From contig NC_043025.1 in assembly GCF_006345805.1 (NCBI RefSeq), positions 9,796,001-9,860,000 on the forward strand: a stretch of 64,000 nucleotides of DNA, in the 5' to 3' direction. A model generated the notes under the pieces. It did not search any database, was not told where the DNA came from, and saw nothing but the letters and a program-made list of their open reading frames with translations. How positions within the stretch are numbered: the first letter of the stretch is position 1; every line of letters begins with the position of its first letter. A program made the position numbers and the translations under genes. Below, in pieces: positions 1 to 64,000 of the stretch. This stretch comes from Octopus sinensis (lineage: Eukaryota).

Positions 1-2137
1 GCTCCAGCATGGCCGCAGTCAAATGACTGAAACAAGTAAAAGAGACTATCGCGACTATTATGTTCCAAACCGCGAAATAGAAACAGTACTGTACTCTTTA
101 CTCTGTTACTTGTTTCAGTCATTTGAATGCGGCCATGCTGGAGCACCCGCCTTTAGTCGAGTAAACCGACCCAGGACTTATTCTTTGTAAACCTAGTATT
201 TATTCTATCGGTCTTTTTTGCCGAACCGCTAAGTTACGGGGACGTAAACACACCAGCATATACACACACATACATATACACAACGGGCTTCTTTCAGTTT
301 CCGTCTACCAAATCCACTCACAAGGCTTTGGTCGGCCCAAAGACTCAGTGAATGCCGCTCAGCGGGACTGAACATAAACCCGCATGGCTGGGATGCCAGC
401 TTCTTAACCACACAACCCTTATTACAAGACATGAGGCTCCCTTCCCGTTCATAAATTCAAATTTCCAAAGAGCTAAAAGCCACCTCTTTCTTCTCTAACA
501 AATTATTTACTAGTAAGAGTTGTCTCCCCCTAGCATCTTCCACCCAGTTTACGGTTGTTTATTCTACAATAAAAGAACAGCATTCTGCTAATCCATTCTT
601 CTTTCGTATGTACGTTCTTCTTTATAGCCAGCATTGTGGAAAAGTGTCTGTATACCAACTGGCCATATAGTCTAATAATGGGCATGCCTGCACTTTCGTA
701 CCCCACCGATTTCGTTTCATCATAGCAAAGATTTGGGTGTTTTTCAATGAAATTTCCTACAAATACATTTCAGATGGCGTAGATTTGGATTATTAAACTC
801 TTTACTCTTTTGCTTATTTCAGTCATGTGACTGTGGCCATGCTGGAGCACCGCCTTTTAGTCGAGAAAATCTACCCCCAGGACTTATTCTTTGTAAGCCT
901 AGTACTTATTCTATCGGTCTCTTTTGCCGAACCGCCTAACTAACGGGGACATAAACCCAGCATCGGTTGTCAAGCAATGTTGGGGGGGGGGACAAACATA
1001 CACATACTCTTTTACTTGTTTCAGTCATTTGACTGCGGCCATGCTGGAGCACCGCCTTTAGTCGAGCAATACTCTTTCACTTGTTTCAGTCATTTGACTG
1101 CGACCATGCTGGAGCACCGCCTTTAGTCGAGCAAATCGACCCCAAGACTTATTCTTTGTAAGCCTAGTACTTATTCTATCGGTCTTTTTTTGCCGAACCG
1201 CTAAGTTACGGGAACATAAACACACCAGCATCGGTTGTCAAGCGAATGTTCGGGGAGACAAACACAACAGACAAATATATACATATATATATATATGTAT
1301 ACATATATATACGACGGGTTTCTTTCAGTTTCCGTCTAACAAATCCACTCACAAGGCTTTGGTCGGCCCGAGGCTATAGTAGAAGACACTTGCCCCAAGA
1401 TGCCACACAGTGGGACTGAACCCGGAACCATGTGGTTGGTTAGCAAGCTACTTACCACACAGCCACTCCTGTGCCTATTTATATATATATATGATGGGCT
1501 TCTTTCAGTTTCCCCTCTACCAAATCCACTCACAAGGCTTTGGTCGGCCTGAGGCTATAGTAGAAGACACTTGCCCAAGGTGCCACGCAGTGGGACTGAA
1601 CCCGGAACCATGTGGTTGGTTAGCAAGCTACTTACCACACAGCCACTCCTACGCCTATGGGAATCATATTAAACACAAAAAAAGGCTGATTCTGACACAT
1701 ATAAAATACAAGAATAACGTCATGGTTTTTTAATAGGTACACGTTTATTAAAATTTTACAATTACTTCGAAGGTTTAGCCTGCAGCTAGCAAAATTTTTT
1801 TTCCCACGGGAGTTCCGTAACCCAGTAATTAACTCTTTTGCATACAGCCAATCAGAGCTCGCCTTGATCTTGCTGTCAACTTAAATACACTCGACGAAGA
1901 AAACTCAAGACGAACAACGATGTTCTAAGTCGACCGATCGCCAAGTTATGCCTGGAGTGGCTGTGTGGTAAGTAGCTTGCTTCCCAACCACATGGTTCTG
2001 GGTTCAGTCCCACTGCGTGGCACCTTGGGCAAGTGTCTTCTGCTATAGCCCCGGGCCGACCAATGCGTTGTGAGTGGATTTGGTAGACGGAAACTGAAAG
2101 AAGCCTGTCGTATATATGTATATGTATATGTATGTGT

Positions 2138-2222
<85 letters not shown>

Positions 2223-3735
2223 CGCAGGAGTGGCTGTGTGGTAAGTAGCTTGATCACCAACCACATGGTTCCGGGTTCAGTCCCACTGCGTGGCACCTTG
2301 GGCAAGCCTTGTGAGTGGATTTGGTAGACGGAAACTGAAAGAAGCCCGTCGCATATATGTATACATATATGTGTGTATGTTTGTGTGTCTGTGCTTGCCC
2401 CCCCCCCCAACATCGCTTGACAACCGATGGTGTGTTTATGTCCCCGTAACTTAGCGGTTCGGCAAAAGAGACTGATAGAATAAGTCCCGGGGTCGATTTG
2501 CTCGACTAAAGGCGGTGCTCCAGCATGGCCGCAGTCAAATGACTGTTGCATCTATACCTGTTATCGGATTTTGTTTGGGACCCATATGGTAAAGAAGTGG
2601 ATGGGACAAACGCGGATAGAGGGTGATGTGGTAGGAACATTCTCTCCTTAGTGTTTTAGAAAGTAAACAACAACACGAATAACTACGCAGAGGCAGCCAT
2701 GGTTGGAACAAAAATAAAGCATTCTTAAAAGAGAAAAAAATAATAAAATTTAATGTCCAGGTATGAACGGACAGGAAACAAAAAAAAAGTGCCCACCGCA
2801 GGAATGGCTGTGTGGTAAGTAGCTTGTTTACCAACCACATGGTTCCAGGTTCAGTTCCACTGCGTGGCATCTTGGGCAAGTGTCTTCTACTATAGCCTCG
2901 AGCCGACCAAAGCCTTGTGAGTGGATTTGGTAGACGGAAACTGAAAAGAAGCCCGTCGTATATATATATATATATATATATGCGCGTGTGTGTTTGTCCC
3001 CCTAGCATTGCTTGACAACCGATGTTGGTGTGTTTACGTCCCCGTTACTTAGCGGTTCGGCAAAATTGACCGATAGAATAAGTACTGGGCTTACAAAAGA
3101 ATAAGTCCCGGGGTTGATTTGCTCGACTAAAAGGCGGTGCTCCAGCATGGCCGCAGTCAAATGACTGAAACGAGTAAAAGAAAGAAAAAAGAACTGACTT
3201 AGGTAACAATAACGATGATCTAGCAGAAATTGGCTAAACGAAGAAGGATAAGATAACTCTGGGTACTACTAGCGAATAGTGGTCCCGGTGCGCGCACTCG
3301 CGTTAGCTAGTCGTGAATAGTCGATCCTTACTTTGTGTTTTATTTACATTACTCTTTTACTTGTTTCAGTCATTTGACTGTGGCCACGCTGGAGAACCGC
3401 CTTTTTAGTCGAGCAAATCGACCTCGGGACTTATTCTTTTTGTAAGCCCAGTACTTATTCTATCGGTCTCTTTTTGCCGAACCGCTAAGTAACGGGGACA
3501 TAAATACACCAGCATCGGTTGTCAAGCAATGCTAGGACAAACACAGACATACACGCGCACACACATATATATATATATACATATATACGACGGGCTTCTT
3601 TCAGTTTCCGTCTACCAAATCCACTCACAAGGCTTTGGTCGGCCCGGGGCTATAGTAGAAAACACTTGCCCAAGGTGCCACGCAGTGGGACTGAACCCAG
3701 AACCATGTGGTTGGTAAACAAGCTACTTACCATGC
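1..3735. mobile_element. Cluster of tRNA-derived SINE family A copies and fragments (both strands)
   Basis: Head GGAGTGGCTGTGTGGTAAG...GGTTCAGTCCC (A/B-box-like), internal (TA)n, tail ...GACTGAAACAAGTAAAAGAG. Resembles described octopus SINEs; name not verified. Confidence 0.8.
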
Positions 3736-6451
3736 CTTATTTACTTCATGTAAAAAAAATTATTTTGTGTTTTATTTTCTTTGCTAGGTAATAGTTGTAG
3801 GATCGACTAGTCACGACTAACTAGCGCGGATGCGAGTGGTCCCTTTGTTTCGTTCTCTTTCAGGTACTGACCTGAGAGGAGTTTGGCTGCTATTTCTACT
3901 AGTCTTTCAGAAAGGGTAGATTCCAATTTAATCAATACTGCTACCTTTTTTTCTTTCTCTCTCCGGTTAATAAGCTAACTTAAGACGAGATTCGGCTGTT
4001 ATTTCTGCAAGGTTTAAATACCATGTAGGGGAACCTATTTCTTTATTACCCACAAGAGGCCAAACAAGGACAGACATAGGTATTAAGTCGATTACATCGA
4101 CCCCAGTGCGTAACTGGTACTTAATTTATCGACCCCGAAAGGATGAAAGGCAAAGTCGACCTCGGCGGAATTTGAACTCAGAACGTAACGACAGACGAAA
4201 TACGGCTACGCATTTCGCCCAGCCTGCTAACAATTCTGCCAGCTCGCCGTGGGGAACCGTTGCATAGACGTAAGCTTCAGTTTGATAGAATTGTCGAAGT
4301 CACTGAAATCTAAATTATTTGACCAGCATTTATTTTAGCCTCCGAAGAATAAACGGACGGAAAGCAAAAACTACCCAGAACATGTCTTAGACAATGGCGG
4401 CATTTTGCCTAAACATCATCTGCGATAATATAGCAGAAATTATCCAACAAATCTTATGGTGATTTTGGTTTTTTTTTTTTTCAGATAGTAGAGTAAAAAT
4501 TATGAGTTGGATGCTATTTCTACAAGGAGTAGCGATCGGGTAGAGGTAACCTTGCATAGACATAAGACTAGAAGTTTAATCCGGGGGACATTGACTGGGT
4601 CCTTGGATCCATTTTACTGCCTACAAGGGGCTAAACATTAGAGGGAACAAACAAGGACAAAGGGATTAAGTCGATTACATCGACCCCAGTTGGAAACTGG
4701 TACTTTATTTATCGAGTACCAGTTTCCGTCTGGTGTCGATGTAATCGACTTAATTCCTTTGTCTGTCCTTGTTTGTCCCCCTCTATGTTTAGCCCCTTGT
4801 AGGCAGTAAAGAAATATATTTGACTAGTTTTGGAAACTGGTACTTTATTTATCGGGTACCAGATTCCGTCTGGGGTCGATGTAATCGACTTAATCCCTTT
4901 GTCTGTCCTTGTTTGTCCCCTCTAATGTTTAGCCCCTTGTAGGCAGTAAAGAAATATATTTGACTAGTTACGATTTTAGCATCCCGTGGACGAACGGGCG
5001 ACAGTGCCGACTTAAGGCAAAGGGACAACGAGCAACTGCCCAGGGACTTAGTTCTGTGACCTGTTGTCAATAAATAAATAAATAAATACAGCCGAGTGCA
5101 TTGTTTCACAGGAGGCCTGTAATGCTACTGACACGGTCCCGATAGATGGAACACAAAAACTACTAAGGGCACAACAACAGCAACCAATAATCTAGGCACA
5201 AATTATCCAACAAGTCCTTCTTTTGTTTTCCCAAATGAAGTGTGACTCAAGACATTTGGTTGCTATTTCTACCAGGTCTAACGATCTTGAAAGGCAACCC
5301 AACCTAACGTAAGCACACAGCTAGGGTCTTTGTGTCTATCTCATTGCCCGACCAATTTTTAATTTTAGTATCCCGGGGATGAATGGATAAGGAGACAAAA
5401 ACTAATAGCCCAGAGTAGGGGTCTAAACAACATAAGCAACGATAATAAATGCTGGTAAATCACAACAGAAATAGTTATAACCATATCAGAGTTTAGAGAC
5501 GATAAAAAAATACATGAACAATTCATATTATGAAAGACAGACATCGTCAACACAGATTTTTAAGATAAATGGCTTACATTATTTAGTCAGATACAAGAAT
5601 AGGATCCAAATGAAGTAATTAGACGACCGATAATTCGTTGAAAATCCGAAGAAACTTAAATGCTGGCTGCAACAAACTATATAAACCGCGCGAAAATTCA
5701 GACACCACGTGACCGAGGAAACCGCGCGAAAACTTGCACATCGGATGTCGTCACAGTCTCCCCCTTCCTTTGTCTCTCTCACACACTCTCGCCCTTTACC
5801 TCTTTTACTCACTCTCTTTATCTTTCAATCTTCTCTTTGTTTCCCCTTTGTTTACCTTCATTCTGTCTTCCCTCTTTCCTCTCACTTTCTCCTTCCTTCT
5901 TTCTTTCACACTTTTCTTCCATTCTCTCTCTCTCTCTCTCTCTCTCAACGTCTTAGTGTTCAGTTTATACAAAAAGAAGGAAGGAAATTAGGTAGGGAAA
6001 AAGGATAAAGGAAATAACGAAAAACGAAACGATATCAAAATATTTTTTCTATAAGTTATAAAGTAAGGGCATACATCCGCATATGTGCCCCACAACTTTG
6101 TTGCCTCATAACTTCCAGGAAAATGGATACTTTTGTATAAAATTTTCTACAAATATGCTTCAGATGGTGTAGATTCCATTCATATATGAATTTACTGTGG
6201 AAAAAAATTGGATCTTTTCAGTTTGAACGGCAGTTTTTTTAAATAATTTCCACGTAACTAAACACTTTTAAACTTCGTATTCTGGTAGAATGTGTTTATA
6301 AAACATCTTTTTCTCTTGGCTTTATTGAGAAAATTCTATAGTTTGTAAGATATTTGTTGTTTTTCTTCAATTTCTGCAATTACAACCAATCAATGACGTC
6401 TATTGAGGTAAAAAAAACAACAACATTCTGTGTCGTATGAATATGTCCCTT

Positions 6452-9037
6452 CTCCCCACCCATTCATGAGACAAAACTTCCTTCTCTCACCTTCCTCTTC
6501 AAATGATATTTGAAGAAGTTGCTGAGAGATTCACCAGAGAGGAAAGGGTGTGTCTCTAGACCTTTCAAACAGGTCCACCATACACATTTTTTTGCCATAG
6601 CCACAAGTATGATGAAAATGGCTCTTTCTTCCCATTTCAAGGAAGGAGGCGCGACAATATTCACAATAGACTAGGTTGATAAACTGACTTGTCCCACACG
6701 TGATAGCATTTGTTCGACATAGGCCCACAGGTTGGAAATGGTTGGACACTGTATGAGTGCATGCAGAACAGTTTTGTCGCCCTCACTGCATCTCGGGCAG
6801 GTTGGCCCTGCGTTTCTCAAGCCATGCCTGTGAAGCTAACCCCGAACAGGTAGCGCTTCTCGATAGCACTGCCAGGCCAGGGATCTCTGGAAGTTGTCCA
6901 TAGGTCCTGGCCCAAAAGTCGTCTTGAACAGGCAGGTCAGGTATTCCTCGTCGATGCCCAGATTCGCCCCCAAGATCGTTGTCGTACCTCCCTTCCACTA
7001 ACCCCCTATAGAAATGCTTTGCTTGTGTTGCAGTCACTCAAGGTTGACCCAGGACGGCACAGTTGCTCGAGAGTAACGCGACACTCGCGGTGCCATTTGC
7101 CCTTCCTCGGCTTCTTTTTGATCCACATGCAGTTCGGTCATGGAGATGAGGTGCTGGAATGCACGCGTCACAAACGGTGACCACACCTGTTCACCGTCAT
7201 CTACGTAGAGCCGGAGATGTCGCAGTCTCAGCATCGGCTGCGCATCTATTTCTTTACTACCCACAAGGGGCAAAACATGGACAGACAAACGGATTAAGTC
7301 GCTTACATCAACCCCAGTGCGTTATGCATTTCGCCCGGCGTGCTAAACGGTATTTCGTACGCCGCTGCGTTCTGAGTTCAAATTACTCCGAGGTCGACTT
7401 TGCCTTTCATCCTTTCGGGGGCGATAGATTAAGCACCAGTTACACACTGGGGTCGATGTAATCAACTTAATCCATTTGTCTGTCCTTGTTTGTCCTCTCT
7501 GTGTTTAGCCCCTTGTGGGTAGTAAAGAAATAGGTATTTCGTCTGCCGCTGCATTCTGAGTTCAAATTCCACCGAGGTTGACTTTGCCTTTCATCCTTTC
7601 GGGGGCGATAGATTAAGCACCAGTTACGCACTGGGGTTGATGTAATCGACTTAATCCGCTTGTCTGTCCTTGTTTGTCCCCTCTGTGGGTAGTAAAGAAA
7701 TAGATGCGCAGCCACGTGCTGACAACTTCCATCTGATGCGCTACATCATAGACAGAGTAGTTAAGGAACCTAGTATGGGTGGCACCCTGATCAATTTGGA
7801 TAAATTCAAAGCTTTCGATAGGGTTGACCATCGATACACGTGGCTGCACATCATCAACCACAGCATGCTCAGCCCTCCTTTCAGTGGGTGTTGTCAGCAA
7901 ACGGATCGCCTGACCATCAGAACACTTCCTTTCCACAAGAAGCAGAAGAGGATGCATTCCAGTTTGGTGATGGTAGGGTCGGGACAAGGCATGAGGGTCA
8001 GGTGGTAGTAGATGACTGTAACACAAGCAAAGCATTTCTATAGGGGATTAGTGGAGGGGAGGTACGACGACGATCTTGGGGGCGAATCTGGGCATCGACG
8101 AGGAATACCTGACCTGCCTGTTCAAGACGACTTTTGGGCCAGGACCTGTGGACAACTTCCAGAGATCCCTGGCCTGGCAGTTCTATTGAGAAGCGCTACC
8201 TGATTGGTTGAAATTGAAGAAAAAAAACAACCACCTCTGCCCAACCTTTTAGGGACAGCTTCTTCTCGGCCCATTGCCGGGCAAGAGTGGCCACCCTACT
8301 CATTATCTCATTCCAGTTGTTCTCTGTTTGGAGGTCCAGACCAAACCAAACCCTGAGCAACTTGACCAGACCGTCGGTCCAGCATCCATGATGGAGGCAT
8401 TGGTGGACGGCATGGGCTTGCTTCACCAGGTGCCAAGCCGCAAGCCCATTGACTTTTCCCGGTTGATTTTCACTCCTGTTACCACTTCATTGTTTTTCAT
8501 TGTCTCGCCGACCAGCTTGAGATGCTTCTGGCTAGACACTATGACGGTGATGTCATCAGTGTATGTGGACACGCTTGTCCCGCATCCCAAATCTTGCAAG
8601 ATGCCCCTCAGCGTTGCCAGCTTCTACAGTAGTGGCTCAAGAGTCAATACATACAGAAGAGACAAGAGGGGCTATCCCTGATGGACCAAACGTGTAATGT
8701 TGAAAGGTCTCGATAGATACCCATTCACACGAATTACTGAACAGATGCCTCTGTACAAGGCAACTATCCGGCCGCTATGAGGACAGCACCCAAGTATCGA
8801 TGGCCAACCCTATCAAAAGCTTTGAATTTATCCAAATTGATCAGGGCCCCACCCATGCCAGATTCCTTAACTATGCTGTCTATGATGTAGCGCATCAGAT
8901 GGAGGTTGTCATGGATGCTCCAGCTCAGTATGTCACACGTTTGTGCCTTATCAACTAGTTTCTTGATGACAAGTGCCAACCTCTTGGCTAGCACCATGGC
9001 CAAAATTTTCAAGTCTACATTGAGCAAAGTGATGGCC
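6452..9037 (-). mobile_element. Decayed and rearranged Tx1/L1-clade LINE ORF2 fragment
   Basis: RT motifs LNVDLKILA..., KAFDRV, HQG*PL and YTDD (8563-8552); C-terminal CPRC...HALIQCP zinc knuckle near 6750-6800; stops and frameshifts; interrupted by a SINE array and inverted patches. Confidence 0.85.
7245..7705 (+). mobile_element. SINE family B partial array inside the LINE
   Basis: Family B body repeated 2-3 times. Confidence 0.75.
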
Positions 9038-9355
9038 TAAAATCAAACCATGAAACCTTTCAGAATTTTTTTAAATTTTGCCCACAAAGGGGCGAAATTT
9101 TGTGTGGATGTTAATGAAGGTTTGGATTGGGTGTTGTTGTACACCTTTTAGATATAAAATGTTTGACAATAAACAATTTTAAACGTAGAAAACGACCAAC
9201 TTACTTGAAGCCCATTTGACTAGCGCCCATCCGTCCGTCCAGACAGGTAGATAGATAGATAGGTAGATAGGTAGATAGATAGGTAGGTAGATAGGTAGAT
9301 GGATAGATAGGTAGATAGATAGATAGGCATTTTTTTCTCCTTGTTTTTTCTGTGT

Positions 9356-9395
9356 ATCTTTCTGTTGAAGAGCGTAGGCTCGAAACGTAAAAGAT
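9356..9395 (+). ncRNA. Hammerhead-like motif, A6U core variant
   Basis: atcttt-CTGTTGA-a-gagc(gtag)gctc-GAA-ACGT-A-aaagat. Confidence 0.5.
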
Positions 9396-9731
9396 TTTTT
9401 CTATTCCTGAGCGCCATACTAATACATTTGTTTGTTTGTACTCCACCTGCCTTCGTCCTTTGCTTATTTTCGTAAACTTTCCCTTTAGATAGATAGATAG
9501 CTATATAGACAGATAGGTAGAAAGAGAGATAGGTAGGTAGGTAGGTAAATAAAATGAGAAATAAGGAGAAATATGCGATTATGTTCTAGTTCTTATGTGC
9601 CTTTCACCATTAGGGTTGTCTGGAACCAAGCAGTAGGGGTTCCAAGTGCATTTTGATGCTAGTCCACAACAGATCATCAGGGAACACTTGATTACATTAA
9701 ATTACAGATAACTCTTTCAAGATATATATAT

Positions 9732-9880
9732 AGGTGCTGGAGTGGCTGTGTGGTAAGTAGCTTGCTTACCAACCACATGGTTCCGGGTTCAGTCTTGGGC
9801 AAGTGTCTTCTGCTATAGCCTCGGGGCGACCAAAGCCTTGTGAGTGGATTTGGTAGACGGAAACTGAAAGAAGCCCGTCG

Positions 9881-9952
<72 letters not shown>

Positions 9953-10182
9953 GTGTGTGTGTGTGTGTATGTTTGTGTGTCTGTGTTTGTCCCCCTAGCA
10001 TTGCTTGACAACCGATGCTGGTGTGTTTATGTCCCCGTTACTTAGGGGTTTGGCAAAAGAGACTGACAGAATAAGTACTGGGCTTACAAAAGAATAAGTC
10101 CCGGGGTCGAGTTGCTCGATCAAAGGCGGTGCTCCAGCATGGCCGCAGTTAAATGACTGAAACAAGTAAAAGAGTAAAAGAA
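9732..10182 (+). mobile_element. SINE family A copy
   Basis: Same head, body and tail as the copies in 1-3735. Confidence 0.8.
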
Positions 10183-10916
10183 TAAATATGTATCTATTTC
10201 TTTACTACCCACAAGGGAATAAACACAGAGGGGACAAACAAACAGATTAAGTCGATTATATCGACCCCAGTGCGTAACTGGTACTTAATTTATCGATCCC
10301 AAAAAAATAAAAGGCAAAGTTGACCTCAGCGGAATTTGAACTCAGAACGTAATGATAGAAGAAATACCTATTTCTTTACTACCCACAAGGGGCTAAACAC
10401 AGAGGGGACAAACAAACAGATTAAGTCGATTACATCAACTCCAGTGCATAACTGGTACTTAATTTATCGACCCCGAAAGGATGAAAGGCAAAGTTGACGT
10501 CGGCGGAATTTGAACTCAGAACGTAATGGCAAACTAAATACCACTAAGCATTTCGCCTAGTGAGCTAACATTTCTGCCAGCTCACATATGTATCATGACA
10601 TGTTGTAAACAAGCATCACCATCATACAAGTGGTGTTTATTGCTTCCCATCTTCTGTGAAAATCATGTTTGGCCATGAAGAAATGTTACCTTATTTTGTC
10701 AAAATAAAGATACAAACACGACGGGCTTCTTCCAGATTTTGTCTACAAAATCCCCTCACAAGGTTTCTCTCAGCCCGTGGCTATAATTAGATGATACGCA
10801 CACCTAAAGAGCCACACAGTGAGGTTGAATCCAAACCCACTTGGTTGGGAAGCAAATTTCTTAAGTACACAGCCATGCCTATATCTTACCTATAAATATG
10901 TTTATAGCTAACAGTC

Positions 10917-11775
10917 TTTAACTATTAACATATTTCTGTTGAGATATGGAAGATTTTTAATTCCAAACTTATGAAAACAAGACATTTGTACTACAGAGCC
11001 AGAGGCGGTTTCAACTGGGCTGATATCAAAGGGTTAAAAATATCATGGTGACTTTAACCCTTTTGTTACCATATTTCTGTTGAGATGTTCTGTGTTTCTT
11101 TCAATTAATTTTAAATATAACAAAGAATTTAGTAAAATAACTTAGTTATCATTAAGCTAGTGTTAGGAACATAAATTGTGACTAAGGTTTGGTGGAAGAT
11201 TTTAATTCAGAACTTATGAAAACAAGACATTTGTACTACAGAGCCAGAGGCGGTTTCAACTGGGCTGGTATCAAAGGGTTAAAAATATCATGGTGACTTT
11301 AACCCTTTTGTTACCATATTTCTGTTGAGATGCTCTGTGTTTCTTTCAATTAATTTTAAATATAACAAAGAATTTAGTAAAATAACTTAGTTATCATTAA
11401 GCTAGTGTTAGGAACATAAATTGTGACTGAGGTTTGGTGGAAGATTTTTAATTCCAAACTTATGGAAACAAGACATTTGTACTCAGAGCCAGAGATGGTT
11501 TCAGCCAGGTTGGTATCAAAAGGGTTTAAAATATCATAGTGACTTGAACCCTTTCGTTACTGTATCTATTTTGAGATGCTCTGTGTTTCTTTCAATTAAT
11601 TTTAAATATAACGCAGAATTTAGTAAAATAACTTTGTTATCATTAAGCTAGTGTTAGGAACGTAAATTGTGACTAAGGTTTGGTGGAAGATTATAATTCA
11701 GAAAATTTGAAAACAAGACATTTGTATTACAGAGCCAGATCCAGCTTCAGCCAGGTTGGTATCAAAAGGGTTAAA
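10917..11775. repeat. Tandem array (about 3.5 x 245 bp) of piggyBac-type MITE
   Basis: TTAA|CCCTTT...AAAGGG|TTAA units (for example 11058-11278) separated by a constant short spacer. Confidence 0.75.
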
Positions 11776-12067
11776 AATATCATGGTGACTTTAATAATCT
11801 TCAACCACTTAGCATTCGGATTAGCCTGTCAAATATAATATTTATTTATTCACATGGTTTACAATTAATCATACCTTATCTTGTAGCCTCTACATTAATA
11901 TAATGCGATCGTTTCTTTTTAGGTTGACATTGTAGCATAGGTGTGAGAGGCCAGTTCTGTCTGGTTTGAACTGGATACAACTGGTTTAAATGCAAAAAAG
12001 TTAATAAGAAAATTACTGACCCTGGATATCAACGATATGGTTTCTACTCCGAAAGAATATCTTCAGT

Positions 12068-13642
12068 TCAGCTTCTTTCATCAGAGAGTGATTTACTAAA
12101 GACATCAGAGTTTTGTAGTTCTTCTTCTGAGTGAGTACTCTTGTGTTTTGTTAAATAAGTATTTCGAGAGAATGATTTACTGCAGATATCACAGCGATAG
12201 GGCTTCTCACCTGTATGGATACGATTGTGTTTAGTTAAGTGACTTCCTGAAGAGAAGGATTTACCACAGATTTCACAGTGAAAGGGCCTCTCTCCTGTAT
12301 GAGTGTACGTATGTGTGATTAAGTGACTTCTTTGAGAAAATGATTTATCACAGACTTCACAGTGATGCCGTTTCTCACCTGTATGAATACGTTTGTGAAT
12401 AGTCAGGTTACTGACTACGGAGAATGATTTACCACACACATCGCAGTGATACGGCTTCTCACCTGTATGAATACGTTTGTGCCCAGTCAAATTACTAATT
12501 ATAGAGAATGATTTACCACAGACATCACAGCAATAGGGCTTCTCACCTGTATGAATACGTTTATGTCCCGTTAAATTACTTATCACAGAAAATGCTTTGC
12601 CACAGATGTCACAGTGGTAGGGCTTCTCACCTGTATGAATTCGTATGTGCCTAGTTAGATAAAATGTTGCGGAAAATGATTTTCCGCAGACGTCGCAGAA
12701 ATATGGTTTCTCACCTTGGTTGACATAATCGGATGTAGTTACCTGACTTTTCGCAGAGAAAGATTCACCACCCTTATCACAGCCGTCTGGTTTGTTTGCA
12801 GTATGAATGAGTTTGTGCTTAGTCAAGCGATAATTCTGAGAGAATGATTTACCACAGGTGGCACACTCGTACGGTTTCTCACCTGTATGGGTGTGTTTAT
12901 GCGTCTTTAAGTGGCTTCCCTCAGAGAATGATTTACCACAGATATCACAGTGATATGGTTTCTCACCTGTATGGATTCGTTTGTGAATAGTCAGCTCTTC
13001 ATTTCGAGAGAATGATTTACCACAGATTACGCAGTGAAACGGTCTCTCACCTGTATGAATACGATTGTGCCTCGTTAAATCACCATTCGTTGAAAATGAT
13101 TTACCGCAGACACCACAGTAATATGGCTTCTCTCCTGTATGAACGCGTCTATGTCGAGTTAAATCGCCTTTTATCGAGAATGATTTACCACAGATATCAC
13201 AGACGTATGGCTTCTCACCTGTATGGATACGCTTGTGTCTAATCAAGTTCCCTCCTTCGGAGAATGTGGCGCCGCAGATAGGGCAGTGATATGGTTTCTC
13301 CCCTGTATGGATGCGTTTGTGCCTAGTTAAGTTAGGCCCCACAGAGAATGATTTACCACAGATATCACACTGATATGGTTTCTCGCCTGTATGAACATGT
13401 CTATGCCTGGTTAAGTGACTTCCTTTACAGAACGATTTCCCACAGATATCACAGTGATATGGCTTCTCTCCCGTATGAACACGCCGGTGGGCAGCGTAGT
13501 TGCCTTTGTGAGTAAAGCGCTTTTCACAAAACTCACAATAATATGATGGTTTCCCCATAGTTTTTGGGACTTCCTCAGGAATATCATTCCCTACAGGCTC
13601 TGTTTCGCATTTAACATTCTCCATACACAATTCGTTTTCCAT
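12068..13642 (-). CDS. Tandem C2H2 zinc-finger protein, about 524 aa, 16 intact fingers plus 1 degenerate finger, no recognisable KRAB/SCAN/BTB domain
   Basis: Repeated CxxC-x12-HxxxH units with TGEKP linkers at a 28-aa period. The track ORF opens at a GTG (13669); the first ATG (MENELC...) is at 13642. A candidate upstream acceptor (tttttctatcgtttcag on minus, AG at 13997-13996) suggests a spliced 5' UTR. Confidence 0.93.
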
Positions 13643-14089
13643 AATTGCTTTTCTCTCACCACGATACACAGATGTTTTTGTTGTTAGTTTTTACACCTTA
13701 TTCTTCACAAAAAATTCTCCTCTCACATCTCCAGTAGCTGCAACCTTAGTCAATAATCCCTGACGCAGCTAAGTTCGTTAATCAAACTGCAAAAGCATCC
13801 CATACATATTCCAAACATCGAAGTAGAGAAACGTTGCTAATAATCCCAGACAGATGAAATATGTTACAGTAACTCTATCGTAGATTTATAAGCACAGGTT
13901 TGTATCGGCTCCACATAACGTCTTCCTAAATGATGGTAAATGACGATGATAAATCCCAGATAAAAATTCCTCTCATTCCAGTGTCATCTGGTATTCTGAA
14001 ACGATAGAAAAACAGTGTAAACAAGAGAGAGGATACTTAAAACATTGTGTAAGAAAATGGCAAATTTTACACATCTATAATAATAAAAT

Positions 14090-14520
14090 CATCATCATCG
14101 TTTAAGGTCCGTTTTCCATGCTAGCATGGGTTGGACGGTTCAACTGGCGTCTGGGAAGCCAGAAGGCTGCACCAGGCTCCAGTCTGATCTGGCAGTGTTT
14201 CTACAGCTGGATGCCCTTCCTAACGCCAACCACTCCGTGAGTGTAGTGGGTGCTTTTTACGTGCCACCTGCACAGGTGCCAGACGAGGCTGGCAAACGGC
14301 CACGAATCGGATGGTGCTTTTTACGTGCCACCAACACGGAGACTAGACGAAGCTGGCAATGGCCACGAATCCGATGGTGCTTTTTACATGCCACCGGCAT
14401 GGAGACCAGACGAAGCTGGCAACAGCCACAATCGGATGGTGCTTTTTACGTGCCACCAGCACGAGGGCCAGTTGGGGCGGCGCTGGCAACGGCCATGTTC
14501 GAATGGTTCTCTTACGGTAT
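14090..14520 (-). mobile_element. Interspersed repeat family E with internal ~58-bp tandem repeats
   Basis: catcatcgtttaa..ccatgctagcatgggttggacgg..., with repeated tcggatggtgctttttacgtgccacc; second copy at 61335-61655. Confidence 0.72.
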
Positions 14521-15815
14521 CACAGCTACAATTTCCATTGATGTTGATCGATTTCGATTATTTGTTCCAAATTTTGGTACAAGACCATCAATTTCAGGAG
14601 AGGGGGATAGTCGATTATATTAACCCCAGTGCTGAACTGGTCCCTATTTTATGAGCGAGAGGATGAATGGCATCGATGGGATTTGAACTCAACACAGGAC
14701 AAAATATTTCTGGTGCATTTTGCCTGTCTTTACAATGAAGATAAACCACACACTATCTATTTATCCGCTCAGTCGGATAGATAGATAGAATTATTTTAAA
14801 AATCTGCTGAGCAAACCGAAAAGATCCCTGTATCTTAAATGAGGGACATATTCATACAGCACAGAATGTTTTTTTTACCTCAATAGACGTCAGTGATTGG
14901 TTGAAATTGCAGAAATTGAAGAAAAAAAACCCACAAATATCTTACAAACTATAGAATTTTCTCAATAAAGCCAAGAGAAAAAGAATGTTTTACAAACACA
15001 TTCTACCAGCATACGAAGTTTAAAAGTGTTTAGTTACATGGAAGTTATTTTAAAAAACTGCTGTTCAAACCGAAAAAATCCCTGTTTCTTAAACGAGGGA
15101 CATATTCATATGGCACAGAATATTTTTTACCTCAATAGACGTCAGTGATTGGTTGAAATTGCAGAAATTGAAGAAAAAACAACAACAAATATCTTACAAA
15201 CCATAGAATTTTCTCAATAAAGCCAAGAGAAAAAGATGTTTTATAAACACATTCTACCAGTATACGAAGTTCAAAAGTGTTTAGTTACGTTGGAAATTAT
15301 TATAAAAAACTGCCGGTCAAACCGAAAAGATCCCTCTTAACTTCAACAACTATTCTAGCCAATTTTTACTCCTAAAATTGATGCAATAGTAAAAAAAAAA
15401 AAAGTGATATAATATTTGGAATGTAATAATTCCAAACTGGTAGGGAAAAAAATAACGAGAAATCAGAAGTTACTCGTTTTGCCCCGATTACTAATTTTGT
15501 CCTACCCCGACTACATGACAAGCTTTCAGTTTCCAGCAACCAAAATCACTCACAAAGACTTAGGTCGGCCCGGGACTACAGCAGAAGACATTTGCCCAAG
15601 ATGCCGAGCAGTGGGATTGAACCTGGGAACATGTGATTGGGAAGCAAACTTCTTACACAACTATACCTGCGCCCATAGAGGTGTGTGTATAAAATAAAAA
15701 ATGTGTGGTATTTCATTTTCTACAGGATTTTAAGGGAGTTCAAATATGGGACTTCGATCTATTTCCCTATGAACTAATGCAGAATATAACAGTAGTTAAT
15801 AAATTATTTGTTCAC

Positions 15816-16217
15816 AGGAGTGGCTGTGTGGTAAATAGCTCACTAACCAACCACATGGTTCCGGGTTCAGTCCCACTGCGTGGCACCTTGGGCAAGTGTC
15901 TTCTACTATAGCCTCGGGCTGACCGAAGCCTTGTGAGTGGATTTGGTAGACGGAAACTGAAAGAAGCCCGTCGTATATATGTATATATGTGTATGTGTTT
16001 GTATATGTTTATGTGTCTGTGTTTGTCCCCTTAGCATTGCTTGACAACCGATGCTGGTGTGTTTACGTCCCCGTCACTTAGGGGTTCGGCAAAAAGAGAC
16101 CGATAGAATAAGTACAGGGCTTACAAAGAATAAGTCCCGGGGTCGAGCTGCTCGATTAAAGGTGGTGCTCCAGCATGGCCGCAGTCAAATGACTGAAACA
16201 AGTAAAAGAGTAAAAGA
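15816..16217 (+). mobile_element. SINE family A copy
   Basis: Full head-to-tail match to the other copies. Confidence 0.8.
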
Positions 16218-16532
16218 GAGAGAGCCCCTGGACATCTCTGACTGAGCAGAATCTATGACGAAAGCCATTCCAACCATGCCTATTCCATTGTACCCTCTGC
16301 CACAGTATCTAGGAGCAACACTATCAAATAGTCTTAAAATTTTCAAGGCTGAAATGTGGAATTTGAGGTAAATTTAGCTACAGTTTCTGGAAGGCTTGTA
16401 AAAAGAAAAACACGTAGAGGGACTATCTCGTTGTTGTTGTTGTTTAACCCCAGGTCGGGCCTGATTGAGCACAGACTTATGATCAATGATAATTCCGCCC
16501 TTCCCACGACCACAGAATATCTAGGAGGTTTC

Positions 16533-16914
16533 GACTTGTGAACAGTGGTCCCGGTGCGCGCACCCGCGTTAAGCGAGTCGTGACTAGTCGATCCTACAAC
16601 GATTACCAAGTAAAACACAAAGGATCGACTAGTCACGACTAGCTAGCGCGGATGCGCGAGTGCGTGCACCGGGACCACTGTTCTCAAGTAGTAGTACCCT
16701 AGGATGTACTATCCAGGAGGTTCTACTTGAGAAGAGTGGTCCCGGTGCGCGCAGTCGCGCATCCGCGCTAAGCTAGTCGTGACTAGTCGATCCTACAACG
16801 ATTACCTAACAAAGTAAATAAAACACAAAAACACAAAGGATCGACTAGTCACCACTAGCTAGCTCAGATGCGCGAGTACGCGAGTGCGCGCACCGGAATC
16901 ACTGTTCTCAAGTA
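16533..16914. mobile_element. Two tandem copies of a CpG-rich foldback MITE
   Basis: TACTTGAGAAGAGTGGTCCCGGTGCGCGC...GCGCGCACCGG..CACTGTTCTCAAGTA with ~70-bp TIRs; half-copies at about 3270, 3790, 26680, 27430 and 49970. Confidence 0.75.
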
Positions 16915-17588
16915 GTAACCCATCTGGTAAGGAATATATTATCAAATATAGTCTTCAGTTTCCTAGAAGACCAAGTGAGCACGTTGATATCCCATCTGGC
17001 TGTTGTTATTTAACCCTAGGCCATGCCTGATTGAGCCGAGCTAGGATTCGAAGTTGTTCTGGGATGTTACGCCAATGATGAACGAAGAAAAAGGAAAAAA
17101 ACACATTTAAATGAAAGAAAACCAAAATACAAAACCTACTTGGTGTAAATCTACGGAGGAGGAAAGAGCTTTCTGTCGCGATGGTCACGTTTAGAGCGAT
17201 AATATAAATGGCGACTAGAGGTAAATAGAAAGCGACGAAGTGAGACGGGGGGGGGAAGGAAATATTGGATTGTCATTGGTCAGTTTAGGTCAGGTGACTA
17301 GACGAACGTTGAAGGCGCGTGGCTTGGTGCTTAGGCTGTCGGACTCTCAGTATTACGATGCGTGTTCGATTCTCGGACAGGGAGAAGCCATGTGCTTTGA
17401 AGATGGTATTTTATTTTGGCGATGCTTCGGTATATGTACCGGTGTACTTCCGGAAGTACCGGATACATTTCAAAAAGTGTTTTGTTTTTTTTATATATAA
17501 GGGGTTAGGGTTAGGATTTGGGTTAGGGTTAGGGTTTGTTTTAGGGTTAGGGTTAGGGTATGTGGCGATGCTTTGGTATATGTACACT

Positions 17589-17972
17589 GTGGAGGCGCAA
17601 TGGCCCAGTGGTTAGGGCAGCGGACTCGCGGTCATAGGATTGCGATTTCGATTCCCAGACCGGGCGTTGTGAGTGTTTATTGAGCGAAAACACCTAAAAG
17701 CTCCACGAGGCTCCGGCAGGGGATGGTGGTGATCCCTGCTGTACTCTTTCACCACTCTTTCTCCCACTCTTACTTCCTGTTTCTGTTGTACCTGTATTTC
17801 AAAGGGCCGGCCTTGTCACTCTCTGTGTCACGCTGAATATCCCCGAGAACTACGTTAAGGGTACACGTGTCTGTGGAGTGCTCAGCCACTTACACGTTAA
17901 TTTCACGAGCAGGCTGTTCCGTTGATTCGGATCAACCGGAACCCTCGTCGTCGTAACCGACGGAGTGCTTCC
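17589..17972 (+). mobile_element. tRNA-derived SINE family C
   Basis: Head GTGGAGGCGCAATGGCCCAGTGGTTAGG...TTCGATTCCC; tail ...gtaaccgacggagtgc. Confidence 0.8.
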
Positions 17973-18330
17973 ATATGTACACACGTGACTTTGTTTACAT
18001 TTCTGAAGATAACAGAAACCCCTTTCTCCCTACCCTAACCCCAATGTATAAAAAAAAACACGGCATCGCCTTTATTTTCATACGAGACCTATCACAACAT
18101 TGATTGTATGGCGTAACTTCGATATAGGTACCGGATACATTTCAAGAAAGTGTTTTTTATATATATATATATATATGGGGGGGGCGGTTAGGGCTAGGGT
18201 TAGTGTTAGGGGTGGGAGAAAAGGGTTTCTGTTATCTTCAGAAATGTAAGCAAACCCACTTACGGTACCTATACCGAAGGATCGCCGGGTGTATTTATGT
18301 AATCATTATAGCTCAACGTTTATTATTATA

Positions 18331-18717
18331 CTAGCAGTATCGCCCGGCGTTGTTCGGGTTTGTAAGGGAAATAACTAAATAAGCATTTTTAGAGAGTAAT
18401 AACCAAAAAATGCATTAAAAATGGGAAAAAAATTATGGTAAATTTTTTTTTTAATCGTTGACTCATCGTAGACATTTTTAGAGAGTTACTTCCCTTATAT
18501 AATATCGAAAAAATGCATTAAAATGGAAAAAAATTATGGTAAATTTTTTTTTAAATCGTAGACTCATCGTAGACGCGCGCTAATACCCAGAAGGGCTCGA
18601 TATGAACCACGACTATAAGATACCCGATTTTGGTTAAACTGCACCGCAAAATGTGGGAGTAGTTAGGAATCTAAATCGTAGGGGACAGACACACAACTTC
18701 ACTTTTATATATAAAGA
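18331..18717 (-). mobile_element. Non-autonomous Helitron
   Basis: On minus: A|TCTTTATATAT...cccg/cggg hairpin...CTAG|T; no target-site duplication (TSD). Confidence 0.8.
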
Positions 18718-18897
18718 TTTACACATACGCATAAATGTTTACCTACTATATGATGACATTCGTACGCTGGGTCATAGAACGGTATACTTACATAGTGTAC
18801 CCCTCTCACTGATTTTATTTCCTCATAACTTCCAGCAAAATAGATATTTTAAAATTAATTTGTTTTTACAAATATACTTCAGATGTATTGGAATTTG

Positions 18898-19297
18898 GGA
18901 TCTTTTCCGTTTGAATGGCAGTTTTTTTAAAATAATTTCTAGGTAACTAAAAAATTTTAAACTTCCTATACTGGTAGAATGTGTTTATAAAAACATCTTT
19001 TTCTCTTGGCTTTATTGAGAAAATTCTATTGTTTGTAAGATATTTGTTGTTTTTTCTTCAATTTCTGCAATTTCAACCAATCAATGACGTCTATTGAGGT
19101 AAAAAAACATTCTGTGCCGTATGAATATGTCCCTCGTTTAGAAACAGATTGGGTTTATTTACATTTCGGAAGAAAAAAAAGATCCCCTAACCCTAAAACA
19201 GATTGAAATGCAATAGATCGATTCTAGGGTCATAATTATGGGTGACAATTTCATATGACACCGCTAGAAAAAGCTGCCGTTCAAACCGAAAAGATCC
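18898..19297. mobile_element. Same GGATC-TIR MITE family
   Basis: Both TIRs present; TSD not recognisable. Further fragments at 6210-6450 and 14795-15335. Confidence 0.72.
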
Positions 19298-19589
19298 ATA
19301 AAATGGAAGCATGCAAAAATAAAAACATCATTTTCCATCTTAATGCGAAATTTGTTTCATTTTGAAAAATAAAAATCTATTTTATAGTTTATTATCATTT
19401 ACATTTTGAACCATTTACATATTTTTGAGGGCATCAACCTGTAACAAAAAAATTTAGCCATTCTGTTGTAACAATACAATCCCAACATTCTGCAGAAACA
19501 ATAATTTGACATTCTACTACCAAAACAATATAATTTTGACACTTTGCCGTAACAATAAGATTCTGACATTTTCTATAACTTATATACTC

Positions 19590-20375
19590 TTTGCTCTTTT
19601 ATTTGTTTCATTATTTTGACTGCGGCCATGCTGGAGCACCGCCTTTAGTCGAGCAACTCGACCCCGGGACTTATTCTTTGTAAGCCCAGTACTTATTCTA
19701 TCGGTCTCTTTTTGCCGAACCGCTAGGTGACGGGGACGTAAACACACCAGCATCGGTTGTCAAGCAATGCTAGGGGAACAAACACAGACATAAATATATA
19801 TATATATATAGGAGTGGCTGTGTGGTAAGTAGCTTGCATACCAACCACATGGTTCAGGGTTCAGTCCCACTGCGTGGCACCTTGGGCAAGTGTCTTCTAC
19901 TATAGCCTCGGGCCGACCAAAGCCTTGTGAGTGGATTTGGTAGACGGAAACTGAGAGAAGCCCGTCGTATATATGTATATATATATATATGTGTATGTGT
20001 TTGTATATGTTTGTGTGTCTGTGTTTGTCCCCCCCCCCAACATCGCTTGACAATCGATGCTGGTGTGTTTACATCCCCGTAACTTAGCGGTTCGGCAAAA
20101 GAAACCGATAGAATAAGTATTAGGCTTACATAAGAATAAGTCCTGGGTTTGATTTGCTCGACTAAAAGGTGGTGCTCCAGCATGGCCACAGTAAAATGAC
20201 TGAAACAAGTAACAGAATATATATATACATATATACAACAGGCTTCTTTCAGTTTCCGTCTACCAAATCCACTCGGCCCGAGGCTATAGTAGAAGACACT
20301 TGCCCAAAATGCCACGCAGTGGGACTGAACCAGGAACTATGTGGTTGGTAAGCAAGCTACTTACCACACAGCCAC
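19590..20375. mobile_element. Adjacent SINE family A copies in both orientations
   Basis: Minus tail 19590-19790, plus copy 19810-20215, minus head 20225-20375. Confidence 0.75.
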
Positions 20376-20423
20376 AGACAACTGACCTTTGGAGAAGTGT
20401 TTCTCAACCTTTTTACCCTTGTG

Positions 20424-20861
20424 GGATCTTTTCGGTTTGAATGGCAGTTTTTTAAAATAATTTCCACGTAACTAAAAAATTTTAAACTTTGTATTCTGGT
20501 AGAATGTGTTTATAAAACATCTTTTTCTCTTGGCTTTATTGAGAAAATTCTATAGTTTGTAAGATATTAGTTGGGTTTTTTTCTTCAATTTCTGCAATTT
20601 CAACCAATCAATGACGTCTATTGAGGTAAAAAAAAAAAACATTCTGTGCCGTATGAATATGTCCCTCGTTTAAGAAACAGATTGGGTTTATTTACATTTC
20701 TGAAGAAAAAAATGATATCCTTCCCCCCACCCCTAACCCTGACTCTAACCCTAACCCTAAAATAGATTGAAATGCAATAGATCGATACTAGGGTCATAAT
20801 TATGGGTGATAATTTCATATGACACCACTAGAAAAAACTGCCGTTCAAACCGAAAAGATCC
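20424..20861. mobile_element. MITE with GGATC-terminal TIRs and 8-bp TSD CCCTTGTG (Merlin-like)
   Basis: TIRs GGATCTTTTCGGTTTGAATGGCAG / CTGCCGTTCAAACCGAAAAGATCC; TSD at 20416-20423 and 20862-20869. Confidence 0.8.
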
Positions 20862-21127
20862 CCCTTGTGTAACCCCTAAAATAAATTACATTTCTCAAGG
20901 AATCTCTGCACAAAAAAAAGTTATATACCAGATCTTTCTCATATTCTTTTCATCGTAGTTCACGGGGTAGATATCTGAGTGGTTTGTGTCAGGAAGGTCA
21001 TCCACCTGTAAAACTCCTGCCAAAACAGTAACAAAAGTCTGGTGCAGGCTTCGGCCTGGCCGGCTCTTGTACTGTCCCATCCATGCTAGCATGGAAGACA
21101 GACGTTAAACGATGAAGATGATATATA

Positions 21128-22213
21128 CGCCGGGCGAAATGCATAGCCGTATTTCGTCTCCGCCGAGGTCGACTTTGCCTTTCATCCTTCCGGGGTCGAT
21201 AAATTAAGTATCAGTTATGCACTGGGGTCGATGTAATCGACTTAATACCTATGTCTGTCCTTGTTTGTCCCCTCTATGTTTAGCCTCTTGTGGGTAGTAA
21301 AGAAATAGGTATTTCGTCTGCCGCTATGTTCTGAGTTCAAATTCTGCCGAAGTCGACTTTGCCTTTCATCCTTCCGGGGTCGATAAATTAAGTACCAGTT
21401 ACGCACTGGAGTCGATGTAATCGGCTTAATCCGTTTGTCTGTCCTTGTTTGTCCCCTCTATGTTTAGCCCCTTGTGGGCAATAAAGAAATAGGTATTTCT
21501 TCTGCCGCTATGTTCTGAGTTCAAATTCTGCCGAGGTCGACTTTGCCTTTCATCCTTCCGGGGTCGATAAATTAAGTACCAGTTACGCACTGGGGTCGAT
21601 GTAATCGACTTAATCCGTTTGTCTCTCCTTGTTTGTCCCCTCTATGTTTAGCCCCTTGTGGGTAGTAAAGAAATTGGTATTTCGTCTGCCACTATGTTCT
21701 GAATTCAAATTCCGCCGAGGTCGACTTTGGCTTTCATCCTTCCGGGGTCGATAAATTAAGTACCAGTTACGCACTGGGGTCGATGTAATCGACTTAATCC
21801 GTTTGTCTCTCCTTGTTTGTCCCCTCTATGTTTAGCCCCTTGTGGGTAGTAAAGAAATAGGTATTTCGTCTGCCACTATGTTCTGAATTCAAATTCCCCC
21901 GAGGTCGACTTTGGCTTTCATCCTTCCGGGGTCGATAAATTAAGTACCAGTTACGCACTGGGGTCAATGCAATCGACTTAATCCGTTTGTCTGTCCTTGT
22001 TTGTCCCCTCTATGTTTAGCCCCTTGTTGGTAGTAAAGAAATAGGTATTTCGTCTGCCGCTATGTTCTGAGTTCAAATTCCGCCGAGGTCGACTTTGCCT
22101 TTCATCCTTCCGGGGTCGATAAATTAAGTACCAGTTACGCACTGGGGTCGATGTAATCGACTTAATCCGTTTGTCCCCTCTATGTTAAGCCCCTTGTGGG
22201 TAGAAAAGAAACA
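21128..22213 (+). repeat. Tandem array (about 6 x 186 bp) of SINE family B body
   Basis: Unit tatttcgtctgccg...gcctttcatccttccggggtcgataaattaagtaccag...agccccttgtgggtagtaaagaaatagg. Confidence 0.85.
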
Positions 22214-22342
22214 GATATATATGTAACGGCAAAAAGGGATTGGTAAACAATAATAAGATAATGTCGAAGTCAGCAGTTTTGACGCCTAAAATTTGTTGTA
22301 ACGTTGCATACTGTAGGATGTGAAAATTGTTTTAACATTGAA

Positions 22343-24628
22343 CTAGCAGTGTCGCCCGGCGTTGCTCGGATTTGTAAGGGAAATAACTATATAAGCATTT
22401 TTAGAGATGTAAAGTATAATAGCCATCTAAATATGGCTAACCACAAAGGTGGGGGTGTTACTGTAGCTTTTTACATTCTGAGATTTAATAATACATTTTT
22501 AGAGAGTTACTTCATTTATATAATAGCAAAAAAATGCATTAAAAATGGGAAAAAATGATGGTAAATTTTTTAAAAAATCGTTGACTCATCGTAGACATTT
22601 TTAGAGAGTTACTTCATTTATATAATAGCAAAAAAATGCATTAAAAATAGGAAAAAATTATGGTAAATTTTTTTTTAAATCGTTGACTCATCGTAGACAT
22701 TTTTAGAGAGTTACTTCCCTTATATAATAGCAAAAAAATGCATTAAAAATGGGAAAAAATTATGGTAATTTTTTTTTAAATCGTTGACTCATCGTAGACA
22801 TTTTTAGAGAGTTACTTCCCTTATATAATAGCAAAAAATGCATTAAAAATAGGAAAAAATGATGGTAATTTTTTTTTAAAATCGTTGACTCATCGTAGAC
22901 GCACGCTAATACCCAGAAGGACTCAATATGAATCACGACTATAAGATACCCGCTTTTGGTTAAACTGCACCGCAAAATGTGGGAGTAGTTAGGAATCTAA
23001 ATCGTAGGAGACAGCACACAACCTCACTTTTATATATAAAGACTAGCAGTATCGCCCGGCGTTGCTCGGGTTTGTAAGGGAAATAACTATATAAGCATTT
23101 TTAGAGATGTAAAGTATAATAGCCATCTCAATATGGCTAACCACAAAGGGAGGTGTTACTGTAGCTTTTTACGTTCTGAGATTTAATAATACATTTTTAG
23201 AGAGTTACTTCCCTTATATAATAGCAAAAAATGCATTAAAAATGGGAAAAAATGATGGTAAATTTTTTAAAAATCGTTGACTCTCATCGTAGACATTTTT
23301 AGAGAGTTACTTCATTTATATAATAGCAAAAAAATGCATTAAAAATAGGAAAAAATTATGGTAAATTTTTTTTTAAATCGTTGACTCATCGTAGACATTT
23401 TTAGAGAGTTACTTCCCTTATATAATAGCAAAAAATGCATTAAAAATGGGAAAAAATTATGGTAATTTTTTTTTAAATCGTTGACTCATCGTAGACATTT
23501 TTAGAGAGTTACTTCCCTTATATAATAGCAAAAAAATGCATTAAAAATAGGAAAAAATGATGGTAATTTTTTTTTAAATCGTTGACTCATCGTAGACGCA
23601 CGCTAATACCCAGAAGGACTCAATATGAATCACGACTATAAGATACCCGCTTTTGGTTACACTGCACCGCAAAATGTGGGAGTAGTTAGGAATCTAAATC
23701 GTAGGAGACAGCACACAACCTCACTTTTATATATAAAGACTAGCAGTATCGCCCGGCGTTGCTCGGGTTTGTAAGGGAAATAACTATATAAGCATTTTTA
23801 GAGATGTAAAGTATAATAGCCATCTCAATATGGCTAACCACAAAGGGAGGTGTTACTGTAGCTTTTTACGTTCTGAGATTTAATAATACATTTTTAGAGA
23901 GTTACTTCCCTTATATAATAGCAAAAAAATGCATTAAAAATGGGAAAAAATTATGGTAAATTTTTTTTTAAATCATTGACTCATCGTAGACATTTTTAGA
24001 GAGTTACTTCCCTTGTATAATAGCGAAAAAATGCATTAAAAATGGGGGAAAATGATGGTAAATTTTTTTTAAATCGTAGACTCATCGTAGACGCACGCTA
24101 ATACCCAGAAGGGCTCGATATGAATCACGACTATAAGATACCCGCTTTTGGTTACACTGCACCGCAAAATGTGGGAGTAATTAGGAATCTAAATCGTAGG
24201 ACACAGACACACAACTTGACTTTTATATATAAAGACTAGCAGTATCGCCCAGCATTGCTCGGGTTTGTAAGGGAAATAACTATATAAGCATTTTTAGAGT
24301 TATAGCCAAAAAATAGCAAAAAAATGCATTAAAAATGGAAAAAATATGATGGTAAATTTTTTTTTAAATCGTTGACTCATCGTAGACATTTTTAGAGAGT
24401 TACTTCCCTTTAAAAAAATATGCATGAAAATGGAAAAAAATTATGGTAAATTATTTTTTGTAATCGTAGACTCATCGTAGACGCACGCTAATACACAGAA
24501 GGGCTCGATATGAATCACGACTATAAGATACCCGCTTTTGGTTAAACTGCACCGCAAAATGTGGGAGTAGTTAGGAATCTAAATCGTAGGAGACAGACAG
24601 CACACAACCTCACTTTTATATATAAAGA
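22343..24628 (-). mobile_element. Head-to-tail array of four non-autonomous Helitron units
   Basis: CTAG|TC junctions at 23042/23043, 23739/23740 and 24235/24236; outer A|TC and CTAG|T ends. Confidence 0.85.
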
Positions 24629-25189
24629 TTACGTTACAATACCTTGCCTCGACGGGCAGGTTTTGATACATCCAAAAGCATGCGAAGTAAAGTTTGTGTT
24701 TGTGTCCTCTTCATTGTTTAGTAGTAATTACAGAAAGAGATAGAATAATGTTGTAAGAGAACAGAATTAGAGCTAGAGAGAATTGTAGGGTGTTGTCTCG
24801 CAGTTGCTTTCTCCCTCTGACCAAGGTTCTAGCTGGTCAGACAGACCTAGTTGAGTCGTCGCCGACTGTAAAATAAGCTGAGATGAGTGAGTGAATGCGA
24901 TCTCAATCCGTGATATGAAAGATCTTCCTGCAGGGTTGCAGCGTGTGAAATGCCTTGAAGGTGGAATGCCCGAAGTGAAATGTGCCTGGTGCTGTTGCCG
25001 TGGTTAATTGCTGAGTTAGCAAGGACGACGGTGTAACATGCTGCAGTGATGCGCGAGACAGATAATTTTCTCTGTTAATTACGTGACCAAACAGGGGTCT
25101 AACAGGGGGAAATTATGTCTAAACATGAGCGCAGAGCATGTAATCGTCCGACTTTGATGGCATGTACTGCCCTCTCACTCAATAATAAT

Positions 25190-25665
25190 AATAATAATGA
25201 TAGCAAATATTCTGCGCAATACCACAGATTTGCTTGTCAGTTGTTTGACCTTAACCAGTTGAGCATGTCCCTTAGTGGCTGACGATATGTGCATCTCTGA
25301 TCACGAGCAGAAGTAGTGGGGGAGCATAATAGCCATGTGTTGAGAGGGATTCTTTGGGGTTTGAATGATTCAGCTCTGGAAACATGGGTGGTTCTTTCAA
25401 CATCCTTAAACAACCCTTATTCAGGAACCTTTTGAGCGGGATGGGCTACTCAACCTGAAAAAAATTCTAACTGGGCCCCACCTGCAAGGTCATGCACTGT
25501 TTATCTTCATATGAGATCACCATGTCGTGCACATATGGTTGTGATGCATGTGCCTGGTGTACCCTTATCAGACAGGAAGTCATGATGGGTATACTGCGCT
25601 TCGTATATTTTACCCCAGTGCCACTTTGATGGCATGAATTGCTCTCTCACTCAATAATAATAGTA
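25190..25665 (-). mobile_element. Interspersed repeat family D
   Basis: Matches 35490-35990 (plus) and 42750-43420 (minus). Confidence 0.72.
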
Positions 25666-26020
25666 ATAATAATAATAATAATAACAGTTTCATATTTTTC
25701 CACATGGCCAGCAATTTGTCGGGAGGGGATGATTCAGTTACATCGAACTTAGTTTTCAACTGGTACTTAATTTTATCAACCCCGAAAGGATGAAAGGCAA
25801 AGTCGACCTCGGTGGAATTTGAACTCAGAACGTAACGGCAGACGAAATACCGATAAGAGATACAAATATTCAGAAAACTTAACATCGGTCGAAGGATTGC
25901 CTGGCATTTGAAGTGTCCATTGTTTTGTTTCTTTTCAATGCTATTACGTTTTTTTAAAAAATAACAAAATAAAACCAGTAAAGCACCAGACTTGATTGTG
26001 TTCCCATTATCCGACAATCC

Positions 26021-26046
26021 TATAAAAGAAGATCTGTTTATAAAAG
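26021..26046 (+). promoter_or_regulatory. Two TATAAAAG boxes upstream of vanin-like copy A
   Basis: TATAAAAG at 26021 and 26039, 100-125 bp before the ATG; both are conserved in copy B. Confidence 0.5.
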
Positions 26047-26145
26047 CATTGGTTAAATGAAAAGTCACTCGTTCACAGAGTGAAGTTGGGCTTTCACTGA
26101 AAGGACTTAAGAGATTGCAAGATCCACAACAAGCAAATTCCTAAA

Positions 26146-26346
26146 ATGAATTTCGTGTATACTATTATATTTTTCTTGCAACTCCCCGTGTTGCTGTCTG
26201 CGGAGAAAACTTTTACGGCCGCCGTTTTTGAGCCGACGATACCAAGGAGATCATCCATGGGTTTGGTTTCGCGTGACAATGCCATCGAACAAATGAAGAA
26301 TATCCTGAAAGGATACGCTGAGGTTGCTGCAACGGCTAGCAAAAAG
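26146..26346 (+). CDS. Vanin/biotinidase-like gene copy A, coding exon 1 (67 aa: signal peptide plus TFTAAVFE...ASKK)
   Basis: Hydrophobic N-terminus followed by TFTAAVFE (compare VNN1 DTFTAAVYE). Ends AAG|GTTTGT, a phase-0 donor at 26347 that joins in frame to exon 2. Confidence 0.88.
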
Positions 26347-26804
26347 GTTTGTAAATATCTTACAGAAAGTATTATTGCTTTATTTTGACACATTCTACCA
26401 GTATACGAAGTTAACTAGAAATTGTTTGCCGTTCAAAAGGAAAAGATCCAAAAAGTATTTACTTTGTGTAAAAAAAATATGGCAATCTTTCGTCTCTAGT
26501 AGACCTTTCCGTCGATTTCCGTAAAAAACTTTTTTGTTTTTTACATATGGGCTTGCAGGAACTTTTGAAGTAATGAGAGCGAAAGAGACTAAGAGAAAGG
26601 ATACGCTGAGGTTGCTGCAAAGGCGAGCAAAACGGTTTGTAAATATCTTACAGAAAGTATTTTACAAATGCAGTCCGGTACTATTTAAGAAGAGTGGTCC
26701 CGGTGCGCGCACTCGCGTAGACGCGCATCCGCTAGAGCTAGTCGTGACTAATCGATCCTTACTTTCTGTTTTTTGTGTTTTATTTACTTTGTTTAAAAAA
26801 ATTG

Positions 26805-27095
26805 CCTTGTGAGTGGATTTGGTAGACGGAAACTGAAAGAAGCCCATCGTATATATGTATATGTATATATGCGTGTGTGTGTTTGTGTGTCTGTGTTTGT
26901 CCCCCCTAGCATTGCTTGACAACCGATGCTGGTGTGTTTACGTCCCCCCATTAGCGGTTCGGCAAAAGAGACCGATAGAATAAGTACTGGGCTTACAAAG
27001 AATAAGTCCCAGGGTCGATTTGCTCGACTAAAGGCGGTGCTCCAGCATGGCCACACTCAAATGACTGAAACAAGTAAAAGAGTAAAAGAGTAAAA
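26805..27095 (+). mobile_element. Headless SINE family A copy in copy A intron
   Basis: Body and tail match; no corresponding copy seen in the copy B intron. Confidence 0.75.
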
Positions 27096-27614
27096 AAGAG
27101 TAATTAATAAAAAAAAATTTAGGGTTAGGGTTAGGGAGGAGGTTTAGGGTTAGTTACAGGATGTTGTCTCAGTTTTAGACGCAGCAAACGATTTTAGCTC
27201 AAAAGAGAGCATAGGGTTGGTTAAAATTCGAAAAATTAAACAACGTTAAACAAACAAATTACAATTTTCTCAAGAAAGCCAAGAGAAAAAAATGTTTTTA
27301 TTTTCACACATTCTACCAGTATACGAAGTTTTAAAGTGTTTAGTTAACTAGAAATTGTCTGCCGTTCAAAAGGAAAAGATCCAAAAGGTATTTACTTTGT
27401 GTAAAAAAATATTTATTTTGTGTTTTATTTACTTTGCTAGGTAGTCGTGGTAAGATCGTCTAGTCACGACTAGCTAGCGCGAGTGCGCGCACCGGCGCCA
27501 TTCTTTTTAAGTAGTAGCTGCACTCCTTTGATATAAAACAAACATTAATATATTATGATAATAAGCTTTGTTCTTGCATACATTAATTTATTACTGGATA
27601 AGTACGACTTATAT

Positions 27615-27615
27615 G

Positions 27616-27646
<31 letters not shown>

Positions 27647-28503
27647 ACTCATCCAACATGCTAGAAACAGCAGCTATGTTCCTCATCAATACATAAATTT
27701 CATTATCAAAAATCCATTTAAAGGAAACTACAGGCTATTTTAAAGAAAACCTGAAAAAAAAACGGGATGGTCATGGATGGTTATTGGTCTGCTCGACTTG
27801 CGACAGACTCGTCTAAACACAAATGTCTGTCGATCTGCAAAATAAATCAAATCACCACTTGGAAAGGATCAGTAAATCTATTGTTGTTGTTACACACACA
27901 TATATATATATAGAAGCACTGCTCTGATCATATATATATATATATATTTTAGAGGGAAACCACTATGTGGACACCCTTATGCTAGAAATAGATCCGCTAT
28001 GGTCTTACCACTAAGAAATGTTCTCAAGAAAAATTTATATAGAAGCGCTGCTCTGGTCATATATATATATTATATATATATGTGTGTGTGTGTACTCATC
28101 CAACATGCTAGAAACAGCAGCTATGTTCCTCATCAATACATAAATTTCATTATCAAAAATCCATTTAAAGGAAACTACAGGCTATTTTAAAGAAAACCTG
28201 AAAAAAAAACGGGATGGTCATGGATGGTTATTGGTCTGCTCGACTTGCGACAGACTCGTCTAAACACAAATGTCTGTCGATCTGCAAAATAAATCAAATC
28301 ACCACTTGGAAAGGATCAGTAAATCTATTGTTGTTGTTACACACACATATATATATATAGAAGCACTGCTCTGATCATATATATATATATATATTTTAGA
28401 GGGAAACCACTATGTGGACACCCTTATGCTAGAAATAGATCCGCTATGGTCTTACCACTAAGAAATGTTCTCAAGAAAAATTTATATAGAAGCGCTGCTC
28501 TGG

Positions 28504-28508
<5 letters not shown>
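27615..28508 (+). repeat. Direct tandem duplication, 2 x 447 bp, in copy A intron
   Basis: Near-identical units; single copy in the copy B intron (about 49430-49880). Confidence 0.85.
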
Positions 28509-28540
<32 letters not shown>

Positions 28541-28545
<5 letters not shown>

Positions 28546-29052
28546 TTAGAGACAAAACCACTATTTTGCAAAACAAACAAGGAAAGACTTAATCAATACA
28601 TTAGAAGGTATAGGAATATCTTTCAAAGATGAATCCCAAAATAGCGGTTCTATCTTACCTGTAAATTCCATAATTTACGAAATTGAGGTATTACACTCAA
28701 TATACAAAATTATAAATATTAAATAATAATAAATATTAGGGAATAAATCCAAATTTACAGGGAAAAAATCAGATTTAGGATTAAATCCAATCTTATAGTA
28801 AAATATTATATAATATTAATTAGAGACAAAACCACTATTTTGCAAAACAAACAAGGAAAGACTTAATCAATACATTAGAAGGTATAGGAATATCTTTCAA
28901 AGATGAATCCCAAAATAGCGGTTCTATCTTACCTGTAAATTCCATAATTTACGAAATTGAGGTATTACACTCAATATACAAAATTATAAATATTAAATAA
29001 TAATAAATATTAGGGAATAAATCCAAATTTACAGGGAAAAAATCAGATTTAG
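28541..29052 (+). repeat. Direct tandem duplication, about 2 x 274 bp
   Basis: attaattagagacaaaacc at 28541 and 28815. Confidence 0.85.
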
Positions 29053-29152
29053 AAAATGGAGAAACATACTTAAATCAATCAAACATCAACCATCAGATAA
29101 TACCCAATCAATACTTTATTACACCATTACATAACAGCAAAGACATTATACA

Positions 29153-29183
<31 letters not shown>

Positions 29184-29298
29184 CAGTAGAATCTCGGTTT
29201 TCGAACGACTCTGATTACGAAGAAATCATACTTTATATATATCTATATCTAAAGCCCGATTTATTCGCGATCAGAGTTCGAAAAGCGAGGTACTACTG
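29184..29298. mobile_element. Tigger/pogo-like MITE (115 bp)
   Basis: TA|CAGTAGAATCTCGGTTTTCGAAC ... GTTCGAAAAGCGAGGTACTACTG. Confidence 0.6.
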
Positions 29299-29824
29299 TG
29301 TATGTATATATATATGTGTGTGTGTATGTATGTTATAGAAAATATGGGCTATTTACGAGTGCTCTTAGAGAGTCAATGGGAAAAAATACAGGACAGAGGA
29401 CATTCTTTTCTACTCTGGGCACAAGGCCCGAAATTTTGGGGGAGAGGGCAAGTCGATTAGATCGACTCCAGTTCGCAACTGGTACTTAATTTATCGACCC
29501 CGAAAGGATGAAAGGCAAAGTCGACCCCGGCGGAATTTGAACTCAGAACATATAAACAGACGAAATACCTATTTCTTTACTACCCACTAGGGGCCAAACA
29601 CAGAGGGGACAAACATACGGATTAAGCCGATTAAATCGACCCCAGTGCGTAACTGGTACTTAATTTATCGACCCCGAAAGGATGAAAGCAAAGTCGACCT
29701 CGGCGGAATTTGAACTCAGAACGTAACGGCAGACGAAATATCGCTAAGCATTTCACCTGGTGTTCTAACGATTCTGCCACCTTGCCTTATATTGACAAAT
29801 GCTTGTAGAATATGAGAGTGGTAC

Positions 29825-30255
29825 TCTTTTACTCTTTTACTTGTTTCAGTCATTTGAATGCGGCCATGCTGGAGCACCGCCTTTAGTCGATCAAATCGAC
29901 CCCGGGACTTATTCTTTGTAAGCCCAGTACTTATTCTATCGGTCTCTTTTTGCCGAACTGCTAAGTGACGGGGACGTAAACACACCAGCATCGGTTGTCA
30001 AGCAATGCTAGGGGGACAAACACAGACACACAACCCTCCCCCCACATATATATATACATATATACGACAGGCTTCTTTCAGTTTCCGTCTACCAAATCCA
30101 CTCACAATGCATTGGTCGGCCCGGGGCTATAGCAGAAGACACTTGCCCAAGATGCCAGGCAGTGGGACTGAACCCGGAACCATGTGGTTGGTAAGCAAGC
30201 TACTTACCACACAGCCACTCCTGTGCCTATACGACAGGCTTCTTTCAGTTTCCGT
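29825..30255 (-). mobile_element. SINE family A copy in copy A intron
   Basis: Reverse-complement match to the family. Confidence 0.78.
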
Positions 30256-30564
30256 CTATTCATATTGTATGGTATTCATATTGTACAAGCATTTATCAAT
30301 ATAATCCAAAGGCAGTGAGCTGGCAGAATCGTTAGCGAACCTTCAGCATTCCTGGCTTTAAGGGAACCCGGAAAGGCCTACCTGGAGGTTCAATCTTCCA
30401 ATTCCTTTTACAGAACTTTGAAAAACTGAAAGCCCGCTGCAATATGGGTGTGAAATATGTGTATGAATCTAAGAGGGAAATATGTTGAAAAAAATCATAA
30501 TTAATTGATTCTCCTGTATTTTTATCAGGAACTTTTCAGCACCCCCTTGTGTAAATATATATAC

Positions 30565-30671
30565 ATGTGTATGTATGTATGTATGTATGTATGTATGTAT
30601 GTATGTATGTATGTATGTATGTGTATGTATGTATGTTTGTATGTATGTATGTTTGTATGTATGTATGTATG

Positions 30672-30704
<33 letters not shown>

Positions 30705-31875
30705 TTGTATGTATGTATGTATGTATGTATGTATGTATGTATGTATGTATGTATGTATGTTGTATGTATGTATGTTTGTATGTATGTATGTATGTATGTA
30801 TGTATGTATGTATGTATGTATGTATGTTTGTATGTATGTATGTATGTATGTATGTATGTATGTATGTATGTATGTATGTTTGTATGTATGTATGTTTCTA
30901 TGTATGTATGTATGTATGTATGTATGTGTGTATGTATGTATGTATGTTTGTATGTATGTATGTTTGTATGTATGTATGTTTGTATGTATGTATTTTGTAT
31001 GTATGTATGTATGTATGTATGTATGTATGCATGTATGTATGTATGTATGTTTGTATGTATGTATGTATGTATGTATGTATGTATGTATGTATGTATGTAT
31101 GTATGTATGTATGTATGTATGTATGTATGTATGTATGTATGTATGTTTGTATGTATGTATGTTTGTATGTATGTATGTATGTATGTATGTATGTATGTAT
31201 GTATGTATGTATGTTTGTATGTATGTATGTTTGTATGAATGTATAAATGTATGTTTGTATGTATGTATGTATATATGTATGCATGAATGTATGTATGTAT
31301 ACATGTATGTATGTATGAATGTATGTATGTATGTATGTATGTATGTATGTATGTATATATGTATGCATGAATGTATGTATGTATGTATGTATGTATGTAT
31401 GTATGTATGTATGTATGTATGTATGTTTGTATGTATGTATGTTTGTATGTATGTATGTTTGTATGTATGTATGTATGTATGTATGTATGTATGTATGTAT
31501 GTATGTTTGTATGTATGTATGTTTGTATGTATGTATGTATGTTGTATGTATGTATGTATGTATGTTTGTATGTATGTATGTTTGTATGAATGTATAAATG
31601 TATGTTTGTATGTATGTATGTATATATGTATGCATGAATGTATGTATGAATACATGTATGTATGTATGAATGTATAAATGTATGTTTGTATGTATGTATG
31701 TATATATGTATGCATGAATGTATGTATGTATACATGTATGTATGTATGTATGTATGTATGTATGTATGTATGCATGAATGTATGTATGTATGTATGTATG
31801 TATGTATGTATGTATGTATGTATGTATGTATGCATGTATGTATGTATGCATGTATGTATGTATGTATGTATGTAT
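30565..31875 (+). repeat. (TATG)n microsatellite, about 1.3 kb
   Basis: Interrupted TATG array; source of the MYVC/HTYI ORFs. Confidence 0.97.
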
Positions 31876-31913
31876 TTTTGTTATTGATATGAATATTGCA
31901 TTTATATTTTCAG

Positions 31914-33263
31914 GGTGTGGATATTTTGGTATTTCCTGAAAACGGCCTTATTGCACATTTGGACAATATCACTCGCCTTAGTATTAGGAGCTTTCTCGAT
32001 CTTATACCAGAGCCTAACAAAGAGAAACCCTGGATTCCATGTAATGAACCTTATCTCTATCCAAGAACAGAAATTCAGCAAGTTATTAGCTGCATTGCCA
32101 AAATAAACAGGATTTATCTTGTAGTCAATGTCGGAGACATACAACCCTGCAATCGTTTAGAAGATGCAGACTGCCCTAAAGATGGACTATACCAATACAA
32201 CACAAATGTTGTGTATTCATCTGAAGGGGCCCTTGTTTCCAGATATCACAAAAAACATCTTTTGTTTGAGTACCATTACAACTCCCCCAAGATTGCAGAA
32301 TATGGAGTGTTTGATACCCCATTTGGCCGTTTTGCAAGCATCACAGGTTATGATATATACTTCAATGACACGCTAAATGAATTAGTAACGAAACATCAAG
32401 TTTCAAATATTCTTTTTCCAAATCAATGGCTTGACTTTCCTCCTTTCTATCTCTCATCCTTATTCCACAATTCAATTGCTAAAGCCTTTAATATAAACCT
32501 TATTTCTGCGAATATCAGAAAAGAGAACGGATATTACGCACGAGGCGGAAGCGGAATTTACACACCCTCAATAAATCGTTATGTATATAAACCCTTCAAC
32601 CCTGCTCCTCCAGATGAATATATTCAGTTACAAGTTAAAAATCTTGAAAAGTCAGAAAGAAAATTTCTTTTGCCGCCAAAACGTAAAGTTCCCAAATCAG
32701 ACAACCCCGATGTTAGAACAAAACGCATGGCATTATTTTTTAATGTATCTGCTGTGATGCTTCAGAAGGATTCGGGCGTTGTTAGTGTGTGTAAATATAA
32801 TGCATGTTGTTCGCTTCAGTATGAATTCATGTCTAAAAGAAATTCAGCGTTTAATATCAATTATATTTTAGCAATCAGAAACGAGGAATTTGTTGATGCT
32901 TTTGCCATGCAATCATGCATTTTATGTCCAATCAAAGATGACAAAATATCATGTCTGATGTCTTTACCGGCCGGTATCCCCGATGGAGATGTTAGCTTTC
33001 GCAAACTAAAGATGACGGCTCATAATTTTAATACTTCTTATTTTTTCCCCCATATTGCGACATTCAATTCAAGTACTTACGATATCAATACATCTTGGGA
33101 GCATGACAGAGGAGAAATAGAAATTACAGAACCTGTTAAAAAGGTTTTTAACGCTGTTATATTCGGAAGATTGTATCCCAATTCAGCTACAGCCACATTC
33201 GCAATATTTCCAGCCATTCTATTGATCTTGTTAAATTTAATATCGAAGGAACTTCTTGTTTAA
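31914..33263 (+). CDS. Vanin/biotinidase-like gene copy A, coding exon 2 (449 aa); catalytic Cys replaced by Gly; C-terminal GPI-type signal
   Basis: Acceptor tttatattttcag|GGT at 31913/31914. Motifs VFPE (Glu), YHKKHL (Lys), SITGYD in place of xCFD, GGSGIY, FGRLY, then a hydrophobic tail. Uninterrupted ORF; about 516 aa spliced. Confidence 0.92.
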   Translation, partial: GVDILVFPENGLIAHLDNITRLSIRSFLDLIPEPNKEKPWIPCNEPYLYPRTEIQQVISCIAKINRIYLVVNVGDIQPCNRLEDADCPKDGLYQYNTNVVYSSEGALVSRYHKKHLLFEYHYNSPKIAEYGVFDTPFGRFASITGYDIYFNDTLNELVTKHQVSNILFPNQWLDFPPFYLSSLFHNSIAKAFNINLISANIRKENGYYARGGSGIYTPSINRYVYKPFNPAPPDEYIQLQVKNLEKSERKFLLPPKRKVPKSDNPDVRTKRMALFFNVSAVMLQKDSGVVSVCKYNACCSLQYEFMSKRNSAFNINYILAIRNEEFVDAFAMQSCILCPIKDDKISCLMSLPAGIPDGDVSFRKLKMTAHNFNTSYFFPHIATFNSSTYDINTSWEHDRGEIEITEPVKKVFNAVIFGRLYPNSATATFAIFPAILLILLNLISKELLV

Positions 33264-33415
33264 GATATTCCCCCTTTCTTGTCCTCCTCGCGCTCAACTG
33301 CACTTTTGTGGAACTTCCTTGAAGCCGGTTTTATTATCCTCATCTCCTGACCTTCAACACAAAACAAATCTTATGTACATGACACGGGTTATCAGTAACA
33401 TTCGACTTCGGAAAA

Positions 33416-33992
33416 TCTCTCTCTATATATAAACGGCTGTTTGTCTGTGTGTGTGTCAGGTTGTACCCTCACCCTGACTACGGCTTTCAACCGTTCCCCC
33501 AGTTCTGAAGAAAATCGATAAATTCGACGTGGGGTCGAGAATAAGAAACACAAACCACAGACTGTCTAGGGGACGCAACTCGACCTTTTTAACTCTCAAA
33601 AAAAATCTCTCTATATATAAACGGAAGTTTGTCTGTCTGCGTGTCTGTGTGTGTGTCAGGTTGTACCCTCACCCTGACCACGGCTTTCAACCGATTCTGA
33701 TGAAACTTGACACACACATAGCCCAATGTCATAATTCAAAACTAACGCATCGAAAATTTTGAAAAGTTCCCCCAGTTCTGAAAAAAATCGATAAATTCGA
33801 CATGGGGGTCGAGAATCAGAAACACAAACCACAGACTGTCATGGGGACGCAACTCGACCTTTTTAACTCTCAAAAAAAAAATTTACCATCATTTTTTTCC
33901 CATTTTTTTGCTATTTTTTGGCTATAACTATCTAAAAATGCTTTATAGTTATTTCCCTTACAAACCCGAGCAACGCCGGGTGATACTGCTAG
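33416..33992 (+). mobile_element. Non-autonomous Helitron with duplicated 5' segment (site shared with right arm)
   Basis: A|TCTCTCTC...CTAG|T, with a second 5' start at 33606; same flanks as 44499-44885. Confidence 0.78.
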
Positions 33993-34286
33993 TAGTAAAT
34001 AAAGACTAATTATGATTACGTATAAAGCATTTAATTGATATCACATGGTTATTGCCCCTCCATCATATTTCGAAAAGTATGAAAACGTTATGGACACTGT
34101 CTCCAAATTCACTGACTAAATCATATCAAAATGATACGTTAAAAATAAGAAACGTCATTTGTTTTATTCATTAATCAATAAAATCCATATTCTCTTAATC
34201 ATACTTGTTGTTGATTTTTTTAATATTCAATGTTAAAACAATTTTCAAATAATTCAATTATGGTAATATTTTCAAGTGACTAGGGT

Positions 34287-35365
34287 GGCGAGCTGGCAGA
34301 GACGTTAGCACGCCGGGCGAAACGCTTAGCGGTATTTCGTCTGCCGTTACGTTCTGAGTTCAAATTCTGCCAAGGACCACTTTGCCTTTCATCCTTTTGG
34401 GGTCGATAAATTGAGTACCAGTTACGCGCTAGGATCGATATAATCGACTTAATCCGTTTGGCTGTCCTTGTTTCTCCTCTCTGTGTTTAGCCCCTTGTGG
34501 GTAGTAAAGAAATAGGTATTTCGTCTGCCGCTACGTTCTAAGTTCAAATTCCGCCGAGGACCACTTTGCCTTTCATCCTTTTGGGGTTGATAAATTAAGT
34601 ACCAGTTATGCACTAGGGTCGATATAATCGACTTATTCCGTTTGGCTGTCCTTGTTTGTCCTCTCTGTGTTTAGCCCCTTGTGGGTAGTAAAGAAATAGG
34701 TACTTCGTCTGCCGTTACGTTCTGAGTTCAAATTCCGCCGAGGACCACTTTGCCTCTCATCCTTTTGGGGTTGATAAATTAAGTACCAGTTACGCGCTAG
34801 GATCAATATAATCGACTTAATCCGTTTGGCTGTCCTTGTTTGTCTCCTCTGTGTTGAGCCCCTTGTGGGTAGTAAATAAATAGGTATTTCGTCTGTCTGT
34901 ATGTTCTGAATTGAAATTATGCTGTTGTCAACTTTGCCTTTCATCCTTTTGGGGTTGATAAATTAAGTACCAGTTATGCACTAGGGTCGATATAATCGAC
35001 TTATTCCGTTTGGCTGTCCTTGTTTGTCCTCTCTGTGTTTAGCCCCTTGTGGGTAGTAAAGAAATAGGTACTTCGTCTGCCGTTACGTTCTGAGTTCAAA
35101 TTCCGCCGAGGACCACTTTGCCTCTCATCCTTTTGGGGTTGATAAATTAAGTACCAGTTACGTACTCGGGTCGATATAATCGACTTAATCCGTTTGGCTG
35201 TCCTTGTTTGTCCCCTCTGTGTTTAGCCCCTTGTGGGTAGTATATAAATAGGTATTTCGTCTGTCTGTATGTTCTGAATTGAAATTCCACTGTCGTCAAC
35301 TTTGTCTTTCATCCTTTCGGGGTCGATAAATTAAGTACCAGGGAAATACTGGGGTCAATGTAATC
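34287..35365 (+). repeat. Tandem array (5 full units plus a partial, about 184 bp each) of SINE family B with one head
   Basis: Head ggcgagctggcagagacgttagcacgccggg followed by repeated body units. Confidence 0.85.
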
Positions 35366-35489
35366 GACTTACTCCACCTTACAAAATTTCAGACCTTGTT
35401 CCTATAGCAGAAAGGATCATTATTATTGTTATTTTTATTATTATTATTATTATTTTATTATTATTATTATTATTTTATTATTATTATTA

Positions 35490-35990
35490 TTATTATTATT
35501 GAGTGAGAGAGCAGTGCATGCCATCAAAGTGACAAAAGTAAAATATACAAAGCTCAGTATACCCATCGTGAATACCCGTCTGATAAGGGTACACCAGGCA
35601 CATGCATCACAACCATATGTGCGCGACATGGTGATCTCATATCAAGATAAACAGCACATGACCTTGCAGGTGGGGCCCAGTTAGAATTTTCTTCTGGTCG
35701 AGTGGCCCATCCCGCTGAAAAGGTCTCTGAATAAGGGTTGTTTCCAGAGGTGAATTATTCAAACCTCAAAGAATCGCTCTCAACACATGTCTATGATGCT
35801 CCCCCACTACTTCTGCTCGTGATCAGAGATGCACATATCGTCAGCCACTAAGGGACATTCTCAACTGGTTATGGTCAAACAACTGACAAGCAAATCTGTG
35901 GTATTGAGCAGAATATTTGCTTTGGCCCATCTTTTATACCAAGACAAAACAATATAAATGATAACACTTCCAATCTGTTAAGATCAGAAG
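35490..35990 (+). mobile_element. Interspersed repeat family D
   Basis: (ATT)n-gagtgagagagcagtgcatgccatcaaagtgac... family match. Confidence 0.72.
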
Positions 35991-36009
35991 CCACGAGAGC
36001 CACTGCCTG

Positions 36010-36013
36010 GTGC

Positions 36014-36067
<54 letters not shown>

Positions 36068-36226
36068 GAGTTCAAATTCCGCCGAGATCGACTTTGCCTT
36101 TCATTCTTTCGGGGTCGATTAAATAAGTACCAGTTAAGCACTGGCGTCGATGTAATCGACTTAATCTCCTTATATGTCCTTGTTTGTCCCCTCTATGTTT
36201 AGCCCCCTGTGGACAATAACGAAAAA

Positions 36227-36274
<48 letters not shown>

Positions 36275-36359
36275 CATTATTATCATTATTATTATTATTA
36301 TTATTATTATATCATTATCATATTTATTATTATCATTATCATTATTATTATCAATTATT

Positions 36360-36390
<31 letters not shown>

Positions 36391-36465
36391 TATTATTATT
36401 ATTATATTATTATTATTATATTATTATTATTATATTATCATTAGTATTATTATTATTATTATTAT
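36010..36465. repeat. (ATT)n arrays flanking a SINE B fragment
   Basis: Direct inspection. Confidence 0.9.
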
Positions 36466-36620
36466 AACCCCTATCTGTAATTTTAATGAAATTCGAAACA
36501 TAGATATTCCAGTTCATTACAGAAAATATAACAGAAAAGTCTAATTCTTCAACTGCATGTAACACGGGCAACGCCGGGTATCTCTGTTAGTATTTTATAA
36601 AAGTGAAACTGTTCTCAGTT

Positions 36621-37478
36621 TGTGGAGGCGCAATGGCCCAGTGGTTAGGGCAGCGGACTCACGGTCGTAGGATCGCGGTTTCGATTCCCAGACCGGGCAT
36701 TGTGAGTGTTTATTGAGCGAAAACACCTAAAAAGCTCCACGAGGCTCCGGCAGGGGATGGTGGTGATCCTGCTGTACTCTTTCACCACCAAACTTTCTCT
36801 CACTCTTCTTCCTGTTTCTGTTGTACCTGTATTTCAAAGGGCCGGCCTTGTCACTCTCTGTGTCACGCTGAATCTCCTCAAGAGCTATGTTAAGGGTACT
36901 CTTGTCTGTGGAGTGCTCAGCCACTTGCACGTTAATTCCACGAGCAGGCTGTTCCGTTGATTCGGATCAACCGGAACCCTCGTCATCGTAACTGACGGAG
37001 TGCTCCTATGTGTAGTACCTGTATTCCAAAAGGCCAGCCTTGTCGCATTCAGGGGTTGCGAGTCTGTGGAGTGCTCAGCCACTTGCACGTTAATTCCACG
37101 AGCAGGCTGTTCCGTTGATTCGGATCAACCGGAACCCTCGTCATCGTAACTGACGGAGTGCTCCTATGGTAGTACCTGTATTCCAAAGGGCAGCCTTGTC
37201 GCATTCAGGGGTTGCGAGTCTGTGGAGTGCTCAGCCACTTGCACGTTAATTCCACGAGCAGGCTGTTCCGTTGATCGGATCAACGGAACCCTCGTCATCG
37301 TAACTGACGGAGTGCTCCTATGTGTAGTACCTGTATTCCAAAAGGCCAGCCTTGTCGCATTCAGGGGTTGCGAGTCTGTGGAGTGCTCAGCCACTTGCAC
37401 GTTAATTCCACGAGCAGGCTGTTCCGTTGATTCGGATCAACCGGAACCCTCATCGTCGGAACCTGACGGAGTGCTCCT
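36621..37478 (+). mobile_element. SINE family C with 3' tail repeated four times (about 157-bp unit)
   Basis: gtctgtggagtgctcagcc at 36904, 37062, 37218 and 37374. Confidence 0.85.
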
Positions 37479-37667
37479 ATATATTCTCCGTTTGCCAAAC
37501 TGGGAAAGAACAAAGAAAGAATCAAGAGATTTTTTTTAAGGAAAGGAGAAAAAAAACGAAATTTTACATGGAATCACAGGCATGACTGTGTGGTTTGGAA
37601 GTTTGCTTTACAACCACATGGTTTCAAGTTCAGTCCCACTACATGGCACCTTAAACAAATTATTTTT

Positions 37668-39140
37668 TTTACTACCCACAAGGGGCTAAACATAGAGAGG
37701 ACAAACAAGGACAGACAAACGGATTAAGTCGATTACATCGACCCCAGTGCGCAACTGGTACTTAATTTATCAACCCCGAAAGGATGAAAAGCAAAGTTGA
37801 CCTCGGCAGAATTTGAACTCAGAACGTAACGGCAGACGAAATACCTATTTCTTTACTACCCACAAGGGGCTAAACACAGAGAGGACAAACCAGGACAGAC
37901 AAACGGATTAAGTCGTTACATCGACCCCAGTGCGCAACTGGTACTTAATTTATCAACCCCGAAAGGATGAAAAGCAAAGTTGACCTCGGCAGAATTTGAA
38001 CTCAGAACGTAACGGCAGACGAATACCTCTTTTCTTTACTACCACCAGGGGCTAAACACAGAGAGGACAAACCAGGACAGACAAACGGATTAAGTCGATT
38101 ACATCGACCCCAGTGCGCAACTGGTACTTAATTTATCAACCCCGAAAGGATGAAAAGCAAAGTTGACCTCGGCAGAATTTGAACTCAGAACGTAACGGCA
38201 GACGAAATACCTATTCTTTACTACCCACAAGGGGCTAAACACAGAGAGGACAAACAAGGACAGACAAACGGATTAAGTCGATTACATCGACCCCAGTGCG
38301 CACTGGTACTTAATTATCAACCCCGAAAGGATGAAAAGAAAGTTGACCTCGGCAGAATTTGAACTCAGACGTAACGGCAGACGAAATACCTATTCTTTAC
38401 TACCCACAAGGGGCTAAAAACAGAGAGGACAACAAGGACAGACAAACGGATTAAGTCGTTAATCGACCCCAGTGCGCAACTGGTACTTAATTTATCAACC
38501 CCGAAGGATGAAAAGCAAAGTTGACCTCGGAAGGAGAATTTGAACTCAGAACGTAACGGCAGACGAAATACCTATTTCTTTACTACCCACAAGGGGCTAA
38601 ACACAGAGAGGACAAACAAGGACAGACAAACGGATTAAGTCGATTACATCGACCCCAGTGCGCAACTGGTACTTAATTTATCAACCCCGAAAGGATGAAA
38701 AGCAAAGTTGACCTCGGCAGAATTTGAACTCAGAACGTAACGGCAGACGAAATACCTATTTCTTTACTACCCACAAGGGGCTAAACACAGAGAGGACAAA
38801 CCAGGACAGACAAACGGATTAAGTCGATTACATCGACCCCAGTGCGCAACTGGTACTTAATTTATCAACCCCGAAAGGATGAAAAGCAAAGTTGACCTCG
38901 GCAGAATTTGAGAATCAGAACAGACGAACGCAGACGAATACCTATTTCTTTACTACCCACAAGGGGCTAAACACAGAGAGGACAAACAAGGACAGACAAA
39001 CGGATTAAGTCGATTACATCGACCCCAGTGCGCAACTGGTACTTAATTTATCGACCCCGAAAGGACGAAAGGCAAAGTCAACCTCGGCAGAATTTGAACT
39101 CAGGCATTTCGCCCGGCGTGCCAATGTTTGCCAGCTCACC
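37668..39140 (-). repeat. Tandem array (8 x about 183 bp) of SINE family B
   Basis: Eight ctacccacaaggggctaaac-type anchors at a regular period. Confidence 0.88.
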
Positions 39141-39197
39141 GCCTTCCAAACAAATGTCCTCTACTACAGCTCAGATTGACCAATGCACTGTGAGTGG

Positions 39198-39798
39198 ATG
39201 GAGTGGCTGTGTGGTAAGTAGCTTGTTACCAACCACATGGTTCCGGGTTCAGTCCCACTGCATGGCACCTGGGCAAGTGTCTTCTGCTATAGCCCGGGGC
39301 CGACCAATGCCAGGTGAGTGGATTTGGTAGCGGAAAACGGAAAGAGAAGCCCATCATATATATATATATAAATAGGCATAGGAGTGGCTGTGTGGTAAGT
39401 AGTTTGTTTACCAACCACATGGTTCTGGGTTCAGTCCCACTGCGTGGCACCTTGGGCAAGTGTCTTCTACTATAGCCTTGGGCCGACCAATGCCTTGTGA
39501 GTGGATTTGGTAGAAGGAAACTGAAAGAAGCCCGTCGTATATATGTATATAAATATACATATATTCTTTTATTCTTTTACTTGTTTCAGTCATTTGACTG
39601 TGGCCATGCTGGAGCACCACCTTTTAGTCGAGCAAATTGACCCCCAGGACTTATTCTTATGTAAGCTTAATACTTATTCTATCGGTCTATTTTGCCAAAC
39701 CGCTAAGTGACGGGGACATAAATACACCAGCCTCGGTTGTCAAGCAATGCTAGGGGGACAAACACAAAACACAACAACCACACCGCATATATATATAT

Positions 39799-39857
<59 letters not shown>

Positions 39858-39925
39858 CATATACATATATATACGACGGGCTTCTTTCAGTTTCCGTCAA
39901 CTAAATCCACTCACACGGCTTTGGC
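39198..39925. mobile_element. SINE family A copies (two plus heads, one minus copy)
   Basis: Family motifs present. Confidence 0.72.
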
Positions 39926-40268
39926 TGGATGCCCTTCCTAATGCCAAACATATATATATATATATATATATTTGTTTATATATTTATATGTCGTAAGTGA
40001 ATATAAGGAGGTCTCATACTTATATATATATATGTATGCATGTGTGTAGTGTGTATATATATATAATGTATATATATACAAAATAAGAAAATGGAGGAAT
40101 AGATTCCTTTCAATCATCAACTTCCAGATAATACCAATTCATATAATTTATTCACTAATTAATTAAATAGGAACATCCAAATCCAACAGAATAAGACAGA
40201 ATAAAACAATACACATCAATAAGTAAGACAATACCATAAAAATAATACCTAATCCCTATCTCATTTTG

Positions 40269-40311
<43 letters not shown>

Positions 40312-40375
40312 ATATATATTATATATATTATGTATATATAATTATATATATATATATTATTTATATATATATATG

Positions 40376-40448
<73 letters not shown>

Positions 40449-40522
40449 AATATTAGGGAATAAATCCAAAATTACAGGGAAAAAAAATCAGATTTAGGAT
40501 TAAATCTAATTTTATAGTAAAT

Positions 40523-40566
40523 CCACCTGACGAATGTCATTTGAAGACATGAAACAATTGTAGTGG
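40523..40566 (+). ncRNA. Minimal type-I hammerhead ribozyme motif with canonical core
   Basis: ccac-CTGACGA-atgtc(atttgaa)gacat-GAA-ACAATTGT(palindrome)-A-gtgg; predicted cleavage after GUA at 40562. Confidence 0.8.
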
Positions 40567-40659
40567 CGATTTATTTACTTTATATTAAAATTTTTTATGT
40601 ATTGATTAAGTCTTTCCTTGTTTGATTTGCAAAATAGTGGTTTTGTCTCGAATTAACAT

Positions 40660-40691
<32 letters not shown>

Positions 40692-40713
40692 CATATATAT
40701 ATACATACATATA

Positions 40714-40764
<51 letters not shown>

Positions 40765-40766
40765 CA

Positions 40767-40836
<70 letters not shown>

Positions 40837-40847
40837 CATACATATAT

Positions 40848-40894
<47 letters not shown>

Positions 40895-41068
40895 TTATAT
40901 ATATATATATATACTTTATTTAAAGCAGCAGAAAATTCAACAAAACCTGTTACTCTGAGTTTCCCGTTGCCGTTAAATGAAACATATCACTCTACCACTG
41001 GTATTTGAGTACTCTTTTTTCCACCTTGTTTCACATTTATGTGTTTTACTCCGGTATATATATATATA

Positions 41069-41101
<33 letters not shown>

Positions 41102-41354
41102 GTGTTTGCACAGTTAGATGCGGACTTAATCGTGGTCTGACGGGCATCTTTCTTCATGTTTCCTGAAATTTATATGCTCATCTTTATCAGTATATTTACC
41201 TTCTCTGGGATGTCACTAATTAATTTAAGAACTTTGTATTGTTGGAAAGCATATATGGTCTGCTTGGAATCCTGCTTCAAGTTCCTGGAGCTCACATCTA
41301 TAACTTTATAAGTATATTTACACTCTCTAAAATGTTTGGAAAGCCTATATGGAA

Positions 41355-41438
41355 TTAGCTGAAGATTATTTGACATTATATTTGCTGTAATTTTTGAAGC
41401 TTTAATAAAATGTTTATAGTATGAAACAATTGTACTAA
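41355..41438 (+). ncRNA. Degenerate copy of the 48320 hammerhead family
   Basis: ttag-CTGAAGA-ttat...gtat-GAA-ACAATTGT-A-ctaa; the stem-II closing pair is broken. Flank 41200-41460 is homologous to 47750-47880 plus 48267-48430. Confidence 0.55.
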
Positions 41439-41474
41439 ACTACCGATCCATTCTTGTTGCTTATTTTTTGGTTT

Positions 41475-41593
41475 TATATATATGTGTGGTATATATATAT
41501 ATATATTATATATACATTATATATACATATATAATATACATATCTAATATATATATATATACATATATATACATACATATACATATATATAAC

Positions 41594-41654
<61 letters not shown>

Positions 41655-41947
41655 CATTATATATACATATATATATACATATATATATATATAACATATA
41701 CATATATACATATATACATATATATACATATATATATATACATATATACATATATATACATATATATACATATATATATATATACATATATATACATATA
41801 TATATATATTATATACATATATATACATATATATATATATATATACATATATATACATACATATATATACATATATATACATACATATATATACATATAT
41901 AATACATATATATATATATATATAATATATATATCATATATATATAT

Positions 41948-41978
<31 letters not shown>

Positions 41979-42205
41979 TACACATATATATATATATATA
42001 TATATACATATATATATACATATATATACATATATATATACATATATATACATATATATATATATACAATACATATATATACATATATATACATATATAT
42101 ACACATATATAACATATATATACATATATATACATATATATATACATATATATACATATATATACACATATATATATCTACATATATAATATATATATTA
42201 TTTAC

Positions 42206-42247
<42 letters not shown>

Positions 42248-42260
42248 TTATATATATATT
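41475..42260. repeat. (TA)n/(TACA) low-complexity array
   Basis: Direct inspection; similar tracts at 40270-40445 and 40660-40912. Confidence 0.95.
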
Positions 42261-42749
42261 TGCTTATTTATTTATATATCGTCAGTGAATATAAACCCCC
42301 TGCTCCCCCCCCCCAAGCACACAAGAAAAGGCCGCTTAAGGATTACCTTAGGTCTCTTGTCCATAAATGACCTGGTTTTATAGTTGTGTAACATCAAATC
42401 CTAAAACCTGTTGGCTAAAGGCCTCTTTAGGATATAAAGGAGGAAATGAGCTCATTATACCATGTCAACAAAGGGGTTTGTTTCCCCTCAGCTATGGATC
42501 ATCGATGTCAAGAAAGAGGGTCGTGAATTTCTGGAAATCGATTGCCGGTGACCCTGCTATCTCGTGGGCTCCAATTGGAGAGCTTGAATTTCCTGAAATG
42601 CAAGCATGGAGTTCAGAATGTTCCCTAGGTCGAGGGAATCTTTTAGGATTCTCGCCCTTTCTGCTATCCATAATTTACAGCAGTTATTCCCGTTAATGTA
42701 AGGGCTTGCATGATATTGTGTATGGAATCTCATCTAACTATAAAAGATG

Positions 42750-43420
42750 GGTTACTGCAAATATTCTGCCAAATTCCACAGATTTGCTTGTCAGTTGTTA
42801 GACCAGTGCTTTTCTAACTTTTTGCGGGAGCGGAACCCCAAGGAAACATTCCACTGGCTTGAGGAACCCCTGTGCAATAATCTAATAGTCTTATGCACAC
42901 ATATCTGCACAGGAGAATTAAAAATTACTGCCGATTTTAGCAGTTTTCTAACTTCTTGCAGAACCCCTGCAGTGTACTGGCGGAACCCTAAGGTTGGAAA
43001 CCACTGTGTTAGACCATAACCAGTTGAGCCTGTCCCTTGGTGGTTGACGATACTGCTCACAAGCAGTAGTGAGGGAGCTTCATAGAAATGTGTTGAGAGG
43101 AATTCTTTGGGGTTTGAATAATTCACCTCAGAAAACAAGGGTATTTCATTCAACGTCCTTAAACAGCCCTTACTCAGAGACCTTTTCAGTGGGATAGGCT
43201 TCTCAAGCTGAAGAAAATTCTAACTGGGCTCCACCTGCAAGGTCATCCGCTGTTTATCTTGATATGAACCCATGTCGCGCACATATGGTTGTGATGCATG
43301 TACCTGGTGTACCTTTATCATGACTTACACGCAGTCATGAAGGGTATACTGCGCTTCGTATATTTTACCCCAGTGTCACTTTGATGGCATGCGCTACTCC
43401 TCCCTCACTCAATAATAATA
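42750..43420 (-). mobile_element. Interspersed repeat family D interrupted by a hAT MITE
   Basis: Family match with a nested MITE at 42804-43006. Confidence 0.72.
42804..43006. mobile_element. hAT-type MITE (203 bp) with 8-bp TSD TGTTAGAC
   Basis: Terminal inverted repeats (TIRs) CAGTGCTTTTCTAAC / GTTGGAAACCACTG; TSD at 42796-42803 and 43007-43014. Confidence 0.85.
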
Positions 43421-43869
43421 ATAATAATAATAATAAAATAATAATAATAATAATTTTTTTCTTTATTGCCCACAAGGGGTTACACACAGAGGGGACAAAC
43501 AGGGACAGACAAACGGATTAAATCGATTATATCGACCCAAGTGCGTAACTGGTACTTAATTTATCGACCCCGAAAGGATGAGAGGCAAAGTGGTCCTCGG
43601 CGGAATTTGAACTCAGAAATACCTATTTCTTTACTACCCACAAGGGGCTAAACACAGAGAGGACAAACAAAGGTATTAAGTCAATTACATTGACCCCAGT
43701 GCATAACTGGTACTTAATTTATCGACCCTGACAGGATGAAAGGCAAAGTCGACCTCGGCGGAATTTGAACTTAGAACGTAACGACAGACGAAATACTGCT
43801 AAGCATTTCCTCCGGCAAGCTAACCTAGTTACATGATATGAATCATTTGAAAATTGTTTTAACATTGAA

Positions 43870-44265
43870 CTAGCAGTATCGCCCGGCGTTGCTCAGGTTT
43901 GTAAGGGAAATAACTATATAAGCATTTTTAGAGAGTTATAGCCAAAAAATAGCAAAAAAAATGCATTAAAAATGAAAAAAATTATGGTAAATTTTTTTTA
44001 AATCATTGACTCATCGTAGACATTTTTAGAGAGTTACTTCCCTTATGTAATAGCGAAAAAATGCATTAAAATGGAAAAAAATGATGGTAAATTATTTTTA
44101 AAATCGTAGACTCATCGTAGACGCGCGCTAATACCCAGAAGGGCTCGATATGAATCACGACTATAAGATACCCAGTTCTGGTTAAACTGCATTGCAAAAT
44201 GTGGGAGTAGTTAGGAATCTAAATTGTAGGAGACAGACACACAACTTGACTTTTATATATAAAGA
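43870..44265 (-). mobile_element. Non-autonomous Helitron specific to the right arm
   Basis: taata|TC...CTAG|ttcaatg; empty site taata|ttcaatg at 34225/34226. Confidence 0.88.
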
Positions 44266-44498
44266 TATTAAGAAAATCAACAACAAGTATAATTAAGAGA
44301 ATATCGATTTTATTGATTAATGAATAAAACAAATGATGTTTCTTATTTTTAACGTATCATTTTGATATGATTTAGTCAGTGAATTTGGAGACAGTGTCCA
44401 TAACGTTTTCATACTTTTCAAAATATGATGGAGGGGCAATAACCATGTGATATCAATTAAATGCTTAATACGTAATCATAATTAGTCTTTATTTACTA

Positions 44499-44885
44499 CT
44501 AGCAGTATCGCCCGGCGTTGCTCGGGTTTGTAAGGGAAATAACTATAAAGCATTTTTAGATAGTTATAGCCAAAAAATAGCAAAAAAATGGAAGAAAAAT
44601 AATGGTAAATTTTTTTTGAGAGTTAAAAAAGGTCGAGTTGCGTCCCCTAGACAGTCTGTGGTTTGTGTTTCTGATTCTCGACCCCATGTCGAATTTATCG
44701 ATCTTTTTCAGAACTGGGGGAACTTTTCAAAATTTTCGCTGCGTTAGTTTTGAATTATGACATTGGGCTATGTGTGTATCAAGTTTCATCAGAATCGGTT
44801 GAAAGCCATGGTTAGGGTGAGGGTACAACCTAACAGACACACAGACACACACACAGACAAACTGCCGTTTATATATAGAGAGAGA
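44499..44885 (-). mobile_element. Non-autonomous Helitron (paralog of 33416-33992)
   Basis: TC...CTAG termini at the same insertion site as in the left arm. Confidence 0.8.
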
Positions 44886-45037
44886 TTTTCCGAAGTCGAA
44901 TGTTACTGATAACCCGTGTCATGTACATAAGATTTGTTTTGTGTTGAAGGTCAGGAGATGAGGATAATAAAACCGGCTTCAAGGAAGTTCCACAAAAGTG
45001 CAGTTGAGCGTGAGGAGGACAAGAAAGGGAGAATATC

Positions 45038-46396
45038 TTAAACAAGAAGTTCCTTCGATATTAAATTTAACAAGATTAATAGAATGGCTGGAAATATTGC
45101 GAATGTGGCTGTAGCTGAATTGGGATACAATCTTCCGAATATAACAGCATTAAAAACCTTTTTAACAGGTTCTGTAATTTCTATTTCTCCTCTGTCGTGC
45201 TTCCAAGATGTATTTATATCGTAAGTACTTGAATTAAAAGTCGCAATATGGGGGAAAAAATAAGAAGTATTAAAATTATGAGCTGTCATCTTTAATTTCC
45301 GAAAGCTAACTTCTCCATCGGGGATACCGGCCGGTAAAGACATCAGACATGACATTTTAAAATCTTTGATTGGACATAAAATGCATGATTGCATGTCTAC
45401 ACCCTCTGGATTAGTCAAATCAACAGATTCCTCGTTGGTGATTGCTAAAATATAATTGATATTAAACACTGAGGTTCTGTTAGACATGAATTCATACTGA
45501 AGTGAACAACATGCATTATATTTACACACGCTAACAACGCCCGAATACTTATGAAGCATCACAGCAGATACAGGGAAAAGATTTGTCATGGTTGCTGTTT
45601 TAACGTCGGGGTTGTCTGATTCGGGAACCTTACGTATTGGGGGGCAGGGAAATGTCCTTTTTGACTTTTCAAGATTTTTAACTTGTAACTGAATATATTC
45701 ATCTGAAGGAGCAGGGTTTAAGGGGTTATATACATAACGATTTATTGAGGGTGTGTATATTCCGCTTCCGCCTCGTACGAAATTGTTTATTTTGATATTC
45801 GCAGAAATAAGGTTTATATTAAAGGCTTTGGCAATTGAATTGTGGAATAAGGACGAGAAAAAGAAAGGAGGGGTATCAAACCATAGATTTGGAAAAAGAA
45901 TATTTGAAACTTGATGTTTCATCACTAATTCATTTAGCGAATCATTGAAGTATATATCAAAACATACGATGCTTGCAAAACGGCCAAATGGGGTGTCAAA
46001 CACTCCATATTCTGCAATCTTGGGGGAGTTGTAATAAGGCTCATAAAAAAGATGTTTTTTGTGATATCTAGAAACAAGGGCCCCTTCAGATGAATAGACA
46101 ACATTCGTGTTATATTGGTAACGTCCATCGTAAGGGCAGTTTGCATCATCTGTACGATTGCAGGGTTGTATGTCTCCGACATTGACTACAAGATAAATCT
46201 TGTTCTTTTTGGCAATGCAGCTAATAACTTGCTGAATTTCTGTTCTTGGATAGAGATAAGGTTCATCACATGGAATCCACGGTTTCTCTTTGTTAGGCTC
46301 TGGTATAAGATCGAGAAAGTTCCTAATACCAAGACGAGTGACACCGTCCAAATGTGCAATAAGACCGTTTTCAGGAAATACCAAAATATCCACACC
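45038..46396 (-). CDS. Vanin/biotinidase-like gene copy B, coding exon 2 (452 aa); intact Glu-Lys-Cys triad; C-terminal GPI-type signal
   Basis: Same acceptor as copy A. Motifs VFPE, YHKKHL and SIVCFD (TGT at 45964-45962), FGRLY plus hydrophobic tail. About 520 aa spliced. Confidence 0.93.
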   Translation of the reverse strand, partial: GVDILVFPENGLIAHLDGVTRLGIRNFLDLIPEPNKEKPWIPCDEPYLYPRTEIQQVISCIAKKNKIYLVVNVGDIQPCNRTDDANCPYDGRYQYNTNVVYSSEGALVSRYHKKHLFYEPYYNSPKIAEYGVFDTPFGRFASIVCFDIYFNDSLNELVMKHQVSNILFPNLWFDTPPFFFSSLFHNSIAKAFNINLISANIKINNFVRGGSGIYTPSINRYVYNPLNPAPSDEYIQLQVKNLEKSKRTFPCPPIRKVPESDNPDVKTATMTNLFPVSAVMLHKYSGVVSVCKYNACCSLQYEFMSNRTSVFNINYILAITNEESVDLTNPEGVDMQSCILCPIKDFKMSCLMSLPAGIPDGEVSFRKLKMTAHNFNTSYFFPHIATFNSSTYDINTSWKHDRGEIEITEPVKKVFNAVIFGRLYPNSATATFAIFPAILLILLNLISKELLV

Positions 46397-46435
46397 CTGA
46401 AAATATAAATGCAATATTCATATCAACAACAAAAA

Positions 46436-46473
46436 TACATACACATACATACATACATACATACATACATACA

Positions 46474-46507
<34 letters not shown>

Positions 46508-46620
46508 CATGCACGCATGCATGCATGCATACATACATACATACATACATACATACATACATGCACGCATGCATGCATGCATACATACATACATACATAC
46601 ATACACACACATGTATATAT
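46436..46620 (-). repeat. (TATG)n microsatellite, about 185 bp (paralog of 30565-31875)
   Basis: (CATA)n on plus, just upstream of the copy B acceptor. Confidence 0.95.
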
Positions 46621-47881
46621 ACTTACAAAAGGCAGCAAGCTGGCAGAAACGTTAGCACGCCGGGCGAAATGCGTAGCAGTATTTCGTCTGCCGTTACGTT
46701 CTGAGTTCAAATTCCGGTGAAGTCGACTTTGCCTTTCATCCTTTCGGGGTCGATAAATTAAGTACCAGTTACGAACTGGGGTCGATGGAATGGAATTAAT
46801 CCATTTGTCTGTCCTTGTTTGTCCCCTCTATGTTTAGTCCCTTGTGGGTAGTAAAGAAATATATATATTTACACAAGGGGGTACTGAAAAGTTACTGGGT
46901 TTGGGTAAAATAAAAAAACATGAGGATCAGTTAATTATGATTTTTTTCAACATATTTCCCTCTTAGATTCATACACATATTTCACACCCATATTGCAGCG
47001 GGTTTTCAGTTTTTCAAAGTTCTGTAAAAGGAATTGGAAGATTGAACCTCCAGGTAGGCCTTTCCGGGTTCCCTTAAAGCCAGGAACGCTGAAGGTTCGC
47101 TAACGATTCTGCCAGCTCACTGCCTTTGGATTATATTGATAAATGCTATATATATATATAGTAAGAAAGATTAGCAGTTTATATGAAACTGTTAATCATA
47201 TAAACTGCTAATCTTTCTTAATTCTATTCTAAATTTAATATGTAACACTATTCCCTTAATGATACATTTATTTTCACTATAAATTTTGAATAAGTAAAAT
47301 TCCCCTACAAATTGCTATTGAATTTATTTGACCTCTAGATGTTGACCTAAATTCTTTCTTACAATATATAAACATAAGTTAAAATAGAAACAATAATAAA
47401 TAAAAAACCTTCTATTCTAGTGTTACCCTTAACTTTCTTACTGTATCTTCCTCTACTGATAACCGATGACCCCTTTAGTGTTTTCCTTTGATCTCTCTGT
47501 ATTCTTTATCCTACCATTAACTCTGTGAGTTTCTAAGTTCAGAGCTGGCGGTGGTCAAACTTACTGTTCTTTTATGAATTTAAGATTCCTTCAACACTGA
47601 CCTAGATTTTCTGTCACCACAGAAACAGACTAACCTTTGTCTGTGGAATCTTTATTCCCTCTTACTCCCCCACTCCTTTCCTCCCATAATGTCCTTTACT
47701 TTGGTTCCAGTATCTTTCCTCATGTCTCCTGGAACTTATATCTGCATCTTTATGGATGGATTTACCTTCTCAGAGGAGTTAATAATCATTTTAAAAACAT
47801 TTTTTAAATAACTGTGCATCGTTGGAAAACATATAAAGTCTGCTTATTACCTTACTTCAAATTCATAGAACTCACTCTGAA

Positions 47882-48266
47882 TCTCTCTATATATAAACGG
47901 CAGTTTGTCTGTGCGTGTTTCTGTGTGTCTGTTTGCTTGTACCCTCACCCTGACCACGGCTTTCAACCGATTCTGATGAAACTTGATACACACATAGCCC
48001 AATGTCATAATTCAAAACTAACGCAGCCAAAATTTTGAAAAGTTCCCCCAGTTCTGAAAAAAATCGATAAATTCGACATGGGGTCGAGAATCAGAAACAC
48101 GAACCACAAACTGTCTAGGGGACGCAACTCCACCTTTTTTAAATCTCAAAAAAAAATTTACCATCATTTTTTTCCATTTTTTTGCTATTTTTTGGCTATA
48201 ACTCTCTAAAAATGCTTTATAGTTATTTCCCTTACAAACCTGAGCAACGCCGGGCGATACTGCTAG
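47882..48266 (+). mobile_element. Non-autonomous Helitron in copy B intron
   Basis: A|TCTCTC...gcaacgccgggcgatactgCTAG|T. Confidence 0.82.
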
Positions 48267-48319
48267 TACTTCATAAGGATATTTACACTCTCTAGGATGT
48301 TTGGAAAACCTATATGTGA

Positions 48320-48406
48320 TTTAGCTGATGAATACTTGACATTATATTTGCTGTAATATTTGCAGCTTCAAATAAAATGTTCTTAGTATGAAACAATTGT
48401 ACTAAA
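48320..48406 (+). ncRNA. Type-I hammerhead motif with canonical core and long stem-II loop
   Basis: tttag-CTGATGA-atac(50-nt loop containing AATAAA)gtat-GAA-ACAATTGT-A-ctaaa. Confidence 0.72.
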
Positions 48407-50649
48407 CTACTGATCCATTCTTGTTGCTTTTTTCTTGGTTATAATCACCCCACATAATTTTATGGTTAATACCATAAAGAATTCTGGCGCATCTAAGTTA
48501 AGTACCATATTCACTTGAATTCATTTGAATCTTAATTGTTTTGCTGAAATATATATATATTCACTAAATATATAAAACTTCAATTATCCGCGCTAAAGCA
48601 CGGGGGCGAAACCCCATGGTCGTAACCTCAACCGTGTCTTTTCTGGTGTGATTTTTGCTACACAGGTATCGGTTAAATTTTGAATAATCCGTAACAAGAT
48701 AATTCATTTATCCATTTCATTAAATATATATATATATATATATATATTGGAAGGTTTGGAGATGATGTACAGGTATTTTATATTAGAAGAAATGAGGTAC
48801 TCAGAAAATCGGATGGTTTATATTTACAGATATTTATTTGTATATTACATTTTTTATATATATATCATATCATTCAGATCATTAGCGCTTTCTCCCATTC
48901 TAGTGGGGTTTTCAAATCAAACTAAGTTCCTGTGTGAAAAGTTTTGACCATTTTATAGTGGTATTGAGTTTGTAGTGGTGGGGAGGAATATAAGACAGTA
49001 CAAGAGGGTGATGGGTGAGGAGAAAGTGAGAGAGAGCATGTGTGTGTGTGTGTGTGTGTTTGTATTTGGAATGAGTGCTAAAGAAAAAGAGGGGAAGAAG
49101 AAGAAAATAATTCTTTTTGCTCTGCTGGACAGGATGCTTACTCCAAGGTGGGGGTCTAAGATCTTGGGGAAAAAGAACTTCATTTTTGACCATTTCATAG
49201 TGTTATTGAGTGTGTGGTAGCGGGGAGGTAGACCATAACTTATATTTCCTTTTATCATTGTGAGAGAGAGAGAGAGTGTGTGTGTGTGTTTCCTGAGGGA
49301 TGGTCAAATGGTTTTTTTGGGTTTAGTAAAGAAGAATTCTTTTTATGATTGTTTTGTGGTGGTGGGGGTGTCTGTGAGTTTGGAGAAGGAAAGAGAGGAG
49401 AAAAGGAAAAAGAAAAAAAACAACATATATATATGTCCAGAGCAGCGCTTCTATATAAATTTTCCTTGAGAACATTTCTTAGTGGTAAGACCATAGCGGA
49501 TCTATTTCTAGCACAAGGGTGTCCACATAGTGGTTTCCCTCTCATATATATATATATATATATGATCAGAGCAGTGCTTCTATATATATGTGTGTGTGTG
49601 TAACAACAACAATAGATTTACTGATCCTTTCCAAGTGGTGATTTGATTTATTTTGCAGATCGACAGACATTTGTTTTTAGACGAGTCTGTCGCTAGTCGA
49701 GCAGACCAATAACCATCCATGACCATCCCGTTTTTTTTTAGGTTTTCTTTAAAATAGCCTGTAGTTTCTTTTAGATGGATTTTTGATAATGAGATTTATG
49801 TATTGAGGGGGAACGTAGCTGCTGTTTCTAGCATTTTGGATGAGTACACACACACACATATATATACATATAAGTCGTACTTATCCAGTAATAAATTAAT
49901 GTATGCAAGAACGAAGCTTATTATCATAATATATTAATGTTTGTTTCATATCAAAGGAGTGCAGGTACTATTTAAGAAGAGTGGTGCCGGTGCGCGCACT
50001 CGCGCTAGCTAGTCGTGACTAGTCGATCCTACAACGACTACTCAGCAAAGTAAATAAAACACAAAATAAATATCTTGGCAATCTTTCGTCTCTAGTAGAC
50101 CTTTCCGTCGATTTCCGTAAAAATTTTTTTTTTTTTACATATGGGCTTGCGGGAACTTTTGAAGTAATGAGAGCGAAAGAGACTAAGAGAAAGCGATTGT
50201 ATGACGAGGGAAGTTCTTTTGAAGTTACCGTGCATGGCAAGCATTGATGTACATGTGTGTGTGTGTGTTTTTGATGGGGTGTGAGAGACAGACAGTATGT
50301 TGTGTAAGTGAAGTGCTTCTGTTAGTGTGTGTGAAGAGACAGAGTAATGTGTGAAAGAGAGAGATAACTGAAATTTTTTACTCGGTGTATGTGTATATGT
50401 ATGTATATTACTTCAAAAGTTCCCGCAAGCCCATATGTAAAAAAAAAAAAAATTTTACGGAAATCGACGGAAAGGTCTACTAGAGACGAAAGATCGCCAA
50501 TATTTTTTTTTACACAAAGTAAATACTTTTTGGATCTTTTCCTTTTGAACGGCAAACAATTTCTAGTTAACTAAACACTTTAAAACTTCGTATACTGGTA
50601 GAATGTGTCAAAATAAAGCAATAATACATTCTGTAAGATGTTTACAAAC

Positions 50650-50853
50650 CTTTTTGCTGGCCCTTGCAGCAACCTCAGCGTATCCTTTTAGGACATGTTT
50701 CATTTGTTCGATGGCATTGTCGCGCGAAACCAAACCCATGGATGATCTCCTTGGTATCGTCGGCTCAAAAACGGCGGCCGTAAAAGTTTTCTCCGCCGCA
50801 GACAGCAACACGGGTAGTTGCAAGAAAAATATAATAGTATACACGAAATTCAT
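50650..50853 (-). CDS. Vanin/biotinidase-like gene copy B, coding exon 1 (68 aa)
   Basis: MNFVYTIIFFLQLPVLLSAAEKTFTAAVFE...ASKK with a phase-0 GT donor at 50649; near-identical to copy A exon 1. Confidence 0.88.
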
Positions 50854-50954
50854 TTTAGGGAATTTGTTTGTTGTGGATCCTTGCAATCTCTCAAGTCCTT
50901 TCAGTGAAAGCCCAACTTCACTCTGTGAACGAGTGACTTTTCATTTAACCAATG

Positions 50955-50980
50955 CTTTTATAAACAGATCTTCTTTTATA
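50955..50980 (-). promoter_or_regulatory. Two TATAAAAG boxes upstream of vanin-like copy B
   Basis: Mirror image of 26021-26046. Confidence 0.5.
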
Positions 50981-51344
50981 GGATTGTCGGATAATGGGAA
51001 CACAATCAAGTCTGGTGCTTTACTGGTTTTATTTTGTTATTTTTTTAAAAATAGAATTGAAAAGAAATAAAACAAAGGACACTTCAAATGCCAGGCAATC
51101 CTTCGACCGATGTTGTTTTCAGAACATTTGTAAGCAGGGGGAATGGAGGTGGAGGTGAAGGAATTAAAAAAATCGTCGACACAAAACACTCCTTAATCGC
51201 AATAACTCTCTAATCACCTGTTATGCTTACACACACTTAAACGTGGTCGTTTTGTTCACTCATAGTAATTAATAGCTTGTTTTAACATGTTTGAGTGGGA
51301 ATAAATATTGGTTCAAAATCTGGCTCGGCTGGTGCTTATTTTAT

Positions 51345-52965
51345 CGATCTCGAGAGGACGAACGGTAAAGTCGATGTCGGCGAGCTGGCAGAAACGTTAG
51401 CACGCCGGACGAAATGCTTAGCGGTATTTCGTCTGCCGTTACGTTGTGAGTTCAAATTCCGCCGAGGTCGACTTTGCCTTTCATCCTTTCGGGGTCGATA
51501 AATTAAGTACCAGTTAAGCACTGGGGTCGATGTAATCGACTTAATACCTATGTCTGTCCATGTTTGTCCCCTCTATGTTCAGCCCCTTGTGGGTAATAAA
51601 GAAAAGAAAAAAAGAAAAAAAAAAAGAAAGAAAAAAAGAATAAATATTGGTTCAAAATCTGGCACAAGGCCAGGCTCAGCTGGTGCTTATTTTATCGATC
51701 TGGAGAGGATGAACGGTAAAGTCGATGTCGGCGAGCTGGCAGAAACGTTAGCACGCCGGACGAAATGCTTAGCGGTTTTCGTCTGTCGTTACGTTATGAG
51801 TTCAAATTCCGCCGAGGTTGACTTTGCCTCTCATCCTTTTGGGTCGATAAATTAAGTACCATCTCCGCACTGGGGTCGATGTAATCGACTTAATACCTAT
51901 GTCTGTCCTTGTTTGTTCCCTCTATGTTCAGCCCCTTGTGGGCAATAAAGAAATATGTATATCGTCTGTTGTTACGTTCTGAGTTCAAATTCCGCCGAGG
52001 TTGACTTTGCCTTTCATCCTTTCGGGGTCGATAAATTAAGTACCAGTTCCGCACTGGGGTCGATGTAATCGACTTAATACCTATGTCTGTCCTTGTTTGT
52101 TCCCTCTATGTTTAGCCCCTTGTGGGCAGTAAAGAAATATGTATATCGTCTGTCGTTACGTTCTGAGTTCAAATTCCGCCGAGGTTGACTTTGCCTTTCA
52201 TCCTTTCGGGGTCGATAAATTAAGTACCAGTTCCGCACTGGGGTCGATGTAATCGACTTAATACCTATGTCTGTCCTTGTTTGTTCCCTCTATGTTTAGC
52301 CCCTTGTGGGTAATAAAGAAATAGGTATTTGGTCAGTCGTTACGTTGTGAGTTCAAATTCCGCCGAGGTTGACTTTGCCTTCATCCTTCGGGGTCGATAA
52401 ATTAAGTACCAGTTCCGCACTGGGGTCGATGTAATCGACTTAATACCTATGTCTGTCCTTGTTTGTTCCCTCTATGTTTAGCCCCTTGTGGGCAGTAAAG
52501 AAATATGTATATCATCTGTCGTTACGTTGTGAGTTCAAATTCCGCCGAGGTTGACTTTGCCTTTCATCCTTTCGGGGTCGATAAATTAAGTACCAGTTCC
52601 GCACTGGGGTCGATGTAATCGACTTAATACCTATGTCTGTCCTTGTTTGTCCCCTCTGTGTTTAGCCCCTTGTGGGCAGTAAAGAAATATGTATATCGTC
52701 TGTCGTTACGTTGTGAGTTCAAATTCCGCCGAGGTTGACTTTGCCTTTCATCCTTTCGGGGTCGATAAATTAAGTACCAGTTCCGCACTGGGGTCGATGT
52801 AATCGACTTAATACCTATGTCTGTCCTTGTTTGTTCCCCTCTACGTTTAGCCCCTTGTGGGTAATAAAGAAATAGGTAAAGTCGATGTCGGCGGAATTTG
52901 AACTCAGAAGGGAAAGACGGACGAAATGCTGTTAAACATTTTTGCCGGCTTGCGAACGTTTCTAC
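51345..52965 (+). repeat. Tandem array (about 7 units) of SINE family B
   Basis: agccccttgtg anchors at about 184-bp spacing; the first two units retain heads. Confidence 0.85.
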
Positions 52966-53017
52966 TAACTCGCCACCTGAAAGTGGTCATAAATATCACC
53001 TCTCGGTATTAATATAC

Positions 53018-53325
53018 GGGTTAGGGTTAGGGTTTTAGAGTTAGGGTTTTTGAGCTAGGTTTTATGGTTAGGGTTTTAGGGTTAGGGTTTTAGGGTAAGG
53101 GTTTTAGAGCTAGGTTTTATGGTTAGCGTTTTAGGGTTAAGGTTAGGGTTTTAGAGTTAGGGTTAGGGTTTTAAGGTTAGGGTTAGGGTTAGGGTTTTAA
53201 GGTTAGGGTTTTAGGGTTAGGGTTTTAGAGCTAGGTTTTATGGTTAGGGTTTTAGGGTTAGGGTTATAGTTTTAGAGTTAGGGTTAGGTTTGGGGTTTTA
53301 GGGTTAGGGTTGGGATTTGGGATTA
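53018..53325 (+). repeat. Degenerate (TTAGGG)n telomere-like tract
   Basis: TTAGGG mixed with TTTTAGGG, TTTTAGAG and TTTTATGG variants. Confidence 0.8.
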
Positions 53326-53797
53326 GAGTTACGGAAACAAGCGAGAAATGAAGAAATTGGAGGTGGAGGGGTAGGGGGCAAATTTTTTTTCCGAAAATAG
53401 TTGCTGAAATCAAGAAATTGCCGAAGAAAGACTTTCACTTTTTCATGAACGGCTATCGAAAACGCTGGGGTTTTAATATGACAAAAGAAAATACAAAAAT
53501 GGTGGGCTTTTATGCACATATGTACTAATGGACATCATATATATGTACAAAATGAAACTTGAGATTTCGAAAGAAATTGTGATGTGTACCACTATTTTCA
53601 TTTTCACATCAAATTCCAATATAATCTGAATATATACATTCTGAAAAGTATTTGTAGCAAATTTCATTTAAAAATACCCAAGTTATGAGGAAACAAAGTC
53701 AACTCATGTGAATTTCCCGAAACCCCTCTTCCTAACCACAGAATTTTTTTAAATATTAAATTCCTATGTAAGCGGAATATACACAATCTAAAATACA

Positions 53798-54482
53798 CCG
53801 TAGATCCTCAAGTATAATCCGCATTATTTTCCCAAAATTTAAAGGTCAAAATCCCTAGTGCGTACTATATATGAGGTTAAAAATGGAAATTATTTTCTAA
53901 GCAATGTCCAAGTCTCTATTTGCTGTCAGGCAATGTTTATTCAGACGCATTTTGTGATGTCGGGCTCGAAAATACCTTAAGCTAAGCCTGAAAGCAATGA
54001 AGTCATAAAAGAATCATCCATAACTTGCAATAAGCAACATTTATTAAACATTATTACTGTTATTTCTTTATTTTCTGCAAACAAAATGCACAAAAAAGCT
54101 ACACGTTTGCATTATGTTATATATACAATAATAATAAAGGACGTTACTGTATACATTTTTACAAACTAAGGACGTTATATAGACCTCCTTAACTATTGTT
54201 AGAGAAGGGGTACGTATTATACACAAGGTTTAGGTTTTTCAGAGGTACAGACCCCTAAAAATCCTCTGCGTATACACGTTTGCATTATGTTATATATACA
54301 ATAATAATAAAGGACGTTACCGTATACATTCTTACAAACCAAGGACATTATATAGACCTCCTTGACTCAAGTTAGAGAAAGGGTGCGTATTATACACAAG
54401 GTTTAGGTTTTTCAGAGGTACAGCCCTCTAAAAATCCCCTGCGTATTATACTCAAGGGCAGACTATACTCGAGGATTAACGG
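53798..54482. mobile_element. Tc1/pogo-like non-autonomous element with internal ~190-bp tandem duplication
   Basis: TIRs CCGTAGATCCTCAAGTATAATC / GACTATACTCGAGGATTAACGG|TA. Confidence 0.55.
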
Positions 54483-54964
54483 TATTTTTTGAAAATTTCA
54501 TTAAAAAAATTTACATTTTTCTGGAAGTTGTGAGGCAACAAAGTCGATCGGGGAGGGGCACACATGTATAGGTAAACCGATATTTGCATTATTTTACAAT
54601 AATCATTTCAAATCCTGCTCGGCTGGTTTTTGTCTTATCTTTCAGGGCCCAATAGAATGAGTTAATCGTAATAAAACAGAGTTGTAAACACCCCTGTACC
54701 TATCCATTCACATGCTGACGTCAGTAAAGTTGGTCAAAGAAAACCGGTCTTTTTACTTTTATTGGAATTGATATTGTATTTATTTAAGATGCCAAAGGTG
54801 TTGTGTTTTTGTTTTTATGAAGACGCTTCATGAATAATCTAATCTTCTCACGCCTTTGGTCATTGTTTTTTTAACGATAAAAATAGTATGATGACTTATA
54901 AAATATTTAGAGGATTATTAAGTTTTACAGGCCAGATGTTTAAAAAATATTGGAGTGTCTGATT

Positions 54965-55295
54965 CCGGGTTCAGTCCCACATGGTTCCGGGTTCAGTCCC
55001 ACTGCGTGGCACCTTGGGCAAGTGTCTTCGACTATAACCTCGGGCCAACCAGAGCCTTGTGAGTGGATTTGGTAGACGGAAACTGAAAGAAGCCCGTCGT
55101 ATATATATATATGCGTGTGTGTGTTTGTCCCCCCTAGCATTGCTTGACAACCGATGCTGGTGTGTTTATGTCCCCGTTACTTAGCGTTTCGGCAAAAGAG
55201 ATCGATAGAATAAGTACTGGGCTTACAAAAAGAATAAGTCCCGGGGTCGAGTTGCTCGATTAAAGGCGATGCTCCAGCATGGCCGCGGTCAAGAG
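54965..55295 (+). mobile_element. SINE family A copy
   Basis: Family motifs present; 5' end duplicated and truncated. Confidence 0.75.
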
Positions 55296-55648
55296 TAACA
55301 TTAAAAGTAAAATATGTTTTATATGACACATTAGGGTTAGGGTTAGGGTCCGAAGGTTGAAAGTGTTTAGTTACAAAAAATTTATTTTGTCGATGTGCTG
55401 TTCAAAGGGTAAAGATCCCTTATATTATTTATTTAAACCCTTTACAAACTAGAAGGGTTATGGGTCAAGAGGAAAATACATCAATCAAATGTTGGCAAGG
55501 CCATCGGTTGAATAAAACAACATTGTTCCTCAACAGAACAATAAGGCTCTAAAGTTAGGAGGAAATTTACCCATTCAGTTTCAAAACTCAGGTGGAGCCA
55601 AAAGAGGTCTCTACACATACATACATACATATATCCAGACAACTTCAG

Positions 55649-55704
<56 letters not shown>

Positions 55705-56244
55705 TCTTCTTCTCTCTATATAAAACCGAAATGCGTTTTTACCGCTTGGATCGCTTTCAATGCCACTACATCCCGTCCGATTCGCTCCAAAATTTACAGG
55801 GACATGTAGAATGAGGTGACGATGCTCGTGGGCTACCTTAGAAATCCCTAGCTTAAAAGGTGTGGTTGCTAGGGGCCATCTTCCTCACTCACGCTATTTC
55901 CTCCTTTCCCTCTTTTACTCCCCTTCATTAATAACTTTGAGAAGACCACTCCGGTTATTTAATGTATTCCCCTCAACTCCATTTCACTTTCCCTTTATAA
56001 GTTCGTCAGGCGGCTTTCTTTGATGTATCTGTTTGCATTTATAGGGAGAATTATCATCGCTACCAACAACACACAATCATGAGAACAAATATTATGAATC
56101 AGATATTCTTGCGTTCATTTATGTGTGTGTGTGTGTGTGTGTTTTATATATAAATATGTATATATAATGTATGTGTGTGTGTGTTCTATTTATAAATATG
56201 TATATATAATGTATGTGTGTGTGTGTGTGTGTTCTATATATAAA

Positions 56245-56766
56245 CTAGCAGTATCGCCCGGCGTTGCTCGGGTTTGTAAGGGAAGTAACTATATAAGCAT
56301 TTTTAGTGAGTTATAGCAAAAAAATAGCAAAAAAATGCATTAAAAATGGAATAAAAAATGATGGTAATTTTGGTGTCTTCAAGCCATGAAGTCGTTGTTC
56401 TAAAAGAATGCTGGTCCCCTTGACAACGCTTTACGACGTTGATTTCCTTACACTCCCTTCCCCACAGCTTCACGAGGGAGGGAAGAAGGGGGAGAAGCAA
56501 ACAGGTGCAGGTGTGACCATGAACGCCAACTCCGCCGCCATCGACACACGAAGAATTATGCATTAAAATGGAATAAAAAATGATGTTAAATTATTTTTAA
56601 AATCGTAGACTCATCGTAGACGCGCGCTAATACCCAGACGGGCTCCGATATGAACACGACTATAGATACCCGAATTTGGTTAAACTGCACCGCAAATGTG
56701 GGAGTAGTTAGGAATCTAAATCGTAGGAGACAGACACTCACACAACTACAGTTTTATATATATAGA
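56245..56766 (-). mobile_element. Non-autonomous Helitron (longer internal variant) inserted in a minisatellite
   Basis: TC...CTAG termini at an A|T site inside tctatatataaa|tatgtatatataatg repeat units. Confidence 0.78.
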
Positions 56767-57146
56767 TATGTATATATAATGTATGTGTGTGTTCTATATA
56801 TAAATATGTATATATAATGTATGTGTGTGTGTTCTATATATAAATATGTATATATAATGTATATATACAAAGTGTATATATATTTATTTATGTATATTAA
56901 ACTTTTTCATACTTTTCATAGTTATATATATTTTTAAACAAATTATAAATATAATTTAATAATTTTTATTTTCAAATTAAATAATTTAAATTTTTCATTT
57001 TATATTTTATATATTTTCTATATTATATATTTTTTATGTTTTTGTTTTTGGTTTTTCACTGTTTGATTTGCCTATTAGAGGTTTTATCTCTAATTTAATT
57101 TATACAGATATATATCTCATTTGTATACATTTGTATATATAATGCG

Positions 57147-57230
<84 letters not shown>

Positions 57231-58207
57231 GTGTGTGCATTACGTAGTCGGTCGATTCAGCTGAAAATATGCATACCTATGTTAAAAGTGCTGGCAAGTT
57301 TGCATGACAACTATTTTTTTCCTCAAATGAAAGGCGTCACCTCTAGGACAAAATTCCTCATCTTATAAAATGTGGCCCCAGTAGACCCGAATGAAATCGG
57401 GTTATATTAACCAAAATGTGAACAGGGGTCTAAATGGGGCTGGAATGGGATTAAAATTTAAAGGAGCGGGTATTTAGGAATTCTCTGTTACATCAAGCTA
57501 AAAAATTTGCGCCAGCTTTTAATCGTCAATGTGTTGCCGTCCATGATAAAGAGTCCATGGTGAGTCTACTGTCGTGAGAAAGAATCACTTCAAAACTTGG
57601 TGTTTACGAATTTTCTTTTACATCAAGTTGAAAATTTTACGCCAGCCGTTAAACTGTCACTACGTTGCTGTCCGTCGTTAAGAAATGCCAGCCATGGTGA
57701 CTCTACTATCCTCAGATTCTATCCATTCAAACTTTGGTTTCCAATATTTTATTATTTTTCTTCAGCTCGCAAGTCCGTCTGTCCCTTTTAAATGTTAGCA
57801 TTTTGCTGTCTGCCTTGAAGCAGACTTTTCCATTATCACTGACTCATATTTCTGATTGATCTTTCTAAATATTTTATTTCTCAACTTACTCAAGATCTTC
57901 CGTTGTTTATAAATGGGAGAGAGATAGATAAAGATAGAGAGTAAGAGAAAGCGAGGAAGAGTCCGAGAGATGAGATAACTAAGAGAGTGGGAAAGTGAGA
58001 GAGAAAGGAGAGAGAAACAAATACGGAGAATCATCATCATCATCATCGTTTAACGACCGTTTTCCGTGCTATAAGGGTTGGACAGTGTATACATTGCATA
58101 CATTTATATATATATAATATATATATATTAATTGTATACATTTATATATATATATATATAATTTGTTACATTATATATATATATATATAATTTGTATACA
58201 TTTCTAT

Positions 58208-58307
58208 NNNNNNNNNNNNNNNNNNNNNNNNNNNNNNNNNNNNNNNNNNNNNNNNNNNNNNNNNNNNNNNNNNNNNNNNNNNNNNNNNNNNNNNNNNNNN
58301 NNNNNNN
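58208..58307. other. Assembly gap (100 N)
   Basis: Run of N. Confidence 0.99.
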
Positions 58308-59400
58308 GCATGATTATTCCAAACTAGGCCAAATCCAGCCTCTCACACCTACCCTACAATGTCATTCTAAAAATAAACAATCACATCATTGAAATCTCAA
58401 AGCTATGAGATAATGCATGATTAATTCCAACTAGGCCAAATCCAGCCTCTCACACCTACCCTACAATGTCATTCTAAAAATAAACAATCACATCATTGAA
58501 ATCTCAAAGCTAAGAGATAATGCATGATTAATTCCAAACTAGGCCAAATCCAGCCTCTCACACCTACCCTACAATGTCATTCTAAAAATAAACAATCACA
58601 TCATTGAAATCTCAAAGCTATGAGATAATGCATGATTAATTCCAAACTAGGCCAAATCCAGCCTCTCACACCTACCCTACAATGTCATTCTAAAAATAAA
58701 CAATCACATCATTGAAATCTCAAAGCTATGAGATAATGCATGATTAATTCCAAACTAGGCCAGATCCAACCTCTCACACCTACCCTACAATGTCATTCTA
58801 AAAATAAACAATCACATCATTGAAATCTCAAAGCTATGAGATAATGCATGATTAATTCCAAACTAGGCCAAATCCAGCCTCTCACACCTACCCTACAATG
58901 TCATTCTAAAAATAAACAATCACATCATTGAAATCTCAAAGCTAAGAGATAATGCATGATTAATTAAAAACAAGGCCAGATCCAGCCTCTCACACCTACC
59001 CTACAATGTCATTCTAAAAATAAACAATCACATCACTGAAATCTCAAAGCTAAGAGATAATGCATGATTAATTAAAAACAAGGCCAGATCCAACCTCTCA
59101 CACCTACCCTACAATGTCATTCTAAAAATAAACAATCACATCATTGAAATCTCAAAGCTATGAGATAATGCATGATTAATTCCAAACTAGGCCAAATCCA
59201 GCCTCTCACACCTACCCTACAATGTCATTCTAAAAATAAACAATCACATCATTGAAATCTGAAAGCTAAGAGATAATGCATGATTAATTAAAAACAAGGC
59301 CAGATCCAACCTCTCACACCTACCCTACAATGTCATTCTAAAAATAAACAATCACATCATTGAAATCTCAAAGCTATGAGATAATGCATGATTAATTCAA
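58308..59400 (+). repeat. 108-bp satellite, about 10 units, abutting the gap
   Basis: gcatgattaattccaaactaggccaaatccagcctctcacacc... repeated at a 107-108 bp period. Confidence 0.92.
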
Positions 59401-59607
59401 AAGAATGTGAATTAATAAGCATCGCATTCAACAAAAATCCAAATGCTAAAGAGTTGATGTCTATGGTTGTTACCATAATAATGTTTGTGATGATGACGGT
59501 GTGATAAAGATGCTAATAATGTCTATGAGGATGATAATGTTTGTAAAGTTGACATTGAAATAAAAAGATGTTTATGTTATTACCCTTTTCTTACCAAATT
59601 TTCATTG

Positions 59608-59695
59608 AAGCCTTGTGAGTGGATTTGGTAGACGGAAACTGAAAGAAGCCCGTCATATATATGCATATATATATATATATAATATATATATATAT

Positions 59696-59739
<44 letters not shown>

Positions 59740-60299
59740 ATATGTTTGTGTCTCTGTGTTTGTCTTTCCAACATCACTTGACAACCGCTGCTGGTGTGTT
59801 TACGTCACCATAACATAGTGATTCGGCAAAAGAGACCGATAGAATAAGTTCTAGGCTTACAAAGAACAAGACCTGGAGTCGATTTGCTCGACTAAAGGTG
59901 GTGCTCCAGCATGGCCACAGTCACATGACTGAAACAAGTAAAAAGTGCAAAGTAGAAAGTAAATTAAATAGGCGCAGGAGTGGCTGTGTGGTAAGTAGCT
60001 TGCTTACCAACCACATGGTTCCGGGTTCAGTCCCACTGCGTGGCACCTTGGGCAAGTATCTTCTACTATAGCCCCGGGCCGACCAAAGCTTTGTGAGTGG
60101 ATTTGGTAGATGGAAACTGAAAGAATCCCGTCGTGTAGGCGCAGGAGTGGCTGTGTGGTAACTAGCTTGTTTACCAACCACATGGTTCTGGTTTCAGTCC
60201 CACAGCGTGGCACCTTGGGCAAGTATCTTCTACTATAGCCTCGGGCCGACCAAAGCCTTGTGAGTGGATTTGGTAGACGGAAACTGAAAGAAGCCCGTC

Positions 60300-60331
<32 letters not shown>

Positions 60332-60589
60332 CAATAAGGGTTCAGCAACGAATTGCCTTACCACATACCGAATTTAGAAATAGCAGTCAAAGGGTTATAG
60401 CTATTTCTTCTACTAAAAAGGGAGATCTCAGTAAAAACAGCAATTGGAAGGCTGACACAAACAGGTAAGAGAGAATGAATTAACCGCAATCTATCAAACA
60501 TTTTTAAAGTTATCCACGGACGTTCGTTTCGAAATCAAGTTTTAGGAAAGCATAAGAAGAAGCATATTAATTAATTAATTTCACCCTTC

Positions 60590-60628
<39 letters not shown>

Positions 60629-60850
60629 GTGTGTGTGTGTGTCTATGTTTGTGTGTCTGTGTTTGTCCCCTTAGCATTGCTTGACAACCGATGCTGGTGT
60701 GTTTACGTCCCCGTCACTTTGCGGTTCGGCAAAGAGACCGATAGAATAAGTACTGGGCTTACAAAATAATAAGTCCCGGCAGGGTCGAGTTGCTCGATTA
60801 AAGGCGGTGCTCCAGCATGGCCACAGTCACATGACTGAAACAAGTAAAAA
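59608..60850 (+). mobile_element. Several SINE family A copies and heads
   Basis: Family motifs at 59608-59945, 59970-60305 and 60640-60850. Confidence 0.75.
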
Positions 60851-60889
60851 GTACAAAGTAGAAAATAAATGAAATATACCGATCTGGTA

Positions 60890-60961
60890 GCCGTGATCGT
60901 CTAGTGGTTAGGACCCCACGTTGTGGCCGTGGTAACCCAGGTTCGAATCCTGGTCACGGCA
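60890..60961 (+). tRNA. trnH-GTG: tRNA-His (anticodon GTG)
   Basis: 72-nt cloverleaf: GCCGTGA/TCACGGC acceptor stem, CCACG-TTGTGGC-CGTGG anticodon arm (GTG at 60923-60925), GGTTCGAATCC T-loop, no intron. Confidence 0.97.
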
Positions 60962-60963
60962 GG

Positions 60964-60974
60964 TTTTTTTTTTT
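60964..60974 (+). terminator. RNA polymerase III terminator (T11)
   Basis: Run of 11 T starting 3 nt after the tRNA-His. Confidence 0.85.
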
Positions 60975-61334
60975 AATGGCGGTACCCCAGCATGGCCACA
61001 GCTCATGAGCTGAAACTGGAAAAATCAAAATCAATCATACCCATGTTTTAGGTCATGTTTTCAGCTCTGTTTTTTATTATTTTTTAAAGTTTTTTTTTAT
61101 TCTATGGAGATTTCAAATAGTCAGAAAATCTGCATTTAGTATGGTAACGTTCAACTTTTTTTTATTTTTATAAAGTAAATAACTGATTCAACAACGTCGT
61201 TCTTGGAGCAATGAATGATTACCTAAACTTAAATTCGGTTTGGCATTTCGTTCTGTTAGCATTAATTAACAGGTAAAACTTCTTCAGGTGATCAGTTAGA
61301 ATTTGACCAACTCGGATTACCTGTATAATGTTCA

Positions 61335-61655
61335 TCATCATCATCATCATCATCGTTTAGCGTCTGCTTTCCATGCTAGCATGGGTTGGACGGGTCAACT
61401 GGGGTCTGTGAAGCTGGAAGGCTTCGTCAGGCCCAGTCAGATCTGGCAGTGTTTCTACGGCTGGATGCCCTTCCTAATGCCAACCACTCCGTGAGTGTAG
61501 TGGGTGCTTTTTACGTGCCACCGGCACATGTGCCAGGGGAGGCTGGCAAACGGCCACGAACGGATGTTGCTTTTACGTGCCACCGGCACATGTGCCAGGG
61601 GAGGCTGGCAACGGCCACGATCGGATGGTGCTTTTTATGTGCCACCGGCACGATG
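61335..61655 (-). mobile_element. Interspersed repeat family E
   Basis: Matches 14090-14520. Confidence 0.72.
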
Positions 61656-61679
61656 CATATGAATATATTCTTTTATTTA

Positions 61680-62075
61680 CTCTTTTACTTGTTTCAGTCA
61701 TTTGACTGCGGCCATGCTGGAGCACCGCCTTTAGTCGAGCAACTCGACCCCGGGACTTATTCTTTGTAAGCCCAGTACTTATTCTATCGGTCTCTTTTGC
61801 CGAACCGCTAAGTGACGGGGACGTAAACACACCAGCATCGGTTGTCAAGCAATGCTAGGGGGACAAACACAGACACACAAACATACACACACACACACAT
61901 ATACATATATGCGACGGGCTTCTTTCAGTTTCCCTCTACCAAATCCACTCACAAGGCTTTGGTCGGCCCGAGGCTATAGTAGAAGACACTTGCCCAAGGT
62001 GCCACGCAGTGGGACTGAACCCGGAACCATGTGGTTGGTAAACAAGCTACTTACCACACAGCCACTCCTGTGCCT
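61680..62075 (-). mobile_element. SINE family A copy
   Basis: Full reverse-complement match. Confidence 0.8.
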
Positions 62076-62078
62076 TAA

Positions 62079-62113
<35 letters not shown>

Positions 62114-62448
62114 TTTAATAATAATAATATTAGGGAGTAAATCCAAACTTACATGGAAAATTAGATTTAGGATTAAATCTAAAATTATAGTATAAATATA
62201 TATTATATTAAATTAGAGATAAAACCACTATTAGGCAAATCAAACAGTGAAAATCATAAGCCAATACATAGAAATAAAATTAATTAAAAATATATAAAAA
62301 ATATAAAATATAAAATATAAAAATCCAATTAAAATATTTAAATTAAATATTTTATATTTTATATTTTTTATATATTTTTTAAATAATTTTATTTCTATGT
62401 ATTTGCCTAGTAGTTGTTTTATCTCTAATTTAATATAATATATATATT

Positions 62449-62480
<32 letters not shown>

Positions 62481-62682
62481 ATATATATATATGTAAATGA
62501 GGGTGAAAAATTGATATTAATTTAATAATACCATTAATTTAACACCGAGTGGCTTAGCACAAAAAACTAGGGAGAAAATACAAATTTATACATAAATTAT
62601 TAGAGAGTTACCACTATGTGGATAGCTCTAGTGCTAAAAATAGCTCCGATAGTATAGCCACAGAAGCGATATATATATATAT

Positions 62683-63050
62683 AAATTAATAGTTATCACC
62701 ATACTAATATGGCATTCTTAAAAATAAGAATAAAGCTGTCGCTGATTAGCTCCATGAAGCCATCGCCTCAAGCTAGCTACTTGACACACAAACTGCGTCC
62801 ATTATTAAACCTCCGAACAGGGGAGGTCAGCCGCTTCAACCAGCTAGTCCGACAGCTACAGACATGTTTCAGGGTTGTTGCCCCTTCTCAATGCAGCGTA
62901 GTCAGACCTCCCCTGTTCGAAGGTTTAGTAACGGGTGCAGTTTGTGTGTCAAGTAGCTAGCTTGAGGTGGTGGCCTCTTGGAGCTAATCAGCGACAGCTT
63001 TGTTCTTATATTTAAGAATGTCATATTAGTATGGCGATAACTATTAATTT
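62683..63050. repeat. 368-bp foldback: two 146-bp inverted arms with a 76-nt loop
   Basis: 62683-62828 matches the reverse complement of 62905-63050 with about 13 mismatches, mostly transitions. Confidence 0.9.
62855..62897 (-). ncRNA. Minimal type-I hammerhead motif, U3-A8 compensatory variant
   Basis: On minus: gctgca-TTGAGAA-gggg(caacaa)ccct-GAA-ACATGT-C-tgtagc; GUC cleavage triplet and palindromic stem III. Confidence 0.65.
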
Positions 63051-63501
63051 CCAGAAACGCTGCCGTAATCTCTTTTAAAGAGACTTAGTAATTTTAATAT
63101 TTCTATATATATATATGTATATTTATATTCTTTTATTCCTTTATTTGTTTCAGTCATTGGACTGGAACTATGCTGGAGTGATACATTTAGTCAAGCAACC
63201 CGACCCTAAGACTTATTCTTTGTAAGCTGAGCACTTATTCTATCGGACCATTTTGCCGAACAGCTAAGTTACGGGAACGTATACACACCAAGAGATGCGA
63301 CAAAATGGCAAAGGAATAGTTACTACAGAGAAGATATGAAATGCAGAGTGAAGTGGAGGAATGAAAACAGACCTGAGATAAGAAAGGATCTTGTATTTGC
63401 AATTCCATTATTTAAGCAGAGGTGGTGTACGTATATGTTTCCTGTACCTTGTGTGTAAATTCCAAAAGGGAGAAAGGAAGAATTGATATATATATATATA
63501 T

Positions 63502-63535
<34 letters not shown>

Positions 63536-63539
63536 GATA

Positions 63540-63805
63540 GGTATAGGAGTGGCTGTGTGGTAAGTAGCTTGCTTACCAACCACATGGTTCCGGTTCTGTC
63601 CCACTGTGTGTCTCTGTTTGTCCCCCCAACATCGCTTGACAACAGATGCTGGTGTGTTTATGTCCCCGTAACTTAGCGGTTTGGCAAAAGAGACCTCTAG
63701 ATAAAGTACTAGGCTTACAAAGAATAAGTCCTGGGGTCGATTTGCTCGACTAAAGGCGGTGCTCCAGCATGGCCACAGTCACATGACTGAAACAAGTAAA
63801 AGAGT
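63540..63805 (+). mobile_element. SINE family A copy with internal deletion
   Basis: Head fused directly to the tail region. Confidence 0.7.
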
Positions 63806-63806
63806 A

Positions 63807-63859
<53 letters not shown>

Positions 63860-63884
63860 TATACCTCCCTGTTTTTTTCTGTGT

Positions 63885-63924
63885 ATCTTTCTGTCGAAGA
63901 GCATAGGCTCGAAACGTAAAAGAC
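63885..63924 (+). ncRNA. Hammerhead-like motif, A6U core variant (second copy)
   Basis: atcttt-CTGTCGA-a-gagc(atag)gctc-GAA-ACGT-A-aaagac; same repeat family as 9330-9480. Confidence 0.5.
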
Positions 63925-64000
63925 TTTTTCTATTCCTGAGCGTTATACTAATACATTGTTTGTTTGTACTCCACCTGCCTTCTTCTTTTGTTTATTGTTG

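What the first reader, a model, noticed from the sequence alone, without database searches (positions are those of the whole stretch)
32337..32354. Enzyme plus pseudoenzyme pair: vanin-like copy A lacks the catalytic cysteine, copy B keeps it
Seen: copy A reads ATC ACA GGT TAT GAT (I-T-G-Y-D, Gly codon 32346-32348) where copy B reads ATC GTA TGT TTT GAT (I-V-C-F-D, Cys codon 45964-45962). Both keep the catalytic Glu (VFPE) and Lys (YHKK), signal peptide, splice sites, TATA boxes and GPI-type tail, with no stops or frameshifts. Established: vanins and biotinidase need a Glu-Lys-Cys triad (human VNN1 E79/K178/C211), and loss of the Cys abolishes hydrolysis. Inference: copy A is a cell-surface, non-hydrolytic ligand binder, decoy or regulator, possibly dimerising with copy B. 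That would be a dedicated enzyme/pseudoenzyme system that I do not know to have been described in cephalopods.
Basis: partly seen in the sequence, partly recalled or inferred. Interest (0 to 1): 0.85.

Follow-up and report, generated by a model that had tools for sequence, protein, structure and literature searches.

The report
Young cysteine-less duplicate of octopus vanin
In Octopus sinensis a vanin-type surface amidase gene was recently duplicated in inverted orientation; the new copy has lost its catalytic cysteine and rebuilt the loops around the active site while otherwise staying intact, making it a likely newly born "dead enzyme", not an established two-protein system.

Summary
Copy A (XP_029653108.1; exons 26146-26346 and 31914-33263, +) has GGT (Gly) at 32346-32348. 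Copy B (XP_029652967.1; exons 50853-50650 and 46396-45038, -) has TGT (Cys) there. This column aligns to Cys211 of human vanin-1. Both genes are intact, with two exons each, and keep Glu, Lys, the second Glu, the signal peptide, the TATA boxes and the hydrophobic tail.

The pair is young. O. bimaculoides has one Cys-type gene at the syntenic site. B holds the ancestral position, and A is an inverted daughter copy carrying about 285 bp of promoter.

Synonymous change is equal on the two branches, but A has 51 non-synonymous changes against B's 21. The excess lies in four stretches around the catalytic residues (15 vs 1). Nitrilase-domain omega is about 0.95 in A and about 0.09 in B.

A still avoids conserved columns, keeps all structural cysteines and has only in-frame indels. 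A selected non-hydrolytic protein is therefore more likely than simple decay, but this is not proven.

Expression, binding and pairing with B are untested. Ser-type triads in cephalopods are already published, and a beetle vanin-like protein carries the same T-G-Y-D motif.

The parts
25861..34226 (+). Left arm of the inverted duplication, containing copy A
   Evidence: blastn of the two halves of the window gives colinear minus-strand HSPs at 93-96% identity in non-coding parts; inverted repeats I1, I2, I8, I14
44265..51132 (-). Right arm of the inverted duplication, containing copy B. Homology of B's 5' flank to O. bimaculoides continues to 51382, so this is the parental position
26021..26045 (+). 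Two TATAAAA boxes of copy A (26021-26027 and 26039-26045; -125 and -107 from the ATG)
   Evidence: the 5' flank differs from B's at 10 of 274 aligned sites
26146..26346 (+). Copy A exon 1 (residues 1-67; signal peptide MNFVYTIIFFLQLPVLLSA)
   Evidence: tblastn with P0001 and exact rebuilding of XP_029653108.1 with a GT donor
26347..31913 (+). Copy A intron (GT..AG), with a ~1.4 kb microsatellite at about 30.5-31.9 kb
31914..33263 (+). Copy A exon 2 (residues 68-516 plus stop): nitrilase domain, Vanin_C base domain and hydrophobic C-terminal tail
32346..32348 (+). GGT, Gly212 of copy A, in the column of the catalytic Cys (human VNN1 Cys211)
32253..32282 (+). A-specific stretch 1 (codons 181-190, KHLLFEYHYN vs KHLFYEPYYN), flanking Lys180 and Glu186
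32334..32360 (+). A-specific stretch 2 (codons 208-216, ASITGYDIY vs ASIVCFDIY): the nucleophile motif
32418..32456 (+). A-specific stretch 3 (codons 236-248, PNQWLDFPPFYLS vs PNLWFDTPPFFFS)
32511..32546 (+). A-specific stretch 4 (codons 267-278, NIRKENGYYARG vs NIKINN--FVRG), including a 6-nt in-frame insertion
50650..50853 (-). Copy B exon 1
45038..46396 (-). Copy B exon 2 (residues 69-520 plus stop)
45962..45964 (-). TGT, the catalytic Cys213 of copy B
50956..50980 (-). Two TATAAAA boxes of copy B (-127 and -109 from the ATG)
34227..44264 (.). Repeat-rich spacer between the two tail-to-tail genes (184-nt satellite arrays, AT-rich microsatellites); no gap in the assembly here

Best explanation
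Copy A is a recently born, catalytically disabled paralogue (a pseudoenzyme) of the O. sinensis vanin-like amidase gene. After the lineage split from O. bimaculoides, about 7-8 kb carrying the whole two-exon gene and about 285 bp of promoter was duplicated in inverted orientation. The copy landed between the parental gene (B) and the neighbouring zinc-finger gene. The daughter copy then lost the thiol nucleophile (TGT to GGT), so it cannot form the thioester acyl-enzyme that nitrilase-superfamily amidases need. The four sequence stretches around the catalytic Glu/Lys/Glu/Cys positions were heavily rewritten, including the Phe-to-Tyr change next to the nucleophile that accompanies nucleophile replacement across this family. 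The rest of the protein stayed under purifying selection: fold, structural cysteines, base domain, signal peptide and membrane-anchor tail. The most likely product is therefore a surface-anchored, non-hydrolytic vanin-like protein that acts by binding, either through a remodelled pocket or through the base domain. Shown here: the gene structures, the residue loss, the direction and relative age of the duplication, the rate asymmetry and where it falls, and the intact frame. Inferred: loss of hydrolysis, retention by selection, surface location, and a binding role.
For: Family and fold: Pfam CN_hydrolase and Vanin_C above the cut-offs for both copies; VNN1 E-values of about 1e-52 to 1e-54; AF2 pLDDT 81.5, pTM 0.83 and Foldseek TM 0.78/0.87 to 4cyy; the B control model is equivalent. 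Direction of duplication: O. bimaculoides has one Cys-type gene, whose 3' flank runs straight into sequence colinear with window 17417->267; only B's 5' flank extends beyond the arm boundary. A and B are sisters: dS(A,B) = 0.145 against 0.26-0.28 to Obim3. Asymmetry: 23 vs 19 synonymous changes (p = 0.54) but 51 vs 21 non-synonymous changes (p = 4e-4). Nitrilase domain: 35N:10S in A (omega ~0.95) vs 3N:9S in B (~0.09); base domain 0.47 vs 0.58. Location: 15 vs 1 replacements in the four stretches (binomial p = 2e-7); outside them 23 vs 14 (p = 0.14); 7 of 38 lie within +-2 residues of a catalytic residue, with 1.5 expected (p = 6e-4). Continuing constraint on A: only 11 of 38 changes hit octopod-invariant columns, which make up 54% of sites (p = 0.002). 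Changes avoid family-conserved columns (p = 0.004), and derived residues are enriched for states the family tolerates (p = 0.02). All invariant cysteines except the nucleophile are kept. P(no stop) is 0.02-0.39 and P(no frameshift) is 0.0006-0.04 under neutrality; both A-branch indels are in frame. Precedent: engineered Cys-to-Ala/Ser mutants of this fold crystallise with substrate bound (6ypa, 8hpc, 5h8l, listed). Phe follows the nucleophile in 143/158 Cys proteins but only 2/19 non-Cys proteins. A beetle protein independently has E-K-E-G followed by Tyr.
Against: There is no evidence of transcription or protein. There is no orthologue in another species, so long-term retention is not shown. 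The O. vulgaris annotation in the database contains neither an A nor a B orthologue. Overall omega on the A branch is 0.6-0.64 and only marginally below 1 (p = 0.04). Nitrilase-domain omega of about 0.95 is what neutral drift would give. A gene that became non-functional only recently would look the same. The four stretches were defined after seeing the data. Their position at the active site rests on proximity in the sequence to the catalytic residues and on general knowledge of nitrilase-superfamily motifs, not on measured 3D distances. Polarisation relies mainly on one outgroup gene. A carries only about 285 bp of the parental upstream region, so its expression may differ or be lost.
Confidence: 0.55

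Rival explanations
1. Copy A is a redundant duplicate on its way to becoming a pseudogene. The Cys loss was the first disabling hit, the catalytic domain now drifts neutrally, and the frame is still open only because the copy is young.
For: Nitrilase-domain omega is about 0.95 on the A branch. The duplicate is lineage-specific with no known orthologue. Only about 285 bp of promoter was copied. On the youngest clock, the chance of no stop codon is 0.39 and of no frameshift 0.04, which is not extreme.
Against: A's replacements are not spread uniformly as drift predicts. They are 4-5 fold enriched next to catalytic residues and depleted at conserved columns elsewhere. Outside the four stretches A is not significantly faster than B. 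Base-domain omega is 0.47, the same as in the active copy. Both A-branch indels are in frame, while 10 of 14 indels in the non-coding arms are not multiples of 3. Splice sites, TATA boxes, poly(A) signals and all structural cysteines are kept.
Confidence: 0.27
2. One reading: A and B form a dedicated functional pair, with A binding or regulating B (heterodimer, decoy or substrate-presenting partner) on the same cell surface.
For: The promoters are nearly identical and the signal and anchor sequences are identical, so co-expression and co-localisation are conceivable. Francis et al. cite the vanin-1 crystal structure as a homodimer (PMC5541922). Exon 2 is more diverged than its flanks, which fits selection keeping the two copies different.
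Against: Nothing here tests interaction or co-expression. O. bimaculoides manages with one gene at this locus, so the pairing is not a conserved system. A's changes concentrate at the catalytic centre, not on any identified interface.
Confidence: 0.08
3. Copy A is still a hydrolase that uses another nucleophile (a neighbouring hydroxyl such as Thr211 or Tyr213, or activated water), by analogy with the Ser-type cephalopod paralogues.
For: Glu76, Lys180 and Glu186 are all retained. The Cys loss comes with V211T and F213Y, which put hydroxyl groups on either side. Ser-type members are thought possibly active (PMC5541922).
Against: Gly has no side chain. Thr at -1 is simply the common family state (36% of family members, including human FTCFD), so it is not a special gain. 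Residues flanking the nucleophile in a strand-turn do not occupy its position. No nitrilase-superfamily enzyme working without Cys or Ser at this site is known to me (own knowledge).
Confidence: 0.05
4. Artefact: the Gly codon, or the whole second copy, is an assembly or sequencing error (a mis-joined haplotype or uncorrected long-read error).
For: Only one assembly carries the sequence. No independent contig or fragment was found. The O. vulgaris annotation has no counterpart.
Against: There are four substitutions within 8 nt at the motif and 115 differences across exon 2, with 3.2% non-coding divergence. That is far above allelic variation; the O. sinensis-O. vulgaris difference is only about 0.8%. 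Long-read errors are mainly indels, yet the frame is perfect. Both copies lie on one gap-free stretch, and the only N run is at 58207-58306. The copies sit in a defined inverted arrangement with a unique spacer.
Confidence: 0.03

Closest known systems
Human vanin-1 / pantetheinase (VNN1; PDB 4CYF, 4CYG, 4CYY, 7SLV) and the vanin/biotinidase branch of the nitrilase superfamily
   Same: Two-domain architecture (CN_hydrolase plus Vanin_C base domain), secretory signal and C-terminal hydrophobic anchor signal. Glu, Lys and the second Glu are conserved in both copies, and B also has the Cys. Predicted fold TM 0.78/0.87.
   Different: Copy A has Gly at the Cys211 position. All octopod members have Leu where human VNN1 has Glu249, the domain-interface residue whose mutation to Gln inactivates VNN1 (PMC4834066; alignment). 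Identity to the human protein is about 30%.
Cephalopod symplectin/pantetheinase expansion with E-K-S and E-R-S triads (Francis, Christianson and Haddock 2017, PeerJ 5:e3633)
   Same: Same gene family and same animal class. The nucleophile is replaced after duplication, and the following Phe is replaced by Tyr, exactly as in copy A. O. sinensis itself has an E-K-S paralogue (XP_029637940.1) and an E-R-S paralogue (XP_029634192.1).
   Different: Those groups carry Ser, which may still act as a nucleophile. They are old and conserved (more than 90% identity among three Octopus species) and lie on other chromosomes. Copy A has Gly, arose independently (GGT vs TCT, each one step from TGT), is young, and is so far known from one species.
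Other nucleophile-less vanin-like proteins in databases: Zophobas morio 'vanin-like protein 1' (T-G-Y-D), Blattella germanica PSN42773.1 (Gly in two domains), Liolophura sinensis XP_064610976.1 (Ala), Gigantopelta aegis XP_041378241.1 (Asn)
   Same: Full-length vanin-like proteins lacking a Cys or Ser nucleophile. The beetle protein keeps Glu/Lys/Glu and has the same Gly-Tyr pair as copy A.
   Different: They are unrelated lineages (24-35% identity) and none has been characterised. I found no paper that discusses them.
Pseudoenzyme paralogues arising by gene duplication in general, e.g. the catalytically inactive cathepsin B1 paralogue of Trichobilharzia regenti that binds cystatin (PMC7054455)
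   Same: A duplicate of an active hydrolase loses the catalytic Cys but remains an intact protein that could act by binding (for the example).
   Different: For copy A, expression and binding have not been shown. It is much younger than most described pseudoenzymes.
Engineered Cys-to-Ala/Ser nitrilase-superfamily mutants used as substrate traps (e.g. PDB 6YPA C146A amidase with glutaramide, 8HPC C171A carbamoylase with substrate, 5H8L C158S)
   Same: The same fold without the thiol still folds and binds its substrate without turnover (entries listed).
   Different: Those are laboratory point mutants with otherwise native pockets. Copy A has about 15 further replacements around the pocket, so its ligand, if it has one, may differ.

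Membership tests
Vanin/biotinidase branch of the nitrilase (CN-hydrolase) superfamily | CN_hydrolase domain (PF00795) above the gathering score | tested here: met
   A scores 28.5 bits and B 44.5 bits against a cut-off of 23.2
Vanin/biotinidase branch of the nitrilase (CN-hydrolase) superfamily | Vanin C-terminal base domain (PF19018) | tested here: met
   A scores 61.8 bits and B 57.3 bits against a cut-off of 23.4
Vanin/biotinidase branch of the nitrilase (CN-hydrolase) superfamily | Two-domain fold like human VNN1 | tested here: met
   AF2 model of A has pLDDT 81.5; Foldseek to 4cyy gives E = 7e-41 and TM 0.78/0.87. The B model is equivalent
Vanin/biotinidase branch of the nitrilase (CN-hydrolase) superfamily | Catalytic Glu, Lys and second Glu | tested here: met
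   A has E76, K180 and E186; B has E77, K181 and E187. All are invariant in the alignment
Vanin/biotinidase branch of the nitrilase (CN-hydrolase) superfamily | Catalytic Cys nucleophile (VNN1 Cys211) | tested here: not met
   Copy A has Gly212 (GGT). Copy B meets this feature with Cys213 (TGT). A is therefore a structural member of the family but not a canonical enzyme member
Vanin/biotinidase branch of the nitrilase (CN-hydrolase) superfamily | Secretory signal peptide and GPI-type C-terminal signal | tested here: inconclusive
   There is a hydrophobic N-terminus (mean Kyte-Doolittle 2.07) and a C-terminal hydrophobic stretch after small residues (NSATAT), identical in A and B. No dedicated signal or GPI predictor was available. 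The tail ends in SKELLV, so a short-tailed transmembrane anchor is not excluded
Vanin/biotinidase branch of the nitrilase (CN-hydrolase) superfamily | Pantetheinase or biotinidase activity | not testable with these tools
   This needs a biochemical assay
Pseudoenzyme (catalytically dead paralogue retained by selection) | Loss of a residue essential for catalysis in an otherwise intact, foldable protein | tested here: met
   Cys to Gly; intact ORF, splice sites and structural cysteines; confident model
Pseudoenzyme (catalytically dead paralogue retained by selection) | Purifying selection after the loss | tested here: inconclusive
   In favour: conserved columns are avoided (p = 0.002 and 0.004), base-domain omega is 0.47 (p = 0.035), and all indels are in frame. 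Against: overall omega is about 0.6 (p = 0.04), nitrilase-domain omega is about 0.95, and the time of the Cys loss is unknown
Pseudoenzyme (catalytically dead paralogue retained by selection) | Conservation of the dead copy in other species | tested here: not met
   There is no second copy at the syntenic O. bimaculoides locus and no orthologue among the database proteins. The O. vulgaris genome itself could not be searched
Pseudoenzyme (catalytically dead paralogue retained by selection) | Expression of the protein | not testable with these tools
   No RNA-seq or proteome access, and no literature hit
Cephalopod Ser-type (E-K-S / E-R-S) vanin/symplectin groups | Ser at the nucleophile position | tested here: not met
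   A has Gly (GGT). The Ser paralogues use TCT, so the events are independent
Cephalopod Ser-type (E-K-S / E-R-S) vanin/symplectin groups | Tyr instead of Phe after the nucleophile | tested here: met
   A has Y213, like IVSYD and VSSYD
Cephalopod Ser-type (E-K-S / E-R-S) vanin/symplectin groups | Membership of the old conserved clades | tested here: not met
   A is sister to B, with dS 0.145; distance to the Ser group is dS about 0.41-0.44
Unprocessed pseudogene | Disabling stops, frameshifts or splice defects | tested here: not met
   None: there is an exact two-exon ORF with a GT-AG intron
Unprocessed pseudogene | Neutral evolution (omega about 1, uniform substitution pattern) over the whole gene | tested here: not met
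   Omega is about 0.95 only in the nitrilase domain. The pattern is non-uniform and avoids conserved columns

The most novel reading that the evidence does not exclude
Copy A records the birth of a recurrent class of non-hydrolytic 'pseudo-vanins'. In this reading, the Glu-Lys-Glu-Gly configuration with Tyr after the former nucleophile (T-G-Y-D) evolved independently in an octopus and in a beetle. It would be a selected ligand-binding state of GPI-anchored vanin-like proteins, and the burst of replacements in A's four active-site stretches (15 vs 1), together with exon 2 resisting the homogenisation seen in its flanks, would reflect positive selection for a new binding specificity.
Probability: 0.2. 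Interest if true: 0.6.

Novelty: new member of a known kind. Interest (0 to 1): 0.35.

Why it matters
If copy A is expressed and selected, it is an unusually young and cleanly resolved case of pseudoenzyme birth. The parent and daughter copies are known, the ancestral single-copy state survives in a sister species, and the changes are confined to the catalytic centre. It would also add a side-chain-less nucleophile variant to the cephalopod vanin/symplectin expansion, a family that has already produced a photoprotein. It would further point to an unstudied set of nucleophile-less vanin-like surface proteins in molluscs and insects. If it is only a decaying duplicate, it is ordinary.

Tried and rejected
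1. **Independent support for GGT.** An exact look-up of A's exon-2 ORF in other assemblies found nothing. A search with the 133-residue A-specific segment returned nothing, not even P0001 itself, so it is uninformative and not a true negative.
2. **Gene conversion from the Ser-type paralogue as the source of A's changes.** Rejected. The codons differ (TCT vs GGT), and only 4 scattered A changes out of 38 match that paralogue.
3. **Templated patch from elsewhere in the window.** Rejected. The A-specific 21-mer and 24-mer are unique even allowing 3 mismatches.
4. **Haplotype or assembly duplication.** Rejected on divergence (3.2% non-coding, 8.5% in exon 2, against about 0.8% between O. sinensis and O. 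vulgaris) and because no gap lies between the copies.
5. **A-to-I RNA editing restoring Cys.** Impossible, because GGT contains no adenosine (direct from the sequence).
6. **V211T as a meaningful new hydroxyl.** Rejected. Thr is the commonest family state at that position.
7. **Low model confidence at A residues 186-193 as a sign of unfolding.** Rejected. The same region is also the weakest part of the nitrilase domain in the B control model.
8. **Literature on vanin or nitrilase pseudoenzymes, octopus pantetheinase expression, or the source of run SRR11869391.** Nothing found.
9. **Denser cephalopod census with the family profile.** No further octopod members and no other T-G-Y-D cephalopod protein.
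Full report
**1. The observation**

The + strand at 32337-32354 reads AGC ATC ACA GGT TAT GAT (S-I-T-G-Y-D), with GGT at 32346-32348. The - strand around 45964-45962 reads ATC GTA TGT TTT GAT (I-V-C-F-D). Each motif lies in a long open exon: 31896-33263 (+) and 46414-45038 (-). Both translations hit Pfam CN_hydrolase (PF00795) and Vanin_C (PF19018) above the curated cut-offs. Both also match human pantetheinase/vanin-1 (4cyf) at about 1e-52 to 1e-54. In those alignments A's 'sitGydi' and B's 'sivCfdi' pair with human 'iftCfdi' (Cys211), VFPE pairs with Glu79 and YHKK with Lys178.

**2. Gene models and identity**

The window is from Octopus sinensis (GCA_006345805.1). Copy A is XP_029653108.1 ('pantetheinase-like', 516 aa) and copy B is XP_029652967.1 ('pantetheinase', 520 aa). 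Both are two-exon genes that rebuild exactly with GT-AG introns.

| Copy | Strand | Exon 1 | Exon 2 |
|---|---|---|---|
| A | + | 26146-26346 | 31914-33263 |
| B | - | 50853-50650 | 46396-45038 |

- Each gene has two TATAAAA boxes about 107-127 nt upstream of the ATG.
- The signal peptides are identical.
- The last 45 residues, including the hydrophobic tail, are identical.
- The AATAAA signals sit in symmetric positions.
- A has lost only the catalytic cysteine; all cysteines invariant across the family are kept.
- An AlphaFold model of A is confident (pLDDT 81.5, pTM 0.83) and superposes on VNN1 (TM 0.78/0.87). The B control model is equivalent (pLDDT 80.5), and its weakest nitrilase-domain segment is in the same place as A's.

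**3. Origin of the pair**

The genes lie tail to tail in an inverted duplication, about 25861-34226 against 51132-44265. O. bimaculoides has a single, Cys-type co-orthologue (XP_014777355.1, locus L002). Its 3' flank continues within about 0.9 kb into sequence colinear with window 17417->267, including the C2H2 zinc-finger gene. Only B's 5' flank stays homologous to O. bimaculoides beyond the arm boundary. B is therefore the parental copy, and A is an inverted daughter inserted between B and the zinc-finger gene, carrying about 285 bp of upstream sequence.

A and B are each other's closest relatives: dS(A,B) = 0.145, against 0.26-0.28 to the O. bimaculoides gene. The Ser-type paralogues of O. 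sinensis and O. vulgaris differ at only 12 of 1569 nt. That is far less than A differs from B, so the duplication should predate that split and is expected in O. vulgaris. No A or B orthologue from O. vulgaris is in the protein databases, and I could not search that genome.

**4. How the two copies evolved**

I polarised the differences with the O. bimaculoides gene.

| Measure | Branch A | Branch B | Test |
|---|---|---|---|
| Synonymous changes | 23 | 19 | p = 0.54 |
| Non-synonymous changes | 51 | 21 | p = 4e-4 |
| Amino-acid replacements | 38 | 15 | p = 0.0016 |
| Nitrilase domain, N:S (omega) | 35:10 (~0.95) | 3:9 (~0.09) | |
| Linker and base domain, omega | 0.47 | 0.58 | |
| Replacements in the four stretches | 15 | 1 | p = 2e-7 |
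| Replacements outside the four stretches | 23 | 14 | p = 0.14 |

The counts are, the omega values and the stretch counts.

The four stretches are residues 181-190, 208-216, 236-248 and 267-278. In A, 7 of 38 replacements lie within +-2 residues of a catalytic residue, where 1.5 are expected (p = 6e-4); in B, none of 15 do. At the DNA level these stretches differ at 26 of 126 nt, against 7.3% for the rest of exon 2.

**5. Decay or retention?**

Several tests argue against plain decay:

- Only 11 of A's 38 replacements fall on columns invariant in the other octopod sequences, although those columns make up 54% of positions (p = 0.002). Eight of those 11 are inside the four stretches.
- Against a family sample of 184 aligned domains, A's changes fall on less conserved columns than random mutations would (p = 0.004). 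Its derived residues are more often states the family tolerates (p = 0.02).
- The exceptions at highly conserved columns are F184L, C212G and F213Y, all next to catalytic residues.
- Under neutrality, the chance of no stop codon is 0.02-0.39 and of no frameshift 0.0006-0.04, depending on the clock used. Both A-branch indels (+6 nt and -15 nt) are in frame, whereas 10 of 14 indels in the non-coding arms are not multiples of three.

Other results favour decay:

- Whole-gene omega on the A branch is about 0.6 and only marginally below 1 (p = 0.04).
- The catalytic domain's omega is indistinguishable from 1.
- A recent loss of function cannot be excluded.

I put a selected, non-hydrolytic protein at about 0.55 and nascent pseudogenisation at about 0.27.

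**6. An unexplained discordance**

| Compartment | A-B divergence | Divergence to O. bimaculoides | Ratio |
|---|---|---|---|
| Non-coding parts of the arms | 3.2% | 10.6% | 0.30 |
| Exon 1 | 4.0% | ~13% | 0.30 |
| Exon 2, 4-fold sites | 8.3% | 16.3% | 0.51 (p = 0.18 vs non-coding, not significant) |
| Exon 2, third positions | 11.2% | 16.1% | 0.69 (p = 1e-4 vs non-coding) |
| Exon 2, positions 1+2 | 7.2% | 7.0% | 1.02 |

The excess at third positions is symmetric between A and B (23 changes each). Exon 2 therefore looks older than its introns and flanks. Two readings are possible:

- The non-coding arms were later homogenised by gene conversion while exon 2 escaped. That could be through selection against conversion, or simply because A's rapid divergence suppressed conversion there.
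- If the non-coding clock is correct, A's replacement rate in the nitrilase domain (6.7%) exceeds the neutral rate per branch (1.7%), which would indicate positive selection.

I could not separate these two readings.

**7. Mechanistic reading**

Nitrilase-superfamily amidases work through a thioester on the Cys (established knowledge; triad as in PMC5541922). Gly cannot do this, and GGT contains no adenosine for RNA editing to recode. The PDB holds engineered Cys-to-Ala/Ser mutants of this fold with substrate bound (6ypa, 8hpc, 5h8l), so a thiol-less pocket can still bind a ligand. A's pocket has about 15 further changes, so its ligand may differ, or binding may have moved to the base domain. 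The depositors of the VNN1 structure likened the base domain to a lectin-binding domain and suggested a role in cell homing (PMC4834066). Surface anchoring is inferred from the unchanged signal peptide and tail.

**8. Comparison with what is known**

- Francis et al. 2017 described four cephalopod groups of this family. Some have E-K-S or E-R-S triads, and Tyr typically replaces Phe after the Ser.
- Octopus has both types as old, conserved genes on other chromosomes. The E-K-S group is XP_029637940.1 and its orthologues; the E-R-S group is XP_029634192.1 and its orthologues.
- A's loss is independent of these: GGT and TCT are each one step from TGT.
- In a census of 214 family domains the nucleophile column reads C 184, S 21, G 6, A 2, N 1. 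The counts are not phylogenetically independent.
- Nucleophile-less members include proteins from a chiton (Ala), a vent snail (Asn), a cockroach (Gly in two domains) and a beetle. The beetle 'vanin-like protein 1' has Glu/Lys/Glu intact and the same T-G-Y-D motif as A.
- Phe follows the nucleophile in 143/158 Cys proteins but in only 2/19 non-Cys proteins.
- I found no paper on nucleophile-less vanins.

**9. Verdict**

The inference that canonical hydrolysis is lost is sound. The 'dedicated enzyme/pseudoenzyme system' is not supported: this is a young, species-lineage-specific inverted duplicate. The pattern of change (catalytic centre rewritten, the rest conserved, frame intact) favours a newly born pseudoenzyme over simple decay. 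Transcription, binding and any interaction with B remain untested. It is a new member of a known kind, of moderate interest.

Noticed in passing
window 25861-34226 vs 44265-51132 (exon 2: 31914-33263 / 46396-45038): Exon 2 of the two copies is more diverged than the introns, exon 1 and flanks around it. A-B divergence relative to O. bimaculoides divergence is 0.69 at third positions and 1.02 at positions 1+2, against 0.30 for non-coding sequence. The excess is symmetric at third positions. Either the non-coding arms were homogenised by gene conversion and exon 2 escaped, or exon 2 evolved faster after duplication.
   Followed up: partly
P0209 (Zophobas morio 'vanin-like protein 1'), residues around GIFTGYDILF: A beetle vanin-like protein with signal peptide, hydrophobic tail and intact Glu/Lys/Glu has Gly-Tyr at the nucleophile position. 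This is the same T-G-Y-D motif as octopus copy A, at 24% overall identity, so it arose independently.
   Followed up: partly
Family census: Liolophura XP_064610976.1, Gigantopelta XP_041378241.1, Blattella PSN42773.1, Logan P0096/P0173: Nucleophile-less (Ala, Asn, Gly) vanin-like proteins occur sporadically in other molluscs and insects. Across the family, Phe after the nucleophile is nearly universal in Cys proteins (143/158) and rare in non-Cys proteins (2/19).
   Followed up: partly
window 12068-13669 (-): An intact single-exon C2H2 zinc-finger gene (533-aa ORF, many HTGEKPY-linked fingers; the 84-nt direct-repeat family D11). It is syntenic with a 511-aa gene next to the single vanin-like gene of O. 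bimaculoides (L002 16730-18265; 88% nt identity).
   Followed up: partly
window 30500-31890 vs 46420-46620: The (ATGT/ATAC)-type microsatellite just upstream of exon 2 is about 1.4 kb long in A's intron but only about 0.2 kb in B's. It produces long spurious ORFs on both strands.
   Followed up: no
window 7349-7715, 21124-22343, 34331-35401, 51423-52872 (and inverted at 38533-38911): Arrays of a 184-nt satellite or SINE-like unit at 85-97% identity are scattered through the window, including at the inner edges of both duplication arms. They may have mediated the rearrangement.
   Followed up: no
window 58207-58306 and 58321-59484: A 100-N assembly gap lies directly next to a 108-nt tandem array of 9 copies at 96-99% identity. 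This is outside the gene pair.
   Followed up: no
L005 (O. sinensis) vs L006 (O. vulgaris), Ser-type paralogue: The E-K-S paralogues of O. sinensis and O. vulgaris differ by 11 non-synonymous changes and 1 synonymous change. These are scattered in the nitrilase domain and mostly derived in O. vulgaris. The ratio is suggestive of fast protein evolution but is not significant on these counts.
   Followed up: partly
alignment A1, column of human VNN1 Glu249 (A residue ~250, 'SSLFHNS'): All octopod members, including the presumably active copy B, have Leu (other molluscs Gln) where human VNN1 has Glu249, the buried domain-interface residue whose mutation to Gln abolishes activity (PMC4834066). The interface mechanism proposed for VNN1 may therefore not apply to molluscan enzymes.
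   Followed up: no
protein databases: The O. vulgaris annotation contains orthologues of the Ser-type (CAI9723734.1) and E-R-S-type (CAI9719979.1) paralogues, but none of copy A or copy B, although the duplication should predate the O. sinensis/O. vulgaris split. This could be an annotation gap, low expression or loss.
   Followed up: no

What the first reader, a model, noticed from the sequence alone, without database searches (positions are those of the whole stretch)
32257..32910. Divergence between the paralogs clusters in predicted pocket segments, while the C-terminal region is under purifying selection
Seen (manual alignment): about 60 amino-acid substitutions and 2 indels in exon 2, concentrated at LLFEYH/LFYEPY after the catalytic Lys, TGY/VCF, QWLDFPPFYL/LWFDTPPFFF, RKENGYYA/KINNFV, KRMALFFN/ATMTNLFP and FVDAFA/SVDLTNPEGVD. 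In the last 104 codons I count 9 synonymous and only 2 non-synonymous differences. Inference: these segments correspond to substrate-pocket and base-domain loops of VNN1. The pattern argues against copy A being a decaying pseudogene and suggests adaptive re-sculpting of the ligand pocket.
Basis: partly seen in the sequence, partly recalled or inferred. Interest (0 to 1): 0.7.

Follow-up and report, generated by a model that had tools for sequence, protein, structure and literature searches.

The report
Octopus vanin duplicate lacking catalytic cysteine
One of two neighbouring, recently duplicated Octopus sinensis pantetheinase (vanin) genes has replaced its catalytic cysteine with glycine and changed quickly around the old active site, while selection keeps its C-terminal part intact, so it looks like a retained non-catalytic enzyme copy rather than a pseudogene or a proven case of adaptive pocket redesign.

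Summary
Exon 2 of the two inverted Octopus sinensis vanin/pantetheinase paralogs differs by 61 substitutions and 2 in-frame indels at the named motifs. The last 104 codons carry 9 synonymous and 2 non-synonymous differences.

With four outgroup genes, 47 of 68 differing columns fall on copy A and 16 on copy B. The A-lineage changes are clustered (p&lt;1e-4).

Omega on the A branch is about 1.2 over alignment columns 1-350. That is not different from 1 and far above the background of 0.18. It is 0.03 over the last 113 codons (omega=1 rejected, p=4e-5). Synonymous divergence is uniform, so gene conversion does not explain the conserved end.

Copy A has Gly212 where VNN1 has Cys211. It is the only Gly among 116 homologs (111 Cys, 4 Ser).

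A branch-site test favours positive selection (p=4e-4), but the signal disappears once the 13 multi-nucleotide codons are masked.

An independent Cys-less O. bimaculoides paralog changed seven of the same otherwise invariant sites.

Verdict: copy A is not a pseudogene and is probably a retained non-catalytic vanin. Adaptive re-sculpting is possible but unproven. Interest is moderate.

The parts
26146..26346 (+). Copy A exon 1 (67 codons: Met, signal-peptide-like N-terminus, first strand of the nitrilase domain). GT donor follows at 26347.
   Evidence: tblastn of the annotated N-terminus of P0004, 100% identity. Start and splice context checked.
26347..31913 (+). Copy A intron (phase 0). It contains a (TGTA)n array of about 1.3 kb at 30568-31875 and ends in ...ttttcag.
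   Evidence: Colinear non-coding blocks are 93-96% identical to the copy B intron.
31914..33263 (+). Copy A exon 2 (449 codons plus stop): rest of the CN_hydrolase domain, the Vanin_C base domain and a hydrophobic C-terminal tail.
   Evidence: ORF list. Pfam PF00795 scores 27.2 bits and PF19018 61.9 bits. Identical to P0004, 'pantetheinase-like [Octopus sinensis]'.
31938..31940 (+). Copy A Glu76 codon (GAA), equivalent to VNN1 catalytic Glu79. Retained.
   Evidence: Alignment to 4CYF. Invariant column E76. Family column is 107 Glu and 9 gaps.
32250..32252 (+). Copy A Lys180 codon (AAA), equivalent to VNN1 catalytic Lys178. Retained.
   Evidence: (116 of 116 Lys).
32257..32910 (+). The finding's span: from the loop after the catalytic Lys to the 5-codon deletion in the base domain. 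It holds most of the clustered A-lineage changes.
32346..32348 (+). Copy A Gly212 codon (GGT) at the nucleophile position (VNN1 Cys211; copy B Cys213, TGT). It is flanked by Val to Thr (ACA) and Phe to Tyr (TAT), giving four nucleotide changes within 9 nt.
   Evidence: Family column is 111 Cys, 4 Ser and 1 Gly.
32949..33260 (+). Last 104 codons of copy A (second half of the base domain plus the hydrophobic tail ...FAIFPAILLILLNLISKELLV). Under strong purifying selection.
   Evidence: Sd 9, Nd 2. A-branch omega 0.033-0.037, with omega=1 rejected at p<1e-4. Polarised counts are 1 non-synonymous and 7 synonymous.
45038..46396 (-). Copy B exon 2 (452 codons plus stop). It keeps the full Glu-Lys-Cys triad; the Cys213 codon is at 45962-45964.
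   Evidence: 100% identical to P0001, 'pantetheinase [Octopus sinensis]'.
50650..50853 (-). Copy B exon 1 (68 codons).

Best explanation
The window holds a convergent (tail-to-tail) inverted pair of two-exon vanin/biotinidase-family genes from Octopus sinensis. The duplication arose in the O. sinensis lineage after its split from O. bimaculoides.

Copy B behaves as the conserved enzyme. It keeps the Glu-Lys-Cys triad and has omega of about 0.3.

Copy A lost the thiol nucleophile (Cys to Gly212). Since then its nitrilase domain and the first half of its base domain have accepted amino-acid changes at about the neutral rate. These changes cluster in the loops that follow the strands carrying the catalytic Lys and the former Cys, in the next two strand-end loops, and in the first base-domain strands.

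The second half of the base domain, the C-terminal hydrophobic (GPI-signal-like) tail, all structural cysteines and the reading frame remain under strong purifying selection.

The most likely reading is that copy A is a retained, secreted or membrane-anchored, catalytically dead vanin (a pseudoenzyme). Its maintained function would depend on the base domain and anchor, possibly with ligand binding without hydrolysis in the altered pocket.

Shown here: the gene structure, the polarity of the changes, the loss of the nucleophile, the regional omega values and the clustering. Inferred: loss of activity, the fold-based placement of the clusters around the pocket, and the nature of the retained function.
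For: Species and identity: copy B is 100% identical to P0001 and copy A equals P0004, both from O. sinensis.

Tree: (((A,B),O. bimaculoides P0002),P0003,(P0005,Argonauta)) is best. Trees that place A with P0005, or B with P0002, are worse by 100 and 45 lnL units. Pairwise dS is 0.149 for A-B against 0.25-0.26 to P0002.

Polarity: 47 differing columns fall on A, 16 on B and 5 are ambiguous. The relative-rate test gives chi2 10.3, p=0.0013.

Branch model:
- Background omega is 0.18-0.19.
- A-branch omega over columns 1-350 is 1.19 (against background p=8e-9; against 1 p=0.62).
- A-branch omega over the last 113 codons is 0.033 (against 1 p=4e-5).

Polarised counts on the A lineage are 51 non-synonymous and 11 synonymous in columns 1-350, against 1 and 7 afterwards (Fisher p=1.8e-4).

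Nucleophile: alignment to VNN1 4CYF puts copy B Cys213 on VNN1 Cys211, and copy A has Gly there. The family column is 111 Cys, 4 Ser and 1 Gly. The CN_hydrolase Pfam score drops from 43.1 bits in B to 27.2 in A.

Intactness: splice sites, start and stop are intact, and 10 of 10 shared cysteines are kept. The chance of no premature stop after 91 random substitutions is 0.039.

Fold: the AlphaFold2 model has pLDDT 87 and pTM 0.85, with TM 0.85-0.87 to VNN1 structures.

Parallelism: the independent O. bimaculoides paralog P0005 (Ser at the nucleophile position) changed 7 of the 20 otherwise invariant sites that A changed (Fisher p=6e-4). These include the same Phe to Tyr next to the nucleophile. 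Francis et al. 2017 (PMC5541922) reported that change as recurrent in cephalopod Cys-less members.

Established knowledge: the Cys of the nitrilase-superfamily Glu-Lys-Cys triad forms the thioacyl intermediate. Cys to Ala and Cys to Ser mutants are used as inactive substrate traps, for example PDB 6YPA and 5H8K, both listed.
Against: No transcript or protein evidence for copy A was available. Its protein cluster has one member from one genomic contig.

Loss of activity is inferred and was not measured.

Omega near 1 is an average. It could hide a mix of constrained sites and positively selected sites, as the branch-site alternative suggests (7.8% of sites at omega 8.5).

A-lineage substitutions still avoid the most conserved family positions to some degree. 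Mean conservation is 0.53 at substituted sites against 0.64 at unchanged sites (p=0.013), so relaxation is not complete.

Non-coding A-B divergence (K 0.03-0.05) is lower than dN in the middle of exon 2 (0.11-0.16). If introns were taken as the neutral standard, this would point to positive selection. However, synonymous sites also run about twice as fast as alignable non-coding DNA in the O. sinensis to O. bimaculoides comparison.

Only six sequences were used.
Confidence: 0.6

Rival explanations
1. Adaptive re-sculpting. After duplication, positive selection drove the clustered replacements in the former active-site loops and the first base-domain strands, so that copy A binds or processes a new ligand. 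Loss of the Cys would be part of that shift.
For: The branch-site test with A as foreground gives LRT 11.05, p about 4e-4, with 7.8% of sites at omega 8.5. The same test gives nothing for B or P0005. Omega on the A branch is 1.5 for columns 121-350. Clustering is strong. Sites were hit in parallel in the independent Cys-less paralog P0005, including identical Phe to Tyr, Phe to Leu and Pro to Leu changes. dN in the middle of exon 2 exceeds non-coding divergence. N-glycosylation sequons have turned over: NRT148 and NRT374 were lost, NIT85 and NVS344 gained.
Against: The branch-site signal vanishes (LRT 0, omega2 = 1.0) when the 13 codons with 2 or more nucleotide changes are masked. Such codons are a recognised source of false positives for this test (established knowledge: Venkat, Hahn and Thornton 2018). 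Two clusters sit next to indels and may be single complex mutational events. Omega=1 cannot be rejected for any sub-region of columns 1-350. Parallel hits are also expected if losing the nucleophile relaxes the same neighbouring residues.
Confidence: 0.25
2. Young unprocessed pseudogene. Copy A is already non-functional, and the open frame and conserved C-terminus are chance survivals.
For: The nucleophile is lost. Omega is about 1.2 over three quarters of exon 2. No transcript evidence was found.
Against: A-branch omega is 0.033 in the last 113 codons (p=4e-5 against 1), with 7 synonymous and 1 non-synonymous changes there. The chance of no stop after 91 random substitutions is 0.039. Both indels are multiples of three. 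All shared cysteines and both splice sites are intact.
Confidence: 0.08
3. Gene conversion. The near-identical C-terminal protein sequence reflects recent homogenisation between the inverted copies, not selection.
For: Inverted paralogs about 12 kb apart are good conversion substrates. The non-coding arms are 93-96% identical.
Against: Synonymous divergence in the C-terminal part (dS 0.14-0.16, nine sites spread over 32949-33260) equals that of the rest of exon 2. Four-fold-site divergence is compatible with the non-coding calibration.
Confidence: 0.02
4. Copy A is still a hydrolase and uses another nucleophile or activated water, for example the new Tyr213 or Thr211.
For: Glu76, Lys180 and the second Glu186 are retained. 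Francis et al. 2017 suggest that Ser variants may remain active.
Against: Gly has no side chain. Thr at position -1 is simply the family consensus (89 of 116). No nitrilase-superfamily enzyme is known to work without the Cys or Ser (established knowledge). A-to-I RNA editing cannot turn GGU into a Cys or Ser codon.
Confidence: 0.05

Closest known systems
Human vanin-1 (VNN1, pantetheinase; PDB 4CYF, 4CYG, 4CYY, 7SLV)
   Same: Both have the two-domain architecture of CN_hydrolase plus Vanin_C base domain. Sequence E-value is 2.5e-53 for copy B. The copy A model superposes with TM 0.85-0.87. Both have a signal-like N-terminus and a hydrophobic C-terminal tail like the GPI signal of VNN1. Glu and Lys of the triad are conserved.
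   Different: Copy A has Gly at Cys211. Both octopus copies have Leu where VNN1 has the interface residue Glu249 that is needed for activity (alignment; Glu249 role from PMC4834066). Identity is only about 30%.
Cephalopod symplectin/biotinidase-like proteins, group 2 (Francis et al. 2017, PMC5541922)
   Same: The nearest named non-octopod relative is Vampyroteuthis 'Symplectin/biotinidase-like protein 2', at 51% identity. That paper already describes lineage-specific duplications in cephalopods. It also describes repeated, independent replacement of the catalytic Cys, accompanied by Phe to Tyr at the next residue. Copy A shows the same Phe to Tyr.
   Different: The reported replacements are Cys to Ser, which may keep a nucleophile. 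Copy A has Gly, which was not seen in any of the other 115 homologs examined. The duplication is younger than the O. sinensis to O. bimaculoides split.
O. bimaculoides paralog P0005 (annotated 'pantetheinase', 522 aa, chromosome CM046606.1)
   Same: It is also a Cys-less member (Ser-Tyr at the nucleophile position) with elevated omega. It was altered at 7 of the 20 otherwise invariant sites that copy A changed.
   Different: It is an older, independent duplicate on a different chromosome from the copy B ortholog P0002. It has Ser and not Gly. No O. sinensis ortholog appeared in the protein search.
Pseudoenzymes in general (for example pseudophosphatases and pseudoproteases)
   Same: A catalytic residue is lost while the fold, the disulfide cysteines and part of the sequence stay under purifying selection.
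   Different: No non-catalytic function has been shown for any vanin-family member in the papers searched. The role of copy A is inferred only.

Membership tests
Vanin/biotinidase (pantetheinase) family | N-terminal CN_hydrolase (nitrilase-fold) domain followed by a Vanin_C base domain | tested here: met
   Pfam PF00795 and PF19018 both score above their cut-offs in both copies. The copy A model matches VNN1 with TM 0.85-0.87.
Vanin/biotinidase (pantetheinase) family | Catalytic Glu (VNN1 E79) and Lys (K178) | tested here: met
   Copy A has Glu76 and Lys180; copy B has Glu77 and Lys181.
Vanin/biotinidase (pantetheinase) family | Catalytic Cys nucleophile (VNN1 C211) | tested here: not met
   Copy A has Gly212 (GGT, window 32346-32348). 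Copy B has Cys213. The family column is 111 Cys, 4 Ser and 1 Gly. Copy A is therefore a homolog by descent but fails the active-enzyme definition.
Vanin/biotinidase (pantetheinase) family | Secretory signal and C-terminal GPI-type hydrophobic signal | tested here: inconclusive
   The N-terminus MNFVYTIIFFLQLPVLLSA and the C-terminus FAIFPAILLILLNLISKELLV are hydrophobic, and they form helices at 2-11 and 501-515 in the model. No signal-peptide or GPI predictor was available.
Vanin/biotinidase (pantetheinase) family | Pantetheinase or biotinidase activity | not testable with these tools
   This needs an enzyme assay.
Cephalopod symplectin/biotinidase-like group 2 (Francis et al. 2017) | Groups with named group 2 sequences rather than with group 3 or the symplectin group | tested here: inconclusive
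   The best named non-octopod hit is Vampyroteuthis 'protein 2' at 51% identity. A named group 3 sequence (Octopoteuthis) is at 31%. No full family tree with the paper's groups was built.
Pseudoenzyme | An essential catalytic residue is missing while the gene stays under purifying selection | tested here: met
   Gly212 replaces the nucleophile. A-branch omega is 0.033 in the last 113 codons, with omega=1 rejected at p=4e-5. The frame, splice sites and cysteines are intact.
Pseudoenzyme | Expressed protein that lacks the ancestral activity | not testable with these tools
   No expression data were available and no assay could be run.
Unprocessed pseudogene | Disabling mutations, or omega about 1 along the whole gene | tested here: not met
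   There are no stops or frameshifts. Omega is strongly heterogeneous, 1.19 against 0.033 (Fisher p=1.8e-4).

The most novel reading that the evidence does not exclude
Cephalopod vanin genes may repeatedly follow one evolutionary route: duplicate, remove the thiol nucleophile, and remodel the same few pocket residues. The residues involved are Lys+4 and Lys+5, the nucleophile and the residue after it, and the residue after the conserved Trp. The products would be non-hydrolytic ligand-binding ectoproteins, much as symplectin became a photoprotein in this family. Copy A would be the youngest and most extreme case (Gly), caught within one species lineage next to its still-enzymatic parent, and its pocket changes would be driven by positive selection.
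Probability: 0.2. Interest if true: 0.65.

Novelty: new variant of a known kind. Interest (0 to 1): 0.4.

Why it matters
If copy A is expressed, it is a very young and datable example of an enzyme turning into a non-catalytic protein. The active parent gene lies 12 kb away and a one-to-one ortholog exists in O. bimaculoides, which makes a clean natural experiment on what changes first after a nucleophile is lost. The parallel changes in an independent Cys-less octopus paralog, together with the recurrent Cys/Phe to Ser/Tyr pattern already described in squids, suggest a repeatable path in a family that produced the squid photoprotein symplectin. For annotation, 'pantetheinase-like' should not be read as pantetheinase activity. 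For the scan, this finding is a solid observation with an over-stated adaptive interpretation.

Tried and rejected
(1) Gene conversion as the cause of the conserved C-terminus. Rejected because dS is uniform along exon 2.

(2) Copy A as the ortholog of the O. bimaculoides Cys-less paralog P0005, with later homogenisation. Rejected because that tree is 100 lnL units worse, and the shared states use different codons at two of the sites.

(3) Exon 2 being anomalously more diverged than the introns. Raw identity suggested this: 89.7% for the exon block against 93-96% for non-coding blocks. Calibration against O. bimaculoides shows that synonymous sites run about twice as fast as alignable non-coding DNA in both comparisons. 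The four-fold-site interval (0.053-0.148) includes the calibrated expectation of about 0.07. This was left as a minor caveat.

(4) Compensated frameshifts as the cause of the clusters. The nucleotide alignments do not show simple plus-one/minus-one pairs. Only GAG-CCTTAT to GAG-TACCAT could be a 2-nt insertion plus a 2-nt deletion.

(5) Micro-conversion from a group 3 (Ser-Tyr) paralog. Judged unlikely at about 34% protein identity. Not tested further.

(6) Residue-level pocket mapping on VNN1. Literature searches found no open paper that lists pocket-lining residues, and model coordinates cannot be accessed. Only secondary-structure placement could be given.

(7) A search for described vanin pseudoenzymes found nothing relevant.
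Full report
**What is in the window**

The 64-kb window is eukaryotic. ORF listing shows two long, similar reading frames on opposite strands: 31896-33263 (+) and 45038-46414 (-). A protein search identifies them as Octopus sinensis genes. The minus-strand copy (copy B) is 100% identical to 'pantetheinase [Octopus sinensis]' (P0001, 520 aa). The plus-strand copy (copy A) is 'pantetheinase-like [Octopus sinensis]' (P0004, 516 aa).

Each gene has two exons:
- Copy A: 26146-26346 and 31914-33263.
- Copy B: 50853-50650 and 46396-45038.

Both have identical ...ttttcag|GGT acceptors and AAG|gtttgt donors. The genes are convergent, with their 3' ends about 12 kb apart. They sit in an inverted duplication whose non-coding arms are 93-96% identical. 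Both proteins carry CN_hydrolase and Vanin_C domains. Their best solved relative is human vanin-1 (E = 2.5e-53).

**Check of the observation**

A global alignment of the exon 2 products gives 61 substitutions, a 2-residue indel and a 5-residue indel. In the last 104 codons (32949-33260) Nei-Gojobori counts are exactly 9 synonymous and 2 non-synonymous differences (dS 0.141, dN 0.008).

A sliding window gives pairwise omega of 0.4-1.0 over most of the exon and 0.05-0.07 at the end. Clustering exceeds chance: 29 neighbour pairs at most 2 residues apart, against 15 expected, in 0 of 20,000 permutations.

**Polarising the changes**

I fetched the coding DNA of four relatives:
- O. bimaculoides P0002.
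- O. bimaculoides P0005.
- An octopod sequence from the Logan assembly SRR11869391 (P0003).
- Argonauta hians P0006.

I then built a codon alignment. Trees that make A the ortholog of P0005, or B the sister of P0002, are worse by 100 and 45 lnL units. Pairwise dS agrees: 0.149 for A-B against 0.25-0.26 to P0002, in all three sub-regions. The duplication is therefore specific to the O. sinensis lineage.

By outgroup comparison, 47 of the 68 differing columns changed on the A lineage, 16 on B, and 5 are ambiguous. The relative-rate test gives p = 0.0013. A-lineage substitutions are clustered (17 neighbour pairs against 6.5 expected). B-lineage substitutions are not. The A-lineage clustering survives removal of the two indel-adjacent clusters.

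The 'TGY/VCF' segment is the nucleophile elbow. The HMMER alignment to 4CYF puts copy B Cys213 on VNN1 Cys211, copy B Lys181 on Lys178 and copy B Glu77 on Glu79. The chain numbering is offset by 7 from UniProt numbering.

Copy A has Gly212 (GGT, 32346-32348) at the Cys position. Val to Thr and Phe to Tyr flank it, giving four nucleotide changes within nine bases. Among 116 family members the column is 111 Cys, 4 Ser and 1 Gly, and the Gly is copy A. Glu76, Lys180 and the second Glu186 are retained. Copy A's CN_hydrolase Pfam score falls to 27 bits from 43 in copy B.

In the nitrilase superfamily this Cys forms the covalent thioacyl intermediate, and Cys to Ala or Ser mutants are standard inactive forms (established knowledge; examples appear among the fold hits). 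A-to-I RNA editing cannot recreate a Cys or Ser codon from GGU. Copy A is therefore very unlikely to be a pantetheinase.

**Selection on the A branch**

Branch-model results:

| Partition | omega, A branch | Test against 1 | Test against background |
|---|---|---|---|
| Whole exon 2 | 0.73 | p = 0.29 | p = 2e-6 |
| Columns 1-350 (nitrilase domain, linker, first base-domain strands) | 1.19 | p = 0.62 | p = 8e-9 |
| Last 113 codons | 0.033 | p = 4e-5 | p = 0.043 |

For the whole exon, background omega is 0.19 and the B branch is 0.31.

Parsimony-polarised counts agree. The A lineage has 51 non-synonymous and 11 synonymous changes in columns 1-350, against 1 and 7 afterwards (Fisher p = 1.8e-4). 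Because dS is the same in both parts, gene conversion does not explain the conserved end.

Several other results argue against a pseudogene:
- The frame is open.
- Both indels are multiples of three.
- Splice sites are intact.
- All ten cysteines shared with copy B are kept.
- The chance of escaping a stop after 91 random substitutions is 0.039.

**Is the divergence adaptive?**

A branch-site test (model A type) with copy A as foreground is formally significant: LRT 11.05, p about 4e-4, with 7.8% of sites at omega 8.5. It is null for copy B and for P0005. The sites that drive it (columns 83, 121, 145, 274 and 281) are all codons with two or three nucleotide changes.

Copy A has 13 such codons and copy B has 4. 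When those 13 codons are masked the LRT is 0.00 and omega2 is 1.0. Multi-nucleotide changes are a known cause of false positives in this test. Masking them is also conservative, because it removes any true positives. Two clusters lie next to indels and may each be one complex mutational event.

A-lineage substitutions hit family-conserved positions more often than B-lineage substitutions do (mean conservation 0.53 against 0.38, p = 0.03). They still hit them somewhat less than a uniform draw would (unchanged sites 0.64, p = 0.013). This fits strong but incomplete relaxation.

Non-coding divergence between the arms (K 0.03-0.05) is below dN in mid-exon. Calibration against O. bimaculoides shows that synonymous sites generally evolve about twice as fast as alignable non-coding DNA here. 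The four-fold-site interval overlaps the calibrated expectation. The adaptive claim is therefore possible but not demonstrated.

**Where the clusters lie**

An AlphaFold2 model of copy A, built from a 29-sequence alignment, is confident (pLDDT 87, pTM 0.85). It matches VNN1 structures with TM 0.85-0.87.

| A-lineage cluster | Residues in copy A | Position in the model |
|---|---|---|
| LLFEYH | 184-188 | Loop after strand 174-179, which ends at Lys180. Flanks the second Glu186. |
| TGY | 211-213 | Strand-to-helix elbow after strand 205-209. |
| QWLDFPPFY | 238-247 | Loop after strand 232-236. |
| RKENGYYA | 269-276 | Loop after strand 262-266. |
| KRMALFFN | 335-344 | First two base-domain strands. 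|
| Deletion plus AFA | 393-398 | Base-domain loop. |

In the nitrilase fold the active site is formed by loops at the C-terminal ends of the strands (established knowledge), so placing the first four clusters around the pocket is reasonable. I could not measure distances because model coordinates are not exposed. No open paper that lists VNN1 pocket residues was found.

**Parallel evolution**

O. bimaculoides P0005 is an older, independent duplicate on another chromosome. It has Ser-Tyr at the nucleophile position. Of 275 columns invariant in the four Cys-bearing sequences, A changed 20, P0005 changed 24, and 7 are shared (Fisher p = 6e-4). The shared columns are 24, 118, 119, 146, 147, 174 and 256. 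Three of them reached identical derived states: Phe to Tyr after the nucleophile, Phe to Leu after the conserved Trp, and Pro to Leu.

Francis et al. 2017 (PMC5541922) already reported that cephalopod family members lost the Cys several times independently, always to Ser, and usually together with this Phe to Tyr. Copy A fits that recurrent pattern but goes further, to Gly. Parallel hits fit either shared relaxation of residues that served the thiol chemistry or a shared new function.

**Verdict**

Copy A is a young, intact, selectively maintained duplicate that has lost the catalytic nucleophile. It is most likely a non-catalytic vanin whose conserved role depends on the second half of the base domain and the C-terminal anchor (confidence about 0.6). 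Adaptive remodelling of the pocket is a live alternative (about 0.25). A pseudogene is unlikely (about 0.08).

The gene itself is already annotated, and loss of the nucleophile is a known theme in cephalopod members of the family. The Gly state, the very recent origin beside an active parent, and the sharply bipartite selection pattern make it a new variant of a known kind, of moderate interest. Expression data, population data, multi-hit-aware selection tests, 3D mapping and a simple enzyme assay would settle it.

Noticed in passing
window 12068-13669 (-): A 533-aa ORF made of about 16 tandem C2H2 zinc fingers (84-bp period). It is typical of the octopus zinc-finger gene expansion and is unrelated to the vanin pair.
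   Followed up: no
window 30568-31875 vs 46429-46627: A (TGTA)n microsatellite just upstream of exon 2 is about 1.3 kb (328 copies) in the copy A intron. At the homologous place in copy B it is only about 200 bp, so the array has expanded greatly since the duplication.
   Followed up: partly
window 21159-22175, 34331-35375, 37664-39103, 51779-52878: Arrays of a 183-184-bp satellite or SINE-like unit flank both gene copies and fill part of the roughly 10-kb spacer between the inverted arms. They may have mediated the inverted duplication.
   Followed up: no
window 53018-53318: A degenerate TTAGGG-like (GGGTTA) interstitial array, resembling telomeric repeats.
   Followed up: no
window 41490-42259: A (TA)n tract of about 770 bp (GC 18% over 40-42 kb) lies in the spacer between the two copies.
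   Followed up: no
copy A Leu320 (TTG) and copy B Cys319 (TGC); alignment column 257: A Trp in the motif F-P-W-P-P is conserved in O. bimaculoides P0002 and P0005, in P0003 and in Argonauta. It has been replaced independently in both O. sinensis copies, to Leu in A and to Cys in B.
   Followed up: partly
window 33180-33260 (copy A) and the homologous end of copy B; L001-L004: The C-terminal hydrophobic tail, a presumed cleaved GPI signal, ends in LNLISKELL. This motif is conserved across Octopus species and Argonauta and carries no amino-acid change between A and B. That is unusually strong conservation for a GPI signal peptide and hints at another role, such as a transmembrane anchor or a sorting motif.
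   Followed up: no
copy A residues 85, 148, 344, 374 (window exon 2): N-glycosylation sequons have turned over. Copy A lost NRT148 and NRT374 and gained NIT85 and NVS344. Two of the branch-site 'selected' codons (Thr to Leu at column 83, Pro to Asn at column 281) are exactly these sequon changes.
   Followed up: partly
L002 (O. bimaculoides CM046606.1) 10001-21519: O. bimaculoides carries an older vanin paralog (P0005) with Ser-Tyr at the nucleophile position and elevated omega, on a different chromosome from the copy B ortholog. No O. sinensis ortholog of it appeared in the protein search.
   Followed up: partly
both copies, residue aligned to VNN1 Glu249 (SSLFHNS): The buried interface residue Glu249, which is required for VNN1 activity, is Leu in all the octopus sequences. 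Domain coupling in this cephalopod group must therefore differ from human vanin-1.
   Followed up: no
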